A stretch of 63,250 bases of DNA, the filler included, from Ionaspis alba (taxonomy: Eukaryota), in NCBI GenBank assembly GCA_964255285.1. It is 2 parts of 2 records of this genome, joined end to end, with 100 filler letters (N's around TTAATTAATTAA, not from the genome) between each part and the next. Parts side by side here need not be neighbours in the genome. Positions count along the whole stretch, not along the records: positions 1 to 31,596 come from CAXUUL010000108.1; 1 more part is not named here. The stretch is one strand, 5' to 3'. Numbering within the stretch: position 1 is the first letter of the stretch; the number at the start of each line of letters is the position of its first letter. The position numbers were made by a program, and so were the translations under genes. Under the pieces are notes generated by a model, which saw only the letters and a program-made list of their open reading frames with translations, was not told the DNA's origin and did not search any database. Shown here in pieces: positions 1 through 63,250 of the stretch.

Positions 1-1204
1 GGGCGAGAGGGAGAGGGAGGGAACGAGGTGGGGGTAGTGGTATCTTTGTGGCATTGAGATGGTGAGAATCTTGGACGTGAGGCCGTTTGAAATTGGAGCC
101 TCTCGTTGGCTGGGAGAACTTTTCTACTCAATTACGTGTATTTCGGGCTCAGGGTGAGCTTCTTTTATTGCGAAAAGGATTGGGGAATTTTTGTGGTAGA
201 TGAGATGGTCATCCGGATGGTAGATATGGAGGCCAGGACGTGCGGCTTACTAATATACTTAGTTGCTGAACTCGGTGGTCTTGTGATAGTCTTCGTGAAC
301 TTCTTACGCTGGGGGTTTGTTTCCATCGATTGTGTATGTTTCAAAGTCTCAGATGGTTGTTCCTAGAGGTTCATTCACTCTGGTCACGGATCTTATTGCA
401 TAGTTTTCTTTGGTCAGAGTCTTGAATATTTCATGTCGTCTCTCGTTGACCTTCTTGCCTCTGCTCCACCTCGCTTTCATTTGATTCCTCTAGTACTCCT
501 CTGATTTTCTTCTCCCGTCACAACATCGCGCCTGAGTCCTTTCTCACTGACCCCAGCTCTCGATGCACGCTCGAATGGCCAGGTCAACACCTTGGGACTA
601 TGTCACGAGTATTACCAGGCAGTGTTGAGGTCAGCTATTGCTAGAGTTGCTCAGTTGGGGTGCTTTGATCGATTACTTCTAGCAGAATGTGTCTTGGAGC
701 TGTTCGCACAGGATAGTACGAGTTCGGCTGCGTGTCGATTGCTTGTAGTGCTTGGCGCACTTTGTAGTCTTGTTTGTGGTAGATGGCTTGATCGTGGTCC
801 GCGTCAGAGTAGTTAATATGTCAACTCGTACGGACTATGCAGATCACCTTTGCTGGCTCCATTTGGAAGTATATATTGGAAGTTCCATATTCCATGTTGT
901 TCTCGTAACCATCGTTTCTCAGTATGTCAATTCCTCTCTGTCGACATACATTCCTTCATTTCCTATACCCTTAACATAAATACATGAGCCTGAACACCGC
1001 CGTAATCTTTTTCTAGACCCACTGCTAAATCGCTCGACCATTACACCTAGAGGAGAAGAACGAAAAATGAATCGTGATTGACACGAGAGATGGTCTTCTG
1101 CGTAGTCTGGTACCGACTTGAGTCTTAGGTTGAAGTGGGCCTCCGAAGGAATGATGCTGCTATTAGGTATCTTGTTCTTTCCTCCATAATACCTTTGCAG
1201 GCTC

Positions 1205-2448
1205 TCAATGGCCACCGGTGGTGGGAAGTCCAAGTGACACCTTGAAGCTATCGTAGATGAGCCACTGGAACGCCTGCATGAATCGTCAGTAGCTGCCCGA
1301 TCAAGCAATCCGAACCTCCTATGCTGAAAGTTTCAGTCAGTCAGGACTTACCGTCAAGGTACCAATCATGATTATCCTGACAGGAAGACCGTTCCACAGA
1401 CCCTTGAAGCCTATATTCCCATAAATCCGACTCATGGCCTTCCCAGCACTTTCACTCGCTGCCCATTCATCAGATACACTACTCCGCCAATTGACCTTCA
1501 ACGGCTGAACACGTCAAACGTACCTTTGCGATCCGAGTTCAATTTACTGACCATCACATCAGCCGGATGACTGACAGCTGCACAACCAATCCCCGCAATA
1601 TACCCTCCCAGGAAGCTCACCCCCGTTTGCTGCAGCCCATTGTACGCTTCCTTAGGCTTTCCCAAAGTCTGATAGATATACCCCACGACCGTCTCAAACG
1701 TCGCAAATTTAACCATCGTATACGGAATCTGGCGTCCCCACAACGGCGCAATTCCTTTATACAACCCCGCATATCCCTCCTGCTTCACCACTTTTCCCCA
1801 GCCCTCTCTCAACGTATTCGCAAACGGTGGCAATGTCGTCTGCATCCTAACTTTTATCGCCTCGAGCGGGCATAGTGCGATGTCAGCCAGGAACTCAGCC
1901 GACGCGGACGCGCCAAGGTAGACAAGGGTTTTGTTGGCACTGGGAAAGAGGTCTTCGCCGTAGAGGTGCTTGAAGACCTCATAGAAACCGTATTTGCCAC
2001 CGCCTTGCAGTGAGTAGCCGACGAAGGTCGGGGACCAGCCGAAGAAGACGCCGCGTAGGCCGTCTTTGGCAAAGATGCTGCGCCAGGCAGAGATATTGGA
2101 GCTGTAGATTCTGGGGTCGACTTGGCGGCGGCATTTTACCTGGCATGGAAATGAGGACGTGTCATCCAATTGACTTGCTGAGGAGCTGAAGCGACTTTGC
2201 TTGCAGCTGGCAGGTCAGACTCACGAGATCGAGAGGTGTGACGGCGGTATGCGTAGGGCCGCAAGCTGAGACGGACGGTCGGAGTCAGTCAATGCCCAAT
2301 TGACAGTTGACAGGTCTAAAAAATGATCTCTGTAAGAGCAAGACCTACCAATGATACCGCCAAAAGTGCAGGCACCAAAATAGGTCGGGGAGTAGAGCTC
2401 AATGCCACCAACCTGCGGGGCCCGTCCTTGCATCTTCGTCGCAGCCAT
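1205..2448 (-). CDS. PIC2: Mitochondrial phosphate carrier protein (Pic2/Mir1 family), spliced
   Basis: Exons join to MAATKMQG...[40 protein letters not shown]...[11 protein letters not shown]...[11 protein letters not shown]...[22 protein letters not shown]. Three PX[DE]XX[KR]-type carrier motifs. ATG at 2448, TGA at 1205-1207. Pic2 rather than Mir1 is a judgement from the N-terminus. Confidence 0.9.
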
Positions 2449-3330
2449 TGCGTTGTGATCTATCAATGTCTCGGGTACTGATGTAGGTACATAAAGTGAC
2501 AAGAAACTGCAGAAGACACATGTATAACCGTTGAGATATGAAATGACATGGCAAGGGAAGTGCAGGGCCTTGTATTGCTGACGGTGCAGAGATTCGCGTT
2601 GTTTATTGCCGTGCGTGCCGAGCTTTCCTTTGTAACGGATTTGTTCCGCAATTGTGAGAGCAGGGATATGACGTCAGTCGGTCAATTCAACTCGATAATT
2701 CGACTTGTTGGATAACAGGCAGGAGTCAAGATAGGAAAGGCGATGCTGAGGAACATAAATCGTATAGTGAGTGTGAAGAAACTGTACAATAGGCATTCAA
2801 AGGTAGCTGGATAGTGAAATATGGTAGAAATCTTAATGACTCCAATTGATCTATACAAATTGTCCTCCACGTAGAGAGCATCACCCTCTCCTCAAGACTG
2901 GGAGAGACAGTGCGTCAACAGTCAACCAATAAGTGTTAAAATAGCGGCGGCAAGGCCAACAGGCCATACATATCCAATACTCAAGACAGATCCCTCCCTC
3001 TTCCAATCGAGTACTTCCCATCAAGCAATAAGCCATCACAGCCTGTCCCGAGTCTCTCCAAATCACTCTCGAAGAAGAAGTCTCCAAACCAAAAACCCTC
3101 CTATCCCACCACTATGTGTTGCGTAAGAAGCATATATAATCTCCAAAATAGAGTGTCAGAACAATATTGAAGCAAAATAGTCGTACAACTCGTATAGATC
3201 GTCTAGATCGTGGCACTCCAGATGGTGAGAAAAAGAGCTCCCAAGATAAATGGCAAAAATGGTTAGAATGTCAAAAGGAGCGACGCGTAGAATCACAAAA
3301 GATGTCCAGCCTGGCAGCGGTCAAGATAGA

Positions 3331-6300
3331 TCAGGACTCCTCCATCAAAGCCTCTCCTTCTCCAACCTCTCTCCACTCCCGACTCCGCCCAGTCAATCTC
3401 TTGACGCCTCCTATTCTCGCAGCCCAAAGACTCTCGGATGGAGTTCGGAAAGTGTACCCCCGTTGACTGCTGATGACGCCGATGGCCTGCAAAACCGCCT
3501 TTCGACTATCACGTCCGAAGACAGCGGGATGCAGGATCCACTCCAGGCCAGCCTCGAGCTCGGTGTCCAGTGCGGAAAGGACGGTGGCATCTATACCGGG
3601 AGCAGCGGACAGCGAGGAGGTGTCGGAATGCTGGGGAGAAGGATGACGCTCCGGCGAGCCATTCGCGGACCGTGGCGAGTTGTTGGCGGATCTGGGCGAA
3701 TTGGCGGAATTTATGGTCGGCGTGCTGATGTTGTTGAGGGTGGTCGAGTCGCTGGTCGATTGCTTGGTAGTCATGGGCACCGGAGGAAGACCACCCTTCG
3801 CGAGCCCTTTGAGAATGGTACGGGTCTCGTTGAGTAGATGATGAGCACGTTCGTGCTGGCCTCGAGAGACAAGGGTAAGGGCACGAGTGAGCATGTCGGA
3901 TGTCAGGAGCTCCATGCGGCGTTGTACGATGGAGGGATGGGGCGGTATCGGAGGAGTGCTTGGGCGCACGGCCTTGGCAGATTTGGAGGAGGCGGGAAGC
4001 ATGGTAATGGCGAGGAGGGATGGGCGGGGAAGCTGGGTAATGGTGCCATCACGAAGAATATCTCCATAGGTCAAATCTGCTTGGATCAGCGGTACCTCTT
4101 CGACGCTTAGAGTTCTCTGTTCATCCTGGTCGAAAGGACCGCTGAGCGCCTCGAGGCCCGATACGATCGATTCCCAATGATCCTGCGGCAAGTGTTCTTC
4201 GGATGAGTTGTCTGGAGCGATGACCAATTGGACCAAGATATCTATCATGCAAATTAGATATTGCATCAGACGAAACCGTGGTTCACCTTACCTCTTTTGT
4301 CGCCGAACCTCAGATCGCCCAATGCAGCCTCTGCATCTCGTCCACCCGTGCGCTTCGTGATCTGCAAGGCGCCAGATATTTTGGCGAACTTTGCAGGCGA
4401 GCCTTCCGGCAGACGAAGCTTGAGTTTGGCGTTCTGATGTGAAGTGGTCTGCATCGAACCCAGACATCCTGCCACGCACTCCCGGAGCATCATCCAGTCT
4501 TTGACGTAGGTGTAGGACGCTTTAGTGCGAGTGGACAACTCAATCATTGTGTCAGGTTTGTGCGTCAAACCTAATCCGAAAGAGTGAATCGCGATCCTGG
4601 TAATTGCCGAGATCAGTATGCGTCAAACAACCGCCATGGATAATTATCCTAGCTGCAGGTTGTAGATACCCGAGCGAATCATTGGGAACGAGGCAGGGGA
4701 AAAGGAAAGGGAACACAAACTTTGCAGCTTCAGCTCTTGACACGACAAAATCGACACTTTCACCATCGGAAGTTGAAGAGTCGCTAATCAAAAGTATGGT
4801 GGCGATTGGATTGTTCGACTTGCGCTGCATGAGAAGATCCATCGCAACGTTAGCGCCCTCGACAACGTCGGCTCGAAGACTTCGTCCGCCAACAGGACGG
4901 ATAGAGGTCAAGATCTTCGACCATCCGGGCCACGTCTTGGTGGTCATGCCCACGAGAGGCACTCCGCCTCCACTTGATCCAAAAGTGACCAGGCCCATTC
5001 TGTCGCGCTCTCCGAGGCTCTGCACGAGGAATCTCAATGCATCGCGCAGGAGAGTGATCTTGAGCCCTTGCATCGACGAGGATACGGGGATCACCACAAC
5101 CAGATCGAGTGGTACATGAACCGATGCCGGGAGGCGTGGGTCGACCATGCCTCTAGCCGAGTTGGTGTATTCGGTTGGTGCGGTATTGTTGGATCTTCCG
5201 GCTCCGTATGACGAGGAGTTGACAGAGGATACCCTCTTCGTTTTCATCGTCTTGTAGTCATCATCGTCAGTGCCTGAATTGGACTGCTCGTACTCATTGC
5301 GCATTGGCGTGTCCGCGGCCGGTGGTGCATTCAATTCGATTAGCGCACGTTTCCACTGTTCAAGCTGACTGTGACTCTGGAATTGAAGGTGAAACTGTGC
5401 CAATTCTTGAACCGCCAGGCTCAAGGTAAGTACAGGCTCCGCTGTGATGGCAATATGTCAGATGTGCTTCTGAAACAGATGGGACGCGAGGTACTATCAC
5501 ATACCTGGATTTGATTCGACCTTTCGGAGGTGCTTCTTGATGAGTATAGAGCCCTTGAGGGTGCATCTCGTGAGCTTGCGCTTGGAGTTGCCCTCGGCAT
5601 ACTGCGGTACTGCACCCTTCTTCTCCTTGATGCATATAAGCATTTCGGCGAAAAGAAAGCATTCGAGCTCTTGCCACGACCGTCGATCCTTGCCCACCCG
5701 AATGGTGCCGTGAAGACGCAATTTCCCGAACCTGCAGCTGTTAACATCCCGACACGTTGCGGGTGTGCGCTTGAAACATACCTGGGGAAATCCAAGCCGT
5801 GCCAATTATCGACGCGCAGCCGAAGGTCTTCGGTTATTTGCTCCAGAACTTCTGGGGATTCCTCTGGCCAATTTGCCTGGTTGGTTTGGACGGGAGATCG
5901 CGGCCGAACGACTTCTTTCTCCTGGTGATGATGGATAGCAGGAAGAGGAGGAGCGCTGCGTAGGTCTTCTGGGTCTGGTCTCCATTTTCCTTCCGGAACT
6001 TCGATGGTGATCAGGCACGTCAAGGTCTGCGATTGTCTGGAGCGGATGAGAGTAGGATATTCGCTTCTCACAGTGACGTGGGGAGGTGGAATCGGGTTCC
6101 TAGCCATGCTGACCCTAGGGCTGCTAAGGTCTGTCTCCATCGATTGGACATCGTAGTCGTGCCGCCTTCCGTCATTGTAATCGCCTTGTGATGAACCCGC
6201 GCCTGTCCCCGCACTGACGGTTCTTGCATGCTGCAGTGAATCGGGACCATATCTTTCGATTCGTTCCCGCTGGGTATCCTTGCTGTCACGTTGAGACTGC

Positions 6301-7356
6301 GACTCTCTGCTGTCGCGCTGCTGTTGTCGGTTGTTGGAATCCCTGCTTCTAGGGCGGTCTCGAATGGTCCGGTCATCCCATGGTGTTGGCGTACTTTGCG
6401 CACTTCGCTGCTGTTGTCCACGCGCTTCGTTGTTCTGCGAAACAGAGCGTACGATGCTGCTAAGCTTCTCTGCAGGAGTGTAAGTTTCCGTGTGAGTGAG
6501 TGAGGTCCATGCAAGAATGAACGTACCGAGATCAAGGACATTGCCTCCTCGACTGGTATCAAGCCCTAATGGCGCATTGCAAGTAGGACAGTACTGTGAC
6601 TCGAATTCCTTGATGTATTCGTAAAAGCAGGCCTCGTGCGACACGTGTCCGCACGAAAACTGAAGAATGCGCTCGCCTCGGAGGGTATGTTCCAGGGGTT
6701 CTTCGCAGACAGCGCATTCACTTCCGATGAAAGTACGTTCCCGACGAGTGCGAGAGCGTTCCAGTTCCAGCATTCCGGCCATCGGACGTCCCGAACGCCA
6801 GTTGAACGACGTCGCAACACCGTTACTGTACGAAGAAGGCTTCCACTCCTGGGACACTTTGTTGCGGCCTAGGTGAGGTGCTTCTTTTCCCTTCTTTGCG
6901 ACGTCACCAACAGAGAATGGATGGTTCGAGAAATTGGGTATCTGCCGATAGTCGCCCGGTTTCGGGTAGGATTGGTGAGATGTCTGAGAACTATATTGTG
7001 GTCGAGATTTGCTGTTCGAAGCAAGGTTGTAGGAATGATCTAGAAGAGTGGAAGAGACGTGTTAGTTGATCGGGCTAGGAAGAGACGAAAACCCGAGGAT
7101 GCTGAAGAAAACACGTTGTGATAGTTCGAAGCAGTGTTGTGGCTGCTGCAGTGTTGGATTGACGATTACGATCGTGATGGAGCAAGACTATTGGAGGAAA
7201 AGACATACGTTGCTGAGGTGCCGGCCGGTCAGCCAGAGCCTTCTTTGGCAGTAATCCAAGCTCGTGCAGATTTTTGATCCTCTGGAGACTGGAGTTACTG
7301 GTCTGGTTCTGATGGTGGCCGAGACGCTGATTAGATGAGTACGAGTTGTCCGACAT
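3331..7356 (-). CDS. RING finger / PH-like / von Willebrand factor A protein (Far1/Ste5-like architecture), spliced
   Basis: RING: CAVCEEPL...CGHVSHEACF...CPTC. PH-like segment: FGKLRLHGTIRVGKDRRSWQELECFLF. vWA: PLDLVVVIPVSSSMQGLKI...ILLISDS. ORFs 5421-6857, 5497-5805, 4552-5424, 4266-4568 and 3331-4266 are joined by GT-AG introns. Start at ATG 7356 (MSDNSYS) is tentative. Confidence 0.8.
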
Positions 7357-9204
7357 GGACGTTGGTCGGGACCGAGGGAACAATTCAAAGCTTAGTACCG
7401 ATGGGACCGTCGATGGAGCGTAATTTGAAGGTTGATTCTGGCCAAATTAAGGTGCGAACTTGCAGCGATGGGCTCCAGACTAAATGGAGATGTCGCTGGT
7501 TGGCATGGCTTTGGTACCACCAATGGGGCAGGGAGATTGAATGAAATTGGGCGAAAAGAACTTGGATGGACCTGTCTCAGCTTTTGTGTGTGAGTGTGGG
7601 TGTGGGAGGAGGGAGAAGAGCTAAGCTGGAGGGCGGCGGGCTAGGTACGGTAACAAAATGTCCACTATTCTATCCCTACACGCCGTAATACAGAACAGTA
7701 TGAATGTATGGAGCATGAGACTTTCTAATTATCCTACTCTCACCAGCTCTGTACTCCCTGCGTAGGACTATGCCGACACTTCGTGTTACCTACCTGGGAT
7801 AAGCAGCAAGCAGCGGACCTGCCTTGCGGGAAGCATATGCACCGACTTTCAACGCTACCGTCGGCTCTGCAGCAGGCATCGCGTCTGCGTCCATTCATTC
7901 GATCGTAAAGCCCTGCATCCATCCCCCCATTGCTAGGCTCGCTTTCTGAGGAAAGGTAAAGCTCCCCTTCAAGGTCTGGGTCAAGGATCAGGGGGGTGGC
8001 CGGACATGCGCCTTTTGACAAGACACAGGGGTTGCGGCATGTAGGGGGAAAGTTGGAAAAGCGATTGTGTGGTCGATGGCGGTATCGAAAAGTTGTTGCA
8101 CTTGCACGTAGGGTGTTCGACAAGCCCAAGAATTATCAACTATATTGTTACTCTGTACAGGAATGAATTCAGGGTATAGGACGAGAAGGTTCCTCAGACC
8201 GGCAGAAGAGATGCTTACGAAGCTGACGATATCGAGGCACTTCCTTGCCAAAAAAACCCGCCTGCCAAACTACTTCCCAGCGCCTTTTGGAAAGCCCTGA
8301 GGAAAGGACTTCCAATCGGTAGTGAACTACTCTTGCGGTCCCTCGGACGGATTCATGCGCGTGTCCCCGACCACGAGATGACTGTCAGGAAATAGGAGGT
8401 GCATCTCCCTATCCTCCAGGCTGAGAACGATGCGCGCAATAGAGGAAGCCTCTCAACAAACCAAGAAGGTTTCCAAAGCGGCTTTCTTCCCAGGCCGATC
8501 TGACTAAAGATGTGAAGTTTTTGGGCCGTGGCGCAAAGACGGCTGGATCGCGACTCGCAAGGCTTCTGGCGATCTATCGACATGCCATTGCACACATCGT
8601 CACGTCAGTCCTATACAAACGCGGTAGAAAATCGATTGAGTGACCTGCCCCGGATTGGTCTGCAGATTCACATCCAGAGCACATAATGCTGCCGATGATC
8701 CCACATCAGACATGTTTTCTTGGCAACCAGAAGAGCAGTGCTTGACCGTACCATCGAACACGAGAAGCAAGCCCGATAAACATTGAACAGCTGAGATGAT
8801 CCGAGCACCGAGAGAATCGCTGCGGAAAAGAACTTTCTTGAAATTCCCGAAAAATTCAAGCCAATGACGGCGGCTTCATAAACTTAGCCATTTCCCATGG
8901 CTGCCACGCGCGGTCGGGCAATATAGACTTTCACCTCCTGTAGCCGGATCAATCGGGAGGCCTTGTTGCCATGTTAGCCACCCCAGATAATTCATTCATC
9001 GAGCACTTTTCTCTGGGTTGGAATTCGTGCCTGCCAGTCGAGCGTTTGGATCAGCATTATCCGCTGACTTCCCTTTGCGCGCCCATGGAAGAATTCTCTA
9101 GGTTAGAGACTTTGCGTAATCCAGTGTAAAGACTGCTAGATGGAAAGCCTCATGACGAGTTTCTTGTCAGCGGAGGGTGTGTTATCCACAGGCTCCAGGA
9201 TTAT

Positions 9205-9226
9205 GTGGTGGTGGTGGTGGTGGTGG
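9205..9226. repeat. (GGT)n microsatellite
   Basis: gtggtggtggtggtggtggtgg run in non-genic sequence. Confidence 0.7.
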
Positions 9227-12200
9227 GCATTTGGTAGTGGTGCATTGTGGCCTTCTCCATGGGGAAAGACGCGCACATAACAATGGACGCCGGCATGTTT
9301 TTGAACGAGAACGATACACAGCTTCGGTGTACGGAACATTTGCAGAGGATTGAGATAGGTGCCTGCGATCTGGTGCCTGAAGCTGATTGATTTTGACACA
9401 ATCGTGCCTGTGTTACCAAACCAATACCCCACTCGGCATATACGACAGCCAGTCGAGCCGTATCGATACGTAACGCTAAGATGCAATGGTTTGAGCTCGA
9501 CAGGCCACCGCGACACCTTCCATCCCTCCCACATGCATCATACTGCGTTGGGGGCAACCACACCAACTCCGGCCCGTGCCACATCGGTGGGAGGTTTTGC
9601 AGAAACTCTGTGTGCGACTATCGAACCAGAGAAAAGCTATCCAACAACGGTAGCATCACCGACTGGTGATCTTGGGTGAGCCCATGGATCCACCGCATGA
9701 CGCTCGTGAGACGCAACCAGCGCTCAGTCATCTTGACCAGAGTTTTCCCGGTCGATGTTGCAACCACCAGCCTTCAAGGCCACATGGCGACAAAGATAGA
9801 CGTCCCCGGGAAGCACATGGTCGACGGTGCAGAAGCACAGACGGGCCGGGACGAGACCTAGCACTGCCGACTGAGGGAGTGCATTGCATTGCAGCCCTTC
9901 TTCATACTCCGTACATATGTCATGTTACGGCGACCTACCACATCACAGATCCAGGTCCGCCATGGTTGGAACAACTGAATGCACATCATCTACCCCGTAG
10001 CTGAGCATAGCCCCCAAACACGACATACGCCCCAAGAGTCGGCAGCGACGGTGAAGCAACGTTTCCACTGGACTGAAGGAATGCAGGATCGTGGCACGAA
10101 CATGTGGGAATGACCCACGTCATCTCTGGGGACCGAGGGCCATCCCACTCAGCTCCCGCAGTCGACCGTTAGTCCCCTGGACAGCGAGGCATTGTTGATC
10201 GTCATGGCTACAGCCTATCAAAATCTCTATATGGGAACAACGTTGGTGGCATTCAACATGGGGGTCGTTCTGATCATTACTCGAGGATCGTAGAGCGGTG
10301 GCTGATTCCGTGCTGCAAAGATCTTCCCGAGTTCCCTGAGTTGCATACAACAGCGGGAAAATGTCGCCGTTTAACCAGGGTCTTATCGAAGGATGAAGCC
10401 TCTTGAAGGTCGCAAAAGGTTCGTGACAAGTGCCCACAGTCATCAGATATCAAGGCTACCGACTACAGTAGATGCTAGGAAGCGTCATGATGGTAATAAG
10501 AAATCATTACAACCAGCCAATGGAGGGAACAATGGGGACCTCTGTAGTCTATCGAGCGTACAAAGCATCAAAGGTGTTCTTGATCGAATTGACCAACAGA
10601 TTGGCTTGATCATGATCAAAAGGAACGAGAACAAGACCTGCAGAAATGTTTGGCTTATCGCATAGAATTGTACAGATTCAACAGGCGGGAAAGACATTAT
10701 TGCCAGTCACGCTGGTGCAGGATTTGACGCTCCTGCCACGTGCGGACCAACAATCATACACGTGCAACCCACCACAGAAACCGTGCAGGCGGGACAGGTG
10801 GTCAAGCCTATTCTCCTCCCAAGTCCAGTTGCGCGGTTCGGTTACCAAGGCCGTGATGCAGCCTGTGCGCTATCCGAACCTGTTGATCTCCCAATACTGC
10901 TCAATTTCCACTTGGAACAATTGATTGATATGTAACAATAATAACAGGCCATACCTTGATGTAAGCAAGATAAAGAACTGGAAGGATCCCGCAAGGGAAT
11001 GATTAGAACAACGGGATAAATCCATCCAATCCATGAAATCGAGCCAACAAGCGGCCAATCCAACCCTCCCGACTGTCCAGATACTAAGCAGCATTAAATC
11101 AATAACTTCCACTCGGACACTTGATAAACATGAAAACCAGTGGGGATGGCGGGCCGTGCTTTCAGACCTGAGGCACAGCAAACAAGTCACTCGCATGGGG
11201 TGCTCCAGACTTCTCCCAAGTACAGACTCCCAGCACAATAGTACCAATGAAAACTCTCTACACGAAACACTGGAGGCTGCAGTCACTATCTCCAGAGCAC
11301 CCAAGACCACGCGATAAACAACCCGGGGCGGATTGGCTTACTCAATAATCGCGAAGCCAACCACCTTACTGCACCCGAGTCACGTCCAAGGCCCTCCACA
11401 AAACAATCCAACGGCGGAGCGCATGGGCGATAGCCTACCAGGGTCACATGTTCCACCATTACCACCATAGCTCCGACCTAAGCAACATTAAAAAGCTCAC
11501 GCTGGAAGTCTCGCGCTCCCGGAAAATTATGCGGTCCAAAGAGCATCTACCATCTCCATTCACCTTTCAAGGACCATTCCCCTCAATGGCGAGCAACACG
11601 AAGGAAATTCACAAGGAGCCTGTTAGAAAAGCCATCACTCATTGCGGATATAATAACGCTTCCCCCAATCTCCGCCAGCCCCTTACAGCCGGTATATGGG
11701 GTTAGAGATATACGCGCAAGGATCTCTCCGTGGGGAGTGCGCGTGATACCTGGGGTACCTATAGGCGACGCCTTAGATGCTGCTCGTGCGTCGGCAATAG
11801 AGAGAGCCACAGAGAAGAGCGACTACATGCAAGGCCGTTGGGGGAATGAGATGTTTTTTTGTCAGGAGACGGATGATCGCTGGCAGTACGGCTAATCCTG
11901 GCGATTCGCTGGGATCTGGGGACATGGAGATCGGGGTGACAGCGGAGAAGGTTCTGACAGGAACTTGATCCGAGGGTTTGGCGACTGGAAATTTCGAATG
12001 GTTTGTTTCCTTGAGCTCAGGCATTATCCCGTTTGCTTCGAAAGAGGCCATACTGGATCTGAACATGGCTCCAGCTCATTTTCGAGCACAGATGCTTGTA
12101 TTGTTGACAGCTTGGAAAGAGACACCTAGTTCAACGGTCGCTGTCCATTCCGAGGAGTCCTTCTGCCTCTTCAATCAGCATCCGCCCACAACATCGATAT

Positions 12201-13077
12201 CAATCGTGGAACCACACTTTCTGTGCTAGCACGTGTAAGCTCGGTCTAATCAAGTGGTTCTGGACCTCAACAACCGGCCTCTAAGAGACCGCCTGCGATG
12301 AATTTCCAGACGAGTCAGTCTTGCCTCCATTCCTCTGTCGAGCGTCCTACCCCTCTGCAGGTACCATGCTGTTTCATGGTCCACGAACATCGTTGATTGT
12401 TTTGGCCTGATTTCGCCGGGTCCTGCCTGCTGTCCGCACTTGCCTGGTACCTCTTTTGTTGATATCGATGTCTGATGCTATGTCACTTTTGTGGTCTAAG
12501 CTTCAGGATCTCATCTCTATGGGGATGCACGGCTCTTGAAGTACCCACAGACTTGGCTTGCGGTACCGCCGCCCACTTCCATACTATGGGTCACACATGG
12601 ATCACACATGGATCACCTATCAAACAGTGAAACGGTTCTAATTTTCCGTACTGTTTCGCCAGCTGGGTATCGAGTCTATTGTTTCTTCTTCTCGGCCCAA
12701 AATCCGTACTATGTGGTTGGAGAACTCTTCATGCTACTGCTTCGAAAAGCACCATGCCTTCTAGTTCCACACCATATCTTATGTGATCTGGACCATACGG
12801 CTTCTGGTGCTCAATCACTGTCTTCAAGGTTGCATTGAAATTGTTTTACGTCAGCATCTCTTGCCCTACTCTCCTCGGACAGCACGGCTAACATTCACCA
12901 ATCATATCAACGCCTGTATAGCTCTGCGTTCTATCTTCGAAAGTGGCCACTTCTTTCAGAGTCCACATTTGGGTGCCAAAGATAGACTTGGTCACCTTCT
13001 CTCCCTTACGAGTTCCCTTGTCGGATGAAAGCTTCCCCTCTACCTGTACAGGAAATTAATCACTTCAATTCGATGTC

Positions 13078-15000
13078 CTAAATAGCGATATGTTTCACAT
13101 CCATGGATTCGCCTCCCATGAGGCCCTGGGCATAGCACTCGCCAACAAGAAGATGTTGTCCAGCATCCTCACGGACTATGAAAGGGAGCTGGCAGCCAAA
13201 AATGACACACACTAGATCTCCTGATCTCGTTGCTTCAGGAGCCAGTCCCATGTATCGTTCTGCAGTTACGAAGAAAGTCCTTCCTCGAATGAATTTTTCC
13301 ATTACATACGAAAATCTCCGGCCCCCCTCAAGGTGGGTTGCAATGAATCCGTCCCTCTTCCTCGGAGAAGCCCCTATTCCCGATTGTCTTGGTAAGCAGC
13401 ATGGAAACCATTGCTTCATGATGTTCGATATCTTGGTTTGTCTCAATCGCTGTGGCTTTCGCATGATTCGATCCTCGTGCTACACCCAGTGATGGTCGGC
13501 GTGCCGATAGCGTATCATCTCCTGTGAGATATGGTTCACACAATCCCGTCATTTGAAGACAAGCACCGATTTCGGCCCTGCGGATCATATAGAGCCGATT
13601 GATATACTCTATGGAAGAGTCTTCCGGGCAAGATTCATAGAACGAGAAATTCGTCCCGACCGTAGAGACTGTACTGATCATCTTTCCAGCGACGACTAAG
13701 ACACTATGAGCTCTGACCACTCGATATTTAGCTGTCGTGCCTCGTGTTGCCTGACAGACGGGTGGAGTCCCAATCGACGGGCCCTGTCTTATCGCAAGTC
13801 TGAAGTTAAGATGGGATCCGGACCAGTCAGGCACCATGAAGGTAAGCTGTACTGCGGCGGAGATGGCCGATGTCGCTCAAAATCCAAACTGTGATGGTGC
13901 TGAATACTCCTTCTTGCAACGTCAAGGTTTACGCTTTCTACAAGGAGTGTATAATCAACATCACCGTGTACACTGCGCACAGCTTTGTCAGGACACCAAG
14001 CAAAGAGAACAACTTATCTCGGCAACCGCTGGTCTTGCACAATCGAAAAGCAATAAGCACAGTCAACAAATAGTCATTGGGCTTCACTCGATACTGCTTC
14101 CACAAGTCGCTTTCTTAGGTACCGGATACGAGCGACCTGATCGAGAGCATTACTCTGATCAAATATCGAGCGTTGCTTGACCGGATAGTTGACTGCGACC
14201 TTCACGTCCTCCCTGACGAAGATAAGAGCAGAAAAACTATCGAGTGCTTCCCTAGGCATATCCATCGTTCCGCATATCACGACCGCCTTTCGGGCCACGG
14301 TAGCTTACTGAATGACCCATGCGCGTGGGGACCATGACCTCTGGAAGAGCTGAGCCACCGCGTGCCTCTGGGTTTCGCGATCTCCATCAAGATCCATGGC
14401 GGAAAAGAGACAAGCTGAGCTTCAGGCAGGGCGATTTGATTGGGAAGGCGTTGATTGAACTGAGGTACATCTCCCATGGCTGTATCGCTGTCATCTGCAG
14501 CATGCCCAAGCTAGACCAGCGCCGTTTGTGCCTGGCTATAGATGTCGCGCATGATCTGGACCTGATGGCCACGTTCCAGCAGATCAGATTGATTTATCGG
14601 CAAATTACAGAATTGACCCCCAAAAGTGACTTTTCTTACTAATTTGACTTTAATCTTACTATTTTGACCTTGACGTCCATTTTACTCGATTGACTCCCAT
14701 AACAAAACTGCTTCCTTCTTTTCTTCCTGATCGGTGAATTGGTTTATTGATTCATAAATACTGTTTTCGAACGTTTTTAAAACGTTCAAGACGTCTTTGC
14801 TTTCGCCTTCGTTGAAAGTTTCAAAACGCGTCTTAATCGAGTTCCTCCTCCTCGTTGCCGACGGGGGTCAATTTAGTAAAATTACATTTTGGAGGGGGTC
14901 AAAATAGTAAAATGGAAGTCAAATTAGTAAGAAAGGTCGCTTTTGGGGGTCAATCGTGTAATTTGCCGTTGATTTATACATACTGAGTCGACCCCAGAGC
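13078..15000 (-). pseudogene. HET-domain (HET-6-like) heterokaryon incompatibility pseudogene
   Basis: Reconstructed motifs: LW(+1 nt)VDSVCINQ-[MITE]-SDLLERGHQVQIMRDIYSQAQTALV*LG, WILMEIA, CRDKLFSLLG, LPSW(frameshift)VPDWS, and C-terminal GRTFFVTAERYMGLAP...GDLVCVIFGCQLPFIVRE...LVGECYAQGLMGGE. Multiple frameshifts and stops. The 5' end cannot be recovered. Confidence 0.88.
14598..14968. mobile_element. Non-autonomous Mutator-like DNA transposon (MITE), 371 bp
   Basis: TIRs of >=70 bp (left cggcaaattacagaattgacccccaaaagtgac..., right ...gtcgcttttgggggtcaatcgtgtaatttgccg). Perfect 9-bp TSD ttgatttat at 14589-14597 and 14969-14977. AT-rich, non-coding interior. Confidence 0.92.
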
Positions 15001-16375
15001 AAAATCAAACCCCCCCCCGGGGAGACTCTGTACCGAATTCGGCTTGACCATTCTCGGCGCGTGACTTTCCTCTATCACCTCCCTTGTTCTTGATGCTATC
15101 CTCATCATAAACACACCGCCCCAATATCCATGATACTGGCCGTCCTACTATTCTCTTCACATTGTTGGGCCACGCACTATGGGTTTCAGCTGGTACTATG
15201 GAAGTTGGAATTAGCAAAGGTGCCTCTACGCGTTACCTGTGGGCAGTGCGACCAAGGCCCAGGTCTGGCGACCCTCTTAGGCTCTCCTTAATAGCATGAC
15301 GATATTACTATTTCTAAATTTTTCATACATAGGTTAAATAGTGATGGTGCTGTAGCCATTTGAAGTTCGTGTATAGGGGGGCAAAAAGTGGGAATTCGGA
15401 ATCGAGTGGTGATCTACGTTACACATTTTTGTGCGCCCACTCGATTCCAGCGCCAATCTTCAACTTCACATTCCTTTTCAACCATCACACCAAACCTTGC
15501 AGCCTCAGGCTTAAATTGATCCCCAGAATCTGCGCTTCACAGCGTTGGTAAGTTCGAGGTCGTATACCTCGTCGTCGCTAACGAATCTTGCACTGAAGCA
15601 GCAATCAGATAGCACGTAGACCGTCACTTAGAGCAACTTGTTCCAACTGAGTCCTCTCAGATGGAGAAACAATGCTCAAATCACACCAAATCTAGGCGGG
15701 TTTGACTTCAAGGCTGGGGACTCGGCTGAAACAGCCCCGCACAGAAAAGTGCGTGACCCGGGTGGTCCCTAATCTGGGTCGTTCGGGTCCGATGCAGAAT
15801 GGGCGATAGCCTGGTCGCACCAACGAGTGGCAGGAGGTGAGAGTGCCGAATCGCTTGGTTGTCAACGCAGCAGGTGTGACGCGCAATATAGCTCCCACTC
15901 ATTCTCCCACAACCCAGACGAAGCACTGGTAGCAATAGTACATATCGGACTGTAGGTGGCCCAGACAGTCTCCCATGTCCCACCGAACACAGGATTGAAT
16001 GTGCTGGTTACGCTGCGATTCGGGCAGACTGTAACGACTTAGCAAAAATCCCCAGTGACCTTTCTGTGCAAAATAGAGACACTGACCTGCCCAAGAGTAT
16101 CTGACAGCACTTTACGGGTCAAGCTCCATCGACCGATCGCGACCTTGGAAGGTAAAGGACAGTGAATTCTTAAAATACGAAGGAGATCATCGCGCTCGAC
16201 TGTCCTTGGTCGGAAGAGCTCTTGCCCATCCAGAGCCCCGCCTCACACTGCAAGATTGAGAGAAAGAGCCGTTTGTGCCTCTGCTGAATTCGATCTTATC
16301 GCAATCCGAGTTGCTCCATCACTGAGTCTGATCTTCCTCCAACATCGCACGTACCTGCCGATTTTGTGACTCGTA

Positions 16376-19300
16376 ATGTTTCGACGCGTCCTCGGTGGGA
16401 AGAAAAAGGACAAAGAAGGAGCAAAGGTGTCCGAGACGGGTACGACAGGCACAATCTCTGATAAAGAGGGATTGACTATCGTCCCAGTGAGACGCACAGG
16501 GCCATCTCAGCCGCCTATGATCCATCAGCTGATGCTGTGCAGAAGGACACCCTTGGCCTACACGTCCTCTCCGAGCCAGAGAATGGAGATGCCAAAGTTG
16601 AGTAGGTGCTGTCTGAAAGTCGCATTTGTAAATCACTGAGTGTTTCCAGCATCGTGGCGGTGCATGGCCTCGGCGGAAATTCCTATTCTACATGGACGCA
16701 TAGCAATGGTGTCCTATGGCTAAGGGACCTCTTACCTACAGAGATCAAAGATGCGCGCATCATGACCTACGGATATGATGTTGGGATGATTACCAAAGCT
16801 CGAACCGAGAGAAGTTTCACATTCGCCGAGGGGCTACTCACAGAACTGAGAGACTTGAGACCCGGTGGAGCGGTATGACCACAGGGCCTCTTCCCCAGCA
16901 GAGGGCTGACATTCCACAGAGAACGCGGCCCTTGTTCTTCATCGCCCATAGTCTGGGAGGAATCGTTGTCAAAAAGGTCTTGGGGCTTGCCTGCTCCCTC
17001 GAGCTATTTTGGCTAACGCGTTTGGGGCCAGGTGCTTATCATCGCCAAATCCAGGCCAACTCAGTATGGCGACATCATTGACAGTACGAGGCACCTGATG
17101 TTCTTTGGAACTCCACACCAGGGTACCACGTCGATGGCAGGATTCCTCCGCCGCCTAGGTGCTTCGCTGTCTTCGGAAGGCAGCGTTCTCCGAGAACTGG
17201 AGCTTTGGAGCCCTCAGGTTCACGAGACAAACAGCGCTTTCCTAACCGAAATTGCACCCATGTTCACCATCACCACTTTTTGGGAGAGAGAGAAGATTGC
17301 CGGTGTTCAGGTGACTTACCAGACAAAGCTTGCCGGACTCTGAAGACTAATCTCCATGATAGGTCGTTGATGAGGGCTCTGCGCGTCTCCATCAAACACA
17401 CGAGGATGTTATCGGCCTAGACGCAGACCACCGGACTATGTGTAATTTCAAAGACGCTGATGATAACAAATTCATCAAGACTGTTCGACGACTTCAAGCC
17501 GAGATCAGCAACTTGAACGAGCAGCCACTCAACGTGAACGACGAGCGAATCAAAGATCTTCTCAAGTATGTGGCTCCAACTCACGATCCGTCTCAACCAC
17601 GAGGTTCACATGGGGACAATGTCCAGGAACAATGAGCTCGCACCTTACCTGAAGTCACTAAACGCTGCGCAACTCCAGCTGGAGGTAGAACGGTGGATCA
17701 CCCAAGTTCGTCAATCCCTGGTTATCTCGGCCGTTGTCTGATTTTGTTTTCTAGGAATACAGCGCTGGGGTAGGAAAGCCTTAGCTGAAGATGTTTATAA
17801 TCTCTATTACTGACACTGCTTTAAGCTGAAGCACGAATTCCGAGACTGGATTGACCCTCCGATCTTCGACGACAACGATTTCCTAAAACATCACAGCAAG
17901 CTGTCAAAACGACATGAGAAGTCTGCTCAGTGGATCTTTGAGCAAAATACGTTCAAGTCCTGGGAATCGGGCGAATCGAGGCTGCTTTGGGTCTGTGGTC
18001 GACCTGGTTGCGGAAAGTCGGTCCTTGCCTCCAACGTTGTACAACATTTCCGCCACCGATCGTTATCTCAAACCGCGCCTGCTCCCACGGTCGTGTATGC
18101 ATTCAGTGATAAGCAAGATGAGGGTAAGAAATTCTCTGCATCGTTGTTGCGAACGCTCCTCTGGCAGATAGTGTCGAGCGATAAGCTTTCTATCTCCCAG
18201 CAGCTCGAGATCATCAATGATTGCCGCCGCACTTCCAGGGGGCAGGGAGCCCAGCCGAACGCTTCCACCGATCACAGGTTTGCGTACATGTCGAGTCTAC
18301 TCGAGAAGTACATTCAGATGCTACCTGTCGTCATTATTCTTGACGGCCTCGACGAGTGCTACGATCCGGACTTGCTTGCTTCCCTGGTGGTCCAGCCGGG
18401 GTCTTTTCAGTCTGACGGTGTCAGAATCTGGGTGTCCAGCCAGAAGATTCATACTGTTTCTCGCCACCTCGATCATTGCCCAGCCAAGATCGATATGGAA
18501 GACGAAAACATCCGAAGCTTGACCGACGGTGACATCAGACAATATGTAAGAACCGAACTCTCCGCAAGTGAGAGCCCTGTCATATCACAGAATATCGACG
18601 AGATGACTGAAGCTATCGCCTCAAAAGCCAACGGGATGTTCCTTTGGGCTGCGATCTCCGTTCCCGAAGTACAAGCGAGAGCCGAAGCTGCGTCGAACGA
18701 TCTTGAGCAACTCCGGGAATCCATTGGCGATTTACCTGAGAACATGGAAGAAACATTTGTGTACCTGCTGAACCGTATCTTGAGACCGGTGTCAAATCTT
18801 GGAGCACGTGCTAATGAACAGCGTCGAAATAAACTGGTCCAGATCCTGAGATGGTCCATCCATGCAGTCAGGCCCCTCACAGTAAGCGAATTGAATGAGG
18901 CAACGACTATTGTTCCTTATGAGCACGAACAGTCTCAGAAGGTCGAATCCACTCAATCATCCGACATTTCTGGCCTGCTGAGGTCGTTATATCCTTTGAT
19001 CTACATCTCGGAAGAAACGGTGCACCTCATGCACGCCACGTTCCGGAGCTTTGTTCTTCCAGCAGGTAACACTGAGCCTGTGGCAGCCGTTGTGGAGATG
19101 TTAGGTTCTCAGAGCTTCCAGTCTGAGCTTGCAGCGCAATGCGTCGTATACTTGAGCAGGCCCTGCTTCAAGAACTTCATCTTACTGTCTTCGAATTCTG
19201 ATCTGACGAAGAAATTTGCACTTCTTCAGTATGCGACTGTGAATTGGATAACCCATGTCTTGAATGATCCAAATGCCAATACTGTATTGAAGAATCAGCT

Positions 19301-22300
19301 GCATGACTTCCTGTCTACGAATCAGGCTATAACATGGCTCGAACAATACATGACCTACAATATCGACGGTATCAAAACGTTACAGAGTCAGCTCTACCGC
19401 CACCAGGGCTATGTCGCAGACCCGAAATGGATTTTGAAGATCCTCATCGATAGCGTGGAGGAGAGAATGGAGCGCGATCCAGACTCAGTCAAGACAGACC
19501 AGATGACTACTGAACTCGGCACGCTCTACAGATATCATGGTATGGCAAAGGACGCAGCAACCATCTATGAAAAAGTCTACCGCAAGCAGAAGGCATTGAC
19601 AGCACCGAACTCTCACAAGCTTCGACATGCAATCAACAATCTTGCACTCGCGAAGAGTGACCTGAATCAATTGGACGAGGCGAAGCAGCTTTTTGAAGAG
19701 CTTCTCGATATCGTCAGAACGTCAGCTGATGGAGACACGGAGGATGCCATCGCTGCATTAAACAACCTTGCATCTGTTTCCTCTAGCCTTGGCCATTATC
19801 CAGAAGCCGTCGAACTCTCCGCCCAGCATTTGGCTCGAACCAGAGCATTCTACGGTGATCGTGATGTGAAAACCTGCCTGGCCTACAACAATTTTGGACA
19901 CGCCTGTTTATCTGTAGGGCGGGCAGGGGTGGCTAAAGAACATGTCCTCCGAGCCTTTCAGCTCTACACCGAGATACAGGGAAAGGATTCCCATGGCGCA
20001 CTCTTGGCATTAAATAACCTTGCTGCAGCTGAGAGCGCATTAGGCAATGACACTGAAGCGTTACGGCTCTCTGAATATCTCTGGACGACAAGGCAGAGTA
20101 TGCTTGGAGAGGATCACCCGGATACATTGCTCGCTTGCCAAAATTACTCTGTCTATCTTTTTCACCATGACCGCGTCAACGATGCCTTGCCATTACTCGA
20201 AAACCAGGTCCGCAAACAGCAGAAGCTTAGAGGACCAACCCACTCTAATACTTTGTCTGCTCAGGCGAATCTTGCAGAGGCATTGGAACAGCTCGGTAGG
20301 TATAGAGAGGCGTTGGAGCTTCAACGGCGTACCCTCGATGCCAAAAAGCGGATCCTTGGGATCTCTCATCCGGATACTCTGCAAAGCATGCTAAACTATG
20401 CCAACGCGCTGCGCAAGGATTACAAATTTCAGGACGCCAGATCACTACTAGTCGACTGTCTCAGCTTGCACTCTCAAACATTGGGACTATACCACGAGAG
20501 GACTATCATGGCGATGAGAAGCCTGTCTGGGTTCTGCGAAGAGCAAAATCGCTTCCATCTGGCTGAACATTTGGCAGTGCGCGCGCTCTATCTTACGAAA
20601 ATCACTCTTTCGGGAGACCACCAATCGACCTTACTAAGCGACATCTTCTGCGCAACAGCAATGAGGGCTCTTCATAAGTATGATGCAGCTGAAGTTGTTC
20701 TGAAACGCGTTTTACGATTGGCTCGAAGAGCATCGATCGAAGAGGCCACCATAGTCCTCGGCGCAAGGGCAGCTCTGTCAAGCACGCATAGATATCAAGG
20801 AGACTACGACGCGGCACTGGATATGGCAGATCAGGTGGTCGAGCGATGTGAAACCCGAGGTACGGGAGGCAAAGACATGAGACAGTGGCTACTGGCTGGC
20901 TGGGAGCAGCGGGGTCTTGCTTTGGGGAAACTGGAAAGACATGAAGAAGCGCTTAACATGCTAAAGAAGGTGCAAGAGGAGAGAGTCAAGGATTTCGGCC
21001 CTGAAAGCAATGCAAGGCTACCCTCCCAGTGCAATCTTGCCCTCTGCCGCTTGAATGTTGGAGATGTCGAGGCTGCCCAAGATTTGATACAGCCTGTGCT
21101 CAAGACTTGGCTGGAGCTGCTAGGTAAAGCGCATTCCCTTACTGGCATGGCGATGGCCATTCAGGCAAAATGCCATTGCAGGCTTGGGAAATATGCAGAA
21201 GCCAAATCTCTTCAGCTGGAAGCAATAGCGGTACGCCAGACTGCACTGGGTTCGCGGCATTTATTGACTTTGCGCACGAGACATGACTATGCAACGATTC
21301 TGTTTGAATCCGGAGATTATGAAGCAGCTGAGCAGGCAATGACGGACGTGCTCCGGGACGAAAGGCGGTACTTACGCAAGGGTCATCCTCACACTCTTGA
21401 AAGTGCAATGTACCTCGATGAGATCCACACCAAGCTGGGCAAAGATCTTGTCTCGGTGCCTACTATCGCACCTGAAGAGATCAACGACGAGAACGAGGAA
21501 TCGGCGAAATTACAAGCACTACACAAGACTCTGGAAGAAGCTGAAGCCGTCCTTGGGAGTAATGATCCCGAAATATTGATACTTCAACGAGAGCTTGCTC
21601 TTGCTCATGAAGCAGCCCTCCGCAACAATGATGCGATCCGCCTTCTCCAAGAAGTGCTTGAGCGACAGACTGAGGTGCATTCTGCCACGCATCCTGAGAC
21701 AATTACCACTCTCGTAGAAGTCATAAGGCTGACTGGGGGCAAAGACAAAACCAAGAAAGCACAGCTCTCACAAGCTCTCATGGAAATGATCCGGACCAGG
21801 TCGACGAAAGACATGAGCCTGTTTCGCAAGATTCTGGAATATAATCCCGACATGACTGCTACAGACCCTGAAACAGGTTATACAGCACTCGCTCTTGCGG
21901 TACACAGGAACGAATTGGACCTAGTGCGCTACCTGCTGGCATCTGGTGTCGATGCTAACACCGTCGAGTCCGACGGCAGAACCTGTCTACACATCTCCGT
22001 TGCCGCGCAGCTCTCGGAGATGGTGGAGCTTTTACTCAAACACAAAGCGAGCCCGAATGTGTTGGGAACCAAGGAAAAGCACAGTCCACTATATCTGGCT
22101 TCTGCCAAGGGGTACATCGACATCGCACGCATTTTGCTTGAAGGGTCAGCAAGTCCGAATTTTCCTGAGGATGTGGCGCCCCTTCTTGCGGCGGCAGGGT
22201 ACAATCACTCTAATCTTGTGGAGTTACTCCTCCACCATGGCGCTAACATAGAAGTCCTATCATCGGAGGGGATGACCCCATTCCTCAACAGTATCTTCCA

Positions 22301-23756
22301 TGGGCACTTACCGATGGTCGAGCTTCTTCACAAACGGGGCGCCAATGCCAGCGCCGCGTCAAGCTCTGGCAGCAGAGCACTGCATCTGGCGTGCTGGAAA
22401 GGCTCGAAACCCATCGTGGCATTCCTGATCGGCATCGGGCAAGACGTGAATGAATCTGCAACGACCGGGGGCTTCACGCCCTTGCACATTGCAGCCGAAC
22501 AAGGCTTCTGGGAGATCATGGAAGTCCTCGTACAGGCAGGCGCGTCGCTTGATTCACGCAGCACCAACGAGAATGCGTGGACGCCGCTGGTAAGTGCAGC
22601 TTGGGCCGGGCGAGCAGAGGTCGCCGGAAATATCTTGAAAATCCCTGGACAGACACCGAACACGCACTTCGGCTTGTTGCGTGCAACTCCGCTTCATTAT
22701 GCTGCTTCTGCCGGCCACGTCGAAGTTGTCGGCAAGCTACTAACGGCTGGAGCCGACATGGATGCGCTCACCATACACGGAGCAACTGCGCTGATCGAGG
22801 CTGTCCGGGAAGGCCATCTTGCAGCGGTGGAGACACTTTTAGCAGCAGGCGCAAACGTGGACATCGAATCATCGGGGAAAACAGCGTTAACGATAAGCTT
22901 GCTCAACGGCAAGGTCGAGATCGTGGAGGCTCTCATCAAACACCCGACCACGAACGTCGACGCACGCATCTTCGGGAGCGTAACGACCATCTACCTCGCA
23001 ATCTATCTCCTCCCAAGCTCAATTTTGAACCTCCTGCTCGAAAGAGGCGCAAACCCCAATCTCCCCAGCACCGAATGCCAACAATACCCACTACACCTCG
23101 CCGTCGAGCTCCGGGAACACGCCTACATCCAAACTCTCCTGGACCACGGCGCAGACCAGACCCTGCGGGACATCTTCGGCCGCACAGCCGTCGACACAGT
23201 CGAAGCAGACGACAATGTCTTTGAGATGCTCAGCACCGATTTCCGAACCTCCCTTTCCGACCACATTGCGAAGGCCGAAAGCACCATCGCGAACCATGCC
23301 CTAGAGATCTCCGTGCATCTCGAGTCGGGGAAGCCCAAAAGCGACCAATTCGTCCGAGATAAGCTGGAGATCGTGGCGCAGGCTTTCCATATCCTGAACG
23401 CCACGGACGGCGAGAGGATCGCGCTGGAGCAGTGCATTGTCTGGAAGGAGACCAACGACAAGCGGGTGATAGAACACACACTCAATTGCATTGGCTGCCG
23501 GGGTCTGAACAGCATCGTCGGTACGATGTATATCTGCACGAAATGCCCGTCTACGGCGCTGTGCGCGGCGTGCTACGAGGGTCATTGGAGCGGCGAGAAG
23601 CCGTGCAAGGCGTGTAGGCACGGTGCGGAGGTGTTTTTCGCTATACCGGGGGAGGGATGGGTGGAATTGGATGCGGAGGGCTTTGTATGTAAAGATAGCG
23701 AGACTGGCAGGGGATGCAGGTTCGGTGAGTGGTTGACGGAGAAGTCTTTCATATAG
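16376..23756 (+). CDS. Fungal NLR (STAND): SesB-like alpha/beta-hydrolase + NACHT + TPR repeats + ankyrin repeats + ZZ-type zinc finger; 9 exons predicted
   Basis: Hydrolase motifs: DIVAVHGLGG, WLRDLLP, RIMTYGYD, FIAHSLGG (16944-16961), FFGTPHQG, LDADHRTMC. Walker A GRPGCGKS (17997-18020), Walker B IILDGLDEC (18333-18359), ANGMFLWA. HPDTL-type TPRs ~19500-21730, ankyrins ~21860-23200, CxxC...CxxC...CxxCY ZZ motif ~23486-23640. Eight GT-AG introns keep frame into the last exon (17826-23756). Confidence 0.9.
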
Positions 23757-23939
23757 ATATATAGTAGGGCGGTTCTGTTGTCGTTTCGGGCAGAACAGTT
23801 GGTTCATGCTTGAGTTTAACAACAGCTCAAGTTTTTATGGATATGTAGCACACTTCGCACGTGCGATTGCACCCATTCCTCCCCACTAACGGCCAGGACG
23901 CCAAGCCGAGCAGCCCCATAAGGCGAGTAACTCAATCGC

Positions 23940-24750
23940 GTGTTTACGCGCCCCTTGAATTAATTGTATCTTAATTTTGATCCCCTATAATCCCACCACT
24001 TTTACTTTTTACAATGTCTAATTGAGAGGAGCTTATTTAGAAGGGTTTACAGGAATTTAGATCGAAAAGATTTCGCTTCATTTCGCGAAGTGTAGCGTAT
24101 TATGGTGTTCCGCGCTCTACTTTCGATTATCGAAACTTGTCACAGGGCCAAAAAGGGCTCAAACGTTAAGCCTAATCAAGGGTTGATGTTACATCAGGAC
24201 CGAGAACCAAAGAGTAACAAGAATAACTTCGAGATAGTTGAAGGGGTGACTATAGTTAAAAAGACTGAAGATCTATCTAACCAGAGGAACCTCAGCCTTA
24301 ATATAAGCCTGAGTCCTCAGTTCTCGGTGTTCATTAACCCCGAAGCTTGATAATCAGTTAAATGATTAATAGTTATCCTATAAATGCGCTCGCTGCGTTG
24401 CGTATTTCTTTCTTGAAGGTTTAGATAGCCCGTCCTTTTATTAATATTTATTACGTTTGAATAGCTCGATCCGAGGTATTTTGCCTGCTGTAGATAAAGC
24501 CGTCGCGCAGAAGACGCGTGCGCTGCAGAGTATCATTTTATCGTTTTAGGCATGCGCGGTGAGGACGGAGTAGAAAACATCAATTCAGAAGGTTTTCTAC
24601 AGACCTTTCGACCTGCGCGTTTATCAGGAGCCTTTTGAAAGAGATTTAGACTTATGGTTGTTGAGGAGTAAAAGGTTGAAATATGGATGGAGAAAAAGAG
24701 AATTGGATAGTAACAAGAATTTTGGCAACTGGCTCCGGACTCCATTGCAA
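23940..24750 (-). mobile_element. AT-rich degenerate transposon relic (possibly Tc1/mariner 5' part, RIP-like decay)
   Basis: Abrupt AT/TpA-rich block after the NLR. Minus-strand broken frame MPKTIK*...ELFKRN...KRTGYLNLQERNTQRSERI loosely resembles transposase N-termini. No catalytic motif or paired TIR seen. Confidence 0.3.
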
Positions 24751-24787
24751 GGCTAGACCTTGGCCTCACCCAGGCACATCCAACGAC

Positions 24788-25039
24788 TGGGCCGGGCGCC
24801 AAAAAACAAGGCAGTTAAAATGTGCTGCCTCAAAATATGCCCCTACTTTAACGACTTACCTAGCCACCATGCACTTCTTAATAGGCCAAATTCTGATGGG
24901 TTTAAATTTGATCATCTCTCTATTTTGTGTTTAAGTTTATGAGTATAAATAAAGTATGATCTGTTGTAATCGTGGATTGAAAATGACTTCTTTAACGGAT
25001 ATAGGATGATAAGTGCCAAGTTTAATGGCGTCCGGCCCA
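24788..25039. mobile_element. Small inverted-repeat element (MITE-like relic), 252 bp
   Basis: 24788-24817 tgggccgggcgccaaaaaacaaggcagtta matches the reverse complement of 25010-25039 at 24/30 positions. AT-rich interior, no TSD found. Confidence 0.5.
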
Positions 25040-25117
25040 AGGCCCCCAATGGCTCACCCCCGGCTCACCCAGATCTCGTGCTCTTGTGCTCTTAGAGCAG
25101 CGACGCTTACCCGTCCA

Positions 25118-26738
25118 ATGGGACACTAAGGTGAGAAGTGCAATCTCTCATATCTCGCCAGGGAGTGGCTCAGGATCATAAACGGGCTCCTGACTGTAGA
25201 GAATCCCGAGCCAGCTCTAAGGGAGCCCGAAAAAGCAAACACGTGTGAACGGGGCACGCTAGATATGCAAAATCAACCGTCTCACAAAACAGAGGTTCAA
25301 ACCTCAAGTTTCTGCAGCATTTGGTTCGGTATCGATCTGGATACATACATCCTGCATCGCTCCTTGAGTGGAGTTACTAGGTCGACATGATGGCGGGTGC
25401 TCGAGAAACCCGCCTGACTTTGGCACTGCCGCGAGTAAAAAAACACGATTACCGTGGCGAACAGTCCGCGCAAATCCTCCAATGGATCGACCCACGGCGA
25501 AAAAAAGCTAGCAACTCCTCCTAGGCAGACCATCATCGCAAACTAAGCCTCACTCGCTTTGCTCGACATCAAGATTTGCTGCCAGATCTAAGAGTATAAG
25601 ATTGATCACAAACATAGCCGTTCCTCAGGTAATTTCAAAGCTATATGTAAGATAGGAAAACTTCGTGCAGCCTCGCAAACAGGCTTCTCGTCTCAAGCAG
25701 GCTCCTCGTCTCAGATGGGCTCCTCGTCTCAAACGGGCTCTCCATCCTAAGCTGAGCTTATGTCCTAAACCGGCACCACAACCTTACGTGTGAAGGTTTG
25801 AAATGAGTTCTGCATTCACTTAACCCCCTGGCTGCAGACTGGTACCCATTCCCCTGCAGACTTTCATGTCCAATCCTCCAAGACTCCGGTGACGAACAAC
25901 GACATCTCCGCTATGCGTCGAAAGAGCGACTTTTCGATATCACCTACCTCCTACCCTCCCTCCGTGATCTTGCGGGTGCTGAATCTAAAACGGCCAGCGA
26001 GAAGGTGCAAAGGACAAACCAATCGGGTAAAATGAAGGTCGGCCAGGTAGAGCAAAGTGAGATAGATAAAGCTTCTCGAAATAGGGTTGGCCCCTCAAGA
26101 AGCCGAATTGACAGCTATAATAAGGAAGCCTCTCACATCCGCTGCAGAGCACTGCTGACTCGTATGACTTGGACAAGGTTGCCAACAAGCTGCATGACTC
26201 GATCTTGGACGCAGTAAGGGACGATGAGAAGAATGGGCAGAAGATAGTTGACCTTCTCGGTAAGTATAAAGACAATTTCAACATAATCAGGAAGGTCATC
26301 ACAAAGAAAGTTGTTGACGACGCAGCGAAGAATGAAGCTTGTGGAAGGCAGATTATGACTATACTCCTCGACAAATTCAAAGGCGAGGTCTGCAAGAGTA
26401 TCTCGCTTGAGGTGATGAAGGCCACAGCAGGGAATTGGCAGTATGGAGCGCAGATTATGGAGAAGCTCCTTAACCTATGTGAAGACGTGGTCTGTGAGAA
26501 CATCTCTGTTGGAGCGTTATGCGCCGCAGCAGAGAATAAATGGTGTGGAGCGCCAATTTTGCACTTGCTTCTCAAGGCAAATAAAGAAAAGGTCAAGGGG
26601 CTCATTTGGGAAATCTTCCGCAGGGCCGACAAAGGCGAGGATTGGCCAGCCCGGGTCCGCCCGGGCCTCATCAAGATGTTAGAGAACATACGATGTCTCA
26701 TCGTATACGCGGTCACTAGTGGTAAGGAGGTAGGGTAA
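25118..26738 (+). pseudogene. Decayed gene whose 3' part encodes DUF7104-like helical repeats (type found at C-termini of fungal NLRs)
   Basis: ORF 26169-26738 has three ~37-39-aa units: ITKKVVDDAAKNEACGRQIMTILL / ISLEVMKATAGNWQYGAQIMEKLL / ISVGALCAAAENKWCGAPILHLLL. Upstream frames contain many TAA/TAG/TGA stops. Intron-like GTGAG...CTGAC..TAG at 25131-25199. The 5' boundary is tentative. Confidence 0.55.
25676..25756 (+). repeat. 18-bp imperfect tandem repeat (~4.5 copies)
   Basis: caaacaggcttctcgtct / caagcaggctcctcgtct / cagatgggctcctcgtct / caaacgggctctccatcc / taagctgag. Confidence 0.8.
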
Positions 26739-26800
26739 CCCCCTTCTGTAGCGCAGCGACGGTATGAGGTCGAGATTGAGCAGGGGTAGGGCTAGGTTTA

Positions 26801-27619
26801 GTTATGATTGCGTTGTGATTATGTTATGCTCTAAAAATATCCGTTCCCACCTATCAGACAAGATTTTAAACAACATAGTCGCTCTGCCGGTCAGGGATTC
26901 TATTAGTAGCCTTTGTAATGGGTTGAACCTGAGAAGAGTCTTGGTAAGGACCGGCGATGTCATTCAAGCTTTAGTCAGCATCGTTGCCCCGGAGACGAGG
27001 CGTACGACAAAGAATGAAGAGAGCGAGCTCTCTTCTTCTTCCTTCTCTTAAGATTCCTCCTTGTTACTAGGTAGACCTACTAGTTGCATGTCAAACACTA
27101 TCCAGAGCGCCAGCTTCTGGTCCACAAACGCCTCGTACCCGGTGCATTTGGAGGTGCGTCCAGCTTTGCCATCACTGAGGTTAACGAACAGACGGCCAAT
27201 ACCAGTGACGAGGTTTAGGAACTTCTAATATGTGGTCATCAATCGAGAGGCGAAAAGGTTTGTCGTGAGGCTGCGTAGCGGTCTTGCCAAGCTCCAGAAA
27301 AGTGTAACAAGGATGCAATTGGTAGTCCTCTGAATCATCTCCAGAGTCGTCCCCATCCACGAACAGTGGAATGGCAGCTTCACGCATGTAGAACGGGTGG
27401 CCCCCGAGCCAACTGCGCGTCTTTAGGTCGGCCAGTGATTTATGTTCGCGAACATCTTTGAAAAACTGCTCTACCATAGGTCGTCCCTTTAGCTTTACAT
27501 TGCGATCGTTTGTAATAGCTATATTGTAATCGCCAAAATCGATCTCATCGTCGGACGGATTGTCCAGGTAGTGTCGCTCCTTTCCTGAACGAAAAAATAA
27601 CGAGCGAAAGTTCGGGGTA
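26801..27619 (-). pseudogene. Hypothetical protein fragment with frameshift and stops, truncated by the assembly gap
   Basis: Protein-like ORF 27181-27477 continues in another frame (LSDGKAGRTSKCTGYEAFVDQKLALWIVFDMQ...EES*EKEEEE). No family recognised. Confidence 0.35.
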
Positions 27620-27719
27620 NNNNNNNNNNNNNNNNNNNNNNNNNNNNNNNNNNNNNNNNNNNNNNNNNNNNNNNNNNNNNNNNNNNNNNNNNNNNNNNNN
27701 NNNNNNNNNNNNNNNNNNN
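27620..27719. other. Assembly gap (100 N)
   Basis: Run of 100 N. Confidence 0.99.
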
Positions 27720-28116
27720 ATGGTCAAGAACTCGATGTTTTGGTAACCAGGCTGTCTCCTAGATGCTACTGAATCAGGATATGAGTCGTGAGCCAAATAG
27801 ATACCAACACATCCACCCTCTAGCCCGCAAACAGAAACACTTCTCTTCCTCCGGTACCAATATCCGGAGCATAACGCACAATCGCCTGGGAATCCCTACG
27901 AACCAACTTACCAATCTCAGGACGGTGGCCTGTTTTCCCGCCTCAACACCATCACTCCTCTTCCAACTGATCACCTTCTGATTCTCCACTCCTAACATCC
28001 CTGATGCATCCCTATATCGCCTATACATCCTCATGACGGCATATAAACACCAAACCAGACAACGCCCGTTGAAGCCCTTCCATGCACTTTTCCCGGAACA
28101 CCTTCCACCCACCCGT

Positions 28117-30381
28117 TCAATCCGGCATCATGAGTCCTTCCTCTCTCCCACTTCCCCCACCATAAGCATCTACCATATCCACATTCTCCTCACTAACGCC
28201 TCTTGTCCTCCTTAAATCCCCTTCCATCTCCGCCTCCTCTTCGCCCTCCTCCTCCTTCAGCCAACTCCTCCCCTCCCCCTCCTCCCCATCCTCAGCGGGA
28301 GGGGCAAAGTTCCAGATCTCCATAACCGTCCTACCCTGCCTATTTGCCAGTACTACACTCTTCTCCTCCTCGAATGCGACTCTCCAGACCTGCTCCGCAG
28401 GCTGACTCAGCTCTCTTATCAATCCTCCGGTTTTCAGATCCCAGATCTTGACCCGCCCATCGCTGCCGCCGCTTACGATTCGCGAGTCGTCGAACTGCAA
28501 TGAGGTGACACTATTGTCGTGGGCTGCGAGCCGGTGGATAGGGGTGTATGAAGTTAGCGACCAGACACGAACGGAGCCGTCGGAGCCACCGGTGACTAGA
28601 GTAGGGCCACGCATTTGCAACTGGCCTACAAGGGAGGTATGACCTTGAAGAATGGCTTGGCATGTTCTGTGGAGATATTTTAGCATATGTTCAAGGCTTC
28701 ATATTGGGAACAAAGGGGAGCTACTCACCCGTCGTAAGGATTCCAGATCCTGACGCTCGTGTCCAGACTACCCGTGGCGATGCGTACGCCGTCAAATACA
28801 ATGGCGTAGATCTGGCTGAAGTGGCCCTGCAATGTTCTGAGGCACTGGCCGGTCGAGATACTCCATATCTTAGCGGTTGTGTCGTAGCTGCCGGAGACGA
28901 CCAGATCACCATGGATCTCTAGGCAGCGAACGCTGGCTTGGTGCCCCATCAGGACTGCTTTGCAGGTTCCGGATGGTATATCCCAAACACGGAGAGTGGT
29001 ATCTCGAGAGCCGGATATCGCGGTGTGGGCATCGGCCATCTTAAGGCAGCGGACGGTAGAAGTGTGACCTCGCAGGGTGTGGACGCTTGCACTGTTCAAT
29101 TTATCAGCCCATCAGTCTTTTCGTCTCATTTCGTGAGCAGCTGAATAGCTCCATTCGTACCCTGTCGCCATATTCCAAACTCTCACATCTCGATCGCAGC
29201 CACCACTAACAAGTACATCACCCCATGGAACCGTCGCCCAGACGCCCATAACGTGCCCTTGTAGTGTTCTCTGATGGTTTCCTTGCCGATCGAAAACATG
29301 GATTTTCGCATTGTCCAGCGCAACCACAATATATTTCTTTGTCAAATGTAGACTCGTTACTACTCCTGGATCAGGAGTGACATGCCGTACGGTCATCTGC
29401 CCGCCTTTCCTCCATGCCGATTCCACCAGATATTTATGCTTGAAATGCGATCTATGCGTAGATTTTGGCCTGGTGCGCTTGAGGTTTCGAACGTGCTCTG
29501 CAGCCTTGCTTAGGAAAAAGACCTCATTCGGGTTCGAGCCGGGGATTGTAGGGGACGGTATACGTCTCGCGAGTGTAGGTTCGACGGTCTGGTCTGGGGA
29601 TGTAGCTCGAGGTAATTGGTCGAGGAAGTACTGGCTAGCAGCAGAAAAGGGGCTGGTAGTTGACATATTCGAGTCGCTCGACATCCTCCGGTATGCGTGC
29701 TTCTCACATAATGCCTTCCATGCTTGGTCATCGCTCAATATTTCCCGCCATCGTCGCGAAACTCGGGAGGCTCGGACAAATGTCCTTGGATCATCGACGA
29801 ATTCAAGTATCTATGAAAACATTAGCGCTCAGGTTGCTAGCCAAGCGTCAAGTTCTGCATACCCTAAAGCAAAGCTCATTGGGCAACGTCTGAAACGGAT
29901 CCTTCTTCAGCCGCGGGCTGACAAGCTGGTGTACATAATTCAACAGATGCGTATCAAAGGTGTCCACTATCGACGCCAGCCATGATTCTTTCCCTCCGAT
30001 ACTCAATCTACTGAACGCAAAGCTTGCATCCCGCAATACAGAGTCTTCATGGTCCTCAGCAGGATTATTCCATGCCGTTGATCTTTGATGAGGGGTAGGA
30101 CTGGGTGCCGGCGTTGGTGGAGATGCAGGTGCGGAGGGAAGGAGAGGGTTCGGAAGAGTCTGCGGCATTGAAGGCGGCACGCCGGTATTGGGAGTTAACG
30201 GAGGTTTAGGGTGGTGATGATGACGGATTGATTCTTTCCTTCGGGACGTCTGTCTGACTGATACGGGGACTGGCGGCAGTCGACCTGGAAGAAGCTCTTC
30301 ATCGTCAGAATCGCCAACCGGTTGCAGCAACCCTCTACCACCCCTCGACTCCATCTGATGCCCAAGCACAGGGGCAACCAT
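28117..30381 (-). CDS. F-box/WD40-repeat protein (Cdc4/SEL-10/FBXW7-like SCF substrate adaptor), spliced
   Basis: F-box: DPFQTLPNELCFR...RASRVSRRWR. WD40 repeats: LQGHVMGVW...SGGCDRDVRVWN, LRGHTSTVRCL...SGSRDTTLRVWD, SGSYDTTAKIWS, TGSLDTSVRIWN, TGGSDGSVRVWS, SGGSDGRVKIWD. Start (MVAPV at 30381) is uncertain. Confidence 0.88.
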
Positions 30382-31596
30382 TCTGCACGTATGTGTTGTG
30401 TACGGTGAGTGGGTCGTCCGGTTTGTCTGAAGAAGGCTGATCTGGACAAGTGAACCAAGGAATCTGCTGACTTGGCTTGCTCGTGACTCTTCTGCCCACA
30501 AATTCACCTCCGGAGACCCCTGCTACGGTTAAAGCGAGGCGATATGTTATTCTTCTGTCAGACGTCGTGGCTGATGTGCTGATTGTCAAACCCCCGAGCT
30601 GATTAATGCATGTAGTATAGCGAGTTGGCTTATAAGCCTCGCGGGATACTTCAAAGCGACCGCTCCTTTGGCGTGCCTGAGACTTGGCGATGGACAAATA
30701 TCTATATGAATGCTGTGTCAGGGCAGAGGTGACATCGGTGGTTCTGTCTTCGTGCTCTCCCTCAAGGTTGTCGTCGATCGTGCGACAGACGGAGATTTCC
30801 AATTGGAAGAGCAGCTGCGCGGTTGTGGCACGAAGGATCTCAAATCGGTCAGGGATCCTCACTGGGACACAGCAAGTATAGACGAGCCTCCGACCTTAAT
30901 TGTCAACCGCACCTCTCCTCCCTCTGGACCTATTCTGGAACTGTCACGACCTGAGCAGCTCCTGTGTCCTCCTTCTGTGGATGCTGCCAAGAAATAGCAA
31001 GATTGAACCGACAATCGTCTAGATGGCCAGGATTGATGAATGGAGATCGACCAGGGCCATTGACTTGCTATACGCCTTGGAGATTTGGATCTAGCAGTCT
31101 GTGCGATGCTCTTGTGAACATGTCAACACAAGGAGCCCATGAAAAGGATCAGCTTGCTTGGTTACTGTCCTGTGCCAATATGGAAGGCACTCTGCAGTCA
31201 GGAGGGCTGCCTTGGCGTGCAATGCCCCAGATGTTGACATCCAGATCTGGAGAATTTTGAATAGGAAAGGTTGGTATACCGATGGACTGTCTGCCTGGAG
31301 GTCTCCTTAGTATAGGTGAATGGAGCTGGTATGAAGAAATCCTCGCACTTGTTGCGATGAAGGAGGAGGATCGAGAGCTGAGGTTCTTCTTTCTGTTATA
31401 TCGATCTGGTTTCCTACCCTATTCCTTCTGCTGGATATCTTAAGGACTATCGAGCCCTACATACTCTCGAGCGCTACCAAGCACCGCGCCGTTTCGCGGT
31501 CGCAGTCCTTCTAGGTCTCCCTATTCTCCTTGTCTTTTACGTCGTCTGCTTGTCTCCTCCTCAACCACGTTCGTCAGCTTGTCTTCTCCTCAAACC

Positions 31597-31696
31597 NNNN
31601 NNNNNNNNNNNNNNNNNNNNNNNNNNNNNNNNNNNNNNNNTTAATTAATTAANNNNNNNNNNNNNNNNNNNNNNNNNNNNNNNNNNNNNNNNNNNN
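31597..31696. other. Artificial contig-joining spacer N44-TTAATTAATTAA-N44
   Basis: A 12-mer with stop codons in all six frames, centred exactly in a 100-bp N block. Confidence 0.95.
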
Positions 31697-32178
31697 TACC
31701 TCTTTTGTATTAGTTTTGACTCTGACTCTTGACTCTCCCTACGCGGATTGGAGCAGCCCTACTGATATTTGACAGGGATGGCATAAACTCTGGGCTAGGG
31801 GAGCACGAACAAATGCAGGGTGACGTCGTTTGCAGGGTGATGTGAAGTGGAGCCATTTCTGAAGTCTTTTCTGTTGGCTGTTGAGCAGCATGGATGTGTC
31901 TAAGGTCTCGGTCTTATTCGCAAAAGGCTTAATCCCCTCCATTGACTCGATTGAGAGACTGTCCCAAGCATTTGATGGTGGGGAAACAACAATTCCAAGC
32001 CCCGCCATCCACAGTTCTGTCTTAAGAGCATTTCTTGCTGTCCCTCATCTGGAGAACCATTAAATAGACCTCAGTTCAAATTGACTCCTTGATCTCATTG
32101 AAGCTTCAGAGGATCTACTTCAGATCAAAAGTCCCTAATATACCTCGCGTTTGACCTGAATAACGAAGTCGGCACAAC

Positions 32179-34587
32179 ATGGCCCTGAGCAACACGTCAG
32201 ACAACTCCGTGATGGGGGATCCTGGGAACGATAAAGTAGCTGCTGACGGCACCGGTATGTTGCTTCACGAAAATTCCATCCGACAGCCCGCTAAGGCAAT
32301 CAGGTGTTATACAGCTCGACCCATGGCTGTCGCCATTCAAGGATTCCCTCCGCAGTCGATTCGCCCATGCGCAGAAGTGGATCAGGACAATCAATGACAC
32401 AGAAGGTGGCCTGGAAAAATTCAGTCGAGGCTTCGAAAGATACGGGTTCATTGTGCACGACAACGGAGATATCACTTACCGGGAATGGGCTCCCAATGCA
32501 TTGAGAGCGTACCTTATTGGTGACTTCAGTATGTGCCCTCGAGGAATCTTCGCCGGAGTCTACCGAGTTCTAATGCTTCCGACAGATAGCTGGAATCGAG
32601 ATGCTACACCGATGACGAGAAACGATTTTGGGGTCTGGGAGGTCACCCTTCCTGCAAAGGACGGACAATTTGCTATTCCACATGGGACTAAAGTCAAGGT
32701 AAAGCTCAGCAGAACAGACTCGGACGAATAGACGAGACTGACCTGTGTAGATGTCCATGGTCATTCCCCACTCAGGAGAGCGCATCGAACGTATTCCCGC
32801 ATGGATCACAAGAGTTACGCAGGATATGGCAGTCTCACCAGTTTATGACGGGATCTTCTGGAATCCAACAAAGTCAGAGAAATATGTGTTTAAGAACAAG
32901 AAACCAGCCAAACCAGCGAGCGTTCGTATCTACGAAGCGCACGTGGGTATCTCGTCTCCGGAACTCCGCATCACCACATACAAAGAGTTCACTAAAAACG
33001 TCCTACCACGAATTCACCATCTGGGATACAATGTGATTCAATTGATGGCGATTATGGAGCATGCGTACTACGCAAGCTTTGGATACCAGGTCAACAGTTT
33101 CTTCGCGGCGAGCAGTCGATTTGGGACCCCAGAAGACCTCAAAGAACTGATTGACACAGCTCACGGGATGGGGATTACTGTACTGCTCGATGTTGTGCAC
33201 AGTCATGCCTCGAAGAACATTGCCGACGGGTTGAACGAGTTTGATGGCACTGATCATCTCTATTTCCATTCTGGGGCAAAAGGCCGACACGAGCTGTGGG
33301 ATAGCCGGTTGTTCAATTATGGACACCATGAAGTCTTGCGCTTTTTGCTATCGAACCTGCGGTTTTGGATGGACGAATACCAATTTGACGGCTTCCGATT
33401 CGATGGTGTCACGAGTATGCTCTACACTCATCATGGCATTGGAACGTAAGTATTACCCGTGAGAAAGCTGGTCTATGACTCACTCCGCTAGGGGCTTCTC
33501 TGGAGGATACCACGAGTACTTTGGTCCCAACGTTGACGAGGATGGTGTTGTCTACCTGATGCTCGCCAACGAGATGTTGCATCAGCTCTATCCAGACTGT
33601 ATCACGATTGCGGAAGACGTCTCGGGAATGCCTGCCTTGTGTTTACCGCTATCTCTAGGAGGAATTGGATTCGACTACCGTTTGGCTATGGCTATCCCTG
33701 ACATGTATATCAAGTGGTTGAAGGAGAAGGAAGATGGTGAATGGGATATGGGAGCGTTGGCTTTCACTCTCACCAACCGGCGGCATGGTGAGAAGACCAT
33801 TGCTTATGCAGAGAGTCATGACCAAGCGTGAGTCGGGTGCAAAACATTACAATTCGAGGCTGACAAATGACACTAGACTGGTTGGCGACAAATCACTTCT
33901 CATGTGGCTATGCGATAAGGAGCTTTATACCCACATGTCTACCTTGACAGAATTCACGCCGATTATCGAAAGGGGGCTCAGCTTGCACAAGATGATACGG
34001 TTGATCACTCACGGACTGGGTGGGGAGGGTTACCTCAATTTCGAAGGCAATGAATTCGGGCATCCAGAGTGGCTTGATTTCCCAAGGGCTGGAAACGACA
34101 ACAGCTTCTGGTATGCTCGTCGACAGTTCAACCTGACAGATGATAAGCTGCTACGCTACAAATTTCTCAATGAATTTGACAGTAAGATGCAATGGACAGA
34201 GGAGAAATACGGCTGGCTTCACTCGCCTCAAGCTTATATAAGTCTAAAGAATGAGCAGGACAAGGTGATTGTCTTTGAGAGGGCTGGTTTGTTATGGATC
34301 TTCAATTTCAACCCAACACAGAGCTTTGCGGATTACCGCGTTGGTGTGGAACAGAGTGGGACTTACCAAATCGTATTGGATACAGACGATACGGAATTTG
34401 GTGGCTTCGGACGCAATGTCAAGGGGACGAGGTTTTTCACAACACCGTTCGAGTGGAATGGTAGGAAGAATTTCATACAGGTGTACATTCCGAAACGAAC
34501 CGCTATTGTAAGTATTGTCACGGTCCTCTGCATTACAATTCATGTTAATAAGGATGGTAGGTCCTCGCTCTCGAATCTACTCTATGA
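32179..34587 (+). CDS. GLC3: 1,4-alpha-glucan branching enzyme (GH13), spliced
   Basis: [92 protein letters not shown]. Last exon VLALESTL* ends at 34587. Confidence 0.96.
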
Positions 34588-35191
34588 GGTTTGGATTTCC
34601 AGCAGTCTTACGTATTGTCGACCAGATCTGAGTATTAGATAAGACTTGGATTGCATTTGTTGTGACTATGTGAGGGATTTTGCTCTATTTGGTTGTGGCA
34701 ATAAGACGCGCTGACCACTGGTTACTCGTGGTCCACTTGGGAGGTTGTTGTATGATTAGAAATACGTGATCATCTGCCTGTACTGGTAAAGTACAAAATG
34801 TCTAACCGAAGGATCGTATATGGCTCTGACTCTGACTCAATACCAAAATCTCGTTTTGTTTAGGTGATTTATGCCCTCTTGCGTATGAGTAAGCTAAGCT
34901 GGGCTGTGTCTTTCGAGACGGGCCGTTTCGACCTGCCACGCCATGACGACTAGCGGCAACCTCCGAACCACGGACAGGATGACCCCACCATGCCTTCCTC
35001 AACATTCGCCCATACATAAAAAACCTCCGCCCCTCACATCATTACTCCATAACAATCATCCTACACGATCAAAATACCTTCTACGAGGAAAGAAACAACC
35101 TAAAAAGAAACTCAGATAGACAGGTATGCTACACAAAGCCCAAATGCTTTCATTCAAGCTCAAATACTGATTATCCCGCAAAGTCAACAAT

Positions 35192-36543
<1,352 letters not shown>

Positions 36544-37492
36544 AAATCAGGACGGACCACTCAATCTCGAAGTCGATTATGACAGAGAGCCAGTAAAATA
36601 CAGGAAGGGCTCGGCTTCTGTAGCTCCCTTGAACGTGAAAATACCTTTGGTGTTCTGTACATTGTATTGCCAGAATAAGTAGCGGTGTAGCTTTAGAATA
36701 GAATCGTCTATCGCTGCAGCCAATAGTCCTTCTGATCTCGTGATATCTTAAACATATGAGCCTTTGTAGCCCTTTCGATAAATACATCAAAAGTCGTTGT
36801 TCAAAATATTCAGACCGTTGGTGGTTAGAACATATACGCAAGGTTTTATCAACGGCAGACTGAGTTGTAGATTAAGCTAACCTCATTGAATCTAGCGCTA
36901 TTCTCAATAAGTAATGCAGGTATAAATGAATAGTTCTCTTGTGAATTCAGTCCATCACCATCTCTCCACTCTCTATCGTTTCCTCCTAGACAGCTCTCAT
37001 ATCTATTGAGTGGAAATTATTTGTTCCAAGGGAGCACTGTCTGTTTCATCTTTTCGCCTTGCTAATGTCTCACGAGCACGATACGCACCACGCGTGATAA
37101 TGTCCTTTCACTACCTCGCCGGAAATTTAGGTGAGCAATCGAATCAATAATGTAGGTACGTAAATGTTACTTGTTTTCTCGTATTCACGCCTCCTAAAAA
37201 CTTGAAGTGATTATTTTCTCACTGTTTGAATTTATTGCTCGCTGGTTGTCCTCCCATACATTTGGAGGATGCACGGCATGGTTCATTAACGAAGCACTTT
37301 CCATGGAAACATCGTGCCTCTATTCCTAGAAACCTTTGAAATTAGCAAGGAGTCGGTCGTTCTCAAATGTATATCGACTGACACAGGGGTTTCCAGTAAT
37401 GTTTTGTCAAGTAAGAACTTGACCCTTCTCGCCATTTCCCAGAGATCCGGTACCGGAATACAGGAAATCTTCAACACTGCAGCGAAAACCAT

Positions 37493-40400
37493 ATGATGAG
37501 AGCCCCAGACGATCTTATCATGGTCGATTCTTCCAAAGTGGCTGATAGCAACAATGAATTCTCCACATCAAGAACTACAAATCTTGCGATCCTGGTGAAT
37601 GGAACCACTTCTGGAAATGGCGGGAGACAATCGACCCCACGCAACCTTGCATCGCCAATAAGCCTCGACAGCAATAACTCTCGAGCCGTAACCGAGTCTA
37701 TTGCTAGTCGTATACGACTTGGTTCCCCAATAGAGTCTTCTTCCTCCAGCGAGGAATCCGACGACCCACTGTCCGATAAAGTCCTAGACCAGCGCATCCT
37801 CCCACGGTCGTTGACCTCCCTACGAACAGGCTTGTGTTACGATTCTCGAATGAGATTCCATACCGAACTAGAACCGGGAAAAGACACTTCAGATTACCAT
37901 CCAGAGGATCCACGCCGGATTTTCCACATCTACAAAACACTGTGTCAAGCAGGTTTGGTCGAAGACGAAATGACGATACCACCTCTTGTCGCAAACCCTG
38001 TCTTCAGAATCCTAGCTAGGCCAGCTAAGAAATCTGAGATTTGTCTGGTACACGATGAGGCCCACTTCAACTGGATGAAGGGTACCGCAGGTAAGATTGT
38101 CTGCTGACCCCATCAGCGAATGCCAATGCTAATATCACAGCCCTGTCAAAACACGAGTTGCTAATGCTAGAGCGGTCGCTTGATTCCATTTACCTTCATC
38201 CACTCACGTACAGCTCAGCATTGTTGTCTACTGGGGCAGCAATAGAGACAGCATTAGCAGTTGCGTCGGGAAAGGTCAAGAATGCCATCGCTGTCATTCG
38301 ACCACCTGGACATCATGCAGAGGCGGATTTGTCGCGTGGATTTTGTCATTTCGACAACGTTTCTGTTGCCACAAAAGTAGTTCGCCAGACGTACCCCGAC
38401 AAGTATAGGAAAATCATGATCGTTGACTGGTAAGATGTTCTTTCTCTATCTCTGCGTCATTTGACATCTTGGACTGACAGCTCGTCTAGGGATGTTCATC
38501 ATGGTATTATACATGTTGCTTTCTAATGAAGTGCAGCTTTTGACTGTGCATAGGAAATGGCATACAACAAGCTTTCGAATCAGATCCTAACGTGCTGTAC
38601 ATATCGATACATGTGCATGAAAACGGCATGTTCTATCCCTCTGGTCCATATGGGGACCTATATCACTGTGGTGAAGGTGCAGGTGTCGGCAGGTGAGTGT
38701 CATCAGCGAGGGTCATCACGATTCGTTATCTCACTTGGGCTAGGAATATTAATATACCATGGCCGATGAAAGGAATGGGTGATGCAGATTACCTGTTTGC
38801 ATTTCAGCATGTAGTTATGCCGGTCGCTTTTGATTTCAACCCTGATATGGTCATGAGTAAGCAGGCGAGCCCTGGTTCAATCGTTTTATACTAATTATGG
38901 CAGTCGCTGCTGGATTTGATGCAGCTATTGGTGATCAGCTAGGAGGCTGTCTTGTGTCACCGGCCTGTTATGCCCATATGACTCACATGCTTATGTCCGT
39001 AGCAGGAGGGAAATTGGTCGTGTGTCTCGAGGTAAGCTATCCTGAGTACTTAAATGTATGATTACTAAGCACGTAATGCGTTCAGGGAGGTTATAACCTG
39101 AAGTCGATATCCAATTCTGCCCTAGCAGTCACACGGACATTGATGGGAGAGCCTCCAGATCGATTAGCGGAAACGGCAGCCACGACGGTCGCCGTGACTA
39201 CCGTGAAAGATGTGATTCGGCAACAGTCGAAGTTCTGGAGATGCTTGTACCCCAAAAACATCACTACTGGTAAGGTCGACAAAGCTACCGGATATGCTCA
39301 GAGTCCTAACCGTGATAGAAATCGGGGCGCTACCAGGAACAGAACGGATGCATGGTATAATTGATGTGCTCTACATGTTAAAAGTCCCGTCATGACTGTC
39401 TCTAGATGTCATCCGCGCATACCAGAGCAAAAATCTGCAAGAGACTCACCAGATGATCAACCTTTGCATCTTCCGAGAAAGAATATCGCGCTCGTTCGAG
39501 AACCAAGTGCTGGCAACGTAAGTACACAGAACCTGTCCATGGGGGTTACGTTTTCTTACTTTTATAGCACCAACTATCATCAAGCATTACCCCTATTAGT
39601 CATATTTCACGACCCGTAAGTCTTCCTCAATGAAACCAGTCACACCATACATGGGTTGACTTGTCATACTAGACCTGAAATCATTGGATCCCCAGATCCT
39701 ATCACTAGCAAGCTCGACTTACACAACGCTTGGCTTGTAAGCAGCCTGTTATTCTTATCTCCTTATTCTGACCTGACTGACCCCTTGAAGACTGATGGCT
39801 TGAAGAACTATATTGCATGGGCGGTAAAGCATGGCTTTGGCGTGATCGATGTCAACATCCCTAAATTTTTGACTGGCATAAGTGTATTTGGGGGCCTTCT
39901 GGCACATATCAATCACATCCTAACTGATATCTAGGATCTGGATGGCGATGAAGAGGATGAGGCTTTGAAGATCAAAACCGCTACAGAGGAGTTAGCGATC
40001 TATCTATGGGATAATTACATTGAGTACGTTTACTGTATTCTTTATTGAACCAGACCGCTGACATTCTTAGATGTAATGACGCAACTAAAGTGCTGTTCCT
40101 GGGTGTTGGCGAAGCTTTTAGAGCAATACTACACATCCTGAACACCCGTAATTGTAAGCACAGATCCTCAACATGTAGCTGAGTGAAATCGAAAGATCGA
40201 CTTTCCATATCTACATTGTTCTATCAACTATTGCTTGCAGGATACATCATATGCCCTATCTACGCCCTGGCGTGAAAGCTACATTCTTCTAACGCATAGC
40301 GTAGACGAAGCCCTGGAACAGCTCGGCGGCATTGTTTCGTTCACCGCTAACGAGCCTCTCCGGCCCGTCACTGAAAATTTCATCACCGATTTCTCAAAAT

Positions 40401-40679
40401 GGTACCATCGGGTAAGTACATTTTACCCTTGTACCGACCTGCAATCTAGAACCTAATCTAGATTAGAATTCTCTCCTATTCGTCTCACCTAGTCACCCTG
40501 TCTGGGCCCGTGAGAAAAAGACTTCGAGAAAATTTGGAAAGCTGCAAGAAGCGAGGGCCGAAAGCTTGAATGAAATGCTCGGAATGCATAATGAAGAGGT
40601 GGAACGGTTCCTGCTATTGAAATCGGGCCTACCGCTTCCGGTCGAGGGAGGAGATGTGGTGATGACCGGTGGGAGATAA
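37493..40679 (+). CDS. HDA1: Class II histone deacetylase (Hda1/Clr3) with C-terminal Arb2 domain, many introns
   Basis: TGLCYDSRMRFH, HPEDPRRI, AVIRPPGHHAE...GFCHFDNV, IVDWDVHHGNGIQ, AGFDAAIGDQLG, CLEGGYNL. Last exon ends ...MTGGR* at 40679. Confidence 0.93.
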
Positions 40680-41213
40680 GAACTGGAGCAAGAGTGGAGT
40701 ATAGTATTGGCGGAGAGTTCTAGCTGATGGCGCTTGGCAGCTTTCACATCGTGGAGTTGGGAATAAGGTAATGGGCTCTTGATACGCGGCATGCACCGCG
40801 CATTTCTGGTGCGCTTTTCTGCAAGTCGCGGATCTCTATATAGCATAGAGGGAATGAATGTGGTTATTTATGGCTAGCAACGGGCCGGTGCTGGTTGGTG
40901 TGTTCAACGAGACAAGATAATGTAGTTGGGAGATCTCCTGCATGTAGAATATGGATATTTATGGAGGCTTCCTCATTCCCATCTTCAGCTGAATCAGCGG
41001 CAGCATATGCCTGTCCAATCTCTTCTTGGTAGAAATATGAGCTATCCAGTCCGTCAGGAAGACTCATTCACGCATTAGGCGACACTGGAAAAACACTGTG
41101 AAAGATAGATGCACGATATTCTTGACGAACAAACGCTATGCTAGGTTAGTCTATCTCGCCATCTATGTCTAAATCGCAGCACAACTCCGCAGCTATGCAG
41201 GCCCAATTCACAC

Positions 41214-42308
41214 TCAAGCCTTCACGCTCTCCCACTCCGGACTGAACGGATAATCCGAATAACCCTCTGGACTCTTCGCCTTATAGAACGTCTCGCGGTT
41301 ATAAGGCGCCAAGTCAACACCATTCAACACCCTGAATGGCAAATCCGGATTCGAGATGAAATACCGTCCAAAAACCACCGCGACATCGTTGCCCTTGTAC
41401 TCCTCAACCACTCTCTTTGCCGAATCAGGCTTGAAGCCACCAGCTACCAAAACAGGACTCGTCCTGCCCCAGATATCAAGCGCAAAATCAATCTTGTCCG
41501 TTGTCTCGACATCAGCATTACCACTAATGCGCGATTCCACTACATGCAGGTACGCAAGCTTAAGTTTTCTCAGACCCTCGATCAGGTGGCTGAACTGCGG
41601 AATCGGGTCCTGCATCTTCATGCCCTGGAAGTCGCTGAACGGAGAAAGCCGAATACCAGTGCGCTCTGGACCGACAGCATCAACGACCGCCTTCGCGACC
41701 TCCAGACCGAAGCGCGAGCGGTTCTCCACACTCCCGCCGTATTCATCTGTGCGCTTGTTGCAATTGTCCTGCGTGAATTGATCGATGAGGTAGCCATTAG
41801 CGCCATGGATCTCGACACCATCGAAGCCGGCGTCGATGGCGTTTTTGGCGGCCGTGGCGTAATCGGCGACAAACTGATGAATCTCGTCGACCTTGAGAGC
41901 ACGGGGTGTGGGCGAGGAGGAGGACATGGGTGTTGGGCTACTGCTGACATAGTCGTAGCCTTGTTCGTTGAGGTTCTCGGGGTTGGCGGCGCGGCCGAGG
42001 GCCCAAAGTTGGAGGAAGACGTAGGAGCCTTTGGCGTGGATTGCGGAGGTGATTTCTCTCCATTGGCTGATTTGAGAGGTACTGTAGATGCCAGGGACAT
42101 TAGGATATCCGGAGGCACGGGCCGAAATGAAGGTTGCTTCTGTAACGATGAAGGTGCCGGGAACGGATGCTCGCTGGCTATAGTATTCGGTGGCTATTGG
42201 GAGTTGGACATGTTCGTCGTCGGCGCGGAAGCGGGTTAACGGAGCCATGACCAAGCGGTGTTTGAGGTTCATATTGCCAATGCGAAGAGGCTCTGAGAGG
42301 GACGGCAT
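41214..42308 (-). CDS. Old yellow enzyme family NADH:flavin oxidoreductase
   Basis: HRLVMAPLTRFRA, LQLWALGR, AGFDGVEIHGANGYLIDQF, RTDEYGGSVENRSRF, FGRYFISNPDLP. Intronless, ATG at 42308. Confidence 0.95.
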   Translation of the reverse strand: MPSLSEPLRIGNMNLKHRLVMAPLTRFRADDEHVQLPIATEYYSQRASVPGTFIVTEATFISARASGYPNVPGIYSTSQISQWREITSAIHAKGSYVFLQLWALGRAANPENLNEQGYDYVSSSPTPMSSSSPTPRALKVDEIHQFVADYATAAKNAIDAGFDGVEIHGANGYLIDQFTQDNCNKRTDEYGGSVENRSRFGLEVAKAVVDAVGPERTGIRLSPFSDFQGMKMQDPIPQFSHLIEGLRKLKLAYLHVVESRISGNADVETTDKIDFALDIWGRTSPVLVAGGFKPDSAKRVVEEYKGNDVAVVFGRYFISNPDLPFRVLNGVDLAPYNRETFYKAKSPEGYSDYPFSPEWESVKA

Positions 42309-43007
42309 GATGGAAGTGATGTACGAGGTCACACGGGTTCTGGATCTGTAAAAAAGACTGTCGTAGACAAAATCGAATGAACGTGAGAAAAACAAGTGTA
42401 CTTCGAAGATAATTTATTCTTAATAGAAGTAAATAATAAACATGCCTCGGTCAAGTGCGATGACGTAGGGTTCGAGTGATTATAAAACCTTCGATCACAA
42501 ATCCTAGGATAATGCCGGGGTAATTAGTAAAGGCTTATGCGTATGGCAATGGAAACCGGCAGAAGCGGATGCTAAAAATCGAGACACGATTTTCTTCGAT
42601 GTTAGTTCGAGTGCGGCGCATTGGCAAATCGGATGTTTACCGTCCTACTCCGGATTGACAAGCACATTCACACTACCGGAATTGTCCCTATTCTGTGTCA
42701 AAGTCGGAAGTCGTCCAACGAGTGTTCACTGAGGTAATCTCCTCTCGCACTCTCCATTGTCCTTAAAAAGGCTTTCCAGTACCGAACGAATTGTGGTTCG
42801 TGATTTCTTTGACTGAACGGCACCGTACGTCCAGCAGCTTGCGCATGCAATGTTGGTCAGGGGAAGGATGATGTAATTGGAATACTCATCACAACAGTGT
42901 CTGTATTTCTATGGCATTTCGAAAGAACCTTTATAGTTATCCCACCCTGGACTCTGCGGTCAGATCATGTTGTGAACCCTTTTGTGATCGCTAGTTTAAA
43001 GTAGTTG

Positions 43008-43373
43008 CTAAGTGCTAAATAGCCGCCAGGTGGCAATGGCAAAGTTCACTTTATCCAGCGTCGTCAGGTAACGATCAACGTATGCTCTGAGCTCCGGGGG
43101 CAGAAGTTCGAGACCTGAGGGTCGACCACGTGGCCATGAGCCTGATCTGCGACGTCTCACTCCACTATCCGCAGCTACCATCATCTCGGCAAGTTCTTTG
43201 GGTAGCATTGGAGGAGCGATGCTGTGATGCCTAAGTAGAGGATAAGTCGCGCATATCAGAGATGGGAGGTGGAGAAGATCAAGTCGATCCAAAATATTCA
43301 GTAGCAATTCTGCAGGTAGGGTGTAGAAGGACCCTTGGTTATGGTCTTGACTTCCAGTACTTGATCCAGCCAT
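43008..43373 (-). CDS. Small hypothetical protein with two F-box-like motifs
   Basis: 121-aa ORF with FYTLPAELLLNILDRLD and LELLPPELRAYVDRYLTTLDKVNF. Confidence 0.55.
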   Translation of the reverse strand: MAGSSTGSQDHNQGSFYTLPAELLLNILDRLDLLHLPSLICATYPLLRHHSIAPPMLPKELAEMMVAADSGVRRRRSGSWPRGRPSGLELLPPELRAYVDRYLTTLDKVNFAIATWRLFST

Positions 43374-43390
43374 CTGAACAAGGACTTAGA

Positions 43391-44274
43391 TTACTTTGTC
43401 TTCTTCTCGTTTTCCTCAGATCCCTGGGGCCTGTCTGTCTGTGCAATACTGTCAAGCCACTTCCAAATACTGCCAGACACTGTCCAGGAGATTGCTATCA
43501 GCACTAAGACGTAAAAGGCTGTTGGGATGAGGGATCTGGGGAAGATGTTCAGGAAATAGGGATCGAGTACTACATCTATTGTTAGTTCAGACGACGATCC
43601 TCGTGCAGGGTTTCTGATTTACTAATATCTAAGTCCACTGCCAGCCCGTCTCTCATAAGAGTACTGTTCGTCGAGTAGTAATCTGCCGTGGCAGTAATTT
43701 GAAGTAAGAGCCCTCGGAATTGGCGGGGCGTAGAACGATCTCTGATAGGCTGCGGAGCGATAGGGAGATCGCGCGACTTCGGAATTATCCAGTGACTGTT
43801 GTCGAAGTAACTCCAGAGCGATTCGTTCAATACCTGTTTCAGGGTGATGTCTTTTGGTTCGTGGATACTTAGGTCGAACGCTGTCGGTTGCTGAACGAAA
43901 TGTAAGCCGCGTCCAAATGAGGTAGGCACTGAACCATGCGTTTGAAGTATGTATAAGTTCATGACAGTCCCAGGCTTCGATTTCCGACTTACAGTGGCGC
44001 TCCAGCAGATCCGCACTTCGTATAGCTGTCTCTCTTGTAGACCTTCTAGCAATACCCAAGTATCTGAGGGCCTCCAAGAGCTCGAAGCAGAAGGAAAAGT
44101 CGCATGAATCTGACGGCGCAACGATAGTGTCGATGGAGACAAACAAGGAACATCAGGGTAAACCTGAGGCTCTTGCTCCAATTCTGGAGCTACAAAGATG
44201 ATTTTTTCAACATTTGCATTGACAAAAAGAAGGAATGGCAGAAGAGCCAGTATAATCCTGAGGCGCATTCTCAT
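43391..44274 (-). CDS. Pga1-like GPI mannosyltransferase II co-activator, spliced
   Basis: Signal peptide then ANVEKIIF, YEVRICWSAT-QPTAFDL, ATADYYS. Last exon LDPYFLNIFPRSLIPTA, TM helix and dilysine-like KKTK* (stop 43391-43393). Confidence 0.75.
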
Positions 44275-44626
44275 AGTCCCGACGCATCGTACTCCGGAAG
44301 CTGGTGACCACTCTATTATACGATGCTCTGTGAGTTCCTGTTCGCTATCAAAATACCCAGACGTGGCTTCTTCCGGCAGCCCCCAATGATTCGCTGCTCA
44401 AAACGCGGTCCGGCCACCGGGGATTGGCGCTAAATTAGAAGCACGCCAAGATTGTCAACAACACACACAAATCTTCATCGACTCTTTGCTGCAATCGCTG
44501 AACCTTGCTATCCTTTCAATCTACCCTTCACCATACCACAACCTCAACTCAGTGTACAAGGCTGCAGTTGCACGTTTCACTTAGAGTACCTGCTATCATA
44601 CTCCGCAGAGTCTAGCTACCATCATC

Positions 44627-46365
44627 ATGAGAGAAGTCATAAGCTTGAACGGTATGTCTGCATTTCCCCTTGACGCGCTCGGCTGTCCCGTGGTGGGATG
44701 ACCCCTCTATCAACTTTACCACGGTATCTGACATCTGGACGCGTATAGTTGGCCAGGCTGGGTGCCAGATCGCAAATTCGTGCTGGGAGGTATGACTTCA
44801 ATGCCTATTTCAATGTTTGAGAACGCATCCTGATACTGTCGACTACAGCTCTACTGCTTAGAACATGGGATTCAGGTATGTTACCCACCACAGACCTATC
44901 ACGTTTAGCCATACTCGAATTGTGTTAATACGATGTCCTTTAGCCTGATGGATACCTCACCGAGGAGCGCAAGGCCGCTGACCCAGATCAAGGCTTCAGT
45001 ACCTTCTTTTCTGAGACAGGTTTGCATAGCTACAAACTGCCTCATGGCCGAACAATACTGATGGTATGTCACAGGTCAGGGAAAATACGTGCCTCGTACC
45101 ATTTACTGCGACTTGGAGCCCAATGTTGTTGACGAAGTACGCACCGGTACATATCGAAACCTTTTCCACCCCGAACAGATGATCACTGGCAAGGAGGATG
45201 CCTCGAACAATTATGCTCGTGGACACTACACTGTCGGCAAAGAACTCATCGACCAGGTCCTGGATAAGATCCGCCAGGTTGCAGACAATTGCTCAGGCCT
45301 ACAAGGTTTCCTCGTCTTCCACTCTTTCGGTGGAGGAACTGGATCTGGCTTCGGAGCTCTCCTCATGGAGCGTCTCTCTGTTGATTATGGAAAGAAGTGC
45401 AAGCTGGAGTTTTGTGTCTACCCAGCTCCCCAGGTCGCGACCTCAGTAGTCGAGCCCTACAACTCGATCTTGACTACTCACACCACTCTCGAGCACTCCG
45501 ACTGTAGTTTCATGGTCGATAACGAGGCTATCTACGATATTTGCCGGAGAAGCCTTGGCATCGAGAGACCTGACTACGAGAACTTGAACCGCTTAATTGC
45601 ACAAGGTAAATTTCACACGCTCCGAAGAAGCTGCCTCGCATACTAATGGATGCGCTCCGAAGTTGTATCCTCTATCACGGCATCCCTTCGATTCGATGGT
45701 TCCCTCAATGTCGATCTCAACGAGTTCCAGACCAACCTTGTTCCATACCCAAGAATTCACTTCCCTCTTGTTGCCTATGCCCCTGTGGTTGCTTCTAAGA
45801 AGTCGAGCTACGAATCAAACTCGGTGCAGGAGATTACCATGTCATGCTTCGAACCTAGCAACCAGATGGTGAAATGTGATCCTCGCAATGGAAAATACAT
45901 GGCTACATGCTTGCTTTACCGTGGAGATGTCGTACCTAAGGAGGTCCATGCCGCAGTTGCCACGCTGAAGACCAAGAGAACTATCCAGTTTGTTGACTGG
46001 TGTCCTACCGGCTTCAAGATCGGTATCTGCTTCCAACCTCCTGAGATGGTCCCTAACGGTGATTTGGCTAAGGTCAACCGTGCAGTGTATGTAACACGGT
46101 AAACAGCGCTTTTGGTGAGTTTGCTAACCAAAATAGGTGTGTACTGTCCAACACTACCGCTATCGCTGAAGCATGGGGTGCTCTCTCGCACAAGTTCGAT
46201 CTCATGTACTCCAAGCGTGCCTTCGTACATTGGTACGTTGGTGAGGGTATGGAAGAGGGTGAGTTCTCGGAGGCTCGTGAGGACCTTGCCGCGCTAGAGA
46301 GAGACTACGAAGAGGTTGCCACAGACTCTGCTGAGGGTGAGGAAGGTGGGGAAGCTGAGTACTAA
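44627..46365 (+). CDS. tubA: Alpha-tubulin, spliced
   Basis: [38 protein letters not shown] signature, [26 protein letters not shown]-terminal EAEY*. Confidence 0.97.
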
Positions 46366-47047
46366 GTGCTGTGTCTTCAGCGTTAGGGCTAGACTTCACC
46401 TAGGAGACGGAGTTCTCGGTCAGATCAAATTGTTCACGTCTGGTTGTGCGTAATCGGTGGTTTTCTCCTGTACAGTTTGGTGTCTTTCAATCGAGGTTGC
46501 TGTCTTTGACGAGCAGATGCTGGGGTCAATGACTGAATGAAGCGTTGCTTGTGTCATGGTAGATTGAATTCGGAAAACACAATTCAAGATTGATAGTAGT
46601 CGCCGGCAATGATCAATCAAGACGTGTTGCGACGTTTCGAGCATCCTACCGTCAATGGACTACACAATCTCTCATCCCTGGCTTCCGCAGCCACGAAAAG
46701 GCGCAAAGTAAACAATGTTCCGGTCGATCGTCCGGATGTAACTCGTAGCAGCCATGATATTTGGGAGCGGCATGGACGAGCCGAGGATGACGCGCCTTTC
46801 CCGATACAACTAGGCCGAGAGCTCGAACGAGCTCCCCCCGGATTCGATGGTTGAACGCATTATTACACTCCCTAATAATCGATCTTGTTGATTCGCCTGC
46901 TTTTTCACTGCATCGCGGTAGATTGGTCTTGTATCAATTCATCCTCCGTGAGTAAGTAAGTGGGTGGAAAGCTCCGGAATACTTGCGCCAAATATTTCAC
47001 GACTGAACCTCCAGTGTACCCTGCATACTCATCGTTAGAGGAATGAA

Positions 47048-50000
47048 ATGGCGGATCCCACCGGTGGTTTGGAGCAGAGTGCGTCGTCCTACAAATCTGA
47101 AATGAAGGATCTCAATACAGCCATGGGGTATACTGACTGTGAAGCCAAATTCTAGAGCACCCAAATCTTAACTTAAGTCCCGAAGAGCGACGACTTTTTG
47201 GCCAAGTCTTCTCTGCCGCAGACACAGACAACCTAGGCGTGGTCACTGGAGATGTTGCTCTCAGATTCTTCCCGGAGAGAACAAAGCTTGCCTCAGAGAC
47301 CTTGGGTGAAGTGAGTGCTCGATGTTAAGAATTGATGGTCCAGCTTATCCTGATGCTTACCAACGTATCTGTGCATAGATATGGCAGATCGCAGATACGG
47401 AAGACAAGGGATTCCTCACACCGGCTGGATTTGGCATAATTTTGCGATTGATTGGATACGCCCAGGCGGGTCGGCAGGTCTCAGCAGAGCTTGCCCTGAA
47501 GCGTGCGTTGTCCTTGTTGACTAAGCAGCACCGTCCATAGTTGCTTATCAGATTTCTGGAATAGCTGGTGGCCCACTACCACGCTTTGACGGCATAAATG
47601 CACCTCCCGCTGGATCTCAGAACGCCCCACCAGCACCGCTACAGCCTCAGATGAGTGGAGGACCGATTCGAGTTCCACCACTCCCGGCAGAAAAAGCGAA
47701 CCAGTATGCGGCTCTTTTCGAAGAATCAGGTGCTCAGAATGGACTGCTAGCCGGTATAGTCACCCATATGCACAACCGTCAAGTGTAGAAGCTGATACCG
47801 TACGCTGTAGGTAGCACCGCTAAACAAATATTTGACCGCGCTCAGCTACCTAATGATGTCCTTGTACGAATATGGAATCTGGCTGATACTGAGTTCAGAG
47901 GAGCACTGAGCGTTACCGAGTTTATCATTGCCATGCACCTTCTGGCTTCCTACAGAACCGGAGTGTTACGAGCCTTACCACAGAACTTACCGGCAGGATT
48001 GTATGAAGCAGCTGCTAGGCGCGGTGCTCCTCCTCGACAAGCTTCTGGCTCGCGGCCTACTTCAGATGTGCCTTCAGTACCCGCTATTCCACGTCAGTTC
48101 AGCGGAGTTGGGCCTCAACGGACTTCTAGTCCATTGGCGCGACCTCCCTACGCGGCGGGTCCGATGGCAGCTCCACCCTCTGGGCTTCAATCACAGTCTA
48201 GTGGAGACTGGGCAATAAGCCAGCAAGAGAAGACACAATTTGACAACCTCTTCGCGAAAGTGGACGTGGATAATAGAGGATTCGTCACTGGAGATCAGGC
48301 TGTTGGGTTCTTTAGTAATTCGAAACTCCCAGAAGAAGACCTGGCCCAGATCTGGGATTTGGCCGATATCAATTCGGAAGGCCAACTCAACCGTGATGAG
48401 TTTGCGGTGGCAATGCATTTGATTAGACAACAACTCGGTCAGAAGAACCTCACTAGGAAGACTCCTTTGCCACAATCGTTACCGGCGAATCTTGTGCCAC
48501 CCAGCATGCGTCGACAGCCCACTGCACCTCCGCAGTCGACAGCCCCTACCTTCGAAAACGCCGCAAATATAGCTAAACCAAAATCTGCGGCGGATGACCT
48601 CTTCGGTCTCGATGCATTTTCTGCCCCAGCCCCACAAGTCGCTCAATCTACTGGAGGCTCCACGACGTACACACCGACCTCTCCTCAACCAACAGGTTCC
48701 TCACCGCAAACCCAGTCAGCTCAACAGTCATCTGTCTTCAAACCGTTCGTGCCGTCATCATCATTTGGTCAAAACATGATGACACCGCAAGGTACAGGCT
48801 CCAGTAGAGCTCTTCAAAACCAACAAGCGCACCATCCTAATGCAGATGACCTTCTCGGTGATAACGATCCGGAAGTCAGCAAAAGGCTTACGCAAGAGAC
48901 GACTGATCTGGCCAATCTGTCGAATCAAGTAGGCACGTTGACAACACAGATGCAACAAGTCAAATCGAAGCGCGCATCAACGCAGGAGGACTTGTCACAA
49001 GTGAACAAGCAGAAGCGTGACTTCGAGGCTCGGTTGTCGCAACTACGTTCGGCGTACGAACAGGAAGCTAGGGAAGTGAAGGCATTGGAGGAACGACTTG
49101 TAGGCTCCAGAAACGAGACAAGGAAGTTGCAGCAAGATCTGGCTATGGTACAACACACCCATCAGAATCTCCAGGCGGAGCATCAGCAAGTGGCCGTGGC
49201 TCTAGAAGCGGATCAGAAGGAGATTGCAAGCCTGAAAGAAAAAATGCGACAAGTCAACAACGAGATCGGCCAGTTGAAGCCACAACTAGAGAAAACGCGG
49301 TCCGATGCTCGTCAACAGAAAGGACTGGTAGTCATTAATAAGAAGCAACTCAGCACTATCGAAGCCGAACGCGAGAAGGCCAAGAACGACCTCGCTGGTG
49401 CTACCCGAGAGATGGAAGAAGCAACGAGAGAATTGGAGGAAACCCACCGCAGTCTCCAAGCTGCTCCTCGAGCTCAGGTGCCAGCTCCTATGGCGACTCC
49501 AACTCCCTCTACAACTAGTCAAAGCATGAATCCATTCTTCAGACGTGGAACAACTTCCTCAGATAGAGGCTTGTCGCAGCCAGTCGTGTCTCCTCCGACT
49601 GCTGCGTCGCCGAATCTCAATGCATTCGATAGCTTCTTCGGACCTCCAATTTTCACACCTTCTCCATTTACTGCTCAAGAGTCGTCTCATGCTCCTCAAC
49701 CTACCTCAAGAACGGATAGTCCGGAGCAACCTCGACAGGTGTCTGGACTACCTGAGCCATCTACTAGATCGATTGATTCACCGGAACAGGTCAGCGTTCA
49801 GACACCAGTAACATCGTCTCCCCCCTCCGTACATGATGGACTACCATCGTCATCAGCATTACCACCACCTCCTCCTCAATCAAGACAAATTACTTCCAGC
49901 TTTCTGCCGCTCAAAGACAGCATACCAAGATCAGGCTCTCCTAACTCTTCCGTTGGTGTTGCGCCGCCTGCGAGTCGTTTTGGAGATCTTTCCGGGATTG

Positions 50001-51752
50001 ACACTCCTACGAATGAGCGGACGTCTTCTGGAACCTTCCCCCAGTCTCAAGATACGGGTCCATCAGAGAAAGCAGATACGAGCCAGGCGAAGAGCTCTGC
50101 AACACCAGGAGTATCCTCGACGCAGGACAGTATTCCGTTATCCGAAACCCTCAGTTCGAACAAGCCACCTGAAATTGGAACTTCAGCAGCGAATGAAAGT
50201 TTCAGAGAAATTGGACAACCCAGTGCTCCACCAGATATCCCAGGATCTTTTCCTGGTGACTCAACCCCTTTCCACACTCCTTTGAACACTTCGGGTATTT
50301 TAGAAGCGCCACCTCCAAATCAGAGCCAGTCTCCCATAGAGAGTCTTGCGATTCATTCGGACGAACCTTTTGGCGCCAAATCAGATTCTCGAGATCCCGC
50401 CTCAGCGAAGGAAGACTTTGATGCTGCATTCGAGGGCTTTGGAAACAAGGGAAAGGACAAGGGAAAGGAGCCGGAGCCTAGAGGTCAAGGATTCCCAGCT
50501 GATGCATTAGATCAAGCAGCTCCACGTGTTGCGGGTGGCGAATTCCCACCCATTCAGGAATTTGGTGCAGATGACGACAGTGATAGCAGTAGTGACCGTG
50601 GGTTCCAAGACAATTTCACAGCTGCTTCTCCGCCACGACATCAGCGGGACATCTCCCATGAATCAGGAATGACCAACCAATCCCTGTATGGAGCCAGCGA
50701 TACATCAGCCGCGGGTGTGACCGGCCTACCACGGCCCGGCTTCGATCGAGAAATTTCGAATTCGAGCCAACTTCCTACACCCAATGCTCAAGCTTCGCCA
50801 CCAACGTATGACCAGACCGTATCACCCAACGGGGTAACGAAAGGACCCAGAGACTCAAATCAATTCCCTGCCGAATATGGCGGACTCCTTCCCTCTAGAG
50901 AACCCGTCACGTCTCCTCCAGAAAGTGCCATTCGATCTCCCTCCGACGGCGACAGGAACTCGCCCTTCTTCGGCAGCCCCGTCGCAAGAGACCGCGCCGT
51001 CTCCGGTAGTTCCATATCTTCTTCACGCATGCCCATGCCCTTCGGCGCGACCGCCGCTCCCTACGCCTACAACAATGTCCCCATTTCTTCCGAGCCCTCG
51101 TCCTCACACAATCAACCTCCTATTCCTCCCAAAAATGCCTTCGACGACTTCGAGAACGAATTCGGCGACCTTTCTGAGGCTCAAGCCGCCGACGACAAAG
51201 TTGAAGACGAATTTGCGGCCTCGCAACAGGCGGACTTCGATGAGTTCAACCCCACTTTCGACTCCCCTCCTCCCTCGAAAGCTACGGCCAGCTCGGTGAA
51301 TCAGGATGCCAATGCCTTCCACGACTTTGAGTCCAGCATATCCAGCTCGGCACAGCAATCTACCAGTCGGCAGACTGCGCCGACAGCGGCGGTGAACCAT
51401 GACTGGGATGCCATGTTCGCTGGTCTCGATGGCGGATCGTCCCAGACCAATGGGGATGGAGCTAGGGACCCCGCGATCCCGCCGAAAGAGGCTATTGGGA
51501 GTAACTTCGAGGTTGCGGCGAAGGATAGCGAGGTGGCTGCGAAACCAATGCTCGGTAGGACTTTGACGACGGAGCATGATGATCCGATACTGAAGAGGTT
51601 AACTGGGATGGGGTATCCCCGAGATGCAAGTCTGGATGCATTGGAGAAGTTTGACTATAATCTTGATAAGGCATGTGGTTCTTGATCTGTAGAATTAGTG
51701 GATGTGCTGACTTCTTGGTTAGGCGGCAGATTATTTGACGTCAAAGGGGTAA
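47048..51752 (+). CDS. EDE1: Ede1/Eps15-like endocytic adaptor (3 EH domains, coiled coil, UBA), spliced
   Basis: EH domains (IWQIAD, IWNLAD, IWDLAD...EFAVAMHL), long coiled coil, NPF motif, C-terminal UBA LTGMGYPRDASLDALEKFDYNLDK-AADYL via a GC-AG intron at 51671-51722. Confidence 0.93.
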
Positions 51753-52480
51753 AGGGGTTGTTGATTAGGAGAATGGGAAAAGATGTATTTAAGGTGGCTT
51801 GGTAGGGATGTATTATGATGTACAATTGCTGTCGTAAGAATAATTTAATATGAACTGTCTCGCAGAAGGACCTACTTGGCTTCTAGCTTCTGGTAATATA
51901 GGAACTTCTTTTCTCGTGACCTGCGATTTCTGCTTTTCAAAACGTTCGTAATCAACGCCTGCCATTTTCCCTCAAGACAGAAATCTATTTACAGGATCCG
52001 AGACTCAAGGCGGTACAGAATGGGGCCCGCAAACACGATTCCGACTGTTTGAAGTTCTAAATATGTCTTTATCCTAACCACCCATCCCATCATCTAAGCT
52101 CACCACAGAAATTCCTAATCCAAGACATACTCCACAAGAAAACCATCTCGTCCTTTGCCCCCTTCTCGCAAGCACATATAGGCCAATATTCTACACACAA
52201 TGTCTCCTGGGTTTCGAAAACAACGCACCGACAAGCTCGAAGACGCCTCAAAATTGCAGTAAGGCACTGGCCATCTATGTGCCAGATTCACGAGAACCAA
52301 GCTTTCTCTCCACCGTCCTGTACCTCAAAGCTGCCGGGGGAGCGACACTAGTGTCCCACGGCCCACGCCTCAAACCATCGAGGCGTGACCAGGGAAAAGC
52401 TCTGTGGACCTCACCCTCGTCCGTCTCGGCTCGGCACTTTATTTTGAGTTCTCCACTGCATCGGCCACTATCGAGGGTGA

Positions 52481-55400
52481 CTACGATCGCCCAGGTGCTC
52501 TGTACAGATCCCGCAGCGCGTGATCGACGCTATATGGACTTATATATAAAGTCGAGCTTCTGGCTCGTCAACTTGATATCATACATCTTTATCGCAAGCC
52601 GTAGAAGCCTAATGGAAATTGGTGCTGATAGGGACTGACTGTGGCCGAGGGAGTTCTCTCATGACCTTCTCGCGCACGGCATTCTCGATATTAATAGCAT
52701 GCTCATGATCTTTGTTCGAAGCCCGCTCGATATCAATGTCGACCTCTGCCAGTGAGCATAATGAACTATCGTCTTTCGAGGGTGATTTTACTGGAGGCAA
52801 TGGCGACGATGCGGGACGCTTCAGGGGTGAAGGTCGGCTGGAGCTGCCTTGGATTTCAGGGTAGGCGTGAGTGGTCGGTGGGAAGTGAGGCTCGGCTGGT
52901 GGTTTCGGTTTCGGTGCCGGTGGTGGGGATAGCACGGAAGGATTTCTCGAGCTCGGTTCTGGGGGAGCGCGCTCGAGTTTCGGAATTGAGTGATGCAAAG
53001 ACTCGTGTAACGACTTTTGTTGAATAGGGTTGAAGGCAGTTTGCGCTAGATTAGGCCTCCTGAGATGTGGAGAGCTGGTTGAAACTCTTATGGAAGGAGA
53101 TTTTGGCGTCATCTGGTCTGGGTTGGAGATCGTACTGTGAGAGTACTTTTGATGGTCTGAGCTGTGGCGGTGGTGGGAATCTTTGGGAGGGATTCTGGAA
53201 GTCATGACTGGACTTTGGATGGTGGACACGGAGGCTTTCCGATCCGATTTGGGAGTCGTGTTATGCAGGGACTTGGAAATCGACTTGGGGGACGAAGTAA
53301 GAGGATTTCTCACAAATGATTGGAGGGGTGCCCGATTGGTGTTTTGTGCAGCCGACGTCTTCTTTGCTGCTCGACCAGCAGAAGGCTTAGTTGTCAGAGA
53401 ATTGCAACTAGCGCAAATCCAGCCAGGGATCCGTTGATTTATGCCAGCACAGCGGAAGTGTTGATACGGTTTAAGACAATCCTATGGATGTTAGCGTTTG
53501 TGGGTTCAAGCCACGGGGCTGAGATAGAGGTTAGTACACACAATGTTAGAGCAACGTATGATGTTGCACATTCCGTGTAGCCTTTCGTCGCAAATACACG
53601 TTCCGTACCTATGGCAAGGTTCTGTCGGCGACCTCGCATTGTCACCGCCAGATCCAGACCTCGATCCAGACCATGAAGTTGTGTTGTCCATTAATGGTGG
53701 GACAGCATTTGGTCTATCCAAATCTTCGTCACTTATGTCCATTCGCTTGGGATCCTTCTCGTTCGTCTGAATAACCGCCTCGCAGTCTCTGACCAAATGA
53801 ATCTGGATGACGCCCTGTAATAGCAATTTTGCCAAGTTACTATGGAATTCTGCATTCATGTCCGGTGTTCTGAGCCACGCTCGGTTTATTCTACAAAACC
53901 TGATCAACGCTTCCCGGAAATGAACATGGCTGGATAGATTCTCGGTCAACATATGTCTATCGTATCTGCAGATGAACTCTTTCTCCGTAAGAGACATGTC
54001 AGTAAAGCTCCTGATAACATCGGCGTGTTTTTGAAGTAGCCAGCTTTCGCCAATCTCATCATCGCTCTCGCTGATTTCTTCGCCTTCCAGTAATGGCCGC
54101 TTGGATACCGAACGATAGAATTTGAGGCCATCAGGAGCCGGAGGGACTGGAAACCGTTTTCGATCTGGAGCTGGTATGTCTGGTACTGCTTCTGCACGTC
54201 TGCTTTCTATTGGTGCAAGAATATCGATTTTGGGACTGTCTCTTGCTGAGGCCCTTGATCCTTCTGCGAGGTGTGAAGGATTCTGATGGCTGACTCCTCG
54301 CATCCCCTTCTTACTCGAATTTTCTTGTCCTTTCAGATACGTCTCTAAGTCGACAAGTGTGTTAGGTTTTACCCAATGCATTTCCCTCTCATCCGGCACG
54401 TTGTTTGCAGCACGTGATCGCTGAACATCGTTCACATCAACTAATACTTCCGCAGAGATTTCTTGTTGGCCGGTGCTTGATCTGCCGAGCTTGATGTTCT
54501 TTAGCTCGAATTTGAAGAGATCGTGGCTGTGGATAAGATGAAAGTGGAACTCGTCCATGCTACCGAGTTTCAATCCGTTGCACAGTGGGCAGATATACCC
54601 AGCAAACTCGAGCTTTTGGATATGCTCCCAATCGCCTTCGAATATCCATCGAATACGTATCAATGGCTTCGCAGGATCAACTTCCGAAACAGGGGTTGGG
54701 AGGTTGGGAGGAGGTATCGTCTTCGAGCGGAGGCTTGCGTTGCAGATCTCAAGCGGACTTGGGGGTAGACCCCATGCTGCTTTGATCTTGAAGCTCAGCT
54801 TTGGCTTATAGGTAGTTTTATCTTGCCATGCCATGGCTTCCAGGAGAGAGTCTGATAGCTCTTCGGGGCAATTCGGGAATTTTTGCCATCTTGCGACTAG
54901 CAGCGGCAGTCGAACCATGCCTCCAGCTTCCATGCCTTCTGATACCTTCGGGGGTGGAGTCTGTCCTAATTTGAAAGGAGGCCATGGTTCGGAAGTGTTG
55001 GCTGCGAGTAAAGTGATCTGAGTGTTGTAAGTTTGATCAATGAACTTCCTGGAGTCTTGTCGGCCTTGCTGCTGGAGCTGTTCCAATTTCACGTAGAAAG
55101 GTTCATCCATCGAGACGTTAGCGATTCTTTCACCGGACTCTTTGGTCCTCGCCTGAATAGTACAGGCCTTGGTTTGCTCGATGAGTTTTTCCTGGTTCCC
55201 TGAGCCGTACTGCCATACTGTAAGCAGGCATTGCGCGTGAATAAAAGTGATGCGAGCTTTTTTCGGTGTCGGCTCCGACTCCCCTACATGATCCCGAAAC
55301 TGCGCTTTCCTGTCTTTTACATCCGTCACTTCAATTTTGAGTACAGGAAGCTCGGTCTCCGGTCGTCGACTGTTGAGCAGATTCTGCAGGTCTCGAAGAT

Positions 55401-55635
55401 TCCATAGCGGCGGCGTTGGGTCTCGCAAGCCTAACTGGTTCCGGGTCGCCCCATTGAGACCAACCATACCTTGCGTAGGTTTTCGAGAAAGACGTGCTTC
55501 TTTTCGACAGTGCAATAGAACTGATCTAATGTTTCGATGCAACAGGACTGGATTTCGGTGTAGTCGTAAATATCGATAGAAGGTGATGTTACCAGTAAAT
55601 TTTCGGTTGAAGTCTCGTTCGTTCTTGGTTGACAT
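52481..55635 (-). CDS. SUZ12: SUZ12-like Polycomb PRC2 subunit (C2H2 zinc finger + VEFS box) with spliced C-terminal PHD finger
   Basis: CPLC...FHFHLIHSH zinc finger. VEFS-like FYRSVSKRPLLEGEEISESDDE...WLLQKH...FTDMSLTEKEFICRYDRH. Intron 53482-53541 joins a PHD and the low-complexity ORF 52609-53313. The end is 52481 if a last intron is spliced, otherwise 52609. Confidence 0.8.
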
Positions 55636-56451
55636 ATCAATACAAAGGCATCGATCGAGCCTTACACGGTATGCTTGGCCGAAGGTCGATATGATTTTCC
55701 TCCAAACGAACAACCATAGCTAAAGGCTCCTTTTGAGCTGGGGTCCGAACCTGGGACGCACAGCTGATATATCTTTTGCTGATCGTTAGACAAGTGAAGC
55801 CGATATGAAGCTTTATGTAACATACTCAGTGACGTCTGCCTGCCATCACCCTACAGAAGGAAAGCACGGCGAAAGCAAGCAAAACAAAGGTTATGAATTA
55901 TGTTCAAATGTGTAGCTCTCTTAGCATGAGGTGACACAACTTGAGATTTGAAAATTAAAGTATAGAACGCGTATTTTGATCAGTTTTCTTATTCTCTAAA
56001 ACAGGACTTGCGAAGAAGCTGAGTGGGAGGCGGATGGGAGTATTAATCACTCAAGACCTTCGACCAACTAACACCCATAGCAAGTCAGGGTCGCGTTTCG
56101 CTGCACGTTTTTCTGTGAAAGTAGATGAGCAAGAAAACGCGTAATGCGACTCGGAGGTGGGTCATCCGAAGGTGCGTGGAGGTGAGCTTCGTCGAGTCTC
56201 GTAGTGAGCTCCATGTACTCTTACCCAAAGCAACAGGGGTTATGGGCGCGGGTGGTTGGATGAGGAAGCGCTAGAACTTTCGGCCTCTCTCTCGGCCCGA
56301 AGGTGGATAGCCTTATTTGAAAGCCTAGGAAGTGGCGTATTTGACTCTTCTCGAAGTTATTAACCAAATGACCACCGCGAGCATGTCTGCTACGCTCAAC
56401 TCTAGCGCAGCGAGCTGTTCTGTCCGGCTCATATGACTGCGCACCAACAAT

Positions 56452-58590
56452 ATGCGTACCCGCTCGGCCAGGAATTGTGCCGCCACGACGTCAACGAGAA
56501 GTCGCAAGACTCGGAGTCGTTTCTCGTACAAGGAGGATCCCTCTGATGAGAGCTCCTCGGAGAGCGCAGAGGAAGTCAGCGATGCGGTACCAAGAGGAGT
56601 AAGAAATGCAGAGCTTCAGGCGTCTAAATTAAAGTCAGCACGATCAGTATCAAGAAAACGTAAAGCACTGCAAAGCAAACTAGGACGACCACCACTCGCG
56701 AAGAAGTCGAAACCTACTTCCAATTCGAGGCCAGCAGTAACCATTAGAGGGAAGCCTACAGATGCAGTCAGTCCCAAATGGTATAACTTACCATACGAGA
56801 TCCTGCTTCAGATCTTCCAGTACGCTTCATATCCTCTATACGATGATCAATACCAGCCGAATCCTTCGGCCCAGTGGTTATTGAAGACCGCTTTGCTTTG
56901 CAAGTCCTTTGCCGAGCCAGCGCTGACGGCCTTGTACTATGCGCCTCCATTATCCCCACCTTCACGAGTGAGAGCGCTCATGGAGCAGCTGGCCTCTCAG
57001 AAGGAATCCGCCACTTTTGATTATAGGAGTAAGATCAAATATCTAGATCTCGAGGCTACTTCGACGCTGAGGCACAGATACGCTGGACGGGAGCCCATCA
57101 ACATGGCAGAGCTCGTAGCTTTGACACCTCAGCTTCGCGGAATAGGGATACATCTAATGTCCGACTGGCACAAATATAACCCGACACTTGCAGTGATTCG
57201 GCGGAAGCAGGACATAATGTACAAAAAGTCCCTTTTCGATGCCTTGGAATGCAACAAGATCTTCTTGCGTGAATGGAAGTGGAATTTTGATGCCTATCAC
57301 GTGGACCACAAACATGATCCATTCCCTTGGTCTTCCTTGTCGCACATACACTCTAGTGCATCATTTAGGAATCTTCGAAGCCTCGAGATCTTCTGGTATA
57401 ACTCATACCATAAAGGTATGACAGAGTTAAACCTTGCTGCTGCTATCAACGCTTTACCTAGCTTGAGACGTTTGAGCTTTCGAATTTCTTACGTAGGTAA
57501 TACGACACTCTTACCATTATTGCCATGGAATTTGCAATCACTCTGCTTCTGGGATTGCCCGGATCTAACCTCGGAAACGCTGAGCCTTTTCTTGAGCACT
57601 CACGGCGGTAATCTTCGGGAGCTGATTCTAGATCACAATCGAGCTCTGAACCTTGGCTTCCTCGTCAATTTGGCAAGGGCATGCCCCAAGGTTGAGAGAT
57701 TAAAGATGAATCTTACCTATTTCCATTCATCGACGGTGAGATCGGACACAGAACCAAACTTCGAGTTTCTCCTCCAGGCCGATGAGGTTCCTAGTTGGCC
57801 CTCGAGTCTTCAATACATTGAACTGTTACATCTACGGAAATGGCAGACAAATGGGGCACAAACCCTCTTCAAGTCACTATTAGATTCTGCAGCGACTTTG
57901 CCACATCTTCGAACGTTGATCGTGAAAGCTAGCATCCAAATAGGTTGGAGAGATCGAGCCAGCTTCCGCGACCAATGGATTGGTCAGCTTAAGAGAGTTT
58001 TCCTCCGAGAATGTCCGCCTCCAAATCCATGGAGCGGGTTCCTGGTCAATCCAAAGAAGCAGAATTCTGACGTCGAAAATGGGAAGGAGCAAAGCGTTCC
58101 GTCCGACACGTCAGAACAGGCACGCTCTAGGCGCTCCAGTCTCCGACCCAGACACAGTAACAATCCACTGCCCGACAAGCATCTTAGGGAATCACTTGAC
58201 TCAGAGACAGATAGTGATGCGCCAATCCTACATGTCAATTCCCGCCGCAGCAAACGCCTGAAGGAACAAGATGTCGATTTCGCTGTACCGGCAGCACCGA
58301 AAGGAGATGTAAGGGTTCTACGACGTAGAGGTCGGCCTAGGAAGAGCGCTTCTACGGAAGAAAGTGCTGAAGATAGAAACGAAGACGAGGTCAATGGCTT
58401 GAAGAGAGAAGACTCGGAAGAAGATATTTTCGTCCAGGGCTTGTGCAACATCGTGGAAATTCGCATCGACAATCTTCGACCGGCAGAGAATCAGTTCGAT
58501 GAGAATGATTTCCTGGATGAAGAGGTTAGTGGAGATGAGGATTGGAACGGCGAGGATGTGCCAATGTCTGATACTGTACATGCTTGGTAA
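56452..58590 (+). CDS. F-box-like / RNI-like leucine-rich repeat protein with AT-hook-like motif
   Basis: 712-aa ORF. LPYEILLQIFQY F-box-like start, LxxLxL repeats (LRSLEI, LRRLSF, LQSLCF, LRELIL), RRRGRPRK, acidic C-terminus. Confidence 0.75.
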   Translation: MRTRSARNCAATTSTRSRKTRSRFSYKEDPSDESSSESAEEVSDAVPRGVRNAELQASKLKSARSVSRKRKALQSKLGRPPLAKKSKPTSNSRPAVTIRGKPTDAVSPKWYNLPYEILLQIFQYASYPLYDDQYQPNPSAQWLLKTALLCKSFAEPALTALYYAPPLSPPSRVRALMEQLASQKESATFDYRSKIKYLDLEATSTLRHRYAGREPINMAELVALTPQLRGIGIHLMSDWHKYNPTLAVIRRKQDIMYKKSLFDALECNKIFLREWKWNFDAYHVDHKHDPFPWSSLSHIHSSASFRNLRSLEIFWYNSYHKGMTELNLAAAINALPSLRRLSFRISYVGNTTLLPLLPWNLQSLCFWDCPDLTSETLSLFLSTHGGNLRELILDHNRALNLGFLVNLARACPKVERLKMNLTYFHSSTVRSDTEPNFEFLLQADEVPSWPSSLQYIELLHLRKWQTNGAQTLFKSLLDSAATLPHLRTLIVKASIQIGWRDRASFRDQWIGQLKRVFLRECPPPNPWSGFLVNPKKQNSDVENGKEQSVPSDTSEQARSRRSSLRPRHSNNPLPDKHLRESLDSETDSDAPILHVNSRRSKRLKEQDVDFAVPAAPKGDVRVLRRRGRPRKSASTEESAEDRNEDEVNGLKREDSEEDIFVQGLCNIVEIRIDNLRPAENQFDENDFLDEEVSGDEDWNGEDVPMSDTVHAW

Positions 58591-59351
58591 TCACATACCG
58601 TGGCATGAGTACGGCTGTTACGAGATATTTGTGTATGGTCTAGACACATTGGAGCTTGAGCAAAATGCTTGGCCAACGATTCGTCGTAGGTAGCAGTAAC
58701 TTCTTTATGCACGCTACAACCAGTGTTCCTAATATGGCCTGTATGAGACTTCATTTGAGAGTTGGTCAACCTTACTCTAGCAGGATATTCAACGTGCGAG
58801 CAGGACACGAAGCATTTTGAGCTGGATTCAAGAAGAAACATGCAGCTGCGAAAGACTCAACGCTATCCCTTCATGATTGACACGTTTATCTAATCTTTTC
58901 TCGCAAGAATGGCAACCCGTTACACGCTAAGGACTAATCAAGCGAATGCCTGGAGCTTTCGCTTGTTGACATAAATTGCCGCTGATCTGCTTTACTCTCG
59001 TCTTCATCATCTTACCAGGGTTGCAACAAAACCACTTTTGTTTCAAAGCAGACCTCCCTGAAGCTGATCCACCGAATTGCTTCTCGATTGCCGTATTCTG
59101 AAATTCAAGGTAGCAGTGAATCTTTTTCGTGTTTACTATCGGTTTGCAGCCCGCCAGAAAACCCAGACTCTCAAATCAATGCATACACCCACTAACTTCA
59201 AAATGAGCTGGAAGTGAGACCATTGTCATTTCACTGAACCTTGTGAGTTGACATTGCTGTGGTCCAATCTTTAATGCTAAGAGTACAGATACAGTGGACG
59301 GAAGTACGACTTACATTGGTGGTCGACCAACGTTCTTTTCAACCCGCCAAA

Positions 59352-60179
59352 ATGACGAACTTCCTCTCCTTGCCACCGGAGATCCGAAACAAGATATATG
59401 AACATTGTCTTGTTGTAGGAGAGATCAACCGGGATCCAGACTGGTTCGAGCAGCACGAAGACAAAGCCCAAGACCAAGACAGCGCTGAGCGTGTACCCAA
59501 TGTTGCTCTCCTACAGACAAATAGCAGGATCAATGCGGAAGGGAAAGCAATCCTTTATGGCCATAACATCTTCCGAATAACCGGCAGAGAGGGTCTGCCA
59601 AAAGAGTCTCGCTCAAGGATTATCAATATCTCGTCCAAGGATCTCATTTGCCAGTCGATGAATCTCATTCGCCAGGGGAAGATCGACTTTGACTTTAGGG
59701 ATTTTCCGTCTCCGGAAGATTTCAAACATAGACGGCAAGACTTCAAGATGATGCGTAAGGCTGCGTCCAATTCCCAGCACCTTGCGGAGAGATCTAAGAG
59801 AACCTTAGACATGCACTGGACAATGGTCGATGAGCTCGAGAGGCGATGGTATGATAAGATCGAGGTTCTCCGTTACATCGAGTTGGATCGACTTGTGTTG
59901 AACTTTGAGTGCTGCTATTGCAGTCTAGGCTGTTGTCGCCTCGTGGACTCTGTCACTGACATGCTTACTATTCCATTCACTTATGAATTCTTGATACCAC
60001 CGGCCGCTCCGGAGGGACTTGTTCTGCTCGGTGTCTCAGAAGAAGAGGACAGACTGATCAGATCGATGCTTTTTACAGAAGGTAAGCTCATGTGTAAATG
60101 GACTTCAAAATTGACGAAAGCAACAATACTGACAATTTCCTTAGTTTCAGCTTCATCTTCGCACGAATTAGACTCTTGA
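59352..60179 (+). CDS. Fungal F-box-like (DUF7730/2EXR-type) hypothetical protein
   Basis: MTNFLSLPPEIRNKIYEHCLV...ALLQTNSRINAEGKAILYGHNIF. Probable in-frame 63-nt intron at 60082-60144. Confidence 0.7.
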   Translation: MTNFLSLPPEIRNKIYEHCLVVGEINRDPDWFEQHEDKAQDQDSAERVPNVALLQTNSRINAEGKAILYGHNIFRITGREGLPKESRSRIINISSKDLICQSMNLIRQGKIDFDFRDFPSPEDFKHRRQDFKMMRKAASNSQHLAERSKRTLDMHWTMVDELERRWYDKIEVLRYIELDRLVLNFECCYCSLGCCRLVDSVTDMLTIPFTYEFLIPPAAPEGLVLLGVSEEEDRLIRSMLFTEGKLMCKWTSKLTKATILTISLVSASSSHELDS

Positions 60180-60387
60180 GAGCCAAGAGCCTAGCGGATG
60201 AACTGATAGGCCAACCCTCTCGAAAGATTGATTGGAGTACTTTACGACGGCAGTGCAAATATTCATGACGGTGTCTCCGTGAGGAAGAGCTAGTGGACTT
60301 ATTTCCATAGAGCATTAAGGGAGGCAGAAGCAACACAATATCCATGACAAAACGATTTGAACTTGTCGATCTGGATACGTTTACGCG

Positions 60388-61239
60388 TCAACCTCTTTTC
60401 CTTGCCTTTCCCCCTCCGGCTCCAGACCCCTCGGCACCACTGGACTTCGCAGGTGTCTTGGCGGTCGACCCAGCCATCCAGCCTGCCATATCAAAGTTTC
60501 CCAGAGGGTTCCCACCTGACATGCCCCCAGCCAGTGGATTCGACTTTTGTGATTCCTCAAATTCTTTCTTCATCTCCGGATCCACTAAGTATGGGCATTA
60601 GCACCTCAATCGAGTCTTGCGTACAATTTATGAGACATACTATTGTCCAGCAGATAAGGCATCCCAATCAGCATCCCCATCCCAAGTATCGCGATCAGAA
60701 TCATTGGACTCTTGAGTAGGCTTAGTGGCGAAACTTCATCGTGTTGTCAGCAAATGTTCCCAATATCATCTTCCCCAAACCTCCTGGTCCACCCCATTCC
60801 CGGGTGGAAAGAACAACTCACATCCTCCCTTTGCCTCGTAGTAGTCCTTCCTTCCCGCTACTCTAGCATTCACGTCTACTTCCCCTGTCCCGCCACCTAT
60901 TCTTTCCCCCCTGTTGTCCCATTCGTTCCCTCTAAACGTCTGCCACGCCTCTATCTTTCCTGAACTATCCACATCGACTCTGAGCGGCATGAAACTGTAA
61001 TCCCGGGTATAGACATCGCAAAGATAGCTTCCTAGAGCTACGTTGCGAAAAGAGAACTTGTTGCTGCGCTGGAGGGGAGCGATCAGGGTGGTGTTAGTCT
61101 TTGTGAGGGTTGCAAAGCTTGAGGAGGGAAGGATTGAGAGGGAGGGGATGAGAGTGGAGGAAGGGATGTGGAGATGTAGCGTGCTAGCGAAGGCGAGAAC
61201 TGGTAAGGCAAGGGAAGGGAGAATAGTTAGGAGACGCAT
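60388..61239 (-). CDS. EMC7: ER membrane protein complex subunit 7 (DUF2012), spliced
   Basis: Signal peptide, FSFRNVALGSYLCDV...PLRVDV...WQTFRGNEWDNRGE...DYYE, TM exon, C-terminal MDPEMKKEFEE...FDMAGWMAG. Confidence 0.85.
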
Positions 61240-61669
61240 AATGCTATGAAGCTTAATGGGGAATATATATGACTGCTCTATTGTCCTTATAGAGGAGGTT
61301 TCGGGAAGCTTTGTAGGGCTGAAATGTAAGGCTGATGATCCCACGCTAGTATTGTTGGTTATCCACAGCACGATGGTTGCTTGCGACTTAATTCTGTATC
61401 TGATGAGAAGATATTGGGAATGTTCGTGATTTACTTAATCCGGTCAGAGATGATTTATTGTTGAGCACCTTAATGACTGCTCAAAGGGATCGTACAAAAA
61501 GTTGGCTGCAGAACCTCAACCTGGCTATCTAGATGTCAATGGCTAGGTACTCTCTTTTTCCAGTGTTCTTAGACAGTTTTGGCATCTAAGAAGATCAACG
61601 CAATCGGTATCAATCATCTCAGAGCCCTGAAGTCCTCTTTTCTGTGTCTTTCCTACCTCGATTTGACGA

Positions 61670-62700
61670 ATGCTTCATGGAACACTCGCCTCTCGGCAGA
61701 TTGCCAATCGAGATATCTATTTCCAGAGGGTCAAATCTATCATATCGTTGACCCAATCTCGTGTGATCGACCCTCCTCCAATCGATCAGACTGTCGAGGC
61801 ATGGCGACGACGTGTCGAGCATGACCATCAGGCGGACTTCAGGCACGTTATCTGCCCTAGAGCTCACGTTCCAGAGGGAGAGTGTATGTGGCTGCAATAG
61901 CTCGACGCTAGTCACCAGTGATTCCGTGGATACAGCAATTCAGTTTTTGCCTTTAGCGATGTTTGTGGCTATACCATTACGGATCTGCTGGCTTTTCTGC
62001 GATGCATTGGGTCACGCGCGTTAAGCCATGTGCAACACCTGAGGATTCTGATGCAACGTAGCTTCATCAATCACTCTGGTTTCCATCGGTACACCGAGTG
62101 CGACGATCTAGATAATCTCGACCGTTGCTTTGTTTCAGGAGCTACTATCGCATTCGCAAATCCGTAGCTTGCAAGTCGAGGTACACCGCTATCTGGAAGC
62201 GATACTCACCATGTCATGGCCCTGGCTCAACGCGTTGATCGAGCTAAACCATCGCCAAGAATTTGTGGAGAAGTTAAACGTCTGCTTCGTACGCACCGGC
62301 TGTCACGCTGCTTGGTGCCCATTGATACCGAGTAGCGAGTTGACAGGCGAGAGACTCCTGTCGGTCGAGACCAAGTACATTCATAGCTATCTGAAAGGTG
62401 GTACGCACTATGATACCTTTGATTGAATGTCTTGTTAGTGAAAGCTGAGATTCTCCTGAAGACTGGTATTCACGCCGGCACAGATTCCAGATTGCTGGTC
62501 CGTTGCAGAAGGATAGCCTGGAAAATATCATTCTTGCTATAGATGCGCTTTACTCTCGACATGGCACCCAGACTACCTTGTCACTAATGACAGTGACGTA
62601 TATCGCAGATTTGAACGAGGTCGACGCTGTGACCGGGCAATGGAGAAGAGTTTGTCAATCGTATGGCCCAGCCCGACCAGAAGAGGGGACTCTGCCATAG
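61670..62700 (+). pseudogene. Possible degraded F-box-like gene
   Basis: Fragments LGRLPIEI (~61690) and EKLNVCFVRTGCHAAWCPLI resemble the LPxEI motif and DRLVLNFECCYCSLGCCRLV of the 59352 gene. The frames are broken. Confidence 0.3.
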
Positions 62701-63158
62701 AGGTGAAAGGTCCCAAACGTACGCCTCTCCAAGTCATTCAACCGCTATGGCTAGCTAGAATTTCTGAGACAAGGATGGACTTAGATATGGATTTGTTATC
62801 AAACTCAATTGGCATGTCGTGCAAACCCAGAATACATTTTGGGAGAACACCCAACAAACGTAAGAACTGAAACTCCAGACTTCAACATTCACCATCCTAG
62901 GCTTCAAAAAGTGATGCATTATTAGTCTATATCACCTCAACCTATTCACACACATCAAGCTTCACTCCCACCCAAACTCGCGCAACTATTCTTACAGAAG
63001 TGTATCGCCTCTGCAACTCATTACCACAGAAAGAAGGAGGAAGCCACTAAAATTGTACAGCAGCAACCCAAAAAAGGAAAATGCAAACCATGCCCGATGC
63101 AAACCACCTCATTAAGCCCTCCAACTCATTTCACCAAACCAACCAACCAACCACATCC

Positions 63159-63250
63159 CTACAACGCAGCAATAACCGCCAACATCGCCGCCCCAACCCC
63201 CGCAAAACCCGCCACCACAGTCGCCGCCCCCCCCTTAAACGGCGTAATAC
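63159..63250 (-). CDS. 3' end of a gene running off the window; GPI-anchor-like C-terminus
   Basis: ITPFKGGAATVVAGFAGVGAAMLAVIAAL* (small residues followed by a hydrophobic tail). Confidence 0.6.
   Translation of the reverse strand, partial: ITPFKGGAATVVAGFAGVGAAMLAVIAAL

Follow-up and report, generated by a model that had tools for sequence, protein, structure and literature searches.

The window, the 63,250-nucleotide stretch of Ionaspis alba DNA analysed here, carries on its plus strand an NLR-type gene at 16376-23756, with a predicted protein of 2,311 amino acids. The modules run in the order hydrolase, NACHT, TPR array, ankyrin array, helical spacer and ZZ-type zinc finger (Table 1). 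The spliced model has nine exons and eight GT-AG introns of 47-70 nt, all within the initial 1.45 kb; once they are removed, a single frame opens at the ATG (16376) and closes at the TAG (23754). The intron-free final exon of 5.9 kb encodes the NACHT, TPR, ankyrin and ZZ parts. Since the frame from 17814 to 23756 is open throughout, with 1,980 codons and no stop, all introns must be confined to 16376-17825. Exon 7 is collinear with contiguous sequence of the related proteins P0128, P0123 and P0125. The micro-exon that follows it is putative; its tyrosine aligns to one conserved in three relatives, and leaving it out gives seven introns and a protein of 2,306 amino acids. A sequence-only reading had proposed an intact gene with these boundaries and this order of modules, and the stop-free frame, the spliced model, the motifs and the Pfam matches uphold it with small corrections. 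Its eight frame-preserving introns stand, or become seven if the micro-exon is unused, and its length of about 2,290 amino acids is revised to that of the spliced model. Brute-force enumeration returned 16,149 splice paths and was uninformative alone. A donor at 16440 was rejected, as it would give an intron of insufficient length or wrong phase and its GT is altered in the relative X3, and a 38-nt intron at 17566-17603 was dropped because it breaks the frame.

Table 1. Features of the NLR-type gene, in positions of the window.
Feature	Position	Strand	Basis or remark
Exon 1	16376-16486	+	ATG 16376, 37 codons; initial ATG following an in-frame stop
Intron 1	16487-16542	+	56 nt, GTGAGA...CAG, CTGAT branch-like site; links frame 2 to frame 1
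Exons 2-6	16543-16601, 16650-16872, 16920-16976, 17032-17310, 17363-17565	+	Predicted SesB-like/DUF676-type alpha/beta-hydrolase; spliced model
Intron 2	16602-16649	+	GT-AG, spliced model
Intron 3	16873-16919	+	GT-AG, spliced model
Intron 4	16977-17031	+	GT-AG, spliced model
Intron 5	17311-17362	+	GT-AG, spliced model
Intron 6	17566-17626	+	GT-AG, spliced model
Exon 7	17627-17684	+	Pre-NACHT linker, ends ...YLKSLNAAQLQLE; spliced model
Intron 7	17685-17754	+	GT-AG, spliced model
Putative micro-exon 8 (EYSAG)	17755-17769	+	15 nt, in frame, GT-AG on either side; uncertain
Intron 8	17770-17825	+	GT-AG, spliced model
Exon 9	17826-23756	+	Final exon, 5.9 kb, ending with TAG stop 23754-23756
NACHT NTPase and winged-helix/helical part	17922-19493	+	Pfam NPHP3_N at ORF residues 37-209
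TPR array (TPR_10/TPR_12 type)	19521-21713	+	Period 42 aa; nine or more clear units, space for about 17
TPR-ankyrin linker	21744-21848	+	ORF residues 1311-1345; in frame, no stop
Ankyrin array	21849-23198	+	About 13-14 repeats; Pfam Ank_2, Ank, Ank_4
Helical spacer, ankyrin array to ZZ	23199-23486	+	AF2 helices; conserved in relatives
ZZ-type zinc finger	23487-23621	+	Ligand spacing, family profile, fold prediction

The locus could in principle be a gene-model artefact, in which two genes, one of the hydrolase exons and one of the large frame, have been joined, or an unexpressed pseudogene. Of eight sequencing runs listed, none is recorded as RNA, and the contigs of the four runs aligned (X1, X2, X3 and X6) show no spliced joints. 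Retention of intron 7 would stop the hydrolase frame at 17741, which makes a hydrolase-only product conceivable, and the putative status of micro-exon 8 also favours such a reading. Against it, the earliest methionine of the large frame is ORF residue 159, after the Walker A motif at ORF residue 62, and the NACHT domain is therefore dependent on the upstream exons. The 1,980 stop-free codons and the intact catalytic and Walker motifs argue in the same direction, as does the pattern of listed indels and substitutions in relatives. The X3 contig, of 32.5 kb and from another run, is collinear with 16000-23876 at about 94% DNA identity, with 482 differences and 4 gaps. All five substitutions shown between 16396 and 16456 in exon 1 fall at third codon positions. 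Nine indel rows occur among the 40 listed of 648 differences; the ones whose length is no multiple of three fall before the gene (16050), within intron 1 (a 1-nt deletion at 16500) and within intron 8 (at 17794 and at 17801), and those in coding sequence are frame-neutral (+1 at 19779 is offset by -1 at 19784 or 19786, and 22066 and 22069 total -3). A further contig, X1, is a perfect match; it probably represents the source assembly itself and does not count as independent. We find an artefact or a dead gene scarcely credible at this locus.

The hydrolase motifs are spread over exons 2-6, with HGLGG, AHSLGG at 16944-16961, VVDEGSA from 17363 and DADH at 17420-17431. Single hydrolase exons scanned unspliced gave no match to DUF676 or any other relevant Pfam family, and the longest of them found a chance-level match alone among PDB sequences (E 0.16). 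The spliced N-terminus, searched by BLASTP, matched P0012 (3.4e-22) and P0073 (4.5e-20); it also matched P0263 (6e-16), and DUF676 (PF05057) exceeds its Pfam cut-off of 20.3 bits in both P0073 (28.8 bits) and P0263 (26.7 bits). When the catalytic triad was aligned, AHSLGG matched the pattern [AV]AHS[LM]GG, the aspartate of VVDEGSA was present in four of five sequences and the histidine of DADH in all five, which supplies the nucleophile elbow, Asp and His of a sesB-like/DUF676 alpha/beta-hydrolase. The available rows of Table S3 of PMC12258605 annotate sesB and DUF676 together. Through its homology to DUF676-bearing NLRs the N-terminal module is thus predicted to be a SesB-like (DUF676-type) hydrolase.

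In the spliced model the hydrolase exons are fused in frame with the NACHT exon. The large exon scored 105 bits against Pfam NPHP3_N (cut-off 24.8), marginally less than the cut-off against the classic NACHT model (25.8 against 26.7 bits) and weakly against GPIID_WHD (18.8 bits). Walker A (GRPGCGKS, 17997-18020) and Walker B (ILDGLDEC, 18336-18359) are both intact, as expected of the NACHT or NB-ARC domain of a fungal NLR. The motifs and the NPHP3_N score bear out the AHSLGG nucleophile, the DADH histidine and the NACHT domain with intact Walker motifs of the earlier reading, and its SesB-like hydrolase agrees with the DUF676 domains of related N-termini.

C-terminal to the NACHT domain, Pfam recovered TPR_12 (E 2.8e-66, nine stretches) and TPR_10 (E 8.1e-49), followed by Ank_2 (E 1.8e-76, nine stretches). 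Profiles built from the protein itself counted nine TPR units and 12 ankyrin units, and HPDTL-type motifs are present in the former. The protein thus carries the C-terminal repeats of a fungal NLR, in two classes that both score far over their cut-offs, and the proposed succession of an HPDTL-type TPR array and an ankyrin array, each supported by HMMs, is confirmed by Pfam and the motif search. The repeat units have diverged in both arrays. A search for tandem repeats at the DNA level within the two arrays found none.

We next consider the join between the arrays, where the sequence-only reading had suspected a locus-specific fusion at about 21750-21860 and had allowed for a misassembly. The ortholog P0001 is collinear end to end at 56% identity, in an alignment of 1,930 columns that needs 15 gaps, and by module the identity is 62% in the NOD, 53% in the TPR array, 61% in the ankyrin array and 49% in the ZZ finger. 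The repeat number is unchanged in this ortholog. Misassembly across the junction is ruled out by P0001 and the X3 contig, both collinear through it, and the suspected fusion point is merely the lowest-conservation segment of the protein, the linker, with 13 of 35 residues identical to the ortholog (37%). Among the 150 best matches to the NACHT region in a local phmmer search, seven had the NOD, TPR and ankyrin parts in collinear order, and Pfam confirmed all seven. In a tree of the NACHT region with 105 rows, an 11-row clade (SH-aLRT 95) comprises nine rows with both TPR and ankyrin repeats and two shorter ones with TPRs only, and it sits inside a 16-row clade (SH-aLRT 99) whose remaining five rows are TPR-only. 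Because P0001 is collinear, X3 is collinear with frame-neutral coding indels among those listed and the clades are nested in this way, the TPR-ankyrin join appears to be genuine and old, and on this evidence both misassembly and recent fusion are rejected. The ankyrin-ZZ tail was most likely gained once, long ago, by a NACHT-TPR receptor.

The search for the same layout in other proteins, which the earlier reading had called for, found the NACHT-TPR-ankyrin order in nine proteins that form one clade of the NACHT tree, which lends no support to a fusion specific to this locus. A search of 1.84 billion proteins returned 24 at E<=1e-30. The predicted proteins of the relatives begin within the large exon, so the five modules are seen on one protein in this window alone. 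Judged from these comparisons the family is small and old, and its architecture is rare yet conserved. The sole named member of the clade that we found is P0125 (RFU23777.1, hypothetical protein B7463_g12561, partial, from Scytalidium lignicola), which has NPHP3_N/NACHT, TPR and ankyrin parts in the same order and positions and is about 31-33% identical in the NACHT region. In this partial record the tail aligns without the Cys cluster, and no hydrolase domain is shown. The nearest named relatives are Leotiomycetes. Two other candidates for the layout were set aside: P0145, called TPR plus ankyrin by our local rule, has overlapping weak matches and is probably misclassified, and P0022 (NB-ARC-TPR-ANK-C2_GDE1) may be the product of merged gene models.

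After the ankyrin array, an AF2 model of the tail, built from a 6-row alignment and with a mean pLDDT of 72.4, places helices at tail residues 29-87 (block pLDDT 80-88). The zinc finger beyond them has eight candidate ligands, C2223, C2226, C2239, C2242, C2248, C2251, C2265 and H2267 in model numbering; seven are invariant across six sequences and the second Cys is retained in five of the six. On the single tail the Pfam ZZ model (PF00569) reached 19.4 bits, short of its gathering cut-off of 21.4, and it gave no match in the seven relatives scanned (for two of them, among the best 25 families listed). A profile of the six family sequences searched against the PDB matched ZZ domains at E 1.2e-5 to 1e-3 (dystrobrevin 1.2e-5, HERC2 1.4e-4, p62 2.4e-4), and the nine PDB rows at E<0.001 are chains of dystrobrevin, HERC2, sequestosome-1 and ZSWIM2. 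The ligand spacing is the same as in the ZZ domains of dystrobrevin, HERC2, p62/SQSTM1, KCMF1 and p300, and the predicted fold resembles theirs, at an rmsd of 2.6-3.3 A over 39-63 columns. The top 12 Foldseek rows were likewise all ZZ domains, with those of p62 and HERC2 the best, at TM 0.55-0.69 on the target and every E value above 0.1. Eight-ligand spacing and profile similarity together identify the ZZ-like Cys cluster of the earlier reading as a ZZ-type finger, although the last ligand pair here is C-x-H, in contrast to His/His in known ZZ domains.

Comparison with described fungal NLRs places the protein among known kinds of receptor. In the available text of PMC4986451, sesB-like/NACHT NLRs with one repeat class likewise have a sesB-like N-terminus, a central NACHT and TPR-type superstructure-forming repeats, whereas here the TPRs are followed by an ankyrin array of about 13-14 units and then by a ZZ finger. 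The Podospora loci described there have highly similar, length-polymorphic repeats, in contrast to the diverged units of this gene. Table S9 of PMC12258605 classes the C-terminus of 16 of 4,613 Sordariales NLRs as 'mixed', including a single sesB-like/T-NACHT/mixed protein, and gives zero for sesB-like/T-NACHT/TPR. According to the portions available, ZZ fingers occur in 17 NLRs of that set and treble-clef fingers adjoin canonical repeats. For fungal NLRs, that source thus already has both mixed repeats and ZZ fingers on record. Its mixed and ZZ-bearing NLRs share with our protein several C-terminal repeat types and ZZ fingers, but its accessible text has no description of them as a conserved clade, and they are from Sordariales, whereas the named relatives here are Leotiomycetes. 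The premise that fungal NLRs normally carry one repeat class agrees with the rarity of two canonical classes in Table S9 (16 of 4,613). The companion premise, that TPRs are found more on NB-ARC, holds as a tendency and fails as a rule, and the NACHT domain here lies within a NACHT-TPR lineage.

It has also been proposed that the ankyrin-ZZ tail imitates a host protein attacked by foreign effectors, and so serves as an integrated decoy or as an independent second input. Both the ZZ finger and the ankyrin repeats are protein-binding modules, and the available text of PMC12258605 raises decoy or sensor roles for the C-terminal zinc fingers of Sordariales NLRs. The tail is, against this, fixed clade-wide and evolves at about the rate of the rest of the protein (ankyrin 61% and ZZ 49%, beside NOD 62% and TPR 53%), and the tree is consistent with one old acquisition. 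No separate or differently housed homolog of the tail was found in two weak searches: a tail-only protein search gave none at E<=0.001 among 286 candidates and missed the known ortholog as well, and the ESM Atlas returned no usable match. With the tail present throughout the clade, the decoy interpretation finds no support, and we regard it as very doubtful.

We think it likely that the locus is an intact STAND/NLR-type gene of hydrolase-NACHT-TPR-ankyrin-spacer-ZZ architecture, with a tail that was added once. Its product would be switched between off and on states. The mechanism is drawn from established STAND biology and from proposals for fungal NLRs. The NACHT domain would be kept off and ADP-bound by the ZZ finger and the C-terminal solenoids, and these parts would also bind at least one ligand. 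Ligand binding would lead to nucleotide exchange and oligomerisation, which would gather the N-terminal lipase/esterase-like domains and make them active on membrane lipids. The activated lipase-like domains may then cause cell death or a defence response. The roles of 'dual sensor' and 'lipase-like death effector' that the sequence-only reading had suggested are likewise inferences.

A different possibility is a conserved, non-immune STAND scaffold, a housekeeping or regulatory switch in which the TPRs, ankyrin repeats and ZZ finger bring together partners from the cell itself, with proteostasis and signalling as examples, and the hydrolase remodels lipids and does not kill. Such a role would fit diverged repeats with no DNA tandem repeat, and a repeat number identical to that of an ortholog at 56% identity (15 gaps in 1,930 columns). 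It would also fit the neighbouring core genes, which include those for GAPDH, EMC7, a mitochondrial carrier, an EH-domain protein and a member of the alpha-amylase family; the larger frames scanned across the window showed no further NLR. The solved ZZ domains closest to the tail are those of ubiquitin and autophagy factors, and Dyrka et al., in the available text, see a relation between the sesB-like domain and human SERAC1, an enzyme of phospholipid remodelling. The family is nevertheless sparse, with nine clade representatives, 24 proteins at E<=1e-30 among 1.84 billion and a single named member found, and such patchiness is typical of NLRs and not of core genes. The layout also matches that of fungal NLRs as described in the available parts of PMC4986451 and PMC12258605. 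On balance we consider a non-immune scaffold unlikely and retain the NLR-type receptor. For this receptor the diverged repeats, the fixed repeat number in the ortholog and the housekeeping neighbours suggest a conserved input, and not a fast-evolving allorecognition specificity.

The repeats of most studied fungal NLRs are hypervariable, and to our knowledge a ligand has been identified for hardly any fungal NLR. A long, composite sensor region of TPRs, ankyrin repeats and a ZZ finger that is conserved between species may therefore be a candidate for finding a conserved partner, and the gene could reveal whether two repeat classes in one NLR cooperate. The gain would be modest, since receptors of this kind are known, ZZ fingers and mixed repeats are already tabulated and the function proposed here is drawn by analogy. 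A more speculative idea is that the clade forms a distinct, conserved class of fungal NLR that combines two inputs through two solenoid sensors in tandem and a ZZ reader at the end, in which the TPRs are the ancestral module for ligand binding or autoinhibition and the ankyrin-ZZ tail was added later as a reader of a second protein signal, possibly a peptide terminus like that read by the ZZ domains of p62 or HERC2. We hold this to be rather improbable; if true, it would offer a tractable path to a first defined fungal NLR ligand, because the family evolves slowly and has orthologs across species. In the ZZ domains of p62 and HERC2 acidic residues hold the peptide N-terminus. These residues are replaced here by I and S-T-A, whereas the relatives P0123 (D-F-D) and P0128 (E-V-E) retain acidic residues at the same positions.

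The large reading frame is stop-free over 1,980 codons (17814-23756, + strand), and upstream of it, at 16376-17825, lie short coding pieces whose frames shift. Its first methionine, at residue 159, comes later than Walker A (residue 62), so an intact NACHT requires the upstream exons. A splice model assembled by hand and script predicts nine exons joined across eight GT-AG introns of 47-70 nt, all confined to the first 1.45 kb of the gene, giving a continuous frame of 2,311 aa from start to stop. The sequence-only reading, which had called eight frame-preserving introns and a protein of ~2,290 aa, was therefore essentially right. The frame is also kept without the 15-nt exon 8 (seven introns, 2,306 aa); the tyrosine that this exon encodes matches one conserved in three relatives, each of which is contiguous there. 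Tandem repetition within the gene is limited to an imperfect 21-nt duplication (17509-17553; 2.1 copies, 79% matches), which lies in the part of exon 6 that encodes the linker following the hydrolase domain.

Exons of the predicted NLR splice model and other genes of the window
Feature	Position	Strand	Remark
Exon 1	16376-16486	+	ATG at 16376
Exon 2	16543-16601	+	
Exon 3	16650-16872	+	
Exon 4	16920-16976	+	
Exon 5	17032-17310	+	
Exon 6	17363-17565	+	
Exon 7	17627-17684	+	
Exon 8	17755-17769	+	15 nt; weakest element of the model
Exon 9	17826-23756	+	TAG stop 23754-23756
Putative F-box/WD40 gene	28120-29810	-	two adjacent frames: WD40 repeats and F-box-like domain (E 1.9e-8)
Mitochondrial carrier	1501-2214		
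VWA-domain protein	4555-5457		
Alpha-amylase family enzyme	32751-34639		
GAPDH	35555-36244		
EH-domain protein	47789-51682		
VEFS-box (polycomb-like) protein	53509-55719		
EMC7	60769-61434		

DNA from related sequencing runs was compared with this model; no RNA run was among those listed, and the four runs aligned to the window contain no spliced joint. A 32.5-kb contig from run X3 aligns collinearly across 16000-23876 (482 differences, 4 gaps, ~94% identity), and fragments from run X6 are 90-95% alike; a contig from run X1 is identical to the window, is probably its source and was not counted as independent support. The listing covered 40 of the 648 differences and nine indels. Among these nine, the indels not divisible by three fall at 16050, before the start codon, at 16500, within intron 1, and at 17794 and 17801, both within intron 8; those in predicted coding sequence at 22066 and 22069 sum to three. 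Relative to both X3 and X6, a +1 at 19779 is offset by a -1 at 19784 or 19786, 5-7 bases away, making a compensated two-codon frame change within the TPR array. All five X3 substitutions shown in 16396-16456 sit at third positions of the exon-1 frame. A donor at 16440 was considered first and rejected, its GT being destroyed by one X3 substitution.

Pfam searches of the large exon identified NPHP3_N at residues 37-209 (105 bits against a cut-off of 24.8), while the classic NACHT model scored 25.8 bits, under its cut-off of 26.7. Intact motifs are present for both Walker A (GRPGCGKS at 17997-18020) and Walker B (ILDGLDEC at 18336-18359). Both repeat types are supported by HMMs, with TPR_12 (E 2.8e-66) and Ank_2 (E 1.8e-76) each matching nine stretches, and TPR_10 at E 8.1e-49. 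A crude self-profile counted 12 ankyrin units and nine clear 42-aa TPR units, which are lower bounds, as the spans have room for ~13-14 and ~17 respectively. Tandem Repeats Finder detected no DNA-level repeat in either array, and the repeats are thus old and diverged. Pfam returned no relevant match on single hydrolase exons. Of 120 proteins compared with the spliced N-terminus, two match it, P0012 (3.4e-22) and P0073 (4.5e-20), and there are further matches to P0263 (6e-16) and P0218 (1e-8); DUF676 is above the Pfam cut-off in P0073 and P0263. In the alignment with relatives HGLGG, AHSLGG, FFGTPHxG, the Asp of VVDEGSA and the His of DADH all line up. The rows examined of Table S3 in PMC12258605 show overlap between the annotations sesB and DUF676.

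The tail alone reached 19.4 bits with Pfam ZZ, short of the 21.4 cut-off, and the Pfam scan of seven relatives gave no ZZ match. The candidate ligands are C2223, C2226, C2239, C2242, C2248, C2251, C2265 and H2267 (model numbering), the final pair being C-x-H. Aligning the tails of the window and five relatives (alignment A1) showed seven ligand positions to be invariant and the eighth kept in five of six. Searched against the PDB, the A1 profile gave nine matches with E<0.001, which were dystrobrevin (1.2e-5), HERC2, sequestosome-1/p62 and ZSWIM2 chains, all solved ZZ domains. An AlphaFold model built from A1, a shallow alignment, had a mean pLDDT of 72.4, and although Foldseek found no PDB match at E<=0.001, its first 12 hits were ZZ domains (TM 0.55-0.69 on target). 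We accept the finger as ZZ-type. It is possible that it reads peptide termini as p62 or HERC2 do; the acidic pocket residues of ZZ domains of that type are, however, not retained in this copy.

The gene has an ortholog, P0001 (1,941 aa, ENA record); the two align through NACHT, TPR, ANK and ZZ at 56% identity, with just 15 gaps in 1,930 columns. By region the identity is 62% in the NACHT region, 53% in TPR, 61% in ANK and 49% in ZZ. The fusion point previously suspected at 21750-21860 proved to be an in-frame linker, the least conserved segment (13 of 35 residues identical). With the non-repeat NACHT region as query, exhaustive HMMER gave 18,507 protein matches at E<=0.001, of which 24 reached E<=1e-30. 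The best 150 were classified locally with the window's TPR, ANK, tail and N-terminal segments, and seven of them (P0121, P0123, P0125, P0126, P0128, P0133 and P0147) carry a collinear NACHT-TPR-ANK order, confirmed by Pfam in all seven; a later search added P0273. We built a NACHT-region tree from the window and 104 of 152 candidates, having dropped 48 with a NACHT region <420 aa or <250 aa after it. Nine TPR-ANK sequences form a clade (SH-aLRT 95) with two shorter TPR-only sequences (993 and 1,379 aa), which are possibly truncated, and this nests within a 16-member clade (SH-aLRT 99) whose remaining five members are NACHT-TPR. The simplest reading of the tree is that ANK-ZZ would have been added once, long ago, to a NACHT-TPR receptor. 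Outside the clade P0100 is NACHT-TPR-ANK, confirmed by Pfam, and the predicted architectures of P0100, P0109 and P0071 show the combination to have arisen elsewhere too. P0125 is RFU23777.1 from Scytalidium lignicola, and the next named relatives are likewise Leotiomycetes. The predicted proteins of relatives start inside the large exon, and the complete five-module protein is documented in the window only, as a gene model. P0123, P0125 and P0128 have an in-frame methionine ~90-125 residues before the P-loop and are contiguous at the positions of introns 7 and 8. Intron positions appear to differ within the family, and perhaps the N-terminal domain does also. We also observed that in P0022 (Pseudogymnoascus sp., 2,015 aa) ankyrin repeats and a GDE1-like C2 domain come after NB-ARC-TPR; its gene model may have absorbed an adjacent GDE1-type gene, in which case it would not be a true dual-array NLR.

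Among fungal NLRs sesB-like, a relative of human SERAC1 predicted to be a lipase/esterase, is one of the commonest N-terminal domains, all six combinations of NACHT or NB-ARC with WD, TPR or ANK occur, and a Podospora sesB-like/NACHT/TPR gene is listed (Dyrka et al. 2014, PMC4986451). In a Sordariales survey (PMC12258605) 'mixed' denotes several canonical domains, and summing the rows of Table S9 (part 1 of 2) gives a mixed C-terminus in 16 of 4,613 NLRs; among those rows are one sesB-like/T-NACHT/mixed protein and zero sesB-like/T-NACHT/TPR. The survey also counts 57 NLRs with zinc fingers, including 17 with ZZ, and 16 treble-clef fingers adjoining canonical repeats, and discusses decoy or sensor roles. 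Since mixed repeats and ZZ fingers are recorded in that survey, the ingredients of the architecture are known and tabulated. A full-text literature search, which did not cover the ZZ rows of the PMC12258605 tables, found no description of a TPR-ANK-ZZ NLR family, and within the literature searched the specific conserved arrangement appears undescribed.

The gene is intact and had been correctly described; on its predicted domains it is a receptor of a known class in an uncommon, composite form, and the tree places it in a small conserved clade. The analogy of STAND proteins and of the current fungal NLR model suggests that the C-terminal region would hold NACHT off and bind the ligand, activation would lead to oligomerisation, and proximity would activate the N-terminal hydrolase on membrane lipids. 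Because the repeats are diverged, their number is constant between orthologs and the neighbours are ordinary genes, our results point to a conserved input and not an allorecognition arms race. The earlier suggestion that the ANK-ZZ tail may act as an integrated decoy was not upheld, the defining features of one being absent.

A scan of the window's frames of >=220 aa showed no second NLR. The putative F-box/WD40 gene lies ~4.4 kb downstream, on the opposite strand. On the X3 contig similarity ends at 23876, 120 nt past the stop codon, beyond which the contig carries dissimilar sequence; the surroundings downstream of the gene thus differ in this relative.
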